From Raillietiella orientalis (Eukaryota), in the NCBI GenBank assembly GCA_036172245.1, contig JAYWIR010000029.1:620001-684000 (forward strand): DNA of 64,000 nucleotides. The letters are read 5' to 3'. Numbering within the stretch: the stretch's first letter is position 1; each line of letters starts with the position of its first letter. Positions 1-64,000 of this stretch are shown here, one piece after another. Both the position numbers and the translations under genes were made by a program. The notes beneath the pieces are model-generated. The model worked only from the letters and a program-made list of their open reading frames with translations, had not been told where the DNA came from and made no database searches.

Positions 1-784
1 GGTGCAGGAGTAGAACGCAGGAAAACTCCACCCGCGACAGCGTCGCAACGGACGCACGGATCGACTCGTCTGGGCCAGCTGGTCATCAGCCAGCGAGGTC
101 ATAGTCGAACCCCCAGGCTCCGAAACTGAGGCGAAAGCGAAGGCAATCTGGACAGTCTTTGGGCAGGCCGGGAAGAGGGAGTGGGGAATTTTTCCCAAAC
201 AGGACGCCGAGCTCCGCTGCCTGCACGGACGCCCGAGGCGGACTCCCGACCGCCTCGAGCAGAAGGAGGATGGCGATCGCTCCTTCCCCGAGGTCTCCCG
301 CGCGCTCCGGAGGACGGGAGTGGGCCGGCCCAGGAGGTTTCACGCGGAAAGGAACCCCAGGAAGGAGGCGAATGGGAAACGCAAAGAGATCGGGAAGCAG
401 CCGGGAATCTCCCGAGCTGCGGTTGCCGTCGAGAAGTCGCGAACCGAGAAGTTTCGGGAAAACGAGGGGGCGGGCAGAAACGACGGCCAGAGGAAGGTCA
501 GGGAGGGGGCATCGGAAGCGCGCGCGCTGAGGCGAAAGAGGGGATGCAGGAGAGACAGAGGGAAGGGGGCAGAGCAAGTGCGCGCTCCCTGATTCGACCC
601 CAGTATCTGGCGCACCGGAGCGCTCAGCTGGCGCAAAAGGTGCGTCACGGGAACGCAGGCATGGCTTCTCGGAGCCGCTGTGGCGATCGTCCTCGAGGGA
701 AAGTAGGGGTGAGGGACTGAAAATGCGAGCCAAGCCCTCTCCCCCATCCCTTCAAATGCGGATGCCGGATCTGCAGAGTAGTCG

Positions 785-1065
785 CAGTCGCTCGATCCTT
801 TGGAGCTGAGAGCGGACGCGACCCGAGGTGAGCTCCATCCGAAACTCCCCTCTCTCCACTCCCTCCCCAGACTCACGATTTCCGGGAAGAAGGGGCCCAT
901 GAGGGACCAGGAGATGCTCCCGAGGAACAGCGCCATCACTCCGTTGAGCACGATCCCGAATCGATGGCGCACGGCTTTGGGAAGGCACACGCTCTCCATC
1001 CTGGTGACTGCCGGTCCCCAGCGCTACGGGCTCCACATCTCGCCCGGCAAATGGTGTCACCTCCC
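785..1065 (+). mobile_element. Highly decayed non-LTR retrotransposon RT fragment
   Basis: One frame reads SLDPLELRADATRGELHPKLPSL ... NSAITPLSTIPNRWRTAL ... RYGLHISPGKW. Order and spacing resemble the RT motifs S(D/E)PF..GVRQG..LSP.LF, YADD.LL and GL.IN..K. Catalytic residues are lost. By-eye match only. Confidence 0.33.
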
Positions 1066-2504
1066 TGACTGCCGGAACGCGAGGCGTCGCGCCGTCGGGA
1101 AGGCGGTGAGGAGAGGGAGGAGGGGGGGGGGGGTAGAAGGAGCTGGGAGAACCTCCTGCGCGAACGCACACTTCGACAGCAAACATCCCGCGCTGCCGCG
1201 CAAAGGGCAAACAGACGCGCGAGCGGGCAGCTGCGGGAAGAAAAAGGCACGCTCGCGTGCGCGTGCAGTCACGCTCCCTGTGAGCATTCCTGGAAGCGAT
1301 CTTCCGGGAGGCTGCCTCAGCCGAGCTCGCGGCACGGGAAGTGGCAAGTCTCCGCGGAGCAGGCAGGTGGGAATGCCGGTGCGGGTAGGCCGCAGGGGGG
1401 AGCGGAGGCGGGAGGAAGGCGCCCCGGGGTCGAACGCACCTGTCCGCGGGCCTCGGTGCGGTTTCCCACGAGCTCTGGTTCCGTGAAAGCGGGCCACCAG
1501 GCGGCGGACCTGGCGACGTCTTCCCTCGCTGTGCCCACCCTCCTCTTCGCAGCGCAGGGTGGGAAATGAGTCCCCCGGGACAAGTTGGAGCAGGGGTCGG
1601 GCTCGCACTTCAGGAGGAGACTCGAAGCTTCCCGGGACCCTCCTTCTTCCCAGCAAAGCGCGCTCCGTCGACGCCCCAAGATGGAGCTCCTCCCCCGCGC
1701 CTGCTCCCTCGGCGAAAGGTCCCTCGAGGGGAGAAGTCCTCCATCCTTCCTCCCCATCCTTCGTCCCCCCCCCCTCCCCGTTGCTAAAGAGCCCAGGAAA
1801 GACTCTCTAAGGGTCCTATGATGTCACTCGGATGTACCTCACATCCCGCCTGTGGCTCCTCGAACGGGTCGGAGGGAGACAACAGCAGGAAGGGCCCGCG
1901 TCTCCCGCTAGCCTCCCTCCGCATCCCCTCCCCTGAGCACCAGCAGCCTCCTCCCCAGGACTCCCTCGAGCCCACTGAGAAGACGCTCTGTGGCTAAGGA
2001 GACGACGCCCTTTCGGCAGCGCCTCGGGGAGGAATGGGGCGGCATGGCACCGGAAGTGGCAAGCGGAAGCGTCCCGGATGGCGGCTTCCCTTCCGCTTTC
2101 CCCTCCTACTCGCAACGGGAGGGACTCTCCTGCTTGTCTTGCTCCGGAGACCCTCCCACCCCTTCCTCCTCCTTACTCGTGGCTCCCTCCTCTCTTGCTT
2201 CCCGGCAAAGAGAGGTCGCGTCCCTTGAACCGCCTCCCTGCCGACGGTGCCGCCACGTCTTCCCGGCTGGGTGGAGAACGCCCTCCCCTCTTCCTCTCCT
2301 TTCCTGCTCATACCGGACCCCTCTGGGGATATGGTAACTCACCCCTGAGAAGCACTCCCGCTTCCAGGCAATGGAGAAGTGGAGGAGGGACGAAGGAGAA
2401 GGGATTAGAGGGAAGGCTCGTCCGACCGGTAGCAAAGGGGTAATCAGCAAGGAGTTTCCGGTAGCTTCTGCAACGGCTGCGCTTTCCCTGCTGCCACTCT
2501 GCCG

Positions 2505-2665
2505 GTTGCTATGGCCCCTGAGTCGCTCCTTCACAGCAGCCGATGGAACCCCTTTTCTCTCTCATTCTCGAGGATCGCCGTCTGAGGGCGCTGCCGGAGT
2601 CGCGCCAGAGGGTTGCCATGGAAGTAAAGGGGGAAGGACCCTTATTCCTTCCGCACGGGGGCGCT
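2505..2665 (+). mobile_element. Possible decayed RTE-like LINE RT fragment
   Basis: LSRSFTAADG, then after a frameshift PLFSLILEDRRLRAL...VKGEGPLFL. This resembles LS.PF...G(VRQG)..P.LF.L.LE..R.L...INGE.L..L. By-eye match only. Confidence 0.22.
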
Positions 2666-4482
2666 CTCGACCGGCTTCTGCTGCTGCACACATCACGCCT
2701 TCCCCCGCTCAGTTCCCGCAGAGCGGACGCGAGGACCGAGAGATGCTTCCCCCTTTTGGTCCCGTTCCTCCACCAGCAGCCTGGGTGTCTCTTGGGCCGC
2801 GCGCGGCCTCCCCGCGAGGGCCTCCCTCGACTTGGACGAGGACGGTGCGCAGTGGGCCCGCACCTCCCCTAGGCGGCACCGGAAGAGCCCGCTACGAAGC
2901 GGGGGCGCCCGTGTCTGCGAGGGTCGGCCGGTGCGAGGCGGGCGAGCACCCGTCTCCCGGGCGACGTGGCTTCCCACGGATCCGCGGAGCAGCTGGAGCT
3001 TCCCCCCGCCACTGCGAGGATGCAGCGACAGCCGGTTCGCCAGTGCCTCGTGCTCGGCGGGGTGATGACGCTGCAAGTGGTTCGGGGTCTACGGAACTGC
3101 GCTGCGCGCGCGGCTCGCGGGAAACTGGCACACTCTGGTGGCGTGGCGGTGAGCGAGGAGCTGTTCCCATCCCAGGTGCGGGCGCGACCACGCGACCCTT
3201 TGCACCTGCGCCGCTCAACGAGCTCGTCTGCAGGAGGAATTTGTGGCTCGGGGCGAGCATCGGAACGATGTTCCCTGGTTGCCCTCGGGAAGACGGGCTA
3301 AGTTCCGCCAATGGCGCCAGGAGGAAGGCGGAAAAAAAAAGGGAGGAAGAGCAAGCAGACGAACTTCAGTACTCGACCCCTCTCTTATTCCTTCAAGCTA
3401 CCGTCTCGCATCGCTCGAAAACGAAGGTCATGATGGTGGGAAGGGAAGGGGGAGAGAAACTTCGAGGCTAGGGGTTCTCCTGAACATCCCCCTCATCTCC
3501 CTTCTGAATCTCCTCGCCTCGAAGAAAACCTCGCTCCGGCGTAGAGGGACAGGAAGAGGAAGCAGGAAGCGGGAATTCCAGTTCCCATGGAGACGGCGAG
3601 GTTCGGTTGGAAATGCAGGGAGCGCACATTGCGAGCGAAGTTCGCGCCCCGCATCTCCGATTTCTTCCATCATCTGGAGATTTCCGTGAAAGGAAGAGTA
3701 TCCACGCGTGCGCCGTGGAGAAGCCGTGCATCTACATTTCCAGCGGCACGTGGCTCTCTTTTCGCAGTCGGCGCGATAAGCGAAGGGTTTTCGCGAAGAA
3801 CGAACTTGCAAGTGTGCTGCGTAGACGGCGGATTCATCAGTTCTGTGTCGCGCATGCAAAAAGGAGACAACTCGGTGGAAGCAGACACTCTTCTTCGCGC
3901 TCTAGCCGCTACCCACGGAGAAAAAAAAGAAAAAACGCGCGCGTGCAATTCTCTCTCGTCACCCGAAGACTTCCGGTAACTGCGGTTGGTGTTCTCCAGC
4001 CCTTCGCGATGCAAGCAGCAAGCAGCCTGACTGGTGCCTGCGGTGGAGGTGGTGGCAGCGACCAGGCAGCACCAAGCTCTTCCACGGTCGGTAAGAGCGG
4101 GCAGGAGTCGCGAGCGGAGACGCTCTAAGGCTTATTTCCTGACTGCTGCTGCGCGCGTTCAACGGGATACTTCGATCCCGGCAAGAAACTCAGGACGGTA
4201 GCACTTGTGACCTCACCGTGGCGAACAAATCCCCCGGGTACATCTAAAAGATAATCCTCCACGACCGTCGTTTCCACCAAAAGCTTAGAAAACGAAATTT
4301 CGGAGATGACGTCACGCATTTTGCAACCCTACAATAAAGGCGCGTGTTGCAGCTGAGAACGCAACACTAACGGCACAAAGTGTTAAGTAATCACCGTCTT
4401 GAAACTTTATATTTTGTTTCCAGTTGCAACTAAGTTACAACTGCATACAAGGCATAAAAGCTCCAGACGCTCGTAAACAGGC

Positions 4483-4546
4483 AACAACAAAAACAATTTC
4501 ATTCTACGAATCCAGGTATTCGTAGAATGAAATTGTTTTTGTTGTT
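4483..4546. repeat. Perfect 29-bp inverted repeat with 6-nt loop
   Basis: AACAACAAAAACAATTTCATTCTACGAAT (4483-4511), loop CCAGGT, exact reverse complement at 4518-4546. Confidence 0.95.
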
Positions 4547-7500
4547 TTGTGTTTTTGTTGTTGTTGCTTCATGTGCTATGGGCTACTGTGAGCTGCGTAG
4601 GAACTCCCTTGCCTATGAGCACCTGTTTTTCCAAAGGATGCAGGCGCAGTCCTTCTTTTTCAAGTGTTTCGATTGAAAAATCACCCGTTCATTCCGCGGG
4701 CAGAAAGGATCCCGTAAAACTGCAGGCGCAAGCCAAACTTGAGGCAGAAAAGAACGAGATGCAGGACTGGGAAAGCTTCTTTATCTTCTGGAAAAGAAAG
4801 TCGGTCGCTTTACTGTTCCTTACTTAACTGCATAATAGCAGGCGATGCAAACAGACGACATGAAATACCACGGAAGCAATGAATGTGTGCGTGCATGTGT
4901 GTGCTTAACTCTTAAACTTATACTAAACTCGTGATGAACACCCGTGTTGCTGGACAGATTGTCAAGAATGACCCTAGCTGAAGTCTTAGACCGAGATAAC
5001 GTGAAAAACTTCATGAAATGGGAGATGAGGTCACTCCATATTGGCAAGGTTCATGCGCAGGCAACATGAAAGGAGATCCCCCAAACCCACTGGATTTCGC
5101 AATAGTTCAAGAGAAAACACATAATGGGTGATCCACACCATTCGTGCAACTGGTACGGTGCGCAAATGTGAGTGCGCAAGAAATGGTGGATTGGAGTTAG
5201 AAAATACGGCAAGCAGAGCTGGTAGAAAGGAGGCAGTTGGTAAAGTATAGGTAGGCTCCGAAATGTCGTTGGATGCACGTCAGTTTTGCAACACATCAAA
5301 GGTCTGAAATGGTTGCACTCCAGATGAACTGAGACTTGAAAATACGAGCAAGAGTACCTACTACATCTCATTTTTCAAACCATTACGAAATCTTACAGCA
5401 TCTCTTTGTTTCCTGAGTCGTACTGTTCACGTGATTTAGAATGTGGAAACACATCAATCACACACACTGTCAGGGTGCATTTTCTGGATTGAAAAATCCA
5501 TAGACATCATAAATCTAATACACACACACGCACACACACAAATTCGAAACAATTCTATCTTTTTGCGGTCCTCAATTACTCTTTCTCTGAAGATTACGCT
5601 TTCAGAAAATACCTACAAGGCACACGAGATCACGTATGGGTTTGGAACCACAGGTGAAAACTGGTGACTTTCCATTATTTTTTGGAGGGCAATTTATACA
5701 GCACTTGTTTCCAAAATCTACCGTAGAAATGCGAAAAAAAAAAAAAAAGAAAAGAAACAGGATCCAAAGGAAGCATAAAAATCGCATACCAAGACAGAGC
5801 TTTGGAAAGCTTGTAACTCTGGATGAAACACTACCAAACAAATGCAATTTTGAGAGAGCTCACTTCCAACAACACCACGCTGGGAATTGCCAGGTTCGAT
5901 TCCGAACCACAGGGAATAATCAAGATTCTGCATATGAGCAAGTTTTATCATTGTATACATTGATCAGGGTTGCAAGTTTTAGCAATGATTGAATGACCAC
6001 AAAATCTTTGTTCTGTTTCTCGATAAGTGATGATCTGAGAAGGATACGTTATTGGAACACTAATACTTGCTATCGATCGAATAAAAGGTAAATTGATGCA
6101 TGTCAGAGGAGTGTTCTTGGTGCAGATGGAATACAGGAAATTAAAGCGCGTGACTAAGAATTGTGCCTCAAATCTCTTGGCTACTTGAAGACTGTCATGT
6201 CTCTTCATTAGTCGTGTGCTTGTGTCAGACAGTGTTTGGATCGAGCCAAAGCATTCCCATTGAAAAGCCATAAGAGGTTCTTTTGTTGAATCGTTAGCAT
6301 TTTTTTTTTTTTTGGTAAGAAACGAAGCAATGACTTAATATTGAATTCTGACTCAACTTGCTATTTACCCGTGACTCACCACGTGCACAAGCACTTGCTA
6401 CGACAGTTTCAATCAGCTCATTAACCCTCTTTTCCCTTTATGTTCCCTATTTCTAAATATGGTTTGCAGATCAAACTCGGAATCAAAACAGCTTATTTCT
6501 TAGCTTTCAGTAGGCTGGTAAGAACTCAGGCGTTGTTGTTGCTATTATTCTTATGCGTTCGCAAAGACCTTTGGCACAAAATCGCTGTGATCGCTGTAAT
6601 TCATATAAAATAATCGGTTTCGCAAACTTCCTTCTGTGCGCTAGGAAAACACATCCATAAAAGTTTTCTTTCTTTGGATTCATTTGTTGGTGGACAACGA
6701 AAAATTCACATGCTTGTGACTGTGCTTGTTCATTACCTTCTCATTTAATTAACTGACAGTGAAATTCCTATAATAGTAAGCTAAATTTAATGCCAACGTC
6801 CTGTCCGCCTTCCCCTAGTCATACGAGGTCGCTGTGCTTTTTCCACAAATTTGTTCCACAAAGTTCAAGGTTCATGCAACACACGACGTTTCTAATCAGT
6901 GTTTTCTCAAACGGAGCTTTCAACTTAAGAACTTCGGTAAGGAAACCAAAGGCTCGACGTAGCTTATGCAAATACTAAAACAATTTGTGGGGCGGGGAAA
7001 AAAACACACACACAAAAAAAAAAACGTTTCAAAGCCAAATAACTGATGCGTTTTGATTTGACTAACTCGAGTAACTTTGGTTTTCAAACATTTTGAATAA
7101 TGACATGCCTCCATTCGCCATTTTTTCATCGGCTACATTTTTACATAAAAATATCTGGCAAATGAAAAGTAAAATGGCCTCCCCCGCACACTCGCATCGG
7201 ACCATTCAAATAGTTCGTTCCCCTCCATCGGAGCGATTCGCTTGCGTGAGTTACTGCGGACTTGGCTCCCAACTTTGCAGGAAAAAATATCATCGTTCAC
7301 TTGCAATAGTGCAAATCTGCTTTTTAAGCAAATTCACGACTCTTAGACTCCCACCGTGAACTCTGCGACAGTGAGAATGAACTTACGACGTCCCGTACCC
7401 TGCTTGCAACACTTGTCGCACACAGCATCTCTCCTGTAATTGAAATCATGGTTGATGCAGTACACTACATTCAGTGTAGCGCAAGCATGCTAATATGAAG

Positions 7501-9274
7501 AAAGCAAGTTAGATCTTCGCATTATTCGGAAAGCATCGAAAAGAAATGTGTTGCCGAAGTCATCAGTGTCGAAGAAGATTCGAAACAGCTTTGGTTACTT
7601 CTTCCGATGCGAGTCTGATGGCACGCTCCTTCATCAGCACAAGTGTTGTCCGTAACGATTGGAATCTTCACAGAATTCATTTAGGTGTCCCCTTTTTTTG
7701 GAAGGTAATTTAAATGCTAATCAGTGATGAGACTATACACTTGAGTAAGGGTTCTCAAAGACTCACGAAGGCTGATTCGCAAATTTATTTAGGAGAAACG
7801 AGGTGCGTCCACTTCAAATGAAACGTAGCTGAATCTCTTACAGCTACCCCATCAGCGAATCCACGTACTGCATCCGATGTGTTCGAAGGAAAGTGAGACG
7901 AAAATGGCACGGTTCAGAAACATTATGGAGAGAAAGATAAAAAACAAAACAAAACGAAGCGGCTGAGTGTTTTTTTTTTTTTTTTACTACAAACACGCTC
8001 ACGAAAACGTAGAAGCAAAAATGATTTGTGCTAAATTTTGAGGTGAAGTAAAAAGAGTTGGGGCCAAGGGAATTTGAAGGTGGACAGAAAGAATGTCATC
8101 TACCCTTGCTTCATGACTAACAGTCCTTTCGTGCCTTCCTCACCACAAGAGCCCAGACGCTTTCCGTTTATACGTGAAGACATTCGTTCGGACTAGTTTA
8201 TAGATGTAAAAGGGCGCAAGATTATTTGCCAATCTAAAAGAATTCTATGCAACTTGCTATCAGAAAGCTTACGGGATTTACTTAATGGCATCAGAAAGGA
8301 AACCAAATTCGGAAAACAGGCAACTTTATAAGTGGGGAGTACGCTCTTACCTATTCTTCAAATGGAAGGACTGAAAGAAGTTTCTACAAGTATCAGGTAC
8401 ATTACCTTTATTATTAAATGTGCTACCGTGTTTTTTTCCTGAATGATGACATTTCATCAATGTCGATAAAAAGCTCCCACTCTCATTTACATTCAAAGAA
8501 GAGGGGAAAAAAAAGTTCACGCACAATAGCCACTATTAAGATTTTGGCATGCTATGGCTGTTATCAATTACTTTCCATCATTTATGTTATCGACGGGTTA
8601 TTGCCTTTTTTTTTTTTCCACAAATATTTCCCATGTTCGGGCGAGACCAAGTGAAGCGGCATAAAAAAAAAAAGAAAACGCTCCTGGCTTTAAAAGTTGA
8701 TTCAAAACATTCTATTTCGTATGCAAAGCACTCATCGGACATGAGAATAAACAGCTACTACACTTCATCGTTTCAAGACCGAAAGGTCAAAGTTTTGCAG
8801 CAAGAGTGACCTCGACATTTTTCTACACGTCCCTCTCGAGTAGTCACTCATATGCCACTCGAGTTTCTCGGTAAGCCCATCCCAACCAGAATTAGCAAAG
8901 GTACTTTTTCCCAAGTCCGTATACTCGTGCATATGGGGTGTACAGCCTTTTCTATTTTCCCCAACTGCATGCTACTGGTAGGAGCACGAATTCTTCCAGC
9001 TGTTCACCGTCGGAACCTAATGGCCACTCGGATGGCCGGCCGGCTTGCTTCACCGAATTTGCATTTCGATTTCGTGGCCAAGACCGTTTCTCCGAGTACA
9101 CCCGCGAACACTAACGGACCGACTGCGGTGACGTAATGTACGCGTAATACGTTGCGTGCGAATGCAATGACCCGTTCCTGCTTCCCGTGCATTTTTTTCG
9201 AACCCACTCGTATTTCACCGCTGCCAATTTAAATCGAAGTGCGTGCAATCACGGAGCACAGCCGCTTAAAAAGG

Positions 9275-9320
<46 letters not shown>
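9275..9320 (+). repeat. Poly(A)46 homopolymer
   Basis: Uninterrupted run of 46 A, the longest homopolymer in the window. Confidence 0.95.
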
Positions 9321-9324
<4 letters not shown>

Positions 9325-12005
9325 TCACCTGTTTAAGGTGATAACTTCCACAAATTGAGAACCAATGGAAAAGTGATATGTACAAACCACCTCGGCGAAA
9401 ACTCGAAAATTCTCAATCGAAGGATGGGCAAGATAATTTAGCCGCTGTTCTTTTGCGCTGACACTCCACTCAGAATGTAAACTCCTTTGCCCTTCCAAGA
9501 TGGGACAGTGCAAACAGCTCACATTTCGGTGCCCCAAGTGCATGCACAGATTCGTCAACTAAACGAAGAGCAGCCTATTTCCAGCAAAAAGAGAAAGAAC
9601 GTTGTAACCGACCTCATCAAATGTTTGGTATGACATGGAAAAGCTACAATTGGCTGCATCTTTTCCACATCAAGCAGTTACAATGGGATCACATTAGATT
9701 AGTAAAGTCCCGCCTGAGATAACGGGATTTCGAGTTTGTTCGACGAGACCAACATCCTCGAAACAAACGGCAGTTCCGTGAATTTTCAACCTACGCGCAC
9801 TCCTCTTTTGGTTAAGTACAGACCGACACTGAGGAACAATAGTTATCCGGCCAATATTCGAAAGTCAAAACACTGCTGGGGGATAGGGGAGATAAACCTT
9901 ATGCAAAGGCAAATGCATCTGAATGAGCAGTCACGGAGAGAAACACTAAAAATTTAAAAACGAAACGAAGAGGCAATCTCGACTTCTATGAATTACGATG
10001 GAGGTCCTGGCTTCTTGATGCCATAAAATGGCTGTCGACTCCCCTCCTCCAAATCGGCAATCATGTTACCACCCTCAGCAACGTTTCCAAGATCTGGCGA
10101 ACGTGTTTGAAGATCAGACCTACCACGGTAACAAGCATGTCAAATAGAATCGATTTCGCTGATCGACAAATTAACCAATCCGGCTCAAACCAATTAATTC
10201 GGGAAAGTTGACTTCGGTAGAAATATAAACCATTTAGTACACAACGGAAACACTCACACGAACCTTACAAAAAGTATGCAAATATTTTATTTTGTTGACC
10301 ACTACTTTTGAGTGGTGTTACCAAGACTACGCCAAGTTTCCGGGGTGAGGAGCAACACAACACGGGTTGCAATAACTTTTTACAATGAACAACGTTAAGT
10401 GACATAAATAAAAAGTACACACTGCTCATTTCCTTTATTTTGTTATGTGGTTTTCTATTTTATTAACCAATACGACTGATCAATAGGTAATAAGTAGCTG
10501 TCTTATTGTTCCTGTATTTTTCACAGTTACCATGCCTACGTATCCTACAAACCCCTGTACTCAAGCATTTGGATAAATTCCGAATACTGTAAAATAGGAC
10601 ACTGGGTCATGAAATCTTTATTGCACACTTCATGCTCCGGAAATGGCGAGAAAAAACAAGCAGTACAAAAACTTATAGTCTGCCAATGTCGATTCAAAGC
10701 TTCGTGGCAAATCAACTCCATTAACGAGAAACTCACGCAAATTCAACATGGGTACTTTCACTTATTCTTGATATTGTAGATCAATCAATCATATATTTTA
10801 CTATATGCACTCTAATTTTCTTAATCATTTATCGTTACATGGAAAACATCGACAAAGAAACTGAAACTGCAGAACCGAAATACCAACACATCAACATATG
10901 GTTGGAGCAAGTACACATATTGTAAGCACGTTACGCAAAGACACTGAATCTCCACATCCACGGAGTTACAATGTGAGGATAAGCAAACCACAACGGTAAA
11001 TATAAATCAAAATGAAATTAAGATGTGCAAACTTTCAATTATGTTTGAACTTTGGTTTATTCTGTTCTACAAAACATTGAAATTATCATAATCTAACTAT
11101 TAAAAACGAATCACATAAATTACAGCAAGCAGGGATCGTCATGTTATTTAGTGATTACAGTTCATACAACTATTAAAAGCAAGCATAAAAAACTCAAAAA
11201 AAACTAAACATTTCAGCCATGTCTACTTTTAAAGTAATAAATCACAAACATTTACAACACAAAATTTAATTGCCAAAGTTTAATTGCCATCATAAAACAG
11301 AATGCTTAAAAACTACACTCATTCCAGTAAAACTCGTAAACATCATTACTAATATGCTAGTAAACTGAAAGATGGACTTATGAATGAACTTGAATCTAAA
11401 CCACATTTTTGTATATGTGGATTAGTAGCCATCTACATAATCAACAAAACTTCCTAACAGTTCCTAAACAAAAAACAAAACTCAAAAGATATAATTTAAA
11501 AGCACAAAACATGCAATCATCAAGCATGCTTTTTTGGAACACTAACATACAAAATCACATGAGTGAAATAAATTTTTCTTCTTCAAATTTATGCAATTCC
11601 TTATTTATTAAAGTTTATATTAAATTGTTTCAATTACGAATTTCCTATTTCGTAATATAAAGCCATAATGGCTCTTCTAAGTAGAAAATAACCAAAACTG
11701 AAAACCTCACTCACATTTGAGACCAAGTACTTTATCAATGCATGAGATTATGAGTGGAATATTTACACAATGACTTTGCGTACAACTCAAACAGTGATGC
11801 AGTGTACATATTTATTAACACAAGAAGAGAGTTTTTTTCTTATGTGAATAAATAAGCTACCACTGAAAGTCATACTTGGTATTTAAAATACTGACTCATA
11901 ATCAGCATGTTTATAAAAAAAAAAAAATTTCATCCTCCTGTACATTAAAATAACAAAAGCATTTTTCTTAAGTAATGTAAACAACCAAGAGGTACAATAA
12001 ATATG

Positions 12006-12736
<731 letters not shown>

Positions 12737-12737
12737 C

Positions 12738-13205
12738 TATAGAAAAAAAAATGAAAAAAAAAAAAAATTGAAGATGCGTTTAAAGTTTCATTTTTCTCTT
12801 GATATTTGGGGTGCTCCTCGTCATTACATGTCTCGACGGACGTAATCATGTAACTACGTTTGCAAAATGCAGTGACTGACCCAGAAAAGCTGCACATTAA
12901 AAATAAAGGTGGATGTATGCTTGCAATAGTAATTAAAAACATGAACTGCCAACTCCAGATAAAAAAAAAAAAAATTGAAACAAAATGAAAACACTGGAAG
13001 CTCAAACGCAAACATTGCTTTACGTACTTAGTATATTCGGCTTGTAGAAAGCAAGCAACTTAAGCGTTCCTTAAGTATTTCAATTGATTTAGGATACAGT
13101 AATTTCGTCATTTTTTGGATCGATGAAGTTATTTTGTGGCACAGAGATACAAAAGAGTAAAACAAATACGGAATTTTCTCTTTTCAAGAAATCAAAAGTA
13201 CTTAC
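12738..13205 (-). other. Putative 5'UTR intron of the HP1 gene
   Basis: Minus-strand donor GTAAGT at 13205-13200; long T tract plus CTATAG acceptor ending 7 nt before the ATG at 12730. Implies a non-coding first exon upstream of 13206. Confidence 0.6.
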
Positions 13206-13583
13206 TCAAAGTGTACACATCTTCCCGAGCTCACGAACTGTACTTGACGAGCACAACCCGCGAAAAATTGCACAAAGCTTGTAAGTTCATTGCTTAAAGC
13301 GAATTTGAACTACGATTGTTTTTAGTTGCTTGGCCTGTTTTATTTAGTGGTTGCTCAAATTAGTGGAGTAATTTCTGAAATATATTCCAAAAAATAATAA
13401 CGTGATGTGTTGCATTTTTTTCAGCATTATTAAGTACTTTCTTGATTTTCTGTTTTTAATAAGCTGTTTGTTATATTAAAGTTGCGGAATATGCGATAAT
13501 TGTTGAAACGTCAATGGTAACAAGCTTCCATTTTATCGTAGCGTCTCAAAAGATATAACGGAAAGAAAAGTTTTTCTGCCACA
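13206..13583. promoter_or_regulatory. Bidirectional promoter region and 5'UTRs shared by HP1 (-) and hnRNP A/B (+)
   Basis: The two ATGs diverge with 853 nt between them. The interval keeps CpGs while both gene bodies are CpG-poor. It contains an E2F-like TTTCGCGG (minus strand, about 13258-13265), a CHR-like TTTGAA (13304-13309) and a YY1-like CCATTTT (13528-13534). Transcription start sites cannot be placed exactly. Confidence 0.7.
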
Positions 13584-15263
<1,680 letters not shown>

Positions 15264-15490
15264 TCAAGGTAGTGTATGTGGTTCTTGAGCCACTTATAAG
15301 GGAAGAGGCACCCAGCAAAATTTTAATCAGCAAATATGTTATTGTTGTGAATGAATTCTTAAGTACCATGTTGTGAGCAGCCAGGGAACATATGTAGGGT
15401 CCTGCATGAGGGCCTCCTGTTATTGTTCCCCTCCCCCACCTGAATGTATCCCAAACATTATTAATAAAACAAATTAACCTAGTGTTTCAG

Positions 15491-15600
15491 ACTAGTCAGG
15501 GCAGATGTTTTAGTGCAGGTTGAAAAGAGGCTAGGTAGGCAAGCTAGCATAGAAAGTAGGCAAGCTAGCATAGAAAGTAGGCAAGCCAGCCATGTTACAG
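15491..15600 (+). promoter_or_regulatory. Candidate UAG-rich 3'UTR cassette exon (110 nt)
   Basis: Branch-like TTAAC and GTTTCAG| acceptor ending at 15490; CAG|GTAGGC donor at 15601; 10 TAG (4 of them TAGG) inside. Confidence 0.5.
15535..15590 (+). repeat. 21-bp tandem repeat, about 2.7 copies
   Basis: GTAGGCAAGCTAGCATAGAAA twice, then GTAGGCAAGCCAGC. Confidence 0.92.
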
Positions 15601-15911
15601 GTAGGCCCCTACAGGATCCCATTCTTATTTATTTGTCCTAAAAGGAGCCCATGGCATTTAATTCAGTTCTTACTTTATTTCTTGTTAGCTTTTGTTTTGT
15701 TTGTATATTGGCAGGACCAAATCCAAATTTTTCCCTTTTAATAATCTTTGTGCTTGGTACTAATTTGTTATGTATTTCAGGGTGCTGTGAGCTTCGTGAC
15801 ACCTGAGCAATGGTATGTAATTGGGAAAGGGAGGGCTATGGGTTCTTAACAGATTGAAGTTACTCATGTGACTTGCAAGTGTCAGTGCTGTGATGATAAG
15901 TGCATTAATAG

Positions 15912-15921
15912 AATAAATAAA
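15912..15921 (+). terminator. Polyadenylation signal of the hnRNP gene (two overlapping AATAAA)
   Basis: AATAAATAAA followed by a T/GT-rich downstream element. Further AATAAA at 15463-15468 and 16077-16082. Confidence 0.6.
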
Positions 15922-16825
15922 TGTATCTAAATTGCGATTTTGTCTTGGATTTTTTCATGATGACATTTCATAAGGTTCATCTGTGTGTGCACTACCAAGT
16001 CTAATGAATTCACTGTGGTATCAAAGATGAATATTTCCATTCTTTGGATTGTTTATACATTATTTGTAAGGTGTGCAATAAAGTTTTACCTTTTTTGTGG
16101 TGTCATGTTATTTTCGGTAATTGGGGAGGAATTGGTGCTCAGCACTTGTTTGTGTGTGTGCACAGGTAGTTGAAATTTGTGCTTGTTTTTCCATAAAAGT
16201 AGCCATGTTGAAAGTTGGCTTTTGTGGTTTGTCTTAAGGCACATTGATGTTTGCCTGTTGTGTAACTGTAATCTGGATACCAGTCATTCAGGATTTTGGA
16301 TTAATTTTAGATTTTGCAAGTTTATAAGGGTGAAGTCCGTTGATCAGAGTGAAGTTCATTTTGGGTCATTGTAAGACTGGTTGGTTGCACTGTGCATTCA
16401 CCATATGTGTACAATTTTTAGCAAATTAGTAAATTTGTATCGGATTGGGAAGAGGAAAGTGAAATTTAAAGAAAAAGCTAAAAGTTGCAGCAGATGTCAA
16501 TTTTATTTGTTAAAAACATTTACGGGTTGAAGCCTTTCCATGAATTTCAAGAAAGGAGTTATGTTGCAAACATCATATCAGAGCATTAGTGAGAACTTAT
16601 TTTTTGCCAGAATATTTTCCAGGTACAAATATTCCATTAGTGTGGAAGTTCTCCAAGTACGACATTTTGAAATTTTCATGCTTGTAAAAGGTTTGTGAGT
16701 AATAACATTCTTACAGTGCAGTTGATTAGAACTGATAATTTGTTTTTTTTTTCTTTTGATGGTTTCCAAGATTACAAAATAATTTATGCCCGTACCTGTT
16801 CTAATAAGAGTTGTAATAAGGAGTT

Positions 16826-16858
<33 letters not shown>

Positions 16859-17045
16859 TTGTAAAGGGCCGTCTATTTTGATTTTAACATGTTTATGCTG
16901 ATGTTGTAGGCTAATGAACCATACTGATAGCTAGAGCAGTCACTTTGAAAGTATTTATTTTTTTTTTAATGTGATTATTCTTGTGTAGGTTTATCAAAAG
17001 GTTGAAAGCTGCTTCAGAAATGCGTACAGTACTTTGCGATGTGAT

Positions 17046-17067
17046 TGTGTGTGTGTGTGTGTGTGTG
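17046..17067. repeat. (TG)11 microsatellite
   Basis: Direct reading; lies at the switch from CpG-poor to CpG-rich DNA. Confidence 0.9.
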
Positions 17068-17974
17068 CTACGTTTTGGACCTTGACTCGGTAAAATGTAA
17101 GCAACTACTGCCTGGGATTGCGCGGTGCATGTCGGAACACGTGAAAGGCAACCCTATGGCGAAACGCCCTTGTGTGAAGTGTTTGCTTAAACGTGTACGT
17201 GCATTAAAAAGTGTTCGGCGATAACGAGTTATTAAATAATCGGACATTTTGAGAAGGGTTTGGGAAGCAACGGCGCAAATTGGTCGGCGCGCCGATGTTC
17301 GTTTGCGAACGCACACTGTTGGAAGCGTCGAGTGAATCGTCCAGTTGAGAGGGTCGGCATTTGCCGAAGGGGAGTGCCCGTCTTCCCGTGAAGGAGGAGG
17401 AGATGCGAAGCGTGCGACATTCACAATGTGAGGGATTGCAGGTTGGATTTCCTGGAAGGAAAGGTGGCTTGCAATTTAAATAAAGAGCCCGAGGTTTCCG
17501 TTGCAGTTTGTCGCCGGGATATGCATTCATAAGGCGTCCATGAGTGGAAATCGTGAAAGATTTGCGGCACTATTGATTCTCTGTTTCTCATCCAGTGTTT
17601 TTTTTTTTTTTTTTCCTTCCAAATCGAGGGACCTGACTGATAGAAGAAGAAGAAGAAAATCGGGTAATCACGTTTCGAAGGTGAGCGGGAAAAAAAGATT
17701 AAATGTGCTGCAACTATCGTGGCAGGCTGCTTTTTTCCGGACCAACTTTTCGACCAGCGCTTCGCGTTCGTGCGTGTGTTGTGATCCACTTTGTAAGTGT
17801 TTGCGTACGCGTGGTACACACGTACTTAAGGAAGGGTAATCTGTAATGGCTGTCCACTTTCAAATGCGTCTATTAATGGCAGTTTGGAGGAGCAAATGGG
17901 AAATCTGTCTGTTGTGGAAGACTGCTTCGGAAACATGAACTGTCAGATGACCCAAATCGTTGCCGATGAAGACC

Positions 17975-18275
17975 TATAAGAATTAACGATGTGATTACCC
18001 AGCTGGACCCATTGTGGAAGATGCCTGCCTCCAGTGGAGACAGCATCGTATGAAATGGATGAAACGTGTCCTGGAGGGCTGAATCATCGGGCAATTGGCA
18101 ACAGCTTAGTGACTGCTTCCACGGTGCATTGTCTATTCAGGTCACGTTTGCGGCACAAGTGGAACACCGAAGCCGTACCAGCGAATCTTGGCTGATCGAC
18201 TGCTGCAATTTAGGATATCCACCTGAGATGAACCAAGGCCACGGGATTTATATCGCTGGTGACCTGCAGTTGACG
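17975..18275 (+). mobile_element. Decayed 3' end of an RTE-like LINE ORF
   Basis: A single frame with stops: RQHRMKWMKRVLE*...LLPRCIVYSGHVCGTSGTPKPYQRILADRLLQFRIST*DEPRPRDLYRW*PAV. It parallels the RTE C-terminal pattern R.RRLRW.GHV.R...RLPK.ILY....G.R..G.P..R..D......I..W...A.DR..WR..V. Confidence 0.42.
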
Positions 18276-21200
18276 GTTCTGTGCATTTCCTACCCTTTTC
18301 ACTTAGTTTCATGTTTCGGGACCAATGTTTCGAGGAGGAAGTGCACGTCTGCCTGTGCAAAGTATTTACAGTTCCTTGCGGAACAACTCGTAGATTTCGT
18401 ACTTGGAATTTGAATGCGATTCCGCAATGGTGTGTTCGTACCTTCGTGTCAGTACTTGGATGTTTCTTTTCCCGAATTGCGGGTGCTTTATTTGCGACAC
18501 CACTTTCAGAAGCACATTACGATGATGAGTGCTCTTTTGGCCATCACCAGTTTTTCCTTTTTTTTTTTTTCCTTTTAAACAAAATAGTCGAACTGCTTGT
18601 TTGCTCAGAGGTCTGCAGTTTCCCTCCTTCGGTGTTCTTACGTGTTGCCAGAGCTCGGTTTATGTGGCTGTTCATTTTGCAGCTATCAACATTTGCAAGA
18701 TCACCTCGATCTCACCGCAAGCAATCTTGGATTTGATATTCCTGAAGAATGACGAAAATTCTAGTGCTTTTATCTGGATAAAGTGTTCTCCCGAAAATAG
18801 CGAAACCATAAGGTCATCCTGCTTAACGACACCCAAGGGCAAGGTGCAAAGAGCAGTTTTCAGTCGAACGCTTGACATCTTCTGCCTTCTCCGAGTCGTG
18901 GTTTTTCCATCACTGATTTGAAGTCGCGGTGTTTTTTTGGTGGTGGTTTGAGTCTTCCCGCGGTTTACCTATTAGCGCTGTAAGGAACTCTATCGTGCAG
19001 GTTGTTCCCTTCGGTTCGAAATGTGGTTCTTGTTTGCCTTCAAGACGGTGTTCCCTCATAGGGATGATGATAACGGTCATCCTTGTAGTGTTTTACGAAT
19101 TTGTTTTTTTTTTCTTTTTCTACTGGTATATTCGAAACTGGACAGTAGCAAAGCGAATTTTCGTTCTGTTTCAAGCGTTTGGCATCGTCGTGGTCGCTTT
19201 TCAGTTTCGTATTTAAATCGGAAAGATGAAGAAAGACAAAGCTGCTTTATGAGATCTTCAGGATTCCCAGTGGTTGTTATCCAGATGTACAGTTTTTGAT
19301 GAGCTGCAAGTAACATCAAAAGGACTTCTATATAGGCCGGGACCATTATTTGAAACAGGAACCATCAATGTCTCCCATCCTTTTATATGATGCAACATGA
19401 TTGCTGGTGGGAGCATCTGTTTTGTGGTTTTTTAGAAGGCTGCGTTTAACGAATGTTTTCGTGATCTCCCGAGTGAAGCTGATACCCCCCGTCCCCTCTC
19501 TGAACAAATAAAGGATCTCGCGTTGTGTCTTTCGGTATGCCTGACAAAAATCTGTGACCCATAATCAACGTAGAAGCTCAAAGTCCGGAATGTAGGGAGT
19601 GAATAAGAGGTAGCCCGGAGTAAGTTTCTCCTCCTCCTCAAGTTATTTGTGTGTCTGTGCGTGTGTGTGTTGGGGGGGGGGGGGGGATGACTGTTGCTAG
19701 CAAGGCAGGATATTAAAGAATCGCAGCTTTTTTGTTCTTTTGAAAGCAGCTGATGATCCCTCCGGTGAATCATCACAGTAATCGTAGAAACGCTCTAACG
19801 TGCTGTTGTTAAACAGTGTATTCGGAATTCTTGTTAGGCGTTTCTCGGATGAGATGGTGCTTCCACGCCAGCATGGAACGTTCACATGGAAAATTCAGTT
19901 TTGCTTTGCCCGATCCTTGGCTGAAAGAACTGAAAGCGAATTTAATGGTCAGCGTTTAAGCAGGTAGAAAATTTCGGTGCTCTTCGATGGCCTTGATCCA
20001 AGAGTTCCGTGTTGGATCGCAAGCTCCAAGAGGCGAGACCCATTCGTCCAGATTGCCCCCGCTGTTTGCGCTGACCAATGTGGTGTCCATTCCTTCGGAT
20101 GAAATCTTAGGCGCTTTCTGCTTCTATCGTGTGCTAGAGGGTGCAGTAGTTACCAGCAGGGAAGTCCAGATCAGTTTCTCGAATACAGGACACAGTTCAA
20201 GTTTATTTACCTTCTGGCACCCGTCACGTTTCGATCCTGTAGCGTCTGAATTCATGCGCTCTTTTGATTTAGGGTAAGGCGTAGACAAAAAGTCAAGTTT
20301 GTTCTACGCGTTTGCAACCGATGAATGTCCGTTCAGATAGAATCGGACGGCCTGCTCAACGTTCACGTCGTACTGGGTAAGCGGACTATGTGAACTCCAT
20401 CACGGTGGTTTGTTCTCTCCTGATGAGAACGATATCGAATTTCAAAGACCTTACGATGCATGGTGTGTTTTAATTTTCATTTCACAGACTCATACAGGTG
20501 AAGCTGTGCCCACGTGTATGTGGAGAATGAACGTGAGGGTGTCTTGACTGAGATGCAAAGCGGATGCTCAGGGATTTTTTTTTTCTCAAACTAGTATTCA
20601 AAGCTTACAGCTTCTCTCTAGGCATCCAAGGAATCGTGTATAAAGCAGTTTGCTGGTATGTGTACATTTTCCGGTTCACACATCTAAAAAATGGCACCCG
20701 TATCGTTCACGAACTGATCACTGCTTCGTGTGGTTGTCTTCAACGAAAGAAATCGCTGTTTGGTACCCTCCGTTGCTGAGCGTATTCGTACCCTACAACC
20801 AGATGGTGGTGGTGCATTTTTTTTGGTTGTGGTACTGTTTACCACTTTTGCTCATCCACCAAAGTGTGCAAATAGCACTGAACATTACGGTTTTCGGACA
20901 GCCTCACCGATACTTGTTAAGGCTGTGTGTGTGACGTGTGAATGGAAAACTATTGGAAACGCACACTGGCAGGCAAGTGGTACTCTGAACGAGCGGCAGA
21001 TTTATTTCAGTCTCGTGATACACACCTGCAATCGGGACTTTGGGAAAACTACACCTAAATGTCATCTTGAGAGCACGTCCTCGCAAGCAATTGCTCTCGA
21101 CGAAGGGAAAAAAAAGTGTTGCTCCTCTTGATCGATTCGTGCTGTACCATAATTTCGGACGCTGATCAATTTGCGCAAAGTAACAGTTGAGCTTCGCATG

Positions 21201-22564
21201 CACAGAATCCAAGAATCTAAGAAGCACCTGACGACAGTGAAGTGCAAGTACTGACGACGACGTTGTAAGACGTCCGCTCTGGAACGTAAGGAGCTGGGAA
21301 TCCGCGATGCAAACCGCTTGTGGTTCAAGTGCCTGGGACTGCTGAGAAGGTCGCTGACGTTGGTGAGCCCGGCGTATGCGAAACGCACCACAAGCATGCA
21401 AGATTATATAAGTTCCGTTGGAACCTGCGTTCACGTTTGGGCAGTAACAAGAGGAGCAGACGAACTGCCATGCATGTGCTGTTGTTGTGCACGACCAGCG
21501 TCCTGCGCGGGACTTCCCCGCTTCTCCCTGAGCAATAAAATCATCATTCTAGATGATAGGGAACCAGACCCGGACGCTTAGGCGTCGAAAAGTATCAGCT
21601 ATTGGTTTACAGTCCGTTCATGTCGGATGAGTTTTAATTGCATGCAGATTTTTCTCTGTCAAGAGGCTAATGCGTTCACTAGACGAATTGAGAAATGGGA
21701 TTTTTATGATGATGCGTTTCCAAGAAAGCTTTACCGATGCGCAAAATCATTATTGCCTTGCCCTCTGGAGGCAAGATTGGCTCCGCAGAGGTCCCGACCC
21801 CTGTCAGCGGCGTTCGTTCTTGGCTTAATAGACGTCCATGTTTTGATCAACGGCTGTAATAGCTAAATTGAACAACTCATTCTCGAGGAAGGAAATCACG
21901 ATGGCTTGACGGTTTTCCAATGACCTGAGAAGATTCCAAGCCAAGAAATTCATCGTTCATCGGTAACCTGGACATGAACCACGCTTTCCCTGACCTAAAG
22001 ATACTTTACTTGTATAACAAACAGCCAGATGAACCTTTGTTCGTGAACTGACGGTCCAATGTATGGCGGTGCTAAAAAGACCACATTCAAAAAAATCCTC
22101 AAATGCTGCTGCTTTCCGCGCCAGGTTTCTACTTCTCTGTGGGAATGCAGCAGTACCAGACATCCCTTGTGCCTCTAGATCCCGGCCCTTTTGGCTTCTG
22201 TCTTTGCGATCTGCTTCCCTTCCCCCCCTCCCCCTTACTTTCGCCTCCCAACCCAACTCAAACTACGTCTTTCTGCATCGGATGTTGCTTGAACTCCCCA
22301 AGTAACGGACACACACATTCACGGGGTCGACCTTGCAATCTCGACTGGAACTTCCGGTCCGCGCTTTCTCAGTCAGTTTGCGGCTGGATTCTCGTTGTTT
22401 TCGGGCTTGGTCGCCTACTCATCCAGGTCCACTGTTCCAGACTTGTTTGCGTAGCAAGTGGTGTGCCCCAAACACTACAGCTGATACCAGCGGTAGCAAT
22501 CCGATTTCTGTTTGGAAAAAAAAAAAAAAAAAAAAAAAGAAAGCACACGGTTGTGATTCGCCTC

Positions 22565-23260
22565 CAGCACTGGGAAATGCGAGCAAGAGCGCTTTCAGGC
22601 GCGCCCATTGAAAAGGCCATAAGTGACGACAAAAATTCGTGCGGAAACGGGTCGTGGTGCTTCGAACGAATCTCATGCAGCGTACGTCGGTCTCTGTTTC
22701 GCGTACTTCCGAATCGCATCGGTCTCACATTATCAGTTCTCTCATAAACCGTACGGAGGTGCGCCGCTAGCTTCGAGATTTCGTCACAAAATTGAAGGTG
22801 CGCTTCGCTGGACTTGGTCCTGGCGGTAGTCGGACAGTTCTGGTCTCCAGGAGTTCCGGAACGCTTGGCGGGAAGCTTTTCGCCTCTCTTATAGATTAGG
22901 TGGATGTGGTGGTTGTTTTAGGATGTGCCTCCCACGTCTGGTCGCCCGAACGATGCGACCGCCTTTGCGACCGCCGGCTTTCAGCTTCCCGATCAGCGGG
23001 ACCTCCCCGCAATCCTCAGGTGGTGCCGCTGTTGCCGGGAAACCACATCACATATCTAATGTTTGGCGGTTTCCGAATTCCCTCGAAATGATGGGGCGAG
23101 TCAGCATTATCGCTGGGTCGAGTGCTTGTTGGATCAACTCCTTATTATCGGACACCCAAGGGGAGACCGTGAGGTGCACCGCACTGCATCGTCCATTGGG
23201 CTGCTTCCTAACGTAGGAAAACACGGGTCATTTGCGGGTCACCGCCTCAACCATGCCTTC
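22565..23260 (-). mobile_element. Decayed non-LTR RT fragment
   Basis: Minus strand, in order: VFSYVRKQ, SDNKE, IGKLK, then RPMRFGSTRNRDRRTLHEIRSKHHDPFPHEFLSSLMAFSMGAPESALARISQ. The last block resembles QFGFR.NRST..ALHEI...FLD.SKAFD.V.H..LL.KL. Confidence 0.38.
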
Positions 23261-24114
23261 TGGCTGAACCCGTCCCCGACGCCGGGCGTACAAAGGAGGA
23301 GAGCGGAGCACCTCCGTCGTCGAAGACGTGGTTCATGGGACGAGAGATCTCTTCATATTCTGCTTACTCATTGCATGAGGCATTTCCGTCTGCATGTGTT
23401 CCAACATAATGCCTCGCCGAGAGACTTGAGAATGAGACGCTGAACCAGGAGCTGGTGCTCGCTGGTTCTGCTTTGCTCCAGGAGGGGATTCTCCGCTACG
23501 TCCTGACCTCGTCTTGCAAACAGGCAGCTAGACTATGGTTTGAAGATGGAAAGGAAGCCTCAGGTACTTTCCGGAAGAACAAGGAGAAAGTAATGGTGCA
23601 CGGAAGCAGGGTGACAGTTGTCGTCGGGAGGCTCCGCAGGTGAAGATCTATCCATGCCATAGTTGTTGGCTCGTTGGCATCTCGGGAATGATGCCGCTGT
23701 GAGCGATCTAGATGTTCCCCGGTAGCATGCGGAGGATGTGAGGCATGCAGTGGTTGCCTCTGATATCCGCCGCAGCGGTGCGGCTTGTCTGACGCGTCGG
23801 TTGGAGCAGCTGCCGGACGAATTGTCCATCTCTTCGCTTGAATTGGAAGGCGATCGTCCCGGCCGGAAGCAGGAAAACTTCAATAGTTTGAAGTGTCATT
23901 TTCCTCTTAGAGGTCACAGTGCGCGTGTTCATGGCAACGGCACGCTCGCCGTGACTGCGACACCACGATATCGTGGCGTGGGGACACGCACATCACCGTG
24001 TCTTCATTGTGGGCGTTGCGACGAACGAATCGCCCGCCTGAATCCAGCATGCTTGCCTCACGCTTGTCCGATCGTTCTTGCTACGATCGATGCTGGAATG
24101 CGGGGGTGAGGGAA

Positions 24115-24500
24115 GGGGAGTTCAACAAGAAGAGCTATCCCAGATTCTGGAGCAGCTCCCCCTCTCACTCTCATGGGAGATCCTGGCTCTTGCTTCTGGG
24201 TTACTTGACATTACGTTCTACAGGATCCGGAGGGAATGCCTACTTTCCTGTTTCTTCTCCACGTTGTCGTGTCGTGAAGAAGGAGAGACCAAGGCCTTAG
24301 CGGTCTTTAGCCGCCACCCACCCACCCACCAGCTCATTGGGCAGAGCCTTCTTGCTCTGAGGTGCGAAACCGAAAGGATTCTGGACGTTTCATATACTGA
24401 GAGGAGAACTCGGAGAACTCGATCGATCCGTCCATGTGTCTGGGACACACCGCATTCGTTAGGAGGCTGCGACGGCGAGACTTGGACTTGTCCGAAGGGA
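24115..24500 (+). mobile_element. Decayed L1/Tx1-like LINE RT N-terminal fragment
   Basis: EELSQILEQLP...SGLLDITFYR...EEGET...W..PHSLGGCDGE. Matches the order ELSQAL..MP.KSPG.DGL..EFY ... EGELP ... WRPISLL.CDYK. Confidence 0.42.
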
Positions 24501-27054
24501 GACGAAACGGGAGGAGCGCCAATTAGCGAAAGCATCTCTTGGAAAAGAAGAGGCTTGCAAACGAGTAGGGAAGAGAGCGCTGCAGGCGGTGGCGCCGCGG
24601 CGGACGCAGGGCGAAGCGAAGGAACGGACGAAGAGCAGGGCCCGTGCCCTCCATTTAACGCTGCCGAAGAACGGCAAGGATCCGAGCACGGATGAAGCTC
24701 GAAAGGAGAGCTCCAGTTCTTTTCCCGTTCCTTTCCCCCTACTTCCCGTCGTTTCCTGCCCACAGAAAAGTGGACTTGCGGCTCCTTTTCGGATGAGGAA
24801 GACTTTGGAGAAAACGACATCCCTGCTGTTCTCTTCCACCTGCTTCCCTATCGGGAAATCCCTGAGAAGAATTGGTGGCGCCAAAGTTTCTTCGAACAAC
24901 AGCCAGGAACGAAGCATCTCTCCTTCCTCATCCCGAAGATTCCCCCGGACTGCAGGACGGCAACAGGGAGGACATTGGCCACTTTTTTACCCTCCTCCTT
25001 CCTTCTTCCTCTTCCTCCATCCCGAGCGTTTCCCAGAGATCGATGTTCGTTTGTTGAAAGCAAAGTGGGAAGGGAGGGAGGAGAGGGGGCATGTGTCCCA
25101 GTCATCCTCTGTAGTGCGCGCCCGCCCTTTCCTGGCTGAAGCCAGGAAGGCGGAAGGATGCCTTCTGCGCGCGGCCTCGTCATTTCCTCGAAAATCTGCA
25201 TAATGGCGGGTGGGGGGTGGGCGTGAATGTTTGCAGCGGTCCGCGGAGGAGGTTTCGTGGGGGCTGCAGGCTCGCACATCCTGTCGAAACGACTTTTTGC
25301 CTCGCGGATGGGGCGAGGCACGCCGACGGCGGCAGTAGGGGAAAGGAAGAAGAAAAGGGGGGGCGCCAGCAGGCTGTGCGTTCCTGTTGCTCCCGATTCT
25401 CTATCGGCTGCCGTCGGTTTTTATGGCCACTCTTTTTTTTTCTTTTCCTTTTTCGATTTGTTCGAGGGAGGAGGAGGAAGAAAGGGAGTTGTCGGAGGGA
25501 TGTTCTGACGTGCAGATGTCTCCTCCAATAATGATGAATCAGCGGCAGCCGCCGGACCGGCATATCTCGCCAAGCAGGAGTCTTCCTTCCCGCTTCGCCG
25601 TCGGCGCTAGCTGATTGGCAGATGTCGCTACTTGGGCGAGAACACTTGCAGTTGATAACTCGGGGGAGGGGAGGGAAACCGGCTGCGAAGATCCGATTCT
25701 TCCGGGGGTACGCATCCCTCCCTCTCCTTCCTTTCCCCACCTGGGCAACAGCGGCCGCCCTTCCAGGTCGAATCCTGTCGAGACGCGCTCTCCAGGGGGA
25801 GCAGTCAGGACGGCGGCGTTCTCGTTCCGGCCAAGAGTGAGGTTCCCGCGTGCCTGCAAAGGGACGCCCGCCAGCAAGGAGGCCGAGGTGTGCACGTGGC
25901 CCACGAAGGGGGCCTTCGCGACGAAGCGATCGAGCCGGCGGCGCCGCCAGGCGCTCCCGGAAGCTCCTGGGGTGCTTCGCGGATCTTCGCGCCGGAAAAA
26001 GGAAGAAGAATCCGAAAGACGGAACCTGGACGGGGTGTGTGCGAAATCTGGCGGCGGCAAGCGTCACGGGCGCACCGCCCGTGAGAGAAGGGCGAACGGC
26101 GATTTTCTCTTTGTTCCGAGGGAAGAAGGGGGAGGGAGGAGGAGGAATCGATCCACGAGGGCACCTTCCATCTATTTGCACGCTGCGCCTTGGCTCCGAG
26201 GTCGTGCGCTCCGAGGGCGACCCAGGTCTCCGCTTCGCGTGCCGACGACGGAGTGCAGAGTGTACCGTACGAAACCGAAGGTCTCTTCTGCAAAAATGTG
26301 CCAAGAGCGCTGACGTGATGCGAGGGTCGCGCGCGCGCGGTGTTTGCGGTGTTGCTGCTGGACGGCTCCCGGTGCATCACGCAGGTCCGCTCGCAGCGCG
26401 ATGGCGATGAGTTTGCGCATCCGCGTCGCCACCCCTCAGGCGATGGGTAAGCCGTGGAGCAGGCTGCATTAGGAAATCAAAAGGCGGAAAAGCAGCAGCA
26501 GTCCCTGCGTGTTGAGGATCAGCGCCCACTCCCGATGCCCATATAGTGGGGTCTCGCGAGGGAGCCACCATTCCGGACGGGGGAAATGCCAAGAAGAGAA
26601 TGCTCGTGGGAAGGTTGGCTCTCGCACACACTGCGAAAGAAAAGGGGGGAAAGGAAAAGAAAGAAAGAGAAGAAGAAGATATATGTATGTGTGTGTATAT
26701 ATATATATGTGTGGAGAGAGAAAGACAAGGCAGGAAGAGAAACAAAATGATTTATGAAAGAGAGGTGGCACTGCTGTCGGTAAGAGCTATCAGCCTTCAT
26801 GACGCGCGCGCGCCTCGTACGCGGACGTGCGAAATGGCGTCGCTCCGGCATATGACAAAAAGCAAAAAAACAACGAGGGGGAGGGGGAGAAGGGGTGTGT
26901 GCGTGCTCACGATCCCTCAGGACTTACGATGACGATTCCGGTGGCTCACGGATGCTCCGATCAAGCCGAAAACACCCAAATAGAGAACGAAAGCGCGGCT
27001 CAGGGTGGGTGTAGGCTCGCCCGGGTTTCTCTGCTCATACTCATTTGAGGGCCC

Positions 27055-27096
27055 CACCGGGGACGCGACGGACACCGGGGACGCGACGGACACCGG
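27055..27096. repeat. 18-bp perfect tandem duplication
   Basis: CACCGGGGACGCGACGGA twice, plus CACCGG. Confidence 0.92.
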
Positions 27097-30000
27097 AAAC
27101 GATGATCGATAGATCGCTTTTCTTTGTTGTTGTTTTTCTTTTCTTTTCATGACGCCATGCCGGGAGTTGGCGGGGGGAGGGGGGAACAGTCCAAGAAACG
27201 CGCTGAAAGCGCCGGTTGCTCACCAGGAAGAAGAAGGGGGGGGGGGGGGAAGCGAAAGTTGGCACGCTTGCAGGCCGCTGCAAAGCGTCCTCGGAGGAAG
27301 CGTGCGAAATACTCGCTCGCGCGTGCCTCGCGAGTGACGCACACCATGCTGCGCCCCGAGTTTCGCTCGTCGTTCGCGGCAAGCGTTTGCAGCGTAGGGG
27401 CTGCACGGCCTCAGGGGGAGGCTGAGGAGGAGGAGGGAACGACGGGCTAAGTAAACGGATGGCGAGTGGGTGGAGTCACCGCTGCCACGCGGTCCGTCTT
27501 GTCCTCGTCCTTCGTGCCGTGCGAGGGCAGTCCTTCCCTGTGGTCACCGCTGCACGAATCATGGACGCGGGAGCCGGAACGGCCGCCGCAGGGCACTTCC
27601 AGCTCCAGCCGTGCTGGAAGTGCGCAGACGGGCGCAGATGAGCGACCGCTGGCGGACGGCAGGTGAGGGTGCCCACCAGGGAGGAGGAGGAAGGACGAAG
27701 CGCTCGCCCTGCGAGGATCTTTCGGCGGGGGCTCCACGTGCGTTGTTCGTTCGAGCGGGATGGGTCGGGACTGCTGCCGCGAGAGCAACGCGTCCCCGTC
27801 CCGGACAAGAGCCCCTCCGAGGGATGTAGGTGTGGACGTAGGTACATACGGACGCATCTGCTGCGATTCGGAGAAGGGGGGCAGGAGACGCTCTTCCTTT
27901 CTTGGATGCGCGGCTGCCCCAGTCTTCTTACTCTCAGGCAACCAAGCCCCCCTTTCCCCCTCCGTGAGCGCTGCGTCCTCCGAGGAGGGCAGGGGAGCCG
28001 CCACCACCCCGCTGTCGTCGCGGAGACCAAACTGGCGGTCCCCTGCCCTCCCGGGGAGTGGACGGCGCCTCTATGGCACACGTCTGCGACCGTCCCGAGG
28101 ACTCACGCCGATGCCAGCGCCTCTAGCGCAGTGCCGAGAAAACGAATGGAGCGCGGGACGGAAACTCCCGGCGTTGTCCCGGAGTGTCGGAGGCCGAAAG
28201 AGGTCGTCGGGAAAGAAGGAAGCGAAGCGTAGGGGGAGGATGGAAGGATCCAGGAGTGGTTCGCCCTTGGACCGTCCAGGTGGTAACACCATCCTCTCCT
28301 CCCTCCTTCCCTCTCCCCCCCACATACACATCGTCCTTCCTCCCGCTTACGCGACGTTCTCCCGTGAGGGGGGAAAGGGTTGCTCCCGTGCGATTCGCGC
28401 GCTTCACTGGCAGCAGGTCCGGGAACGAATCGTCCCTAATCGCTCGGAAGACTTTCCTCTCTTTCTCTCAGGGCGACTCCCGGACGCGCGCACAATCGAT
28501 TTTTCCGACGGAAGGGGGCATTGCCATCCCGAGCGTGAGGAGGACGCGCGTTCCCGGGACAGGTGTTGCGCGGAGCAGGCTCGAAAGGAGGAGGAGGGGA
28601 ACAAGGGGTCGAGCGACCCTCCTCTCCCCTCCCCTCCCCACCTTCCTTCCTGCCCCGTCCCTTTCGTCTCCCCGCGGCCGGCTACTCGACGCTGCTGCAG
28701 CGCCGCCGGCCGATCACGTCCTGCGCCCGCGCGCGCGCTTCCATGACGAATCAGATCGCGGGTGCTCTCTCTCAGAGCCGGGTGACGTCACGCGCTCGCG
28801 CGCCTGCTCGGTCGGCGCTCCTAATTCCGTTGCGGGAGGTCCCTTTTCTCTCCCCACCTCGCACTCTCCGAAGTGGGGGAACGTCGCCGCGACCCAAGAA
28901 TCCTTCCTCCCCTCCCCTACTCCTCCCTGCTCCGGGGAAGATGAGATGGTGAAACGGAGACGGGCAAGAAGAGAAGGGGGTGGAGGGAGAGGGAGAAGGG
29001 CATCGTCCATGCCATTGGGAGGGTCTAGGAGAGACCTCGAGGCGGCGGCGGCAGCGGCTTGCTGTTAGGGCTTCGCCTTGGGTGTGGCTTCCTCCCTGTC
29101 TTTGTGGAGACGCGGGCAAACCTCCCTAGGGTGCCCGCCGCAGGTCCCTCGCGGGTCGTGCGGCCTGTGGCGCCGGGCGAACCTGTCGGTCGGGGTCTCC
29201 GAGGAGATGGTGCCCGGGCGGGGTTGAGGGCTGCTTCAACGAAGGGAGATCGCCTCTAGCCCCCGCCTGCATCGAAGGGGGGGGGGGGGAAGAGGTTCCC
29301 GAGACTCCCCCTTCTCCGCGCGGATGCCAGGCTAGCCTGACGAACGAATGCCAAGGTCCGTCCAGAGGTATGAAGTAGGGTGTGCGAATAGGAAAGGGAG
29401 AGAGTCCTCCTGCCTTGCCCAGCTTCCTCCCAGCTTTCCACCAGGACGCCGCCCTCGGTTCCACCGAGGTCACTCCTCTCGCGGTGCGCGTTCGACGCGC
29501 AGGGAGGAGAAAAAAAAAAAAAAAAAACACCCGGCGGTCTCCGAGAGCTTCTGTCGGACAAGAAAAAAAAGGAAGGAAGAAGAAGAAGAGACCAAAAAAG
29601 AAAGGGTGGTGAAAGGGGGAGGGAGATGCTCTACTTGAGGCTCTTCCCTGCTTCCCCGACCTCTTCCTTCCCCTCCTAACCTCCGGCTCGCTTGCCCTGT
29701 CCCGTCCACGAGGGTCGCTTCGGATGCTTCGGAAAACGAGGCGGCGACCTCTCCGCGGTGGTGGCTGGCGACGGCGCTCACCGCGATGAGGGTGAACTCG
29801 TTAATTACACGGGGATGAGCTGCAGACCCAGCTGCATCATCCGACGCGTCAGCTTGAGCCTTTGGACAAACACGGTGGGCACGCTGCGTCCTTCTGGCGA
29901 CGCCGGACATTCTGACGCGCCTGGCAGGGGCAGCCGGGTTCGAAGCTCGCTTGGGGCACGCGCGGATGTTCGGTTCGCCTCGCCTTCCTTCCCTTCTTGA

Positions 30001-30419
30001 TCGATTTCTGGTGTGAAGGGAAAAAGAGGAGAAAACAAGAGCACTTCCGCTTTTCACACGGAGACACGCGCGCGCATCCAGTCGGTCGGGTGGGGGCTCT
30101 TCGGGTTCGCTTTTCCTGCGCTCCTCCTCCTTTCCCGTGCTCCTCGCTCTCTTTCGGTTCCCGCCCTCGGAAACGCAGCAACGACCTGAGCAGACCCGAG
30201 CAGCCCTGGGTGCTCCTGGAGTGCACACACGGTCGTTTCCAGTGACGCGCGTGTCTGGTTCCATCCTCCACTCATAGATGACGCTGGTCTGTCGCCCTGT
30301 CGCTTCACCTTGTTACCAGCTGTTTCGCGTGCTCACTTTTCTCATCATCTGCTAATAATAATAAACACGTTTGAATATGGATAGCACTGTTTGTCTCATT
30401 GCATCTCCCAGCATCTCAG

Positions 30420-30700
30420 AGACCTCGCAGGCGATCCGGAATGGATTTCTTCGGAGCTGTAAGGTGCGTTGCTGTGAGCTTGTGGTGCAACGAAGCACCG
30501 TTGAAAGTATCGATAGTAACGTATCCGAAGAAGCGTGGGCTCGGACATCGCTTTCCAGCGATCCCATGGGAACCACGAATTGCTTCACTCGCGTTTCCCG
30601 GGGTGAGACGACGGGGCGAACGGTCCCGCATGAAGCTGTGCGCCCTCGGCTCTGCAGAAACGCTCGTGTCGCTGAGGTGCGCCGTTCTCACCCGGTGAAG
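30420..30700 (+). mobile_element. Decayed L1/Tx1-like RT fragment
   Basis: QAIRNGFLRS..VR..ELVVQ, SID, MGTTNCFTRV and (frameshifted) RSCR*GAPFSP. Resembles QNGF..GR.I.D, S.D.EKAFD, MGF...FI.W and RG.RQGCPLSP. Confidence 0.33.
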
Positions 30701-32959
30701 AATTGCTTGCGAAAGTCCGCGCATTTGTACGTGCGCGGGCGTCGCCAGGGAAGCGGCTCTAGAAGATGGTGAGGGCGAGGGATCGCCTTCTCTCACGTGT
30801 GCATGCACAAATCACACCAGAAGCGCCGGCGATGCGGGAAGCAGCCAGATCGCGTGTCCACCTATTCGGGACGGTTTCCAGGTCAAATGGGGGTGTAAAA
30901 ACAAAAACAAAAACAAACAAACCCGTGCGGAGCTGCCGCAAGGCATCTCCGAATCGCGGAGCCTCTCTTTTCATGTGTTTTCTTCTTTGCCCCCCCTCCC
31001 TGGAAACGCCGCCATTCACAGGAAAATCAGGAAAGCTGAGCTGGATCCGTATTATTAACACATTTCCTACTTTCCCTCCGCGCGCTTCGCACGGAAACGA
31101 GCCATTTCCTGCCGGTGGGCCTTGTCCTGACTTGGAATTAATTATTTCAGTTTAATAATCCCTGCTGCTGTTCCGGGCAAGTCCGTGCGTTCCTGAAACG
31201 AACGCTGCTGCGAAGTGTAAGTTTCTGGTCCTCTTTTCCTTCCTCTTCTTTCCCTCGTTATTGCTGTTGGCTCTGTCGTACGACGTTTCCGAACGACTAA
31301 ATTATATGTCAAATCTGACAAATGGTTTTTCCGTCAGTATAAATAGATTTTCGTGAGTCGAATGCATTTCTTTGTAAATTAAGAATAATTCGGGTGCGCA
31401 TTTGTTTTTTCTTTTCTCTCTCTCTCTCTTTTTTTCTTTCGACTTTTCGTTCGTTTGTTTTCAGCGAGGCAACGTTCCCCGCGGCGTTGTCCCGACAGGG
31501 ATCGGAACCGCGTTCCCCGAAGGCGCCCCCGTTCCCCGCTCGCGCTCTTCCCGAAGGTGTCGGTTCCGGAAAAACGGGACAGGGCGGGATGGAACGGGGG
31601 AGGCAAACCACTCTGCACTGATCGCCCCGCATGCTTCGGTGGCACCGTGGGTCGCCCTTATAAAAAATAGACATCCAAAAGTGCAGATGCTGACGGCGTC
31701 GGTTATTACAACCCAGATGTTGCAATTAGCGGGTTAACCGCAATGAAATGTTGCAGCGCGGTGCGAATGATGCAGCACACAACCTTCAGCAACGCACCGA
31801 AGAGGAGTGTGACCAGGAGCCGCCCCAGGGAACGCAGTCGAATCCCTGTCTGTAATCCGTGGATGGCGGCTCGCACTTTGCACTCTTGGACGTTCCCTCT
31901 TCCTTGCCTGTTCTTTTCTGTTTTGCTCTTCCTCCATTTTGCTCTGGTCGGTGCACCCTGGCGGTGGTGCTCACCGGGGACGATGCACACGGTTCCTCGC
32001 GTCCCCGGAACAGGATGCGGAGCACTCGGACGGTTCCATCCAGGTGATGGATGATCTTCCTGCTTCAGGGTGAAACGTGCAGGCTGCGGGACTTTTGCTG
32101 ACCATGGGTCTTGGAAGGAAGCTCTGGCCGATCCGGGAACAAAATATAAGCGCACGTGTTCCTCGTCTCCTAGAAAAAGAAGAAGAAGAAATGCCTCACT
32201 GAACCTGAAGATCACAGGAGGCACTCTCCGCCTCTTGCGCTCTTCCCCGTCAGGTTTTCAGCAGCATCAGATCCAACGAGGTTGCCTCCGAATTTTATAC
32301 TCTTCAACCTTCGGAGTGCTTATTTATTTACCTTCAAATTTTCACTTTTCATCTCCGAATTTTTTTTATGCTTCATCTTTTTTGTTTTTGCTTCTTCGTC
32401 TCCGAGCTTTTTTTTTTTTTTTTCCCATCTTCACCTTCCATTTTCTAATGTTTGGTCCGATGCTTTGTGCTCCGTCCACCCGAAGCTGCACAGCGTGCCC
32501 ATGTCGGAAGGTGTTTGGCAGTGTTGGAAGACAAATTCGGATCGTGGGTTCACGCTCCATTCCAAGGGAGCTACGTGCATAGGTCCTCGGGAGCACATAC
32601 ATTGTTATGATTCCCCCCTTCACGTACATATAAAAAAAAAAAAAAAAGAAGAAGAGGAAAAAAAAAAGAAAAGAAAGAAAGGCCCACGCCTAATTTCCGC
32701 ACATCTTTTACTTGTTCGCTTGTATATCACTCCGTGTACAGATAGAATGACACGTTCCTCCTGGCAACCCTGCACGTGAGCACAGGGACACATGGACGGG
32801 ATGGATGGCGGAATGTGAAAGGTAGGCCTGACTGAATAGGTGGCTGCTCTCGGTCCCGTTTTCGTGCACCTCATCCCGACAAGAAGTGAGGAGAGTTCCT
32901 AGTGATCAAAGCATTCTTTTCCGAAACCTGAAGCGGAAGGCAGTTTTTACTTTCCATTA

Positions 32960-33105
32960 TGCTCGAACTACCATGGCCAAGTACATCAGCAATAAATCCT
33001 TCGTTCATCGTTCCATCTGTTCTTGATAAAATCGCCAAAATTCTTTTGTGAAATATTTCCCACCCAACATTAGGACAAAAGAGGACCACACATCGTGTTG
33101 GTACA
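32960..33105 (-). mobile_element. Possible decayed non-LTR RT fragment
   Basis: VVLFCPNVGWEIFHKRILAILSRTDGTMNEGFIADVLG resembles RPI.L.....KIFHKILA.RL......Q.GF...V.G. Confidence 0.27.
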
Positions 33106-36100
33106 TGCGAATCATGATAAACAGTGGGCAATGATAGATATGTTAGGGGGGGGAAAAAAAAAAAAAAAATTACAGACGCATGATTCCCAACCACTTGGAT
33201 TAAGGTATTTGTAGCTGCAAACGGGTGGAATCCTCGCTTCTGATTGGCGAGTCCGCTCGGCAGGGCGTGGCATCGGCCTGCACATTTGCGAGAAGTAGGA
33301 AGCAAACAAGCGTACTATGCTAATCCAGAGCTTGTTTTTCTTAAGGGGAGCGGCAATTACGGAAACGGCCTCTGGAGAGATGCGAAAACAACTCGCTCCG
33401 CTTCGTCCAGAGGAGCAGAGCGAGCGTGGGCGGTTGTTGTTTTGGCCGCTCTGGTCCAGGGAAGGCGGTGGACTCGCGCCGCGAGTGCGCAGCCGCGCGT
33501 GCTGGGTCCGACCCCGTGCTCTGAGTGGCTCGCCGCCCGGATCATGGACACCTCGTGTCAGGAGTAGGGAAGAGCCGGTAGAAGGCGGGAGGAAATGAAG
33601 CGGCAAGGCGGCGCGAAGCTTCGTCGCCCTCTCTTGCTTCTCTCCTCCTCCTTCCCCTTCCTTGTCAGAGGCGGGCGACGACGCCCGAAAGCCGGTTTCC
33701 GGCGAATTCCTCTCGGTCGGCAGCACCCCCCCTCCCTCCCTCCCCCCCCCCAAACACGCCGCCTTCTAAATTCAGACTCCGCAGAATCGATTCCCGACAC
33801 CCATCTTGCTCCGATTCGGCTCCTCCTTCACCCTGGAGGAGACCTATCGAATGTGCCGAGGGAGCTTCGAGTGCCCGAAGATCAAACTCTATTTTCTTTT
33901 CTTCTTCCCCCCCCCCCCCCCTCCTTCGTTCGCTTTTTACCGTTCCAGTCCAGGGAGCCCGCGCTGCTGTTTTGCGACTCGCGCACACCCGAGCGAGAAA
34001 CACCGCCGCCCCGCAGGTCGGGACAAACGAGCGTCTCCAAGCGACCAAATGCGACGCTCACAATGACAAGGTGACGTTCGGAAGGGCTTTCCGACATGAA
34101 GCTTATTGTTGCCCATCACCTGCCAAACTCCGATGCAAATCATTGGTCCAATGGCAAAGGACCTGGGAGCGGCACAACAATGCCCGCCGTTTGTCCGCCA
34201 GCAGAATGGAGCGCCTCGCAGCCTCGCGAGTTTCGGTCGGCGCGACAGGGAATAATTAAGGGTCATTCAGGACGACCGGCCATAAAAGTGTCCCATGTTT
34301 TGCCAAACATGTCACCATCTCCAAGGTCCCCCATGGAGCGGATAGAACTTCCACATAACGAGTTCACCCTTGTAAATCGATTAGGTGACAGTCGGAAGAA
34401 CGCCCCCTGTTGCCGCGGTTTCCAATAGCAACAGGCATCGAGGGTGCAACAAATCTCATGGGGCTTTAGGATACGCGCCTGACGAGTGCTTTCACGCCGG
34501 TCCCAGCGCAGTGGGAACAGGAAAACAGTTTAGAATCCCATTCGTGAGTGGGTGCTGTTTACAGCCCGAGTAACGGGTTTCCGATTGAATTTCCATGGGA
34601 CCGAAGGTCTCCAGGGAAGCCTTCCCGGCCGTTCCGAGGGACGATTTCTCCGACTTTCGGAAGCTCTCCCGGTTCCCTCCCGTCCTGCCACGTGAGCTCC
34701 TACAGTGACGTTCACCTTTTTTTCTTTTTCCTGTTTTTCGATCCCCGGGTTATAAAAAAAAAAAAAAAAAAAAAAGGCTTTCGACTTATTTGATTAGCCG
34801 TGACAGCAGGGATTTTTTTCTCTTTTCCCGTCGGGTTTCCAGGAGGTAAACCGACGTCGTCCCTTCTCCGAAGGAAAACGCGGGGAGATCTCTCTCTGCT
34901 CGCAGTCACTCTGATGGATTGCGGTTGATTCTAATTAATGCAGGAGGAATCGCACCGCCTTTTAAAAGACGATCGCATGGCTTGCTTTCATGAATGCATC
35001 TGAGCATGATCTGACGCTTCAGTGTCGTCATGCATCTTCGAAACATCTGAGATGACATAATAAAAAAAAAAAAAAATGGGACGCCAAAAATCATCCATCG
35101 GGAATGGCGCCTAATCACACAGAACGAAGCATTCGACGTCAGCGTTCCAACAGACCTTCGCGTCCACCGGAGCAGAGTGAAGCAATCACGAGTTAACGAT
35201 CTTGTGCGCAGCGGTAGTAGCATTTTTTTTTTTTTTTTTTCTAATGTGTGTGTGTTCCCAGAGCTCTCTGTACACTCGTCAGCGCGCTTCACAGCGTACA
35301 TCACATCCGAACGCTTTCGCGTACACCCCTCTCTGTGATGGCACGCCTACAGCGCGTCGGGTGGCTCCTTTCTGAGATCCTGGCTGCGTGTCGCTTCAAG
35401 TTCCTGTCGTGAGTCCTCGGACGGATTCCCCAAAGCCGTGGGGATCCCTCCAGCACCTCGGCAAAGTGCGACGAGTCGGGAGAGAAGGCGTTTCCGAAAA
35501 CACGAGAACCCCCGTCGGCCTTCGTCTCCCTCCTGCGAACCCCTCCCCCCATCTGACCAGCGAGTACCTTCGCAAAGAGATAAAATAAGAAAAAAAGAAA
35601 TAATAATGAAGAAGTGCCATGAAAGTTGTCGTCAGTGCACGTGCTGGGGAAAACGACAAAAGGACCACTTTGCATTCGCGCATGGAGAAAGGAATGACGT
35701 GACACCTCGGCATTCATCCGAGGAGATCAAAATGAATCGATTCCTCTTAATATGCCCACTGTCATGCTCTGCATCAGTGTCCTCCCTTCCCCCCCCCCCC
35801 CCCTCCTTGCAGTTTCTTCCTTTGGCGATGTAACGGAAAATTTCCGCTGCCACTAGAAAGATGGTTGCAGCAGAGAAACCCTGCAACGCGAACGCCCGTC
35901 TGAGGTCCGGTGAATTTTTCCAGCAGGAAAAAAAAAAAAAAAAATGCCTTTGCGGGTCCATCTGACATGACAGGAGGCTTAGCGTGGCTGCTCGAAAAAA
36001 GGTCACGGATAAACTGCATGATTTAATGAAAGCTTCACAGATGCCAGCGGATCAGCAGTTCTCTGAAGTTCAAGCTGTTTGTAAACATCGGCACGGCCTT

Positions 36101-36781
36101 TCCTCCCCCCGGATGACAGGATGCTGACCGTGCGTGTCGAATGCTCTGGATTCCTCTTCGAGACCTTTTCCTAAGCACTGTTTTGCGGAATTTTTCGCGA
36201 GAAGTCGGTGCGAACGATTGGATGGAGTTTCGTTTTCGGCTCGAAGAAATCATGCATTCTCGCAGTGAAAAACACCCAGGCGACGCGATTCGCTTCTTTC
36301 TCTCTCTCTCCCCCCTCCCAACCCCCATCACGCACTTTTTGTCTTGTTTTTTCCCTCATACGTCTGAATTTAATTCGAAACTCCGTCAGGAGAAGGCCTG
36401 GAAGATGCAACGAGAAAGACATCTCTGCAACATTGTCGGGTTCCTTTTGATGTCGTAAAGTTCCGCTGAATGAGACACAAACTGCTTTAATTTACATCTT
36501 ATTCAAGGAAAATTATAATTGTTTCCTGAAGAAAAGAATTTGATAGGCAATACGAAAGAAAGATTTATCTCGTGAAAGCTCTTTAGCACGGAGGCTTGCA
36601 GATGAAGCAGCCGCCTTTGGAGATGGAAGCGATGCTCCAGAGATTGTCAGCTTTTAAGTGACTTGTGATAACTCGGCGTTCCAGTTTCTCGCATCTGGAA
36701 TGTGGGGAGGGCAGGTTATTGTGCCAAACACTGTGAACCGCAATTACGTTTCCAACGGCAACACGCACGCGCGTTGTTGAT

Positions 36782-36806
36782 TCTCTCTCTCTCTCTCTCT
36801 CTCTCA
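36782..36806. repeat. (TC)n microsatellite
   Basis: About 12 TC units, direct reading. Confidence 0.9.
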
Positions 36807-37239
36807 GACAGTGGATATTCTTAAATTTCATCTTGATAATTGCACCAGTGGCTAAACTTAGCTGCAGTGGTCAGTCGCGTACACTTTGCGACGTTTCCGT
36901 GAAACGCCTAAACATTAATCAGCAGAAGTCACTGCAGGCGGAATGAGATGCCCGCAACAAAACTGACGACAGGGTGTTCCCTGCGCAACTGTGTTGGCAC
37001 TTCAATCAACACACGAAGACGGGCAGCATCCGCTTTCGGATCGTCCTTTCGGGACGTAGAGAACGGCGTGCTGCTCTGTGTGATGTGTTGCAGCATCTCC
37101 AAGCTCAGAAGACGCTGTGGAACAACAGCCCGCAAGGGTTCGATAACTGTACGCATGTTACGAGTGTGGCTGCTTTTCTGAAGTGACAAATCGTTCACGA
37201 AGTGTGGCCGTCCAAAATTCATCGATGCTTTGCATAGAT

Positions 37240-37273
<34 letters not shown>

Positions 37274-39049
37274 GAAAAAAAAAAAAACAGATTACGTTTT
37301 TTTTGTGTTTTTTCGTTTTGTTTTTGTTTGGCCATGTTGCCGGGCGCGCGCGCGCGCTTTTTGTAGCGACGATTCTGCACGATTATTTTGGTACAGCGTG
37401 TTGATTCTGAGGCGAGGTTTGTTTCACTCTCGGTCTTGGGAGCGCACCAATCGGGTGTTCACCTAGAAATGGAGTGCGAAAACCCGAGAAGCGTCCTTTG
37501 ATTTCAAAAGATTCTTTTTTAATAGGGGTCTCATTATCCGCTGATTGACGCCAAAACTTGGCCGATGGGAGTTCGCCGCACTACGCTGACCAGGCTGGCT
37601 GCAGCGTGTGGGTCATCTTCAAGCAGCAACGAGCCGAACCGATTTCGTAGGCGAAGGCAGCAGAAGTGTCTCGTATGTCAGTATCCTTCCGTTCGCGATG
37701 AGAACTTCAATTAGCCTAATAGTGGGAGGTCAGTTTCATCTCGGCTCTCACAGATCCATCCTTGCAGTGTTCGTTTCCCTGTGGAACTTTCCAAAACTCC
37801 AGTGTTTCCTAGGAGAAGTGAAAGTGCGACGTTTGCTTCCATGGGTGGCAGCCATAATGATGCGGCGGTGCGCGTGTCACTGGAACTTTCGCGAAAGATC
37901 GTTCCCAGAGGTGATTTTCGTCGGCACCCACTCCGGTGATTCGCCGGACCAAACCAGTCGCTGGGCGCTCCGTTCAGCCTGCTGTCTCCGGGAAACACTC
38001 CAGCGACCGACGTGGTCGCTGGGTGGTCGCTTTGCGGAAAGGCAGTGCCTCCCGGAGCGTTCCAGAGAGCAAATATTCCCGACGCGCATCCTGGAACGGA
38101 TCGACCGGCATCGGCCTATCGGCGTACCGTTGCCAGGGATATTCCCAGAGTGGTCGAGGAAGGGCGTTCCTCGTCCGGGGGCTCCGATTCCTTGCGCGCA
38201 TCCGAAGAATCCCTCTCTCCCGGAGCGGATTTTCGCGCCAATCCCCCCTTCCCAAAGGAAACGCACGTTGTCAGAAGCGCGCGCGTAGCTCCGCAAGCAC
38301 ATGACGCAGAAGGCTTTCTCCCCGAGTCGTTGCTATTCCGTTGTGTAGGGCTGGGGCTTTCGGGAGCTGGAGTCAAAGGAGCAGGCACGCAAGGAGCATC
38401 AGCAGGCATTCCCTCGCGTTCCTCGGACGTCTCCAGTCAGAAAGTGCCGCGAGGCTCGTCTGTTCGGCTTCTCTCACCCTCTATGTCGAGTACGTCAGGC
38501 AATCCTGTGACGAGGACGAGGACGATGGCTACAATGGCGCAGCACCTGTGAGGCTCAGGACAGAAGCGCTGAGGATCGACAAGCCTGGACACAGCGTCCA
38601 CTTCTCCCTCTCGCCTTCAGCTCCGGAATTCGAGGACGCGCGCGACCCAGGCAGGTCGTCGGGTGGTGACTGCGTGCCGAGCTGCGTGTCCGAAAACCTC
38701 TCCCCCTCTCTGTCCTGGGAGCAGGGGTGCAGTTACTTCTCTCCCTCCCCCTCCCTTCCGCTAATCTTTCAAGGAAGCTCCTGGCCATTCCCTCGGCGCG
38801 CGGGTAGTCGCGAGCGGATCCAACGGAAACCGTCCAGAAAAGGTGCTGCCACCTCCGTGAAAATGGGCTCCTCGGCTGACAGCTCCTCTTCGCGGAATTC
38901 TCCCTCCCTTTCTCCCCCTCCTCCTTCGTTTGGCCCTCCTTAGGCTCCTCTCTGATTTCCCGCATCCCGATCCGAGAGTCTTCCAGATCCAGACATCCCC
39001 CGAGCGACCTCCAGACTCGCTGCACTTCCACGCCGGATTTCTGTCGCGG

Positions 39050-39700
39050 ACCGAGCAGCTTCCGGAGAACGTGATTGGTTACAGGAGTATGGATTGGAGT
39101 TCGCTAAAAGGGGCATCGCCCGATGGCATCCCGGAAGGAAGGGGGGAGTTCGCAGCAGCTCCCTGGAGTAGCGCCAGGGAGCGTGCGGTAGCCGCAGAGC
39201 TGGTCGCGACGACGTCCTCTCCTGCGGACGACTCGGCATTCCCTGACCACCCTCGTCTCTCATGCTGGCGCGAGGATGGCCATCGCTCTCCCAGCGGTAA
39301 GCGGGAGCCGAATTCTCAGGCTGGGAACGCCTGATTCCTCCCAGCCGCCTCACGGGGTTACCGCTAGGGAGGAATCAACTCCGCTGACGGCTGGGTTCTT
39401 CACTCGCGTCCCCTGATGCTCGTCCCGGGATGCTGAGGTGTCATCATCACCTGCTCAGATCGAAGGAGAAGGCAGGGAGGGTCGTTCTCGGGGGAATGCG
39501 TGCCTCTGTTCTCAGTAGTCCAGCAAACCCGAGCTGCTCGAAAACCACCCCTGAATGAGAGCCACTTTCCAAGGAGGATCGTTATCAGGACGACGGCGAC
39601 GGTGGCGAGGTGCATGAGCAGCACCGTCGAATTCTAGGGAAGATTTTCATCGATATGAAAATGGCGGCGCGACGGTGATGATGCTGCGGTGCTTGCGCAG
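39050..39700 (+). mobile_element. Possible decayed LINE RT fragment
   Basis: ENVIGYRSMDWSSLKGASPDGIP (GPDGIP-like), RQGGSFSGECVPLFSVV and GDDAAVLA occur in RT order, but the spacing is atypical. Confidence 0.25.
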
Positions 39701-42700
39701 AACCGTTGTCTTCCAGGGAGGAGGGCTCTCAGAGAGAAAGCCTTCCACTGACGCTCGCGGGAAGTCCGTCGGTCTTCATGCCGCGGACCATCTCCGTGCA
39801 ATGAGAGAGAAGACTACTCCGGACTCCTGCACCGCAGGGTGCCCTCCCGCCGTCGCCGCCGCTTTCGGCTCAGCCGGCGCTGTCCGGGGAGGAAAAGGAA
39901 GAGCTCGCGCGCCTCCGGCTGCCGCCACGATTGCAGCTGTGGGTCCGAGGGGGTGAGGGCGCGAACATGGTCTCCCTGGAGACCGCCTATGGCTCAGGTC
40001 CGAAGCGGATTAGAGGCGGATTGCCACCGGTCCCGATCGCGGTCGTCAGTGCTCTCTCGGACTGAACATCTTCCAGAGGATTTGCGGCCCGGCGCCGGAC
40101 TGCCTTTCTTCCTGCTGCTGCTGCTCACATCAATCACTCTGGAACCCTCTTCCCGCCCTCTCCCGCACTCTCCTTTCAGCCCGCCATCCGGGTAGCTTTG
40201 GTCCCTTTCTTCGCGATGAAGATGCCCAAGAGGATCGCGCATCCGGACTCGCTGCCGGGTTTTTACCTTTTCTTTCGGCCGCTGACTTTGGAACGGAAAT
40301 GGCGAATTCCCGTTCGCCTCCTCCCTTCCCGTTCCCTCGTTTCGCAGCGGCGGGACAAACCCGGTCTGGCCGAGGAGTAACCAAGAGACGGGTATTCCTC
40401 TCGTGCGCAGAAGATTTCTTCCGCAGATGAGGCGGATGGTTTGTGGCGTCGCCCTCCGGGAGGAGCCCCGTGATCCTGGCGGGAGGATGGAGAGGGAATT
40501 CTTCCCTCCCCGTCCGGCTGGCGCAGCCCTGTGTGGGTGCACCGCCGCGCGCGGCGAGTGACGCCAACCCTCTTCCCGGCTCGCGTGACGGCGGGGCCCC
40601 CTCGCCAGAGAGCGGAGGGGATCGACCTAAACATGGCCCAGTTGGGCGGCCACTCGTCGGCTCTTCCGTCCCCACCTACCAGGAGCATCTCTGCAGCTTC
40701 TTCGAAGGATCGGAACACCCGGACGGGCGCGCTTCGTCCCCAGGACAGGGGAGGACGATCGCCCTTTTCCGCTCGTGGAGAGCGCGGGAACGTTCTTTTG
40801 TTCCGGGATGAGCCTGCCCGCGGTCATCGAGCGAGTGCGAAGCCGTGCCCCCTGGAAACTTCTTCATCCTGCAGGAGACTCGAAGACACTGGTGTGTTCC
40901 AGGAAGGGGTAAAGTGAGAGTTGGGGGGAGAGTGCCCTAATGGGCACCATTCTCCCCCTCTCGCAGGCGGTTTCGAAGCCTCCCTCCCCCTTTTCCGTCC
41001 TCCTGCTCCCGATTCCGGAACCTTGACCCACAGGGGCCGAGGTGGACAAGCGCGCATTTCATCTGCTAAGTAAAGGGGCGCCCATCCCTCCGCTGTCTCT
41101 GCCGTGGTGCATATGGGGGACGGGGGCATTCTCGAACGGACGACGCCGTTCGCCTTCTGGTCCGGCAACGGAGGTAACCTCAAAAGTTGACTCCTCAGGA
41201 TGGTGTGAAGGCCACGAAACAGAAATCCTGAGACGTGCCTGAAGCAGCTGGTCCAACGATCCGAAGATGCTGTAAAGGCAGATTTTCTGTCGACCACGCG
41301 CTCTCACAGAAAGCGTGAGGAGCAACAAAAAAAAAGGGGAAAAAAAGGCCGCTAGACCGTAGTGACATCTGGGGTCTCCCGCCATAAATCGCGAAGGCAC
41401 CTCGGCCGCTCGAACGGAAACCTCCGCGGTGGTAACTTCCGGCTTGTCCTGCGCGAGTGAATTCGTGCTCCGAGCACGAGGTGACCTCATGGGGTGCAGT
41501 CGCGCTCTTTGATGTAGCCGAGCAAGACGGGAACGGGGGTCGGGACTTTCCTCTCTCCCTTGCTCGCGCGGCGTGGAATCCCTCTACCCCCCCGCTCATC
41601 CCGAGCTCCGCGAGGGAGCGCAATCAGATCGCGCGCACGACGCGTCCTTTTCGCTCCCAGCCTGGCGAGTGGTCGCCGCCGCGAGGCACGTCGGGGGATG
41701 TCAGGGCGCTCTCGCTCTTTCGGGCTGCCACGCGCGCGCGCGCGCCTGGGAGTCCTCTCCGGACCTCTGGGACCTGGTGGTGCGCGGTCCGCGTGGGTGG
41801 CAAGGCGCGTCGTGAGAATGCTGTCCCGTCGGTACCACTTCTTTTCATGCCGACGGCGGCGCAGTCGCGGGTCCTCGTTAAGGGTGGCAGACAGAGAGCA
41901 GCTGCGGTTGCTGCTGCACTCGGGAGCAGCGGACGAGCTATTTCTGCGCCATCTTTTCGCCTCTCTCGTCGGTCGCAGCGACGCGCTCAAGCCGTAATCG
42001 TGGGGACTTTCAATCGTTCGCTGCGCAGGGGAGACATCGTGCGGAAGCGAACGGTCGCACAAGGTCGGGTGGGCCGCAAGAATGGCAGGACGGAGCGCAA
42101 GTTGAGCGCGCTGGGATGGGAGGATGGCTCAAAAATTGGCTCAAGATGTTCGCACAATAAGGAGACGAGGCGCAAGATGCGCGAGGCTGCAGACATGAGG
42201 GGTGAAAGCGTCTATTCGTCGAACGCCATCGTTTAGGCCTTTCTGAATTCTTCTGGAGGGGGCATCGGGCCCCAGCATGCTGATGCAAGGAATCCCCTCC
42301 GAGGTGAAAAAGAAGGAAACTCATTCTTCCCGGAAAAGCTACCAGGGATTCCCCCCTGCCCTTCCACTTCTTCTCCTGCTTTTTTTGTCCGCGCAGCACC
42401 GATGGCGGAGGCACCAAAGCTGCATGCGCGCAAGCCTGACGAGTGGACTTTTCCAAATGCTCGAATTCGCGCCGAAGAGGTCAGGCGCGCGCGGCGGTTC
42501 CTATTCTCTGCTTCTTTCGGGTCTTCCTCCCGCGAACGCGCAGATGGCCGGCTTCGCCCGCTCCGCACAGCGGGCTGGTTCCTCGAGGAAGAGGAGAGGC
42601 CTCCCTTCTTCCCTTCTCTATGCGTCCGCTCCCCTGCGTGCGCTGGAGTGGCGGTGATTCCAAATAGGGCATCAGCACCGTGTCCGCGGATGACCGATCT

Positions 42701-45419
42701 CAGATGGGGCGCCCTGATCCTAGATTGGAGCCGCGGGAAAACCGCCCACGGCCCGACTGAACCCCAGCGGAAGAGGCGCCCGCAGAAAAGTGAGCACTTA
42801 GACAGCCACTTGTGCTTTCCCCGTGACGTGTAACACGGAGCTCGCGCATCTCCCGAACTCGTTCACCGCGGAAGGCTGAAAGCCTTCGTTGCACTCAGCG
42901 CGCACCTCAGAACCCGACAGCGGAAGACCCGACGAAAACAAATAGCGGCTGTCTTCACGATGGGCCGCGTTTTCTGGAGCTGCTGCACGCGGATCGGAAA
43001 CTGCCACCCGGAGCGACTGGGAGAATGCTACGTAGTAGTATTAATAGGTTGAGTGCCGGCGCGGGGGCTGCGCGGAGACGGCCCGCTTGCTTCGCAGCGC
43101 CCCTCTCGAGCGAAAGACGCCCAATCGCAGCTTCCAGCTATGCACCCGTCGTTGTGGGCTGCGCGGAATCCGTTGAAGCTTTCGGATTCTCGAGCGCTCT
43201 CCCGTCTCCGTCTCGTGCAAAACGAACCAACAGGACCACCGAAAGCAAGGTGACCAGCGAGGCTGCCGCTTGCTGGTCAGCGTTCCGTTTTGTTCTTCTT
43301 TTCGCCTTCTCGAGCCTGAAAAGTCCATCATTCCCTCCTTGCTCCTGCGAACGATTCCTGCTCGAGCGTGCGAGGGAGAAAAATCTACACAATCGCAACC
43401 TGGAATGAGGAATCATGGGAAAACCACGTTTCCGTCTTGATGCGTATTTTCGGAGCAGGATACTTCCTCTCCCCCTCCTTTGTGGCGATCTCCATTGCCT
43501 GACTACAACCAATCTATTCATCGTTGCTCGCGTTTCCACTGATAGGTTATAAACACAGTGATGAATTGCGAGTGCGTGGTGGACGACCACAACGCAACGC
43601 AGCCCCCATGTGCCGCGACCGCTTTGTTCCAGCGCATTATCTTGTATGAGGAAAATGGAGACCGGGATCGACCAACCAATCAGCATTAGCAGATGGAGCT
43701 GTCATTGCGCTATTCAAAAGCTGGCAACTCATTCATAAAATTACCAGAAGCAAATGGGAACTGTGAATTCCTGATTCTTCAAGGTAGCAACTGCCGTGCA
43801 GCGCCGAATCTTCAGAGAGACGCTTTCCTCGCCGATGGACCGCAACCTCATAAGCATTCAAGAGGGCGTAGGCATCGTGCACTCGACCATTGGAGACTTT
43901 ATGGCATGTGGAGGTTGAGGACATCGTCATCCACCTTGAATAATTGCTGATCAGCATCTATTCAAAGAACGGCGCTACCTTTTTCCTGTGCGGGGAGCAA
44001 GATTGCACCGAGATCATCCGTCCGGCTCTTCCCGAATTCTCTCAAGCGACGAGGTTGTTACCGCTGTGGACGAACTGCGAATCTTTTGACCAACTGTACC
44101 TCATTGATTATTCATCCACGTGCCTTCTGAGTCAAGCCTGCATGAATGCCTCGTAAATTCCATCCTTGAAGACTTGCTCGGTCCAGTGCTCAGAATTTCA
44201 AAACGAAAAACTCAATTCACTTCAAAATCTCATCCCCGAGATCATTCAAGGTTTCATTTTTGTGGAGAAGGGAATCCCCCCTCGCAAAATGTCTTAGGGA
44301 TTTCACCGGAATTTCTCCCTCTTCCCCCCGTGGCCTACCACCTGCCCCACCTTAAAAAAAAAAAAAAAAAAAAAAGAAGGAAAAAAGCCAAAATCTATAC
44401 TCATCAGCTTTTTTTTTTCTTTTTTCTTAATATGATCGTCTCCATAGCATTCCTCATCTCAACTGCAATCGTTTGCTACTTTTTTGGTTCCTGCTCTGGT
44501 TCTTCCTATGAAAAGCATTTATTTGTACATTTGGAGAGTGTTCGTGCTCGGAGATGTGTCTAAAAATAGCCTGCACATACTTTGGCTCCTGTGTACATAA
44601 GTAGATGAATATTTTTAGACTTTGCGAAACTTGTTGGGAGTCTGCGCTCGATCCGATTCTTCTGAAAAGAGTCTCGAAAAAATAAAGTGATCCTTCTTCT
44701 TCTTCGAAACACAACGAGCATCTTTGTGCCTATGGTATGCTCAGTTCGTTTCGGAGATGCGTTTGCCTAAAGAGAAGAGTTCGGTTTTCAGTGGGGTTTT
44801 TTTTTTTTTTTTTTTTTCCTTCTTTGCGGTAAAAGTTGGTTCTCCTTTGATTTACATCTCGCGTGTAAATTTGTCACGCACCGCGCCGCGTTTCCTCTTT
44901 CAGTTCGCGGCACACTACCGAGAGCGCGCGCACAGCCAGAGATGCGAGTGTTGCACTCATCACAAGACAGAGGGGCCGAGAATGCTTTCCCGTGCATCCA
45001 TGCAGGCCGTGATGGCTCCTCGTGCCGGGATGAACAGTCACTTAGGTCCGCCACTTAGGTGTGTTAAAAGGGAACGCGAGATTTTTAGGACCGAGGCACC
45101 GGAGACGAGGCACACTTCATCTTGAATAAGCGTTCGTCGCTGTTATCTTCTTGCTGTTATCAGTGCGTTCGTCTCAAACACACACGCAGGACATCACACA
45201 CGTGAGGATCCCTGGGGTGGAGTCGATTTCTTTCATCCGAGTGATTATTCTCGCAAGATCTTTTTTTCCTTCCTCCCTCCCTCCCCATCCCCTAAATGAA
45301 AATAAGCGATGTCACCGATCTGATCAGCATCGTTCGTGTTTTACACCGCATATCCCTTCAAGGACCGATGAAAAATTTTCGCTTTCTTTGCCCATGACGT
45401 CATTAGGCGAGTGGAGATT

Positions 45420-45950
45420 TTGTAACTTTGTTCATCTCAAATTTATTAATCGCGTCGATGGCTCCTCTGAAAGAGATCCTTGCTGCTGTCTCCCCGTGCA
45501 AGTTTCGAGACAATGCTTAAATGGCAAGACAATCGCCATCAATCTTCAGAAGAAGAAGGGTGTGTTCCTTCCCGCTTGAAAGTGTCCAAGTCTTCCCGAA
45601 GGTATTTAAGGAAAGAAAACAAGGATTCCAAGCAAATTTCCGATGCGGAGAAAAAGGAAAGCAGCTGGAAACTGGATCTTGCCGTCAGCGCGCACGTTGA
45701 CAGGGATATCGCGAACCGTGTACTGACTCGAGAGCTTGAAAAATGGAGCTTCCCGGATGCTGAGCATATTTTGGAGATGCATTGTTTACAAACAACGATA
45801 TTTCACGAAGAGAACCGCTCCTCGGACCTTTTCATAGAAGTTTTCCACATTAAACAAAGATCGCTTCTCCGCTCTTTAGCTAAGATGGGAAAGCGTACAA
45901 ACAAACAGATTCTGCGAGTTGGGAGATTCCGCTTCTTCCACGGAAAAGAT
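45420..45950 (+). mobile_element. LINE RT-derived segment underlying the long ORF 45480-46319
   Basis: VHLKFINRVDG (other frame), then EEGCVPSRLKVSKSSRRYLRKENKD, SW..AVSAHVDRDIANRVLTRELEK and QTTIFHEENRS. Parallels GPDG, G..P..LKVSKI..I.K..KD, WRPI.LLNVDYKI..VL..RL.K and QTGF...RS. Confidence 0.45.
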
Positions 45951-47044
45951 TCGAGGGAGTCACGGTATCAAGAAGAGGGAAAGGAGCGCGAAGGGTGTTC
46001 GAGATGCAATCCCCGTTTCACTTGGGTTTCCAACAGACAGCCTCCCAGCCTCGTGCCATTGGAGCTGAAAATTTCAGACTTCCGCATGGAAAAGTGCCCA
46101 ACTTTATTCTCAGACGTCCGAGCGCCGCTGAATCGCGGACGCGGCTGCTTCATTTTGCTCCATTCCCGCCGCATCATCCCGAAGGATTGTTGTCGAAAAT
46201 CGGTGGGCGAGAAGATGCTGGAAAGACCGTTCGCGCTTCCTTTTTCTCCTCCTTTCCATTTGCGCATTCGGAAACTTTCGGAAAACTCAGCCGAGGTCGT
46301 GCCGAGCGGTTTTCTGTGACCAATGTGTGCGCGCAGGTCAAGCCTCTGCCGGTCCATGGAAGATGAGCTCGCGCGATGCTCGTAGGGCGTTCCATCTTTT
46401 CCCGACACGGACGCACTTTCCACGGTGAAATTCGGTGCGTCTCAGGAGAACGCTGAGCACGAGATCTCAGACACTCTATTTTTTTTCTTTTTTCCCTTCT
46501 AGGAATTCCGTGTTCCCTGCTGGACGTGTGGCGGTGATGCCTTTTCGGATCCGAAGTAATCGACTGCCCGTTATTGGTTTCCTGTTCGAGTGCGACTGCA
46601 AGAGAAAATAACTCTATCCATAAATCCACTGCATCTCAGAAGATAATTTCGTCGCCGAGATTAAAATTCAATTTCATGGAGGTGATTATTTATCAAATTG
46701 ATTTCGTTAAAATTACTTTTATCTCGTCACGAAATGTACTTTCAATTTGCAACTTTGGTTCTACCAGGAAAGGATGTTCATTAGAAGTGATGGATGGAAT
46801 GTTTTCAAGCTGGGAAATGGCTGTTTCAAGTTAATGTAATTAATGGTAATTCATCTTCAAGGGCGAGTCATTCTTCATGCAATCTCGGAATTGTTCCGTT
46901 ACTCCCCGATTCGAAATTTCAAACTTTCGGCCTAATTTTTGCCTTCTATTGAGACACGCCGAGAGCATCCCGGTCGGATGGTTCTCGCGGGCTGCCGCCT
47001 CCGGGTTCAAAACAAAACGTTCGTAAAGTTCCACGGGGTGTTCT

Positions 47045-47046
<2 letters not shown>

Positions 47047-47074
<28 letters not shown>
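47047..47074. repeat. (CA)n microsatellite
   Basis: About 13 CA units, direct reading. Confidence 0.9.
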
Positions 47075-47075
<1 letters not shown>

Positions 47076-49804
47076 CACACGGAGAGAGCTGGGGATAAAT
47101 CGTGATCCCGGTTCCTTGAATGGGAGGGCAAACAACAGCAAAAGGCCGCATAATTAAATGCAACAGTTGTTATGTTCGAATGATCGTAACCTTTACAAAA
47201 CCAAAACCAAACAGATTATTTGTCTACGTGTGAGCCCCGGGATCGCGATAGCAGTTGGAAATAATCAGCCTCTGTATTTATCCCTCTTTTTTAGACAAGT
47301 AATAAAAGTCTATCAGCGTGAAGAATGGATGCTGATAAAAGGGGGAAGAGAAAGATGAATCCAAAGGAAATGTGTTGAAGCGGCTCTGCAAGCATGAGGC
47401 GGGGGGGAGGGGAAGGGAAGGAGGAAAGGAAGAAGAAGAAAAAAAAAAAAAAAAACAAGGAAGGCCAATTCCAGGCTGGATATCGAGCCTTCTCATGGTG
47501 CGAGATTTGCCAGGCGGAAAATGGCCTGAAGTATTTCATTAAATTAAGTACAATGGAACATTAATTTTCCGGGAATCAAACGTCAGGAGCTGTCGAAAGC
47601 CTGGACGAGGAAAAACTCCCGTATTCAACAGCACATTTCAATTTTCGATGGCGCCACGCCAGTTTGATTAAACCCGGGGAGATAAGGGTTCCCCGTTAAA
47701 GGATAACTTGTCACTTCCCTCGCCTTTGTTTATTGCTCGTGCATAAATAGGAACCGGGGTCGTTTCCATCACGCCGTCCCCCCTCGAAAGCGCTCCATCG
47801 GGGGATCCATTTAATCTCCAGCCGAATGGTTCGCGTGTTCGGCATTCCTGAGATATGTCGGATCGGCGAGAGATCCCTGTTAATTAAAGTCAGGGATGCC
47901 GTGGAACAGCGCGCTGCTGCACTTTCTCCGCTTCCGTCGCTTCGGCCCGCGCTTTTCTTTTCGTGTTTGTGTTTTGTGTGTGTGTGTGTTTTGTTCTCGC
48001 GTGCGTGCGTGCGCGCGTTTTGATTTTCCTTTTCGATTTTTTCCTTCCTTTTCGCCTCTTCCCCCCTTTCGGTTCCTCCTTCCGCTTCCCCGTCGCGAAT
48101 TCTTTGGAATTCGGGCGCCTCTCATTTAGCAGCCCGCGCCAGAGCTTCCCGGTTCCCCTCCCTCTCCCAATCTTTCTCGTCGCAGTAGACCGGGAACCCG
48201 AGCACCGGCTTAATGTGTGTCCGGGATCACGTGCGAGGGGAATCTGAAACTCTGGAGATAAACCCGGCGGTCTTCGCGGGACTCGCCGTCGCTGCGCGGG
48301 ATACGATAACAGAGTTATCAGGGGGGGACTCGTGGCGCTCGGTCGGCTCAGGGAGAGGCCGCGCGGGAGGTGGCGTGGCGCCCGCAGCTCAGCTCTCCGG
48401 CCGGGGTGCCTTCTCGTACTGGCGGCCGGAGGGGAGCCGCGCGCCGACTCGCTTGCGCGTCGCACGCACGCGCGCGTGACCGGCAGGGGGGGCGTTTCCC
48501 GGGCAGCTCTCTCGCGCGACGCCGCGTCGGCCCACGGCAGGGGGATAGCGCAGGCGGGGCGAAGGATGAAGCAGCGGGAATGTGACGGGGAGATCTTCCT
48601 CCTCCTCCTTCCCCGAGGAGGAGGAGGAGGAGGAGGAAGAGAACCCTGAGGGTGCTGGACTGACCGCCTCTGGAGCTCTTTGTGGCCACCACCCTCGGGC
48701 ATCTGAGAATGGCCGCTTCTTGAAGAGACGCGCCGAGGAGACGCCAACCCGCCGGCCAGCAGCAGCAGCCGGACCGAAGGAGGCGGCCCCGTAGCGCGCG
48801 CGCTCTCCGGAGGACAGAAGACTCAGAGGGCCCCACGTCTTCTGACCGGGAAAGGGAAGGGGAGCGCACCTCGACGGGATGGCCGCAAATCGGGACGAGG
48901 AGATTCCGAAGGAGCGTCTCGTGAGTATGGGATCCGGGACTTCTTCTTTCTCTCCGGTCCCACGCCCCTCCTCTCCCCAGGGAGGTTTCGCCTCTGCACG
49001 GAAGAAGGCGCGACGAGGGAGAGGACAACGACGATGGCGAAGGGAGGGCAAAGGGTGCGGAGGACAAGGGCCATCTCTTCGTGGGTTGCACCGAGTGCTC
49101 CTCAGAATCGGGATGAGTGCAGTCGGGAGAGGGACAGAGATGCCTCCGACACCGCGAAGCGAGGAGGAGGAAGGACGTTTCCCTGACAACCATCCTCCCT
49201 TCCCTCCGCGGGAGGTCGGGAGGCAGTCCCTCCTCGACTTCCCGCAGGCATGTGCGTCCGGAGCGATGGGGAGGGCAGTCACCAGTTTGGTCCCTCCTCT
49301 CCCGCCGTAATCCTGGAGCTGCAGAGCAGGCCTCCTCTCGGGGCACCAGCTGGGCACCCCAAAAGGCCTGCTATCCCTCCTCATTCCTCATTCCTCGTTC
49401 CCCGTCCCTCACTACTATGCGGCCGCGAACCCAAGAAGGATGCTTCCCCCTTTCCACTCTTCCCTAGGCCTCGGAGCGCTTCACTGGGGCCGCGAATCGT
49501 TCGGTGTTCCACGAGAGATCGGCTCGTCACACAGGATTGACCGGGCTCTTCCGAATGGGCAGCGACACTGAGCAGCTGCCTTGGAAACCGGAGGAGGACT
49601 TTACAAATTAACGGCCCTTCTTTCTTCTTGGGGGACGTCCGGGACGGGGAGGTAGGGGGAGACCCGAGGGAGTCGGGCGGGAAGCAGACGGATCCCAGAC
49701 TAACGCAGGGATGTGGGAGAGGCGAGAAGGAGCAAGGGAAGAGGTGGATGATGATGACGAGGAGGAGGAGGAGCAAAGAAGAGGAAGGGAGAAGAAAGGG
49801 AAGG

Positions 49805-50120
49805 AAGAGGAGGAACGTCTCGCTCCTCTCGCGAGCCAACCAACCCTTTGAGGAATTTCCCGATCCCCTCATTCGGGAGAGGAAGGTGGAAGGGGAAGAA
49901 GGGATGGGCGAACCCGGTGTCCTTTGACGGAGAGCTGCGGTCGCTGCTGCAGCAGTGCACGGAGGCCCCACCCCCGGGGGCTGGATACCTCCTCGGGGGA
50001 AGCTTCAGGAGACGTCCCATAGGAACCGTCACTTCCCTGATCCTACGAGAGTTTCATGCCTACGGGCAGTGAGGTATCTTCCCTCAGCTGGAGGGTTCGG
50101 GAGTTGCTGCGCCCCGAAGA
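49805..50120 (+). mobile_element. Decayed CR1/L2-like LINE RT fragment
   Basis: RRNVSLLSRANQPFEE...IRER, then (frameshift) SFRRRPIGTVTSLILREFHAYGQ*GIFPQL. Resembles RPISLLS...K.FE and DF.KAFDTVPH.LLL.KLHAYGIRG. Confidence 0.45.
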
Positions 50121-53100
50121 GGGATGTTGGCCACGCCCTCCTACCCCCTCTTTCCCGGCGGCAGCGGCGACGCAGCGTCTCCTGGACGACTCGCCTCCCC
50201 TCCCGTATTCCCTCCTCCGAGCACCAGGAAAGAGCCCTCCAGAGCCCCTTCCGGCAGTGCTATGTCCCTGGAAGGAAGGAAAGACAGCTCGGAAAGCGCT
50301 TAGCCCAGAGAAGGAAGAAGGAGGCTGAGGGGTCTTCCTTCCCCAGCGGCAACACCTCTGTCTCTCCCCGAGGACGTCTACAGGAGGTTTCCATCATCAC
50401 CCCTGCCTCCCCTCTCCTCTCTCGAATTCCTCCGCGCGCGGGGCGACACCGAGCGAGCCACTCCTCAAGGACGATGTGTCGTTTTCGCGCCCATCTCCAG
50501 AGGGAAAGTGCGGCGGTGGCCCGGGTCTGAGCACTCGGGAAGCGGCGGTTCTCTCCCGAAATTTACGGCCCTCCGCGCGGTTTTATGGTTGCCGCGGTCA
50601 GAGGATTCCGCTAATTTGGCAGCCTGCGGTCCATCATCCTCACCTTGCGCGCAGCACCCGGGACGCGGGTCCCGCCGGCGACGCAGCTGCCGCTGGGCGC
50701 GGCCGCCGCAGCAGCTGGCGCCGCTTTCGCGGGCAGCCCTGCGTGCTCAGGGAAAGCGTGAAGAAAAAAGGGAGCGCAGCACAGCAACGGCTGACTACTC
50801 GAGCGACGACGACCCTTCCCATTCGACCGACAGTCCCTGTTCCTTCCTCCCTTCCTCCTCCTTCTCCGCTTGTCGGCGTGGATCATGCAAAGGTTCGTCC
50901 GGGCTCCTCTGTTCCTCCCCGGGGCTGGAAGAGCGCAAAGCAGCGGCGGGTGCGGTGGGGCACTCGGACGGATCTCCGGGAAAGCTCCTGGCCTCCTGCG
51001 AGGGGCGCCGCCTCTCCCCCACGCGTGCACAAAAGGGAGCCAGGGAGAAAGGGGGGGAAAGGAGAGAGGGCGATCAAAATAACACGACGAAAAAGGAAGA
51101 CCGGGGGAGAAGAAGGAGGAAGGAGGAAGAAAAAAGGGGGAGGAAGGACGCTGTTTCGTTAGTGCTGCACGCCCTCAGGCAAGGTTCCATTTCCCTGTAG
51201 CGAGCGGGCAGAGCGTCCCGCAGGTCATTCGTGGCGGAGCGCGGCGCGTTCCTCGAGCCAATCAGATGACGGCATCGATCGTGCGAGCGAACGCCGGGTG
51301 CAAAAGCGGCGAGTTCGCGGGAGGGAAGCGAGCTGGCGGCCGCCGCCCGCTTGACCTGCGCCGGCGAGAACGTCCTTGAGCATCCACCCGACCCCCAGCA
51401 GCGCTGTCCTGCAGCGGCGCTCTTACACGGATCGCCGCCGGCAGGCGCGTCGACTCGATGAGGACGGGCAGGGCGCAGCGGCTGCTCCGGACCGGCCGGC
51501 GCAGTCGGGAGAGATGGAGGAGCCGCGGGAGGGACTGGCGGCTCTCGGTTGCCCCCCTCCTTCCCAACGAGAGTGCACGCTTCTCGTCCAGGAATGGCAG
51601 CTGGTGCTGCCATGGTTGGGGGTTCCTGCAGGGGAGGGGCATGAGTGCCAGGACTGGCGAATTCCGGGAAAGGCTGCGCGTGGGTGAGGAAAGGGTGTGC
51701 AGGAAGAAGGAGGCTGGAATGGAGGGAGAGAGAGCAACCTCCCATCCCGGGGAGGGAGCTCGCATGGGTCCTCCCGCCCAGCAGCAGGATTGCCCTCCTG
51801 CGCCTCCGCCGAACGGGGAGCTGCGAACGGACCAGCGTGGCGAGTCGCCCTGCCACCGCCGTCGAGAAGTGCGCGCTCCTGTTCCCGCTTCTGAGTACCG
51901 GGAGCCTTCCTTCCTCGCGCACCTACCTTTGCTCTCTGACTCCATCCAGGGGGTCGCACGAAGAGTGGAGCCCCCCCCCTTCGCAGAAGGGAAAGTGGTG
52001 GATGCACCTCCCTCCCAGAGCCCGTGTGCAGGACCTCCCCGCGCCCCCATAGGGAGCCATCGCCCTCTCTCACCGAGACAAGCCGAAAACCTCGTCACTC
52101 TTTCCTCCTTCCAGACTGGGCGGACCTGCGTTCCCGTGCACGTGGGTGGAGGGAGGAAACGCGCCCAGATCGCTCCTGGAGCATCTTTAGGGAAAGGTCG
52201 GCTGGCGTCTTGCAGAACCGACAGGACCGGGAATGCTCCCTGGAGGCCGACCAACCTGCTCTCTGCATCGAACGGTTCTACCGCCGCGCGGGAGGGATGG
52301 GGGAACGGGTAGTTGCCACGGGATTCTCACCGCTCCACTTCTTCCTTCCGGCCCCTCGAGGGGCCGGCGCATCTACTGGGAACTCGCGGATGAGCTGCTG
52401 GAAAGGAGACACAAGGGACGCCGGAGGGCGTCTCCTCCTCAGTTCCAAGAGAGAAGCCGGGATTGATGGGATCCCTTCTCTCTCTTCCTTCTTTCCCCCC
52501 CCCAGGATAGTCGGACCCACTCCTGTTTCCAAAGAAGGAAGAGGGGGAAGGGGGGCCAGTCTCCGTGCGAGGACCCTTCTCCTGGAGGCGGGCAAGCAGG
52601 ATTTCCAAGGGGAACCTCAGGAATGAGGCAAGAACACGAGAGGAGAGGAAGAGGGATGGGCTGGAGGGAGCTGCGCCTTTCCCTTTCTCTTCCCCTACGA
52701 TTTCCCTGTCCCTCTTTCCACAGGCGGCCGCAAGTCGCGCGGCCGTCGCCACGAGGGGAAAACCACCGCCGCCACCACCCTGGGAACGGTTGCCAAGGAC
52801 GCCTGCTGTCCATCACGTCGCTTTGCTCCCACCTTCTATGCACGTGTCCCTGTCCCGTGCGACGCGCGCGCGCAGGGCCTCGCGCGCTTCATCCCGGCTT
52901 TCCCCGCCAGGTCATCCGCACCCGCGCGCTCAGCGACTGGCGTTCCCGGTGGGTGACGTCATGAGGCCGAGAGGCGGTGGCCCTAGGCGCGCGACGAGGC
53001 GGAAATCTCGAAGGGCTCCCTCTGCTCACGCAGGGTGCGCGAGGCGGAAGACCCCTCAGGAACTCTCTCCTTTCCGGGAGAGCGCCCGAGGAAGCTTCGC

Positions 53101-56100
53101 CGCCACCTCTCGGTAGGGAGGACTGGGAGCGCGCGCGAGTGACTGGCCCGTTGTCTGGGCGACGCCGCTCGCGCGCTCGACTCGTCGTTCGCCCGCCTTC
53201 CGAGCGCGCCCGCGGCTCCCTCCGGACGCACGCGCGCCCCTCGCGTCCCCCCGGCGGAGCCGAGCTCAGCGGGGGCTCTTCCGCTGGCGTCCCCCCTTTG
53301 TCCTTCCGCGCCCGCCGCCGCGCTCTGCGCGCTTCTCTCTCCCCCTCCCCTCCCATCCAATGGGGTCGCGCCGCCGCGGAGGGCCGCCGCTCCCCCTAGC
53401 GAGCGTGCCGGGAGCCCCGAGATGGCAGGTGGCCAACCGCAGCCCCTTCCGCCGTCTCATTGGGCGACGGGGAAGGAAGGGGGGGGAGGGGAGAGGGAAG
53501 GGGCGCGCGCGCCCGCGCATTCCGCTGCTGCTGCTGCCGCTGCCGCCCTGCTGCTGCTGCTCCTGATCGCGGCCGTCCGGCCCTCCGACCGCCCACCAGC
53601 CGGGCCGCTTCTCACCGCCAGCGCTTGGGCTCCTCGCGACTTGGGTGGTCAGCAAGGCCGTGGGACCCGCGCGCGCGATCACGCGCCGTGCGAGTGACGA
53701 CGGCGCCTCTCGGCTCGGGAGAGGGGCGGGGGACGACGGAGCACCGTCCCGCCTTTCCTCCGGCGACCACCAGGCCTCCGGGAGGGCTCCGCAGAGGAAC
53801 CGTCCTGGAGGAGGGCGGAAGGCGCCGTCGTCCCCGGATTCTCCTGCAGGGAGACACAGGGAATCCCGAGAGCCAGCGCAGGGAGGGCTCTCTGTCGACG
53901 TGGCGCGCTCCTGGGAAGCCCCCCCCCCCCCCCGCAGCTAGCGCGGGCACGGGGAAGAAAGGGGAAGTGAGACCCCTCCTTCCCGGCTCCGACCGACTCT
54001 CCGTTTGCTCCTCATTCCTCCCTGCGCCCTCCGTGCTGTCTCGAAGGAACCTGGGAGGAATCCGTGTGGCCCCAACGGCCCTCTCCCGCGTTTGCCCTAC
54101 CCTTCGCTCCCGTCCGGAAGGACTCGCCTCATGAGTCGCGGTAGGAGTTGCTCCCTCAAAGGGGCCAAGGCGAAGCCACGCCTTCTCCTCCTTTGCCTCC
54201 TGCCAGCCCCTCCGAGTCCTCCAGTGCTGGTGGGATCTCCCTCCGTCCCCCCCCTTTCGCTCTCGGAAGGGGAAGGAGGGAAGGAGTCACTGGTACGGAC
54301 GGGCACCGTGGGAATCGGCCGGGTCTTCCTCTTTGCTTAGGGGCGAGGGCGCTATGCCGGGCAGCCCCTTCCCGCCAGAAACGGGCGAGCCGGGGGTGCG
54401 AGGCAACCCTGGGCCAACTGGGCCGATCGATCCTGGGCGGCTCCGCACCGCCTCCGCTTCCCCGGAAGGGAGGGGTGTCGGGTTCTGGTTCCCTGGTAAC
54501 CGCCGCAGGATCCAGCGGCTGCGGGGATGCTCTGCGGAAGGATGGGGCGAGGGAAGGAAGGAGCAGGGGGGGAGGGCTGTCCTTCGTGGCTCGGGGAGGG
54601 GTCGCTCTTTTCGCCAGTGAGAGTGTGAGAGTGGGCGGGCACCCCAGGTGGCTCTCGGGAAGGTCGTCGAGGACCGCTGCGGAGAAGGCCCGAGGGAAGA
54701 AAGGGCAGCCCTCCGGTAACGTGGACGCTCCTCTCCCCTTTCCCCCACTCCCTCTCTTCCCACCTCGCGCACTCCCTCCCACCGCTGCCGGAGGAGTCCC
54801 GATCCGCCCTTACCAGCGCGTCTCTTCCCGCCGTGGGTGCCACTCCCGTTCCTTCCGTCTCAGCAGCCCTGGGCGGGCTCTAGTTGCCCCGTTGTCATGG
54901 AGAGAAGAGGGAGAGGAGAGAGTAGTCTTCGGAAGACGCAGATGACGGGTGCATGCCGCGTGCCTCGAGGCGCGCATCCGGAGTTCCCACACGCAAGGTC
55001 GGGAGGAGGGGGAGGGGATGCCATGGAAACGGAGGCACCGCTATCGCCTCCCCAGGCACGAGGGCACGCTCCCACACTCGGGAGAGGAGGAGGGCGACAG
55101 AAGCGGCGGGGGAACAGGGAGGGAGGAAGGAGGTCCCCGTTTCCGGGGAGACTGCGAGCTCGACCGTCGCCCCACTCCTTCCCCTCTCTCCGAAGAACTG
55201 CACCCCTTGATGCGATTAAGACCCCAGGGCCGCTCCCTCCTCTCTGGAGAGCTGCGTGGAAGGGATGGCTGAGGGGTGACACTCCTGGGCGTGCCCTCCC
55301 CCCAGGAAGAAGTCTACGGGGCACGGCCCTCCTTCCACCTACAGTCCGGAAACCCCCCGAAGACGGACAGTCGCAGTTGCCTGAGACCGCTTCCGGAGGT
55401 CCGAACGCTCGCTGGCGAGGGTCCACCTCCTCGGAAGTGGCGGCGGAGGGAGGGATGCATGAGCGGTGGTCAGAGGAGAGCGGGTCGATAGCCACCCCAC
55501 TTTTCAGGACTTCTTCCCTGGGTCGAGGCTGGATCGCTTCGAGGCTCATGAACAGTCCCTAGACATCCTCTCTCCCCGGCTGCATGCCTGTCTTTTTTTT
55601 TTAAGGGGAAGGGGAGGAGGTTCTGTTCACTCGACGCCCTCATTTTTTCTCCCCCTTCTCTCCCGATAGTCTTCCCGACCTGCCGACAGGGAGGAAGGAC
55701 GAGGAGCGTAGGAGAGTCCCCGCAGCATGCATCCCTCGGGCGCTACCCCGACCCTCGGAGCAGCTCGCCACGCCCTCGAGAGTCTTCGACTGGTATTGCT
55801 GGAAAGCGGAAAACAAGATCGCGTTGTCAGGGGAAACGGGGGAAGGCTCCGGCTGAGGCGGATCGCAGATCGCCCGCCGCCAGAGGGGGGGAAGCGCCAT
55901 TTCCTGCGAGATCGAGGCGGGGCGCTTATCTCCCTGTCGCAGCCTCCCGTGCAGAGAAATGGATGGAGTCCCTCCCCCGCTCCCTCCCTCTCTCTCTCCC
56001 TCTCGTCCCCTCGCATTCCCTTCCCCCTCCTCCTCCTTCCTTCCTCCCTCCGTCGCCCGCTGCTGCCTCCCGCGGTCGGGCAACGGCGATTCGGTCGTCA

Positions 56101-59100
56101 GGAGAGACTCGCTCGCGGCTGCCTAGGAAACCTCCCCCCTCCCCCGCCGGCGAGAGGACGCTCCCGGCGAACTCGGCTGTCAGAAAGAGGGAGGAGAGGG
56201 AAAACGGAAACGAGGAAAGAAGGGAGGGGGGGAGAGAAAAAAGAAAGAAAGGAAAAAAAAAAAAAAAGGGAGGGAGGGAGGGAGGGGGAGAGAGGAACGC
56301 GAGATTTCGTGACAGCGGCGGAGGGTGCTGGGAAGGCGGCAGGTGGCCCCGAGCGGCGCGCGCGATTCTTTTCCGAGACTCTGATTGGTCGAAGCGCGAG
56401 CGCTCGTGACGTGCAGACAGCCATGGCGGCGGAGGCGGCGGCGCGTCCGCCCTTCCGAGCGCTTTCGAGAGGCTCCCGGCGGATACGCCCGGAGCCTCTC
56501 GACGCCCTGGCGCTTTCTTCTTCTTAACCACCCCGCACCCCTGCGCCATCCCCGAGGGTATGATCCGGCTCCAGGACGGGCTTGTGGAGACGGGGCGGAA
56601 GGGAGGGCCGGTCCGGAGTCAGGCAGGCAACCCTCCGGTAACGTGGAAACGGCGGAGACAGAGATCGCCACTCGGGACCCAGGCTGCCAGGCAGCGGGAA
56701 GAACGCGTCTTCCTCCCCCTCTCTTCCCCTTCTCCTCCTGGTTCCCTGCGACTGCTGACCCCACCCACCCTTCAACGACCGGCGCCACGGGCAGCACGGC
56801 CTCCGCACCAGGCCCGCCATCTCTCGGAAGTTCGCGGAAACGGACTGGTGGGGGAGGAGGGGCTTCCGAAGGCAGGAAGGGGCCATTCGAGAAAGCACGC
56901 GCAAGACGGGAGTGGAGCGACTTTGGACCCTCCAGGCTTTGTACGCGACCCCCCATGCCGTTATAGGAAAGAGGGGTCTCGAGCAGGAACAGATGCCCTT
57001 CGCGACACCGGTGCTCCCGCTAAGCTACCCGAGGTCTTCCCATCGGGAGCAACGACCACCCCAAAAGGGAAGCTTAAGGAACCCATATCTTTCCGCACCC
57101 CCGTCCTCCGGCGGCCGTCCCGCGCCATTCGGGAGAGGGAAGAAACTCCCGGGAGGGGTTTGGGGGCATGACCGGGATCTCGCAGGCAGGAGAGCGGAAT
57201 GGGAGCGAGGGTGGAAAAGGGAGAGGGAAGTAGGGAGATGGAAGCGTGCGCAGAAGAGGGAGCCCCGAAGATTCCCCTTCGTCACGCTGAAGGTGGCCCG
57301 GAGGACCGGATGGGTGCAGCCCGCGGACGCGTCGCCCACAAGGGACGCTGAGCGGCGGCCGCGCGCGCGCGCCTCGCATCGGGCCGAGCGGAACGCCCTT
57401 CCTCTCCCACTGGCCCCCGACCGCATCCGTTCCGCGGCGAGGACGCCCCTCCCTTCCTTCGCTTCCCGCCAGGGCGACGAAAAGCAAAGGCGGGGAGGAG
57501 CGGAGGCGTCTAGCCCTTGATAGGGACGGAGAGGAAAGGAGGACGGGATGCCTTTCCCTCCTCCTCTTTCCCTGACTTCGATCAGCCCCCAGGGGGACAC
57601 GAAGGGAGGAGAGCGGCGTCAGAGGCTGCTGCTTGGAGGGGGGACTCCCGCGGCTGCGATCCTGGCTCCGATCCCCGGCTGCCTCTCCCGGTGCCTGTGC
57701 GTATTGCTCCCGAACCACTTCCCCCCTGGCATTTCCCTCTCCTGCGGTGGTGGCACTTCCTCTTCACCTCCTCCTCCTCATTTTGCGGCCGCTGCAACCG
57801 GCCTCGTGCTCTCCTGGAAGAGGCGGAAACGCTGGGAGCGATTCCGCTTGAACTACCCCCAGCCCTTCGCCAGCCGTCCTCCAAAAACAGAGCCCGCTCG
57901 GGAGGGGAAGGCGCAGGACGCCTCCCCCTCACGTGTCTCCGAGTCCCCGTAGGGAAGCCGAACTCTTCCGGAATGGAGAGGGGGAGAGAAGGAACTGAGA
58001 AGTTCGAAAGGAAGGAGGAGGGGGAAGAAGGGGGGCAGTCGTTCTCGAGGACTCCTGCCTTACCCTCCCCATGATTTTCGGAGGCGTGGCTTCCTCCTCC
58101 TCCACGTTTCCCTTCCATCTCTCGCGGAAACGCCCGTCACGCAGCAACCGCGGGTTCTCTGCGGGCGTCCTTCCGAAACATCCGAGGGAACATGCCCGGC
58201 GCCCCCCTCTCCCTCCCGCCGCCTCCCCCGGCGTTTCCACGGCAGCCTCTCCGATGGGCACGTCAGAGCCACCGGCAGGAGCGGAGCCATCGCCAGGTAG
58301 ATCCCGCGGCGTCGCCGCCGCTCGCTTCCCGGTGCCAAGAGCTTCGATTGGAGGAGCGTCGGCAAATGGGGACGGCTCTCGGGCGGAGGGACTCGCCCCT
58401 CCCACAACCCAAGCGCCCTTGCGCGCTCCAAGCCCTTCGCGCACGCCGCCCGCGGCAGTGCGGCGGCCGGGTGGATGCGGCGGGCAGCCCGTCCGTCCGT
58501 CGGGGCGACCTCGCGTTCCGCCGCTGGTCACGTGCGTTCCCCGCGCACGCAGCCTGGGGACATTCGGGAGCCCCCGCGGGGGGTCCGACCGCCGTCGTCG
58601 AGCATTTCTCCGTCACTGCTGGTACGCCGGGAGGAGGGACCCCGGGAGCCACGGCATGGGGGGTGTTCATGAGGGGGTGACACCGGAGGCGACCGGATCG
58701 CAGGAGCTGTGCTTAGGAGCCGCCGGAGGGGTCCTAGTGGGGGAGGGTAAGCGAATACTGTCAGCTGCAAGAGGAGACCCCGGGGAGTGACCGCTTGTGA
58801 CGGCAACCAGTCGGGTCCGCCCCCACCCCCAACGCCACCCCTTCCGCTGCGGCCAGGGAGGTCTGCACAAAATTGGGAGCGAGAAGAGAGCAGGGGAGGC
58901 CATCCGTTGCCGGAAAGCACTGTCGCCGTGGAAACAAGGTGGCTGGAGGGGCCCCTCCGCGCAGCCGACATGGCGGGAGGGCGCCACATTCCCGCGGCCC
59001 CGGCGCGCGCACCCTCCTCCTCAGCGACGCGCTGGCGCCCATCTTGAAAGGGAGGAACGGAGGGGTAAGATCGCTTCCCGGGGAGCACCTCGCACCCTCA

Positions 59101-61314
59101 TTGGGCGAGCGGCGGAGCAAACCCCACGCCCCTAGGGACGGGTTCCTCTGGAAGACGTCCTCGAGCGGCGGGTCGGCCGTGCTAGGGGCGATCTGGATCG
59201 AATCGGGAGGGGGGACTCGGGGAACCGCATCGCCCGCGCTCCCTGCGGTGGCGCCGCCAGGCTGCCCACGCCCTTGCGGGTTGCGGCTTGGGTCCCGGAG
59301 GAGCGCGGACGGAACGAAGGCGCGCGCGCCCGCCCCGAGGCGCTCTTGCGGCCTCCGCTCCTGGCCGGGTTGCCTTCGCAGCTGGCCCCTCCATGCGAAC
59401 CGGGTGCCAGACGCCCTCCTTCCGCGCTCCTCGCCAGGCTGTGCGGCCGGCGTCTCGGGAGGCCCGGCAGCGGCCCCCTCCCAGGGCGCCCCTTTGTCTC
59501 CCCACCTCCGATTGTTCCCGCGGACGCTTCCCACGGATGTCACGCGCGCGAGGGCGCGAGGAGGCGCGGGGGGGAGGCGGCCGCGGCGCGCCCTGCGCCC
59601 GTTCCCAGGAGGCTCGAGGAATGCGCCGGCGGCGGTCCCGCGGAGCCCGGGAGGTCACGCAGGAGACCTCCCCTCCATGGCATCTCTCCCGTGAGCAGTC
59701 AGCCTTCCTGGATTCCGGGAGAGAGCCGTCCCTTACGCTTCAGTCACCGGAGGTCACCACGGGGCCAGAGTGGATCCCCTTCTCCCCCTCTGACGCCCCC
59801 ACGGATGTCCCCTCGTCCGCGGCCTCCCTCCTCCTCCGGCTGACGATCTTCCACCGACGGACGTCGGGCCGTTGCCGTGGAGACGGACGCTCCACCATGC
59901 GCTCTGGCACCTATTGGGCGCCTGCTCGGATAAAGGCCCCCTGGAGAGATCTTGCTCTTCTCTCGGCCCCTGACAAGCGCTCTCTCCCTCCCGCAGGAAC
60001 GCGTGCTTTCCAGGCGCGGTGGCAGGGACCAGCGGAGACAGGAAAGCCGGAAGGGGAGGAAAGGGGGGGGACGCGTCGCCACAGAATGCCCCTTTCCCTC
60101 CCCCCCCCTCTCATCCTCCCCTTTGCTTCCGCTCTCCACCCCCCTGCACACCCAGGAGCTCCCTGTCTCGTGCCTTGACACTCCTACTGCCCCCCCCTCT
60201 TCCCTACGAGGCCGGCTTCCAAAAAGATTGCATCGTCAGAGGTGTGAGCCCGATCGGAGTCCTTCCTTCTTTCCCTGACTCCGGGCCGGACGGTTCCCAA
60301 GGCCGCAAGTGCCAACCCCGCACCCGTGGGGGCGCCGGAAGCGGAGGCGCTGCTGACAGGGAGAGGGTTAGACTTTCCCTGGGGAGCACGCTCTCTCGGA
60401 AGGGGGGGAAAGAGGGGGCGGGGGTGAGACCTGCGGCGGTGGAGGGACTCCCGCTGCCACCTTCCGAGGAGCTCCCCCTGGTAAACCCAGGTGAGGCAGC
60501 GAAGCGCCCACCTTCGACCCGTGGGCCGCGCGACCATCCTAGCAGCCGACCCAGGCCTGAGGACCAACCGCCGCGGAGCATCCCTGCAGAGTTCAAGGAC
60601 ACGCTTGATTCCCTCCCCACTCCTCTTCCTGCGGGAGGGCAGTCGAGAGGGCCGTGACCTAAGGTGAGTGCTCAGGGCAGGGACTTCCCTCCAGGTTCCA
60701 CGCCTCTTCCCCCTCTACCTCGGGGAAAGGCACTCCCAAGAAACCCCCAAGGGGTGGAGACAGACGACTCGGAGGGAGACGGGAGAGGGATGCCCTCGGG
60801 ACGACGACACCCTCAAGGAGTCCCTGAGACCCTCAGGCCCTCTTTCATTTTCCGATCTGCCTCTACCAGCAGGAGCACCTGGACTTCCCGATGTCCGGAA
60901 TACCTCGATCCCTGGAGAAGCCTGAGAAGGGGACAAAGGGGTGCTCCCCCTTCTCCCCCTTCGAGAGTCGACCTCGGAGGAGGGTTCTCCGGAAGCACGC
61001 GGAATGAAGCAAGAAAGCCGTACCACCGGTGTCCAGGGATGCATCTGGACCCCAGTGGGAGGGAGACTCTCCCAGGGGGTCCTTGGGAGCCGCGCAGGGG
61101 TGCCCGTTTGCGCCGGAGAAGAGTTGGAGGATGCCGAGCCTCCCGCGCGTCGGAAGGGATAGGGCACGGAGGAGAAAGCGGATCGACCTTCCTGCACGGA
61201 AAAATGGGGGTCGAGGCGGAAGGGGAAGATTGGAAGACCGGAGACGACAGCGGCGCTGTGGGTAACCAGAAGGCGCTGCCCCCTCTTCCGGCGGCCGCTA
61301 GCGCCATCTCTGGG

Positions 61315-61366
61315 GGGCAAATTTTCCTTTTTGATGTAAACAAAATATTCTATTAAACTACTACTC
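61315..61366 (-). tRNA. trnV: Mitochondrial-type tRNA-Val(TAC) pseudogene
   Basis: Minus strand GAGTAG-TAGTTTAATAGAAT-A-TTTTG-TTTACAT-CAAAA-AGGAAAAT-TTGCCC: perfect 5-bp anticodon stem, 7-nt loop with TAC, weak D-arm, no T-arm, imperfect acceptor stem. Confidence 0.65.
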
Positions 61367-61540
61367 ATTTTCAAGACAATTAAATTCTAAATTTATTTAA
61401 TTAATACTAAAAATATTTTAAGAACATATTCCCCCAACTGATTAATTTTAACATTTTTAATTGAAAGGTAATATATTATATACTAATAATAAATAATTGA
61501 TATAAAAAACATTTGGGATAAATAATTGATTTAAAAACAT
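61315..61540 (-). other. Nuclear mitochondrial insertion (NUMT)
   Basis: Sharp-edged island with 34 G+C in 210 nt (61331-61540, 84% A+T) inside GC-rich DNA. It contains a mitochondrial-type tRNA-Val and control-region-like AT sequence with a short direct repeat (TAAATAATTGAT...AAAAACAT twice). Confidence 0.72.
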
Positions 61541-63329
61541 CCCTCCCTCCAGGGAGGCCGTAGGGGGGAGTTGCAACTCTCGGATTGGCTTGTCGGAACC
61601 TCTTCCCCTCCCTGACTCTCCCTTCTTCGAAGGGGGTGTCCCAGGACCAATAGGGACTGCTGGATAGTCCCCGACACGGCCTGCCCGTGGGCCGCTCCTG
61701 AAGGTTTCCTCTACGCCTCGCTACCTTTCCTGGAACCGCGAATTCCTGGACTGACGGCCACGCGCGCTCCGCACCCCTTCGGGAGGGTGAGAAGCACCAT
61801 TCTCCGGCATCGGCGAGTGGGATATTCCCAGATCCCTCTGGAGAATCCGGTATGCGGCGGTAGAATGGTGCTACCTCTCCTCCTCCCTTCCCTTCCAGCC
61901 CAGGAGAGCGCGGCATTGCTGTCCAATTGGCTTCCCGCTCTCTGCCCTCCTCTGCGTGGCCCCACGGGTCCACGCATGCTGAACGCTGAGCATCCCTCAT
62001 CTTCCTGGAGGAGATTCATCCTCCCCCCCGTCTCCGACCTCTCGGTGGGAAAGGGCCAGACGAGAGGATAAGGGAAATGTCCTTCCTTCCTTCCTTTCCT
62101 CTGAGGAGTCCCTCTTCCGGACCAGCTGCATCCCCGGGTGTGAAAGTCCAGGCGGGATACACGCTTTTGCTGAAGGAACGGCATGCCTCCCGGAAAGAGG
62201 CATCTGGCGCGATCCCGTGGAGATCGCCTGTTTGCTTTTCTCCGGGACGGGTGCTAGAGCGCGCTCCTCGAGGAGGAACGTCCCGAGACAAGAGCCGACC
62301 CCGTGCCCGGAAGAAGATTTTGCAGGGAAGCGGAAGCGACCCACGTCTTCCGACAGGCTCTCAGGAGGAGAGTGGAAGTAGGGGAGAGCCCCCCAAAGGG
62401 AGGCGAGAGGGAGGATCTTGCCTGGGTCATGGTCTTACCGGGAAGAACTGGGAGATCGGTCTGAGGGAACGAGGGGGATCGGAAGATCGATCTCCTGAGA
62501 GGAAGGAAGGAGGGAAGAAATCTTCTAGGGAGTCACGTGACGTCCCGGCGTTTCCGTCACTCCCGAACGTTTGACAGCCCGAGCGGGAATGCCGCTACGT
62601 AATGGGAACGGGCTGATGAGACGCGCCGACACGAGGGCCGGGAATCCCAATTAGAGGAGTCCAGGAACACCCATGCTGCCGCTCGCTTCAATCAGCGCGA
62701 CGATCAAGGAGATTTCCGGGAGTCTTCCTGCTTCGGGAATCGTGATCCTTGTTGCTCTTCCCGAGCAGGCGATAACGAGGAACTTGGAGAGCGAATTCCC
62801 GGACGAGGTCCCGGAATACGCCCTGTGAAAAGAGGAGGGAGAAAGGAAGAGGAAGAAGAAGAAAAAAAATGCGCGTGATTTTTCTTTCTTGCTTTTGGCA
62901 TCCCTGCCGTAATGAGGCGCGGCCCACGAGGGAGGGAGCAGCGTCTCGCCGGCCAGCGCATCTCGCGCGTTCCCGAAACTCCGCTTCCCGGTGGGATGAG
63001 GAGGGAGGGAGAGAGCTCAGGGAACGGCGAGAGAAGGTAGGAGGAGGAACCCGGTGAAGGTAGCGCAGCATCCGAGAGGGAGGGAGGGAGGAAACGGCAG
63101 GAGCTTGGAATCAGGGAGGGCGAGGGGGAGGAGCAGGAGAAGTATGAAGCTAGCGTTAGGGGGATGGGGTGAGGTTCGGTCTGGACGGAAGCAGTGAGAC
63201 AGAAACTTCCCTCTTAGCCCCATCCCTTGCTCTCCTCCCTGCCCGTGTCCTCGGCGGTTCGCTACTGCTCGTCCTTCTCCTCCTCCCCGTCCCTCCCTCT
63301 ATCTCCTCTTCCAGGGATCACCGTACTCT

Positions 63330-63510
63330 TCTCTGGACTGGAGAGCGCCAGGTCTTCCCACGGAACAGGCCATACGATGGTGTGTCTTCCCGCCTTCCCG
63401 CTCCTTGTTCCCGCACAGGTGCTCAAAGGGGATCCGAAGCGAAACTCCACCCCAGGGACCTCCCTGCACTCGTAAACCAAGGGCATGAGCCTTTGCCTGT
63501 TCTCCACTTT
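63330..63510 (-). mobile_element. Possible decayed LINE RT thumb fragment
   Basis: LMPLVYECREVPGVEFRFGSPL...SGKAGR resembles IPLV.EV.YLGV.FDS.L....KA.R. Confidence 0.22.
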
Positions 63511-64000
63511 TCGTTCTCCAGTGGCTTAGTCGTTCGGCTCGCTCATAGGAGTCCACGAGGTCATTCCCCCAGGCACGCACGCACGCACGCACACGCTGAC
63601 CTCCGCGTGCACACACATATACATGTGCATGCGGAGGTCCGTGTGTCTTCGAAACCGCACGGAGAGTGTGTAGAGGTGAAACCCATTGCTCCTCCTCTAG
63701 AGAAAATCTCGTTCTCTTCCCTCCGGTTCAGCCACCAGCGCAGAGGAACACGAGTAGAGCTTACAGTAGCCCGCTTTGAAAATCATCGGTGCTCCCTGGC
63801 CAATCTGGCGCTTCCATCTGCAGGAACCGAGAAGGATATCAACCTGTCTCTCCTCCTTTTCCGACTATGCATCTTCCTTTTTCTTCCATTCCTTTTGGCC
63901 CACTGGCCCGCAAAGATCGTCCGTAGGGAGCGCTAAGTTGAGTCATCCATCCGAATTGGAAAATCCCCGGATACGAGACGCGCAACAAAGGAACGAGGAA

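Follow-up and report, generated by a model that had tools for sequence, protein, structure and literature searches.

Splicing regulators keep their own levels steady by acting on their own transcripts. Vertebrate regulators do so through the splicing of 3'UTRs or poison exons coupled to EJC-dependent NMD, whereas in arthropods NMD targets are believed to be recognised in another way, and in flies these targets are marked by long 3'UTRs and not by exon junctions. U1A, HuR/ELAV and TDP-43 are RNA-binding proteins that act on the 3'UTR or the poly(A)-site choice of their own transcripts.

The closest described system is vertebrate HNRNPA2B1, which autoregulates through 3'UTR splicing and NMD (PMC3091714). 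In that gene a small intron close to the stop codon is 'safe', and the splicing of a further UTR intron gives NMD-sensitive forms that are raised by over-expression of A2. AGG is bound by RRM1 of human A2/B1 and UAG by its RRM2 (PMC5789076); the SELEX site of hnRNP A1 is UAGGG[A/U], to which UAGG is similar (PMC1079783). The latter source also describes, for mammals, exonic UAGG as causing hnRNP A1-mediated exon skipping, which becomes stronger with more copies. For Drosophila, PMC2689934 reports that exon junction complexes are dispensable for NMD. The literature that we searched on insect Hrb87F and Hrb98DE yielded neither a description of how arthropod hnRNP A/B levels are controlled nor a paper on NMD or on self-regulation by way of the 3'UTR for these two genes.

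The locus considered here lies in a window of 64,000 nucleotides from Raillietiella orientalis (contig JAYWIR010000029.1), this being the whole stretch of DNA analysed; all coordinates refer to it. An initial annotation, made from the letters alone, ascribed a vertebrate-like circuit to an hnRNP gene in this window. Positions 15491-15600 would form a cassette exon inside an intron at 15269-15780; skipping would be safe, inclusion would place a junction 115 nt past the stop and so lead to EJC-dependent NMD, and the protein would tune inclusion, with the repeat number serving as a dial. Two of its premises agree with the literature: UAG and AGG are indeed cores recognised by hnRNP A/B proteins (PMC5789076, PMC1079783), and 3'UTR splicing with NMD is indeed on record for an A/B gene, HNRNPA2B1 (PMC3091714). 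Our analysis indicates that the feature is real and that the proposed cassette and NMD mechanism is unsupported. Judged from sequence, a self-binding element remains plausible but unproven.

The hnRNP A/B gene and the RNA past its stop codon

By its sequence, the gene at 13585-15263 (+ strand) is a pancrustacean hnRNP A/B of the Hrb87F/hnRNP A1 type. The hnRNP assignment of the initial annotation is thereby upheld and narrowed to hnRNP A/B, on the strength of Pfam, PDB and named-protein matches. The product carries two tandem RRMs at its N-terminus (Pfam RRM_1), the first of which matches human hnRNP A1 UP1 in a PDB search with E 2.6e-51. The best PDB matches of the protein are hnRNP A1 throughout, followed by A2/B1, and not members of other two-RRM families. 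Among the matches listed, proteins of insects and springtails that bear the names 'hnRNP 87F' or 'A1, A2/B1 homolog' agree with RRM1 at 86-93% identity, while RRM2 reaches at most 77% identity to named proteins, so that an overall close protein is absent among those matches. The seven-exon model spans 1023 nt and encodes 340 aa, with the frame kept and the sole stop at the end. It contains 55 Gly and 40 Ser, has the Gly-rich C-terminal domain expected of the family and ends in GYAGRRY; the stretch following RRM2 is unusually rich in Ser and Arg.

The RNA evidence consists of assembled contigs of the two public runs found, X1 and X2, whose word shares are 0.22 and 0.05. The gene and its neighbour comprise the following features.

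12200..12736, - strand: HP1-type gene (chromo and chromo shadow pieces), head-to-head with the hnRNP gene; Pfam Chromo E 1.4e-07 and 8.6e-07, Chromo_shadow E 1.3e-06
13585..13596, + strand: probable exon 1, coding (ATG GGA ATT CCG), with GTAAGC next; from sequence, and from the loose end GGGAATTCC of an X2 RNA contig just before 13895
13896..14165, + strand: exon 2, RRM1 (Pfam RRM_1 E 5.3e-17); joint 14165/14329 in X1 and X2 contigs
14329..14539, + strand: exon 3, RRM2 (Pfam RRM_1 E 3.1e-16); both flanking joints in RNA contigs
14587..14802, + strand: exon 4, end of RRM2 and the Ser/Arg-rich stretch, also the second place in the window where UAG is dense; RNA contigs; Ser codons AGT 12, AGC 2, TCN 4; TAG cluster
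14848..14961, + strand: exon 5, rich in Gly, Ser and Asn; X1 contig showing the joint 14961/15018 and, ahead of 14846, the loose end TAGTTGGGGAGG
15018..15146, + strand: exon 6; X1 contig over 15016-15094, frame kept in the 1023-nt model
15193..15263, + strand: exon 7, the last coding exon, ending in GYAGRRY and TGA (15261-15263); from sequence and model, with an X1 contig from 15192

The RNA contigs confirm the introns 14166-14328, 14540-14586 and 14962-15017, and loose contig ends also support the intron 14803-14847 and the joint of exons 1 and 2. Of the six introns, four have lengths of 45-56 nt.

Past the stop codon, the following features bear on the proposed splicing.

15264..15414, + strand: 3'UTR in RNA, unspliced, including the proposed donor GTAGTG at 15269-15274; X1 record 4, colinear with the genome over 15192-15414, depth 2.9
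15601..15606, + strand: GTAGGC, the donor proposed for the cassette, which is the fourth repeat head after those at 15535, 15556 and 15577; from sequence
15774..15780, + strand: TTTCAG/G, acceptor-like motif, a candidate seen in sequence

The TGA is followed by TCAAG and then by GTAGTG starting at 15269, so the GT proposed as a donor 5 nt past the stop is where it was said to be. Its role as a donor is another matter: contigs of X1 are spliced at 14165/14329, 14539/14587 and 14961/15018, yet the X1 contig across 15268/15269 is colinear with the genome. This read-through comes from a single contig (depth 2.9) of a single run, whose labelling as RNA is a guess. An intron of the HNRNPA2B1 type, lying a few nt past the stop and removed in the main mRNA, was accordingly not found, the X1 contig being unspliced from 15192 to 15414. 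At the other end, the AG at 15779-15780 is present and preceded by a T-rich run, but its status as an acceptor amounts to a motif match. The three junctions by which the proposal could be checked (15268>15491, 15600>15781 and 15268>15781) each lack a joining contig in the two low-depth runs, whose contigs likewise show no use of both junctions that would flank a poison cassette. Read counts, ends and minor isoforms are not visible in assembled contigs, and rare spliced forms would escape them; their cover ends at 15414 (X1) and 14765 (X2), and the lack of cover past 15414 was given no weight, in either direction, in judging the distal UTR, the block and the poly(A) site. On this evidence, a reading of 15264-15780 in terms of splicing and NMD is not supported.

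The splice motifs themselves allow a similar assessment. All four GT/AG dinucleotides of the proposed cassette are present in passable contexts, with TTTCAG directly 5' of 15491-15600 and GTAGGC directly 3', and to this extent the initial annotation described its signals correctly. Both, however, have simpler readings: the acceptor at 15490 overlaps an AATAAA/CA/GU-rich pattern characteristic of poly(A) sites, and the donor is a head of the repeat. Matches to AG/GTRNG within 15264-15780 number two, each inside the YAGGTAGGC motif of the repeat. The logic of the proposed circuit meets further difficulties. The 50-55-nt rule invoked for the inclusion form is a vertebrate rule applied to an arthropod gene, and fly NMD is described as able to proceed without exon junction complexes (PMC2689934). 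The feedback would also have the wrong sign. Exonic UAGG silences exons in the mammalian work (PMC1079783), so that more protein would cause more skipping and thus more of the 'safe' isoform, that is, a positive feedback and not a homeostat. The precedent of HNRNPA2B1 in vertebrates (PMC3091714) and the grading of splicing outcome by exonic UAGG copy number in mammals (PMC1079783) do speak for a cassette, but with RNA reading through its first donor we regard it as very improbable.

Another reading is a weak, regulated intron of the 3'UTR (15269-15490 or 15269-15780) that holds no cassette. The protein would set the ratio of the two forms, much as at 'junction a' of human HNRNPA2B1: splicing would put the block 6-115 nt past the stop and drop the AATAAA at 15463, and transcripts that keep the intron would stop at the poly(A) site within it. 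In its favour are the GT 5 nt past the stop, the TTAAC-N12-TTTCAG acceptor at 15490 and the small intron that vertebrate A2/B1 has directly past its stop (PMC3091714). In addition, one X1 contig begins exactly at the boundary of exon 7, so mixed forms may exist in the X1 run. Nevertheless, the one contig that crosses the donor shows no splicing, and a joint at this place is absent from all contigs. The proposed donor GTAGTG departs at +4/+5 from the GTRAG common to five of the six introns of the gene, lacking their +4A and +5G, and the GC content of 15269-15490 is exon-like (0.405, compared with 0.255 to 0.40 in the six model introns). We therefore consider such an intron quite unlikely.

The UAG-dense block and the poly(A)-site pattern

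The block and the motifs around it are as follows.

15463..15468, + strand: AATAAA, candidate proximal poly(A) signal, with CA at 15488-15489 and GU-rich GATGTTTTAGTG at 15504-15515; motifs only
15491..15600, + strand: UAG-dense block (the proposed cassette), with 10 TAG, of which 4 TAGG, in 110 nt
15535..15597, + strand: 21-nt tandem repeat GTAGGCAAGCTAGCATAGAAA, two identical copies and a decayed third
15912..15921, + strand: AATAAATAAA, candidate distal poly(A) signal; motif
16077..16082, + strand: AATAAA, second candidate distal poly(A) signal, with a T/GT-rich run next; motif

Here the initial annotation proved accurate. Its count of 10 TAG, 4 of them TAGG, is exact, and the background per 110 nt is 0.67 TAG in the whole 64-kb window and 1.44 in the 10-20 kb part. 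Of all 110-nt windows in the 64 kb, the block holds the most TAG, 11 at the best offset. The 21-nt tandem repeat said to amplify the motif is there as well: at 15535-15590 it has 2.7 copies with 97% matches, and copies 1 and 2 are 100% identical. About half of the TAG count of the block (6-7 of 10) stems from this single recent duplication, hence those motifs are not independent sites, and the identity of the copies makes the duplication too young to reveal selection. The excess over chance nonetheless survives collapsing of the repeat. With the two extra units taken out, 8 TAG are left in 88 nt, compared with 0.71 expected from the local background (Poisson 8e-7), which argues that the UAG excess is real.

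The block stands next to what resembles a poly(A) site. AATAAA occurs at 15463, at 15912/15916 and at 16077, and is absent from 16083-17000; in this AT-rich DNA its background is 1.0 per kb. At the level of motifs, such AAUAAA in series would fit tandem alternative polyadenylation.

Since the gene encodes an hnRNP A/B protein, since UAG and AGG are cores for this family and since HNRNPA2B1 provides a precedent, a role of the block as a self-binding element for the gene's own protein is plausible on sequence grounds. Our tentative preference goes to a more specific reading, namely that the block is a self-binding cluster in an unspliced 3'UTR, situated by a proximal poly(A) site and steering the choice of 3' end. 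The interval 15264-15780 would simply be the start of the hnRNP A/B 3'UTR, the mRNA being colinear past the stop in the sampled RNA. The poly(A)-site pattern would lie about 200 nt past the stop, with the 110-nt block packed with UAG, UAGG and AGG directly behind it. When abundant, the protein would coat the cluster and mask the GU-rich downstream element; proximal cleavage would then be disfavoured, and transcripts would extend to the signals at 15912-21 and 16077. The resulting distal isoforms would have a 3'UTR of about 0.7-0.85 kb that includes the cluster, and less protein would be made from them. The identity and exon structure of the gene, the UAG excess, the repeat and the read-through are observed; what we infer in this scheme is the binding of the protein, the use of the poly(A) sites, and by which route and in which direction the feedback would run.

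A strong rival to the self-binding reading is that the block is a neutral young repeat. It would be a slippage-born stretch of low complexity (CTAG, GTAGG and ATAG words plus the 21-nt duplication) in the 3'UTR or 3' flank with no regulatory role, its UAG richness being a by-product of composition and duplication. The full identity of the copies and the origin of 6-7 of the 10 TAG in one recent event are in line with such a history. The same holds for RNA structure, as Rfam gave no match at E <= 1 and folding gave no signal (z = 0.36). Moreover, the richness of the coding part in TAG has a trivial cause, its Ser codons being AGT in 20 and AGC in 8 of 40 cases. What such a history would leave to be explained is the 8 TAG that persist in the collapsed block, the membership of the gene product in a UAG/AGG-binding family and the distribution of the motif in the window. 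On the + strand, two places in the 64 kb hold at least 6 TAG per 110 nt, 14619-15048 and 15438-15659, and both are inside the hnRNP gene. Weighing these points, we see neutrality as a possible but somewhat unlikely account.

Early 3'UTRs of related genes

A scan with RRM1 supplied the relatives, 80 loci of which many are full mRNA contigs; a metagenome scan with a lineage-specific peptide from exon 4 returned 594 pattern matches, among them no relatives and no transcripts of the same species. No similarity was found between 15264-16400 and any of the 80 related loci (best E 0.26). This undetected conservation would suit a neutral repeat, and it also counts against the cassette, as conservation of the kind seen in vertebrate poison exons was not found, a weak test given how distant the relatives are (RRM2 at most 77% identical among the named proteins). 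A 3'UTR TAG cluster at p <= 0.005 against mononucleotide shuffles is present in 2 of the 48 relatives tested (L041 and L056), a set that left out loci with an intron-broken ORF or a UTR shorter than 150 nt. The majority are TAG-poor, and the 46 relatives without a cluster again favour neutrality. That UAG clusters are no general trait of the family also counts against the self-binding reading.

A conserved intron directly past the stop was considered and rejected. Of 53 relatives, 2 have a donor-like motif in the 15 nt that follow the stop, as opposed to 61 of 943 control windows (6.5%), which also speaks against a weak intron at the present locus. In L003, the closest genomic relative, a look-alike of the motif lies 40 nt past the stop and leaves no space for an intron, a further point against it. 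Separately, an isoform pair, L024 and L026, diverges 134 nt past the stop, at a place that is not GT/AG, which makes the pair uninformative.

The relatives do share an element of another kind. The word AGGCAGGC has 22 matches within 200 nt past the stop, spread over the loci of 14 of 56 relatives and frequently in two or three copies per locus. Its density near the stop is 2.28 per kb, compared with 0.03 per kb farther downstream and 0.04 per kb in coding sequence. An island, UAGAUAGGGU, lies about 100 nt past the stop and is common to the loci of 5 relatives. From these conserved elements we conclude that stop-proximal AGG/UAGG clusters in mature 3'UTRs are a habit of the hnRNP A/B family. 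Because the RRMs of human A2/B1 read AGG and UAG (PMC5789076), the elements look like self-binding sites. That relatives retain AGG-rich elements at the same relative place counts against a purely neutral repeat. In the mature mRNAs of relatives the AGG-rich element sits 17-110 nt past the stop, upstream of the poly(A) site, and the present block is some 235-340 nt past the stop, behind an AATAAA, a difference that counts against the self-binding cluster. The former distance corresponds to the spliced geometry of a weak intron and not to the genomic one, which is a point in favour of such an intron.

The kinship between the block and the element of the relatives is a resemblance and not a result. 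Exact AGGCAGGC has no occurrence near the present gene, including the 200 nt past the stop, and one in the whole window. The looser YAGGYAGGC is found at 15532 and 15598, which are 2 of its 4 matches in the window. Homology of the block to the AGGCAGGC element was rejected, as a profile of 19 sequences did not place the block among its best 20 window matches; the best match of that profile is elsewhere, with E 0.79. A 20-mer consensus of the relatives' element, allowing up to 7 mismatches, did not match the block either, and a literature text search with the AGGCAGGC string and hnRNP found nothing relevant.

With this in mind, one might speculate that pancrustacean hnRNP A/B genes possess, in the opening few hundred nt of their 3'UTRs, an as yet undescribed module for autoregulation, a multi-copy (C/U)AGG(C/U)AGGC platform for the RRMs of their own protein. 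Its conserved form would be AGGCAGGC, rebuilt in the present lineage as UAGGUAGGCAAG plus the 21-nt expansion. It would work through poly(A)-site choice and the decay of long 3'UTRs, not through exon junctions, and copy number would act as a fast-evolving gain control. We consider this generalisation unlikely as it stands; if true, it would be the arthropod counterpart to the vertebrate homeostasis by 3'UTR splicing and EJC-dependent NMD. Should the block of the present gene be functional, a cluster of self-motifs by a poly(A) site would present the arthropod route in a case both simple and testable, and would illustrate how repeat slippage can alter the strength of a regulatory element. If it is merely a young neutral repeat, it still carries a caution, namely that GT/AG motifs arising inside UAGG-type repeats mimic splice sites.

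Comparison with known systems

The present gene shares with human HNRNPA2B1 (McGlincy et al. 2010, PMC3091714) the protein family, a regulatory sequence, here putative, directly past the stop and the notion that a gene regulates itself by way of its 3'UTR. The differences concern mainly the evidence for splicing. Spliced isoforms of HNRNPA2B1 were seen by RACE, EST and qPCR and responded both to UPF1 knock-down and to over-expression of A2 (PMC3091714). The present gene has one unspliced contig, with no spliced form seen, and its host is an arthropod, where the EJC rule is not established. Likewise, the HNRNPA2B1 UTR is highly conserved across vertebrates (PMC3091714), whereas the present block has no detected similarity in 80 loci.

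The exonic UAGG silencers of Han et al. 2005 (PMC1079783) resemble the block in having multiple UAGG in about 100 nt, and copy number grades their effect. They cause exon skipping (PMC1079783), and the same rule applied here would produce a positive loop; furthermore, the present block is a putative exon.

Drosophila Hrb87F and Hrb98DE (hrp36 and hrp38) belong to the same family by sequence, given the RRM1 identity of 86-93% to proteins named '87F' or 'A1, A2/B1 homolog'. The likeness extends to the Gly-rich tail ending in RRY, and the difference is the Ser/Arg-rich stretch past RRM2 of the present protein. The relatives' AGGCAGGC element and the block have in common the gene family, the early 3'UTR, the multiple copies and the AGG base. 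The block differs in that it contains U (UAGG), lies farther from the stop and has no exact copy of the word near the gene. In terms of layout, the self-binding cluster that we tentatively favour would be most reminiscent of U1A, HuR/ELAV and TDP-43, where a cluster of the protein's own motif likewise lies by a poly(A) site and exerts negative feedback on 3'-end processing; we take this likeness as a lead.

Elements shared by the 3'UTRs of related genes

Among the related loci retrieved by a scan with RRM1, the 3'UTRs of other pancrustacean hnRNP A/B mRNAs carry a conserved element, AGGCAGGC, in multiple copies close to the stop. It is enriched about 70-fold in the first 200 nt after the stop relative to the remainder of the loci. 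A literature text search for the AGGCAGGC string together with hnRNP returned nothing relevant. Five loci also share two islands, UAGAUAGGGU(U) and GGCAGGCAGGTTGTAAGCAG, within a 3'UTR that has otherwise diverged among them. The UAGAUAGGGU(U) island resembles an hnRNP A1-type site of high affinity.

Stop-proximal elements in the related loci
First 200 nt after the stop, AGGCAGGC element: L009, L014, L041-L044, L046, L049, L052, L053, L055-L058
About 90-120 nt after the stop, UAGAUAGGGU(U) island and GGCAGGCAGGTTGTAAGCAG island: L041, L043, L045, L053, L056

Coding region of the hnRNP A/B gene

The UAG-dense block 3' of the stop has a counterpart within the coding exons, where the density reaches 10 TAG per 110 nt. 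Here the TAG triplets are an out-of-frame product of Ser codons: exon 4 uses AGT 12 times and AGC twice versus four TCN, and AGY accounts for 28 of the 40 Ser codons in the whole CDS. This may reflect codon-level selection for self-motifs or mere slippage. In addition, the protein carries an unusual Ser/Arg-rich stretch (...SRSSSS) C-terminal to RRM2, whereas in the proteins of the relatives the Gly-rich domain begins at this place. A Pfam search gave no match for this stretch, nor did the metagenome scan turn up any relative of it. Of the gene's six introns, four measure only 45-56 nt; the RNA contigs confirm two of these four outright and one through a loose end. Between 13942 and 15414, the same contigs show 14 listed differences from the window sequence (about 1-2%), so the source of the two RNA runs is a different strain or a very closely related species.

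Features of the hnRNP A/B gene
14619-15048, +, second UAG-dense stretch, coding exons 4-5
14680-14790, +, Ser/Arg-rich protein stretch
14540-14586, 14803-14847, 14962-15017, 15147-15192, +, short introns

Genomic setting and gene neighbourhood

The window is a GC mosaic, which is unusual for an arthropod. On either side of a gene island at about 4-22 kb (33-47% GC), the GC content rises to 54-71%; in these flanking stretches each of the six reading frames has long open runs, and no gene is clearly recognizable. At a score of 80 or more, the whole window holds only two tandem arrays besides the 21-nt repeat.

Compositional features of the window
1-4000, 24000-30000, 38000-44000, 48000-64000, stretches named for the GC mosaic
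27055-27096, 18-nt unit in 2.3 perfect copies, inside GC-rich DNA
9275-9320, run of 46 A

Within the island, the hnRNP A/B gene (+, probable first coding exon from 13585) lies head-to-head with an HP1-type gene, the two being separated by less than about 1 kb.

12200-12736, -, HP1-type gene with chromo and chromo shadow domains

The arrangement is of the same kind as that of human HNRPA2B1 and CBX3, which are divergently transcribed (PMC2629730, PMC4330381). This pairing may represent an old bilaterian gene pair.
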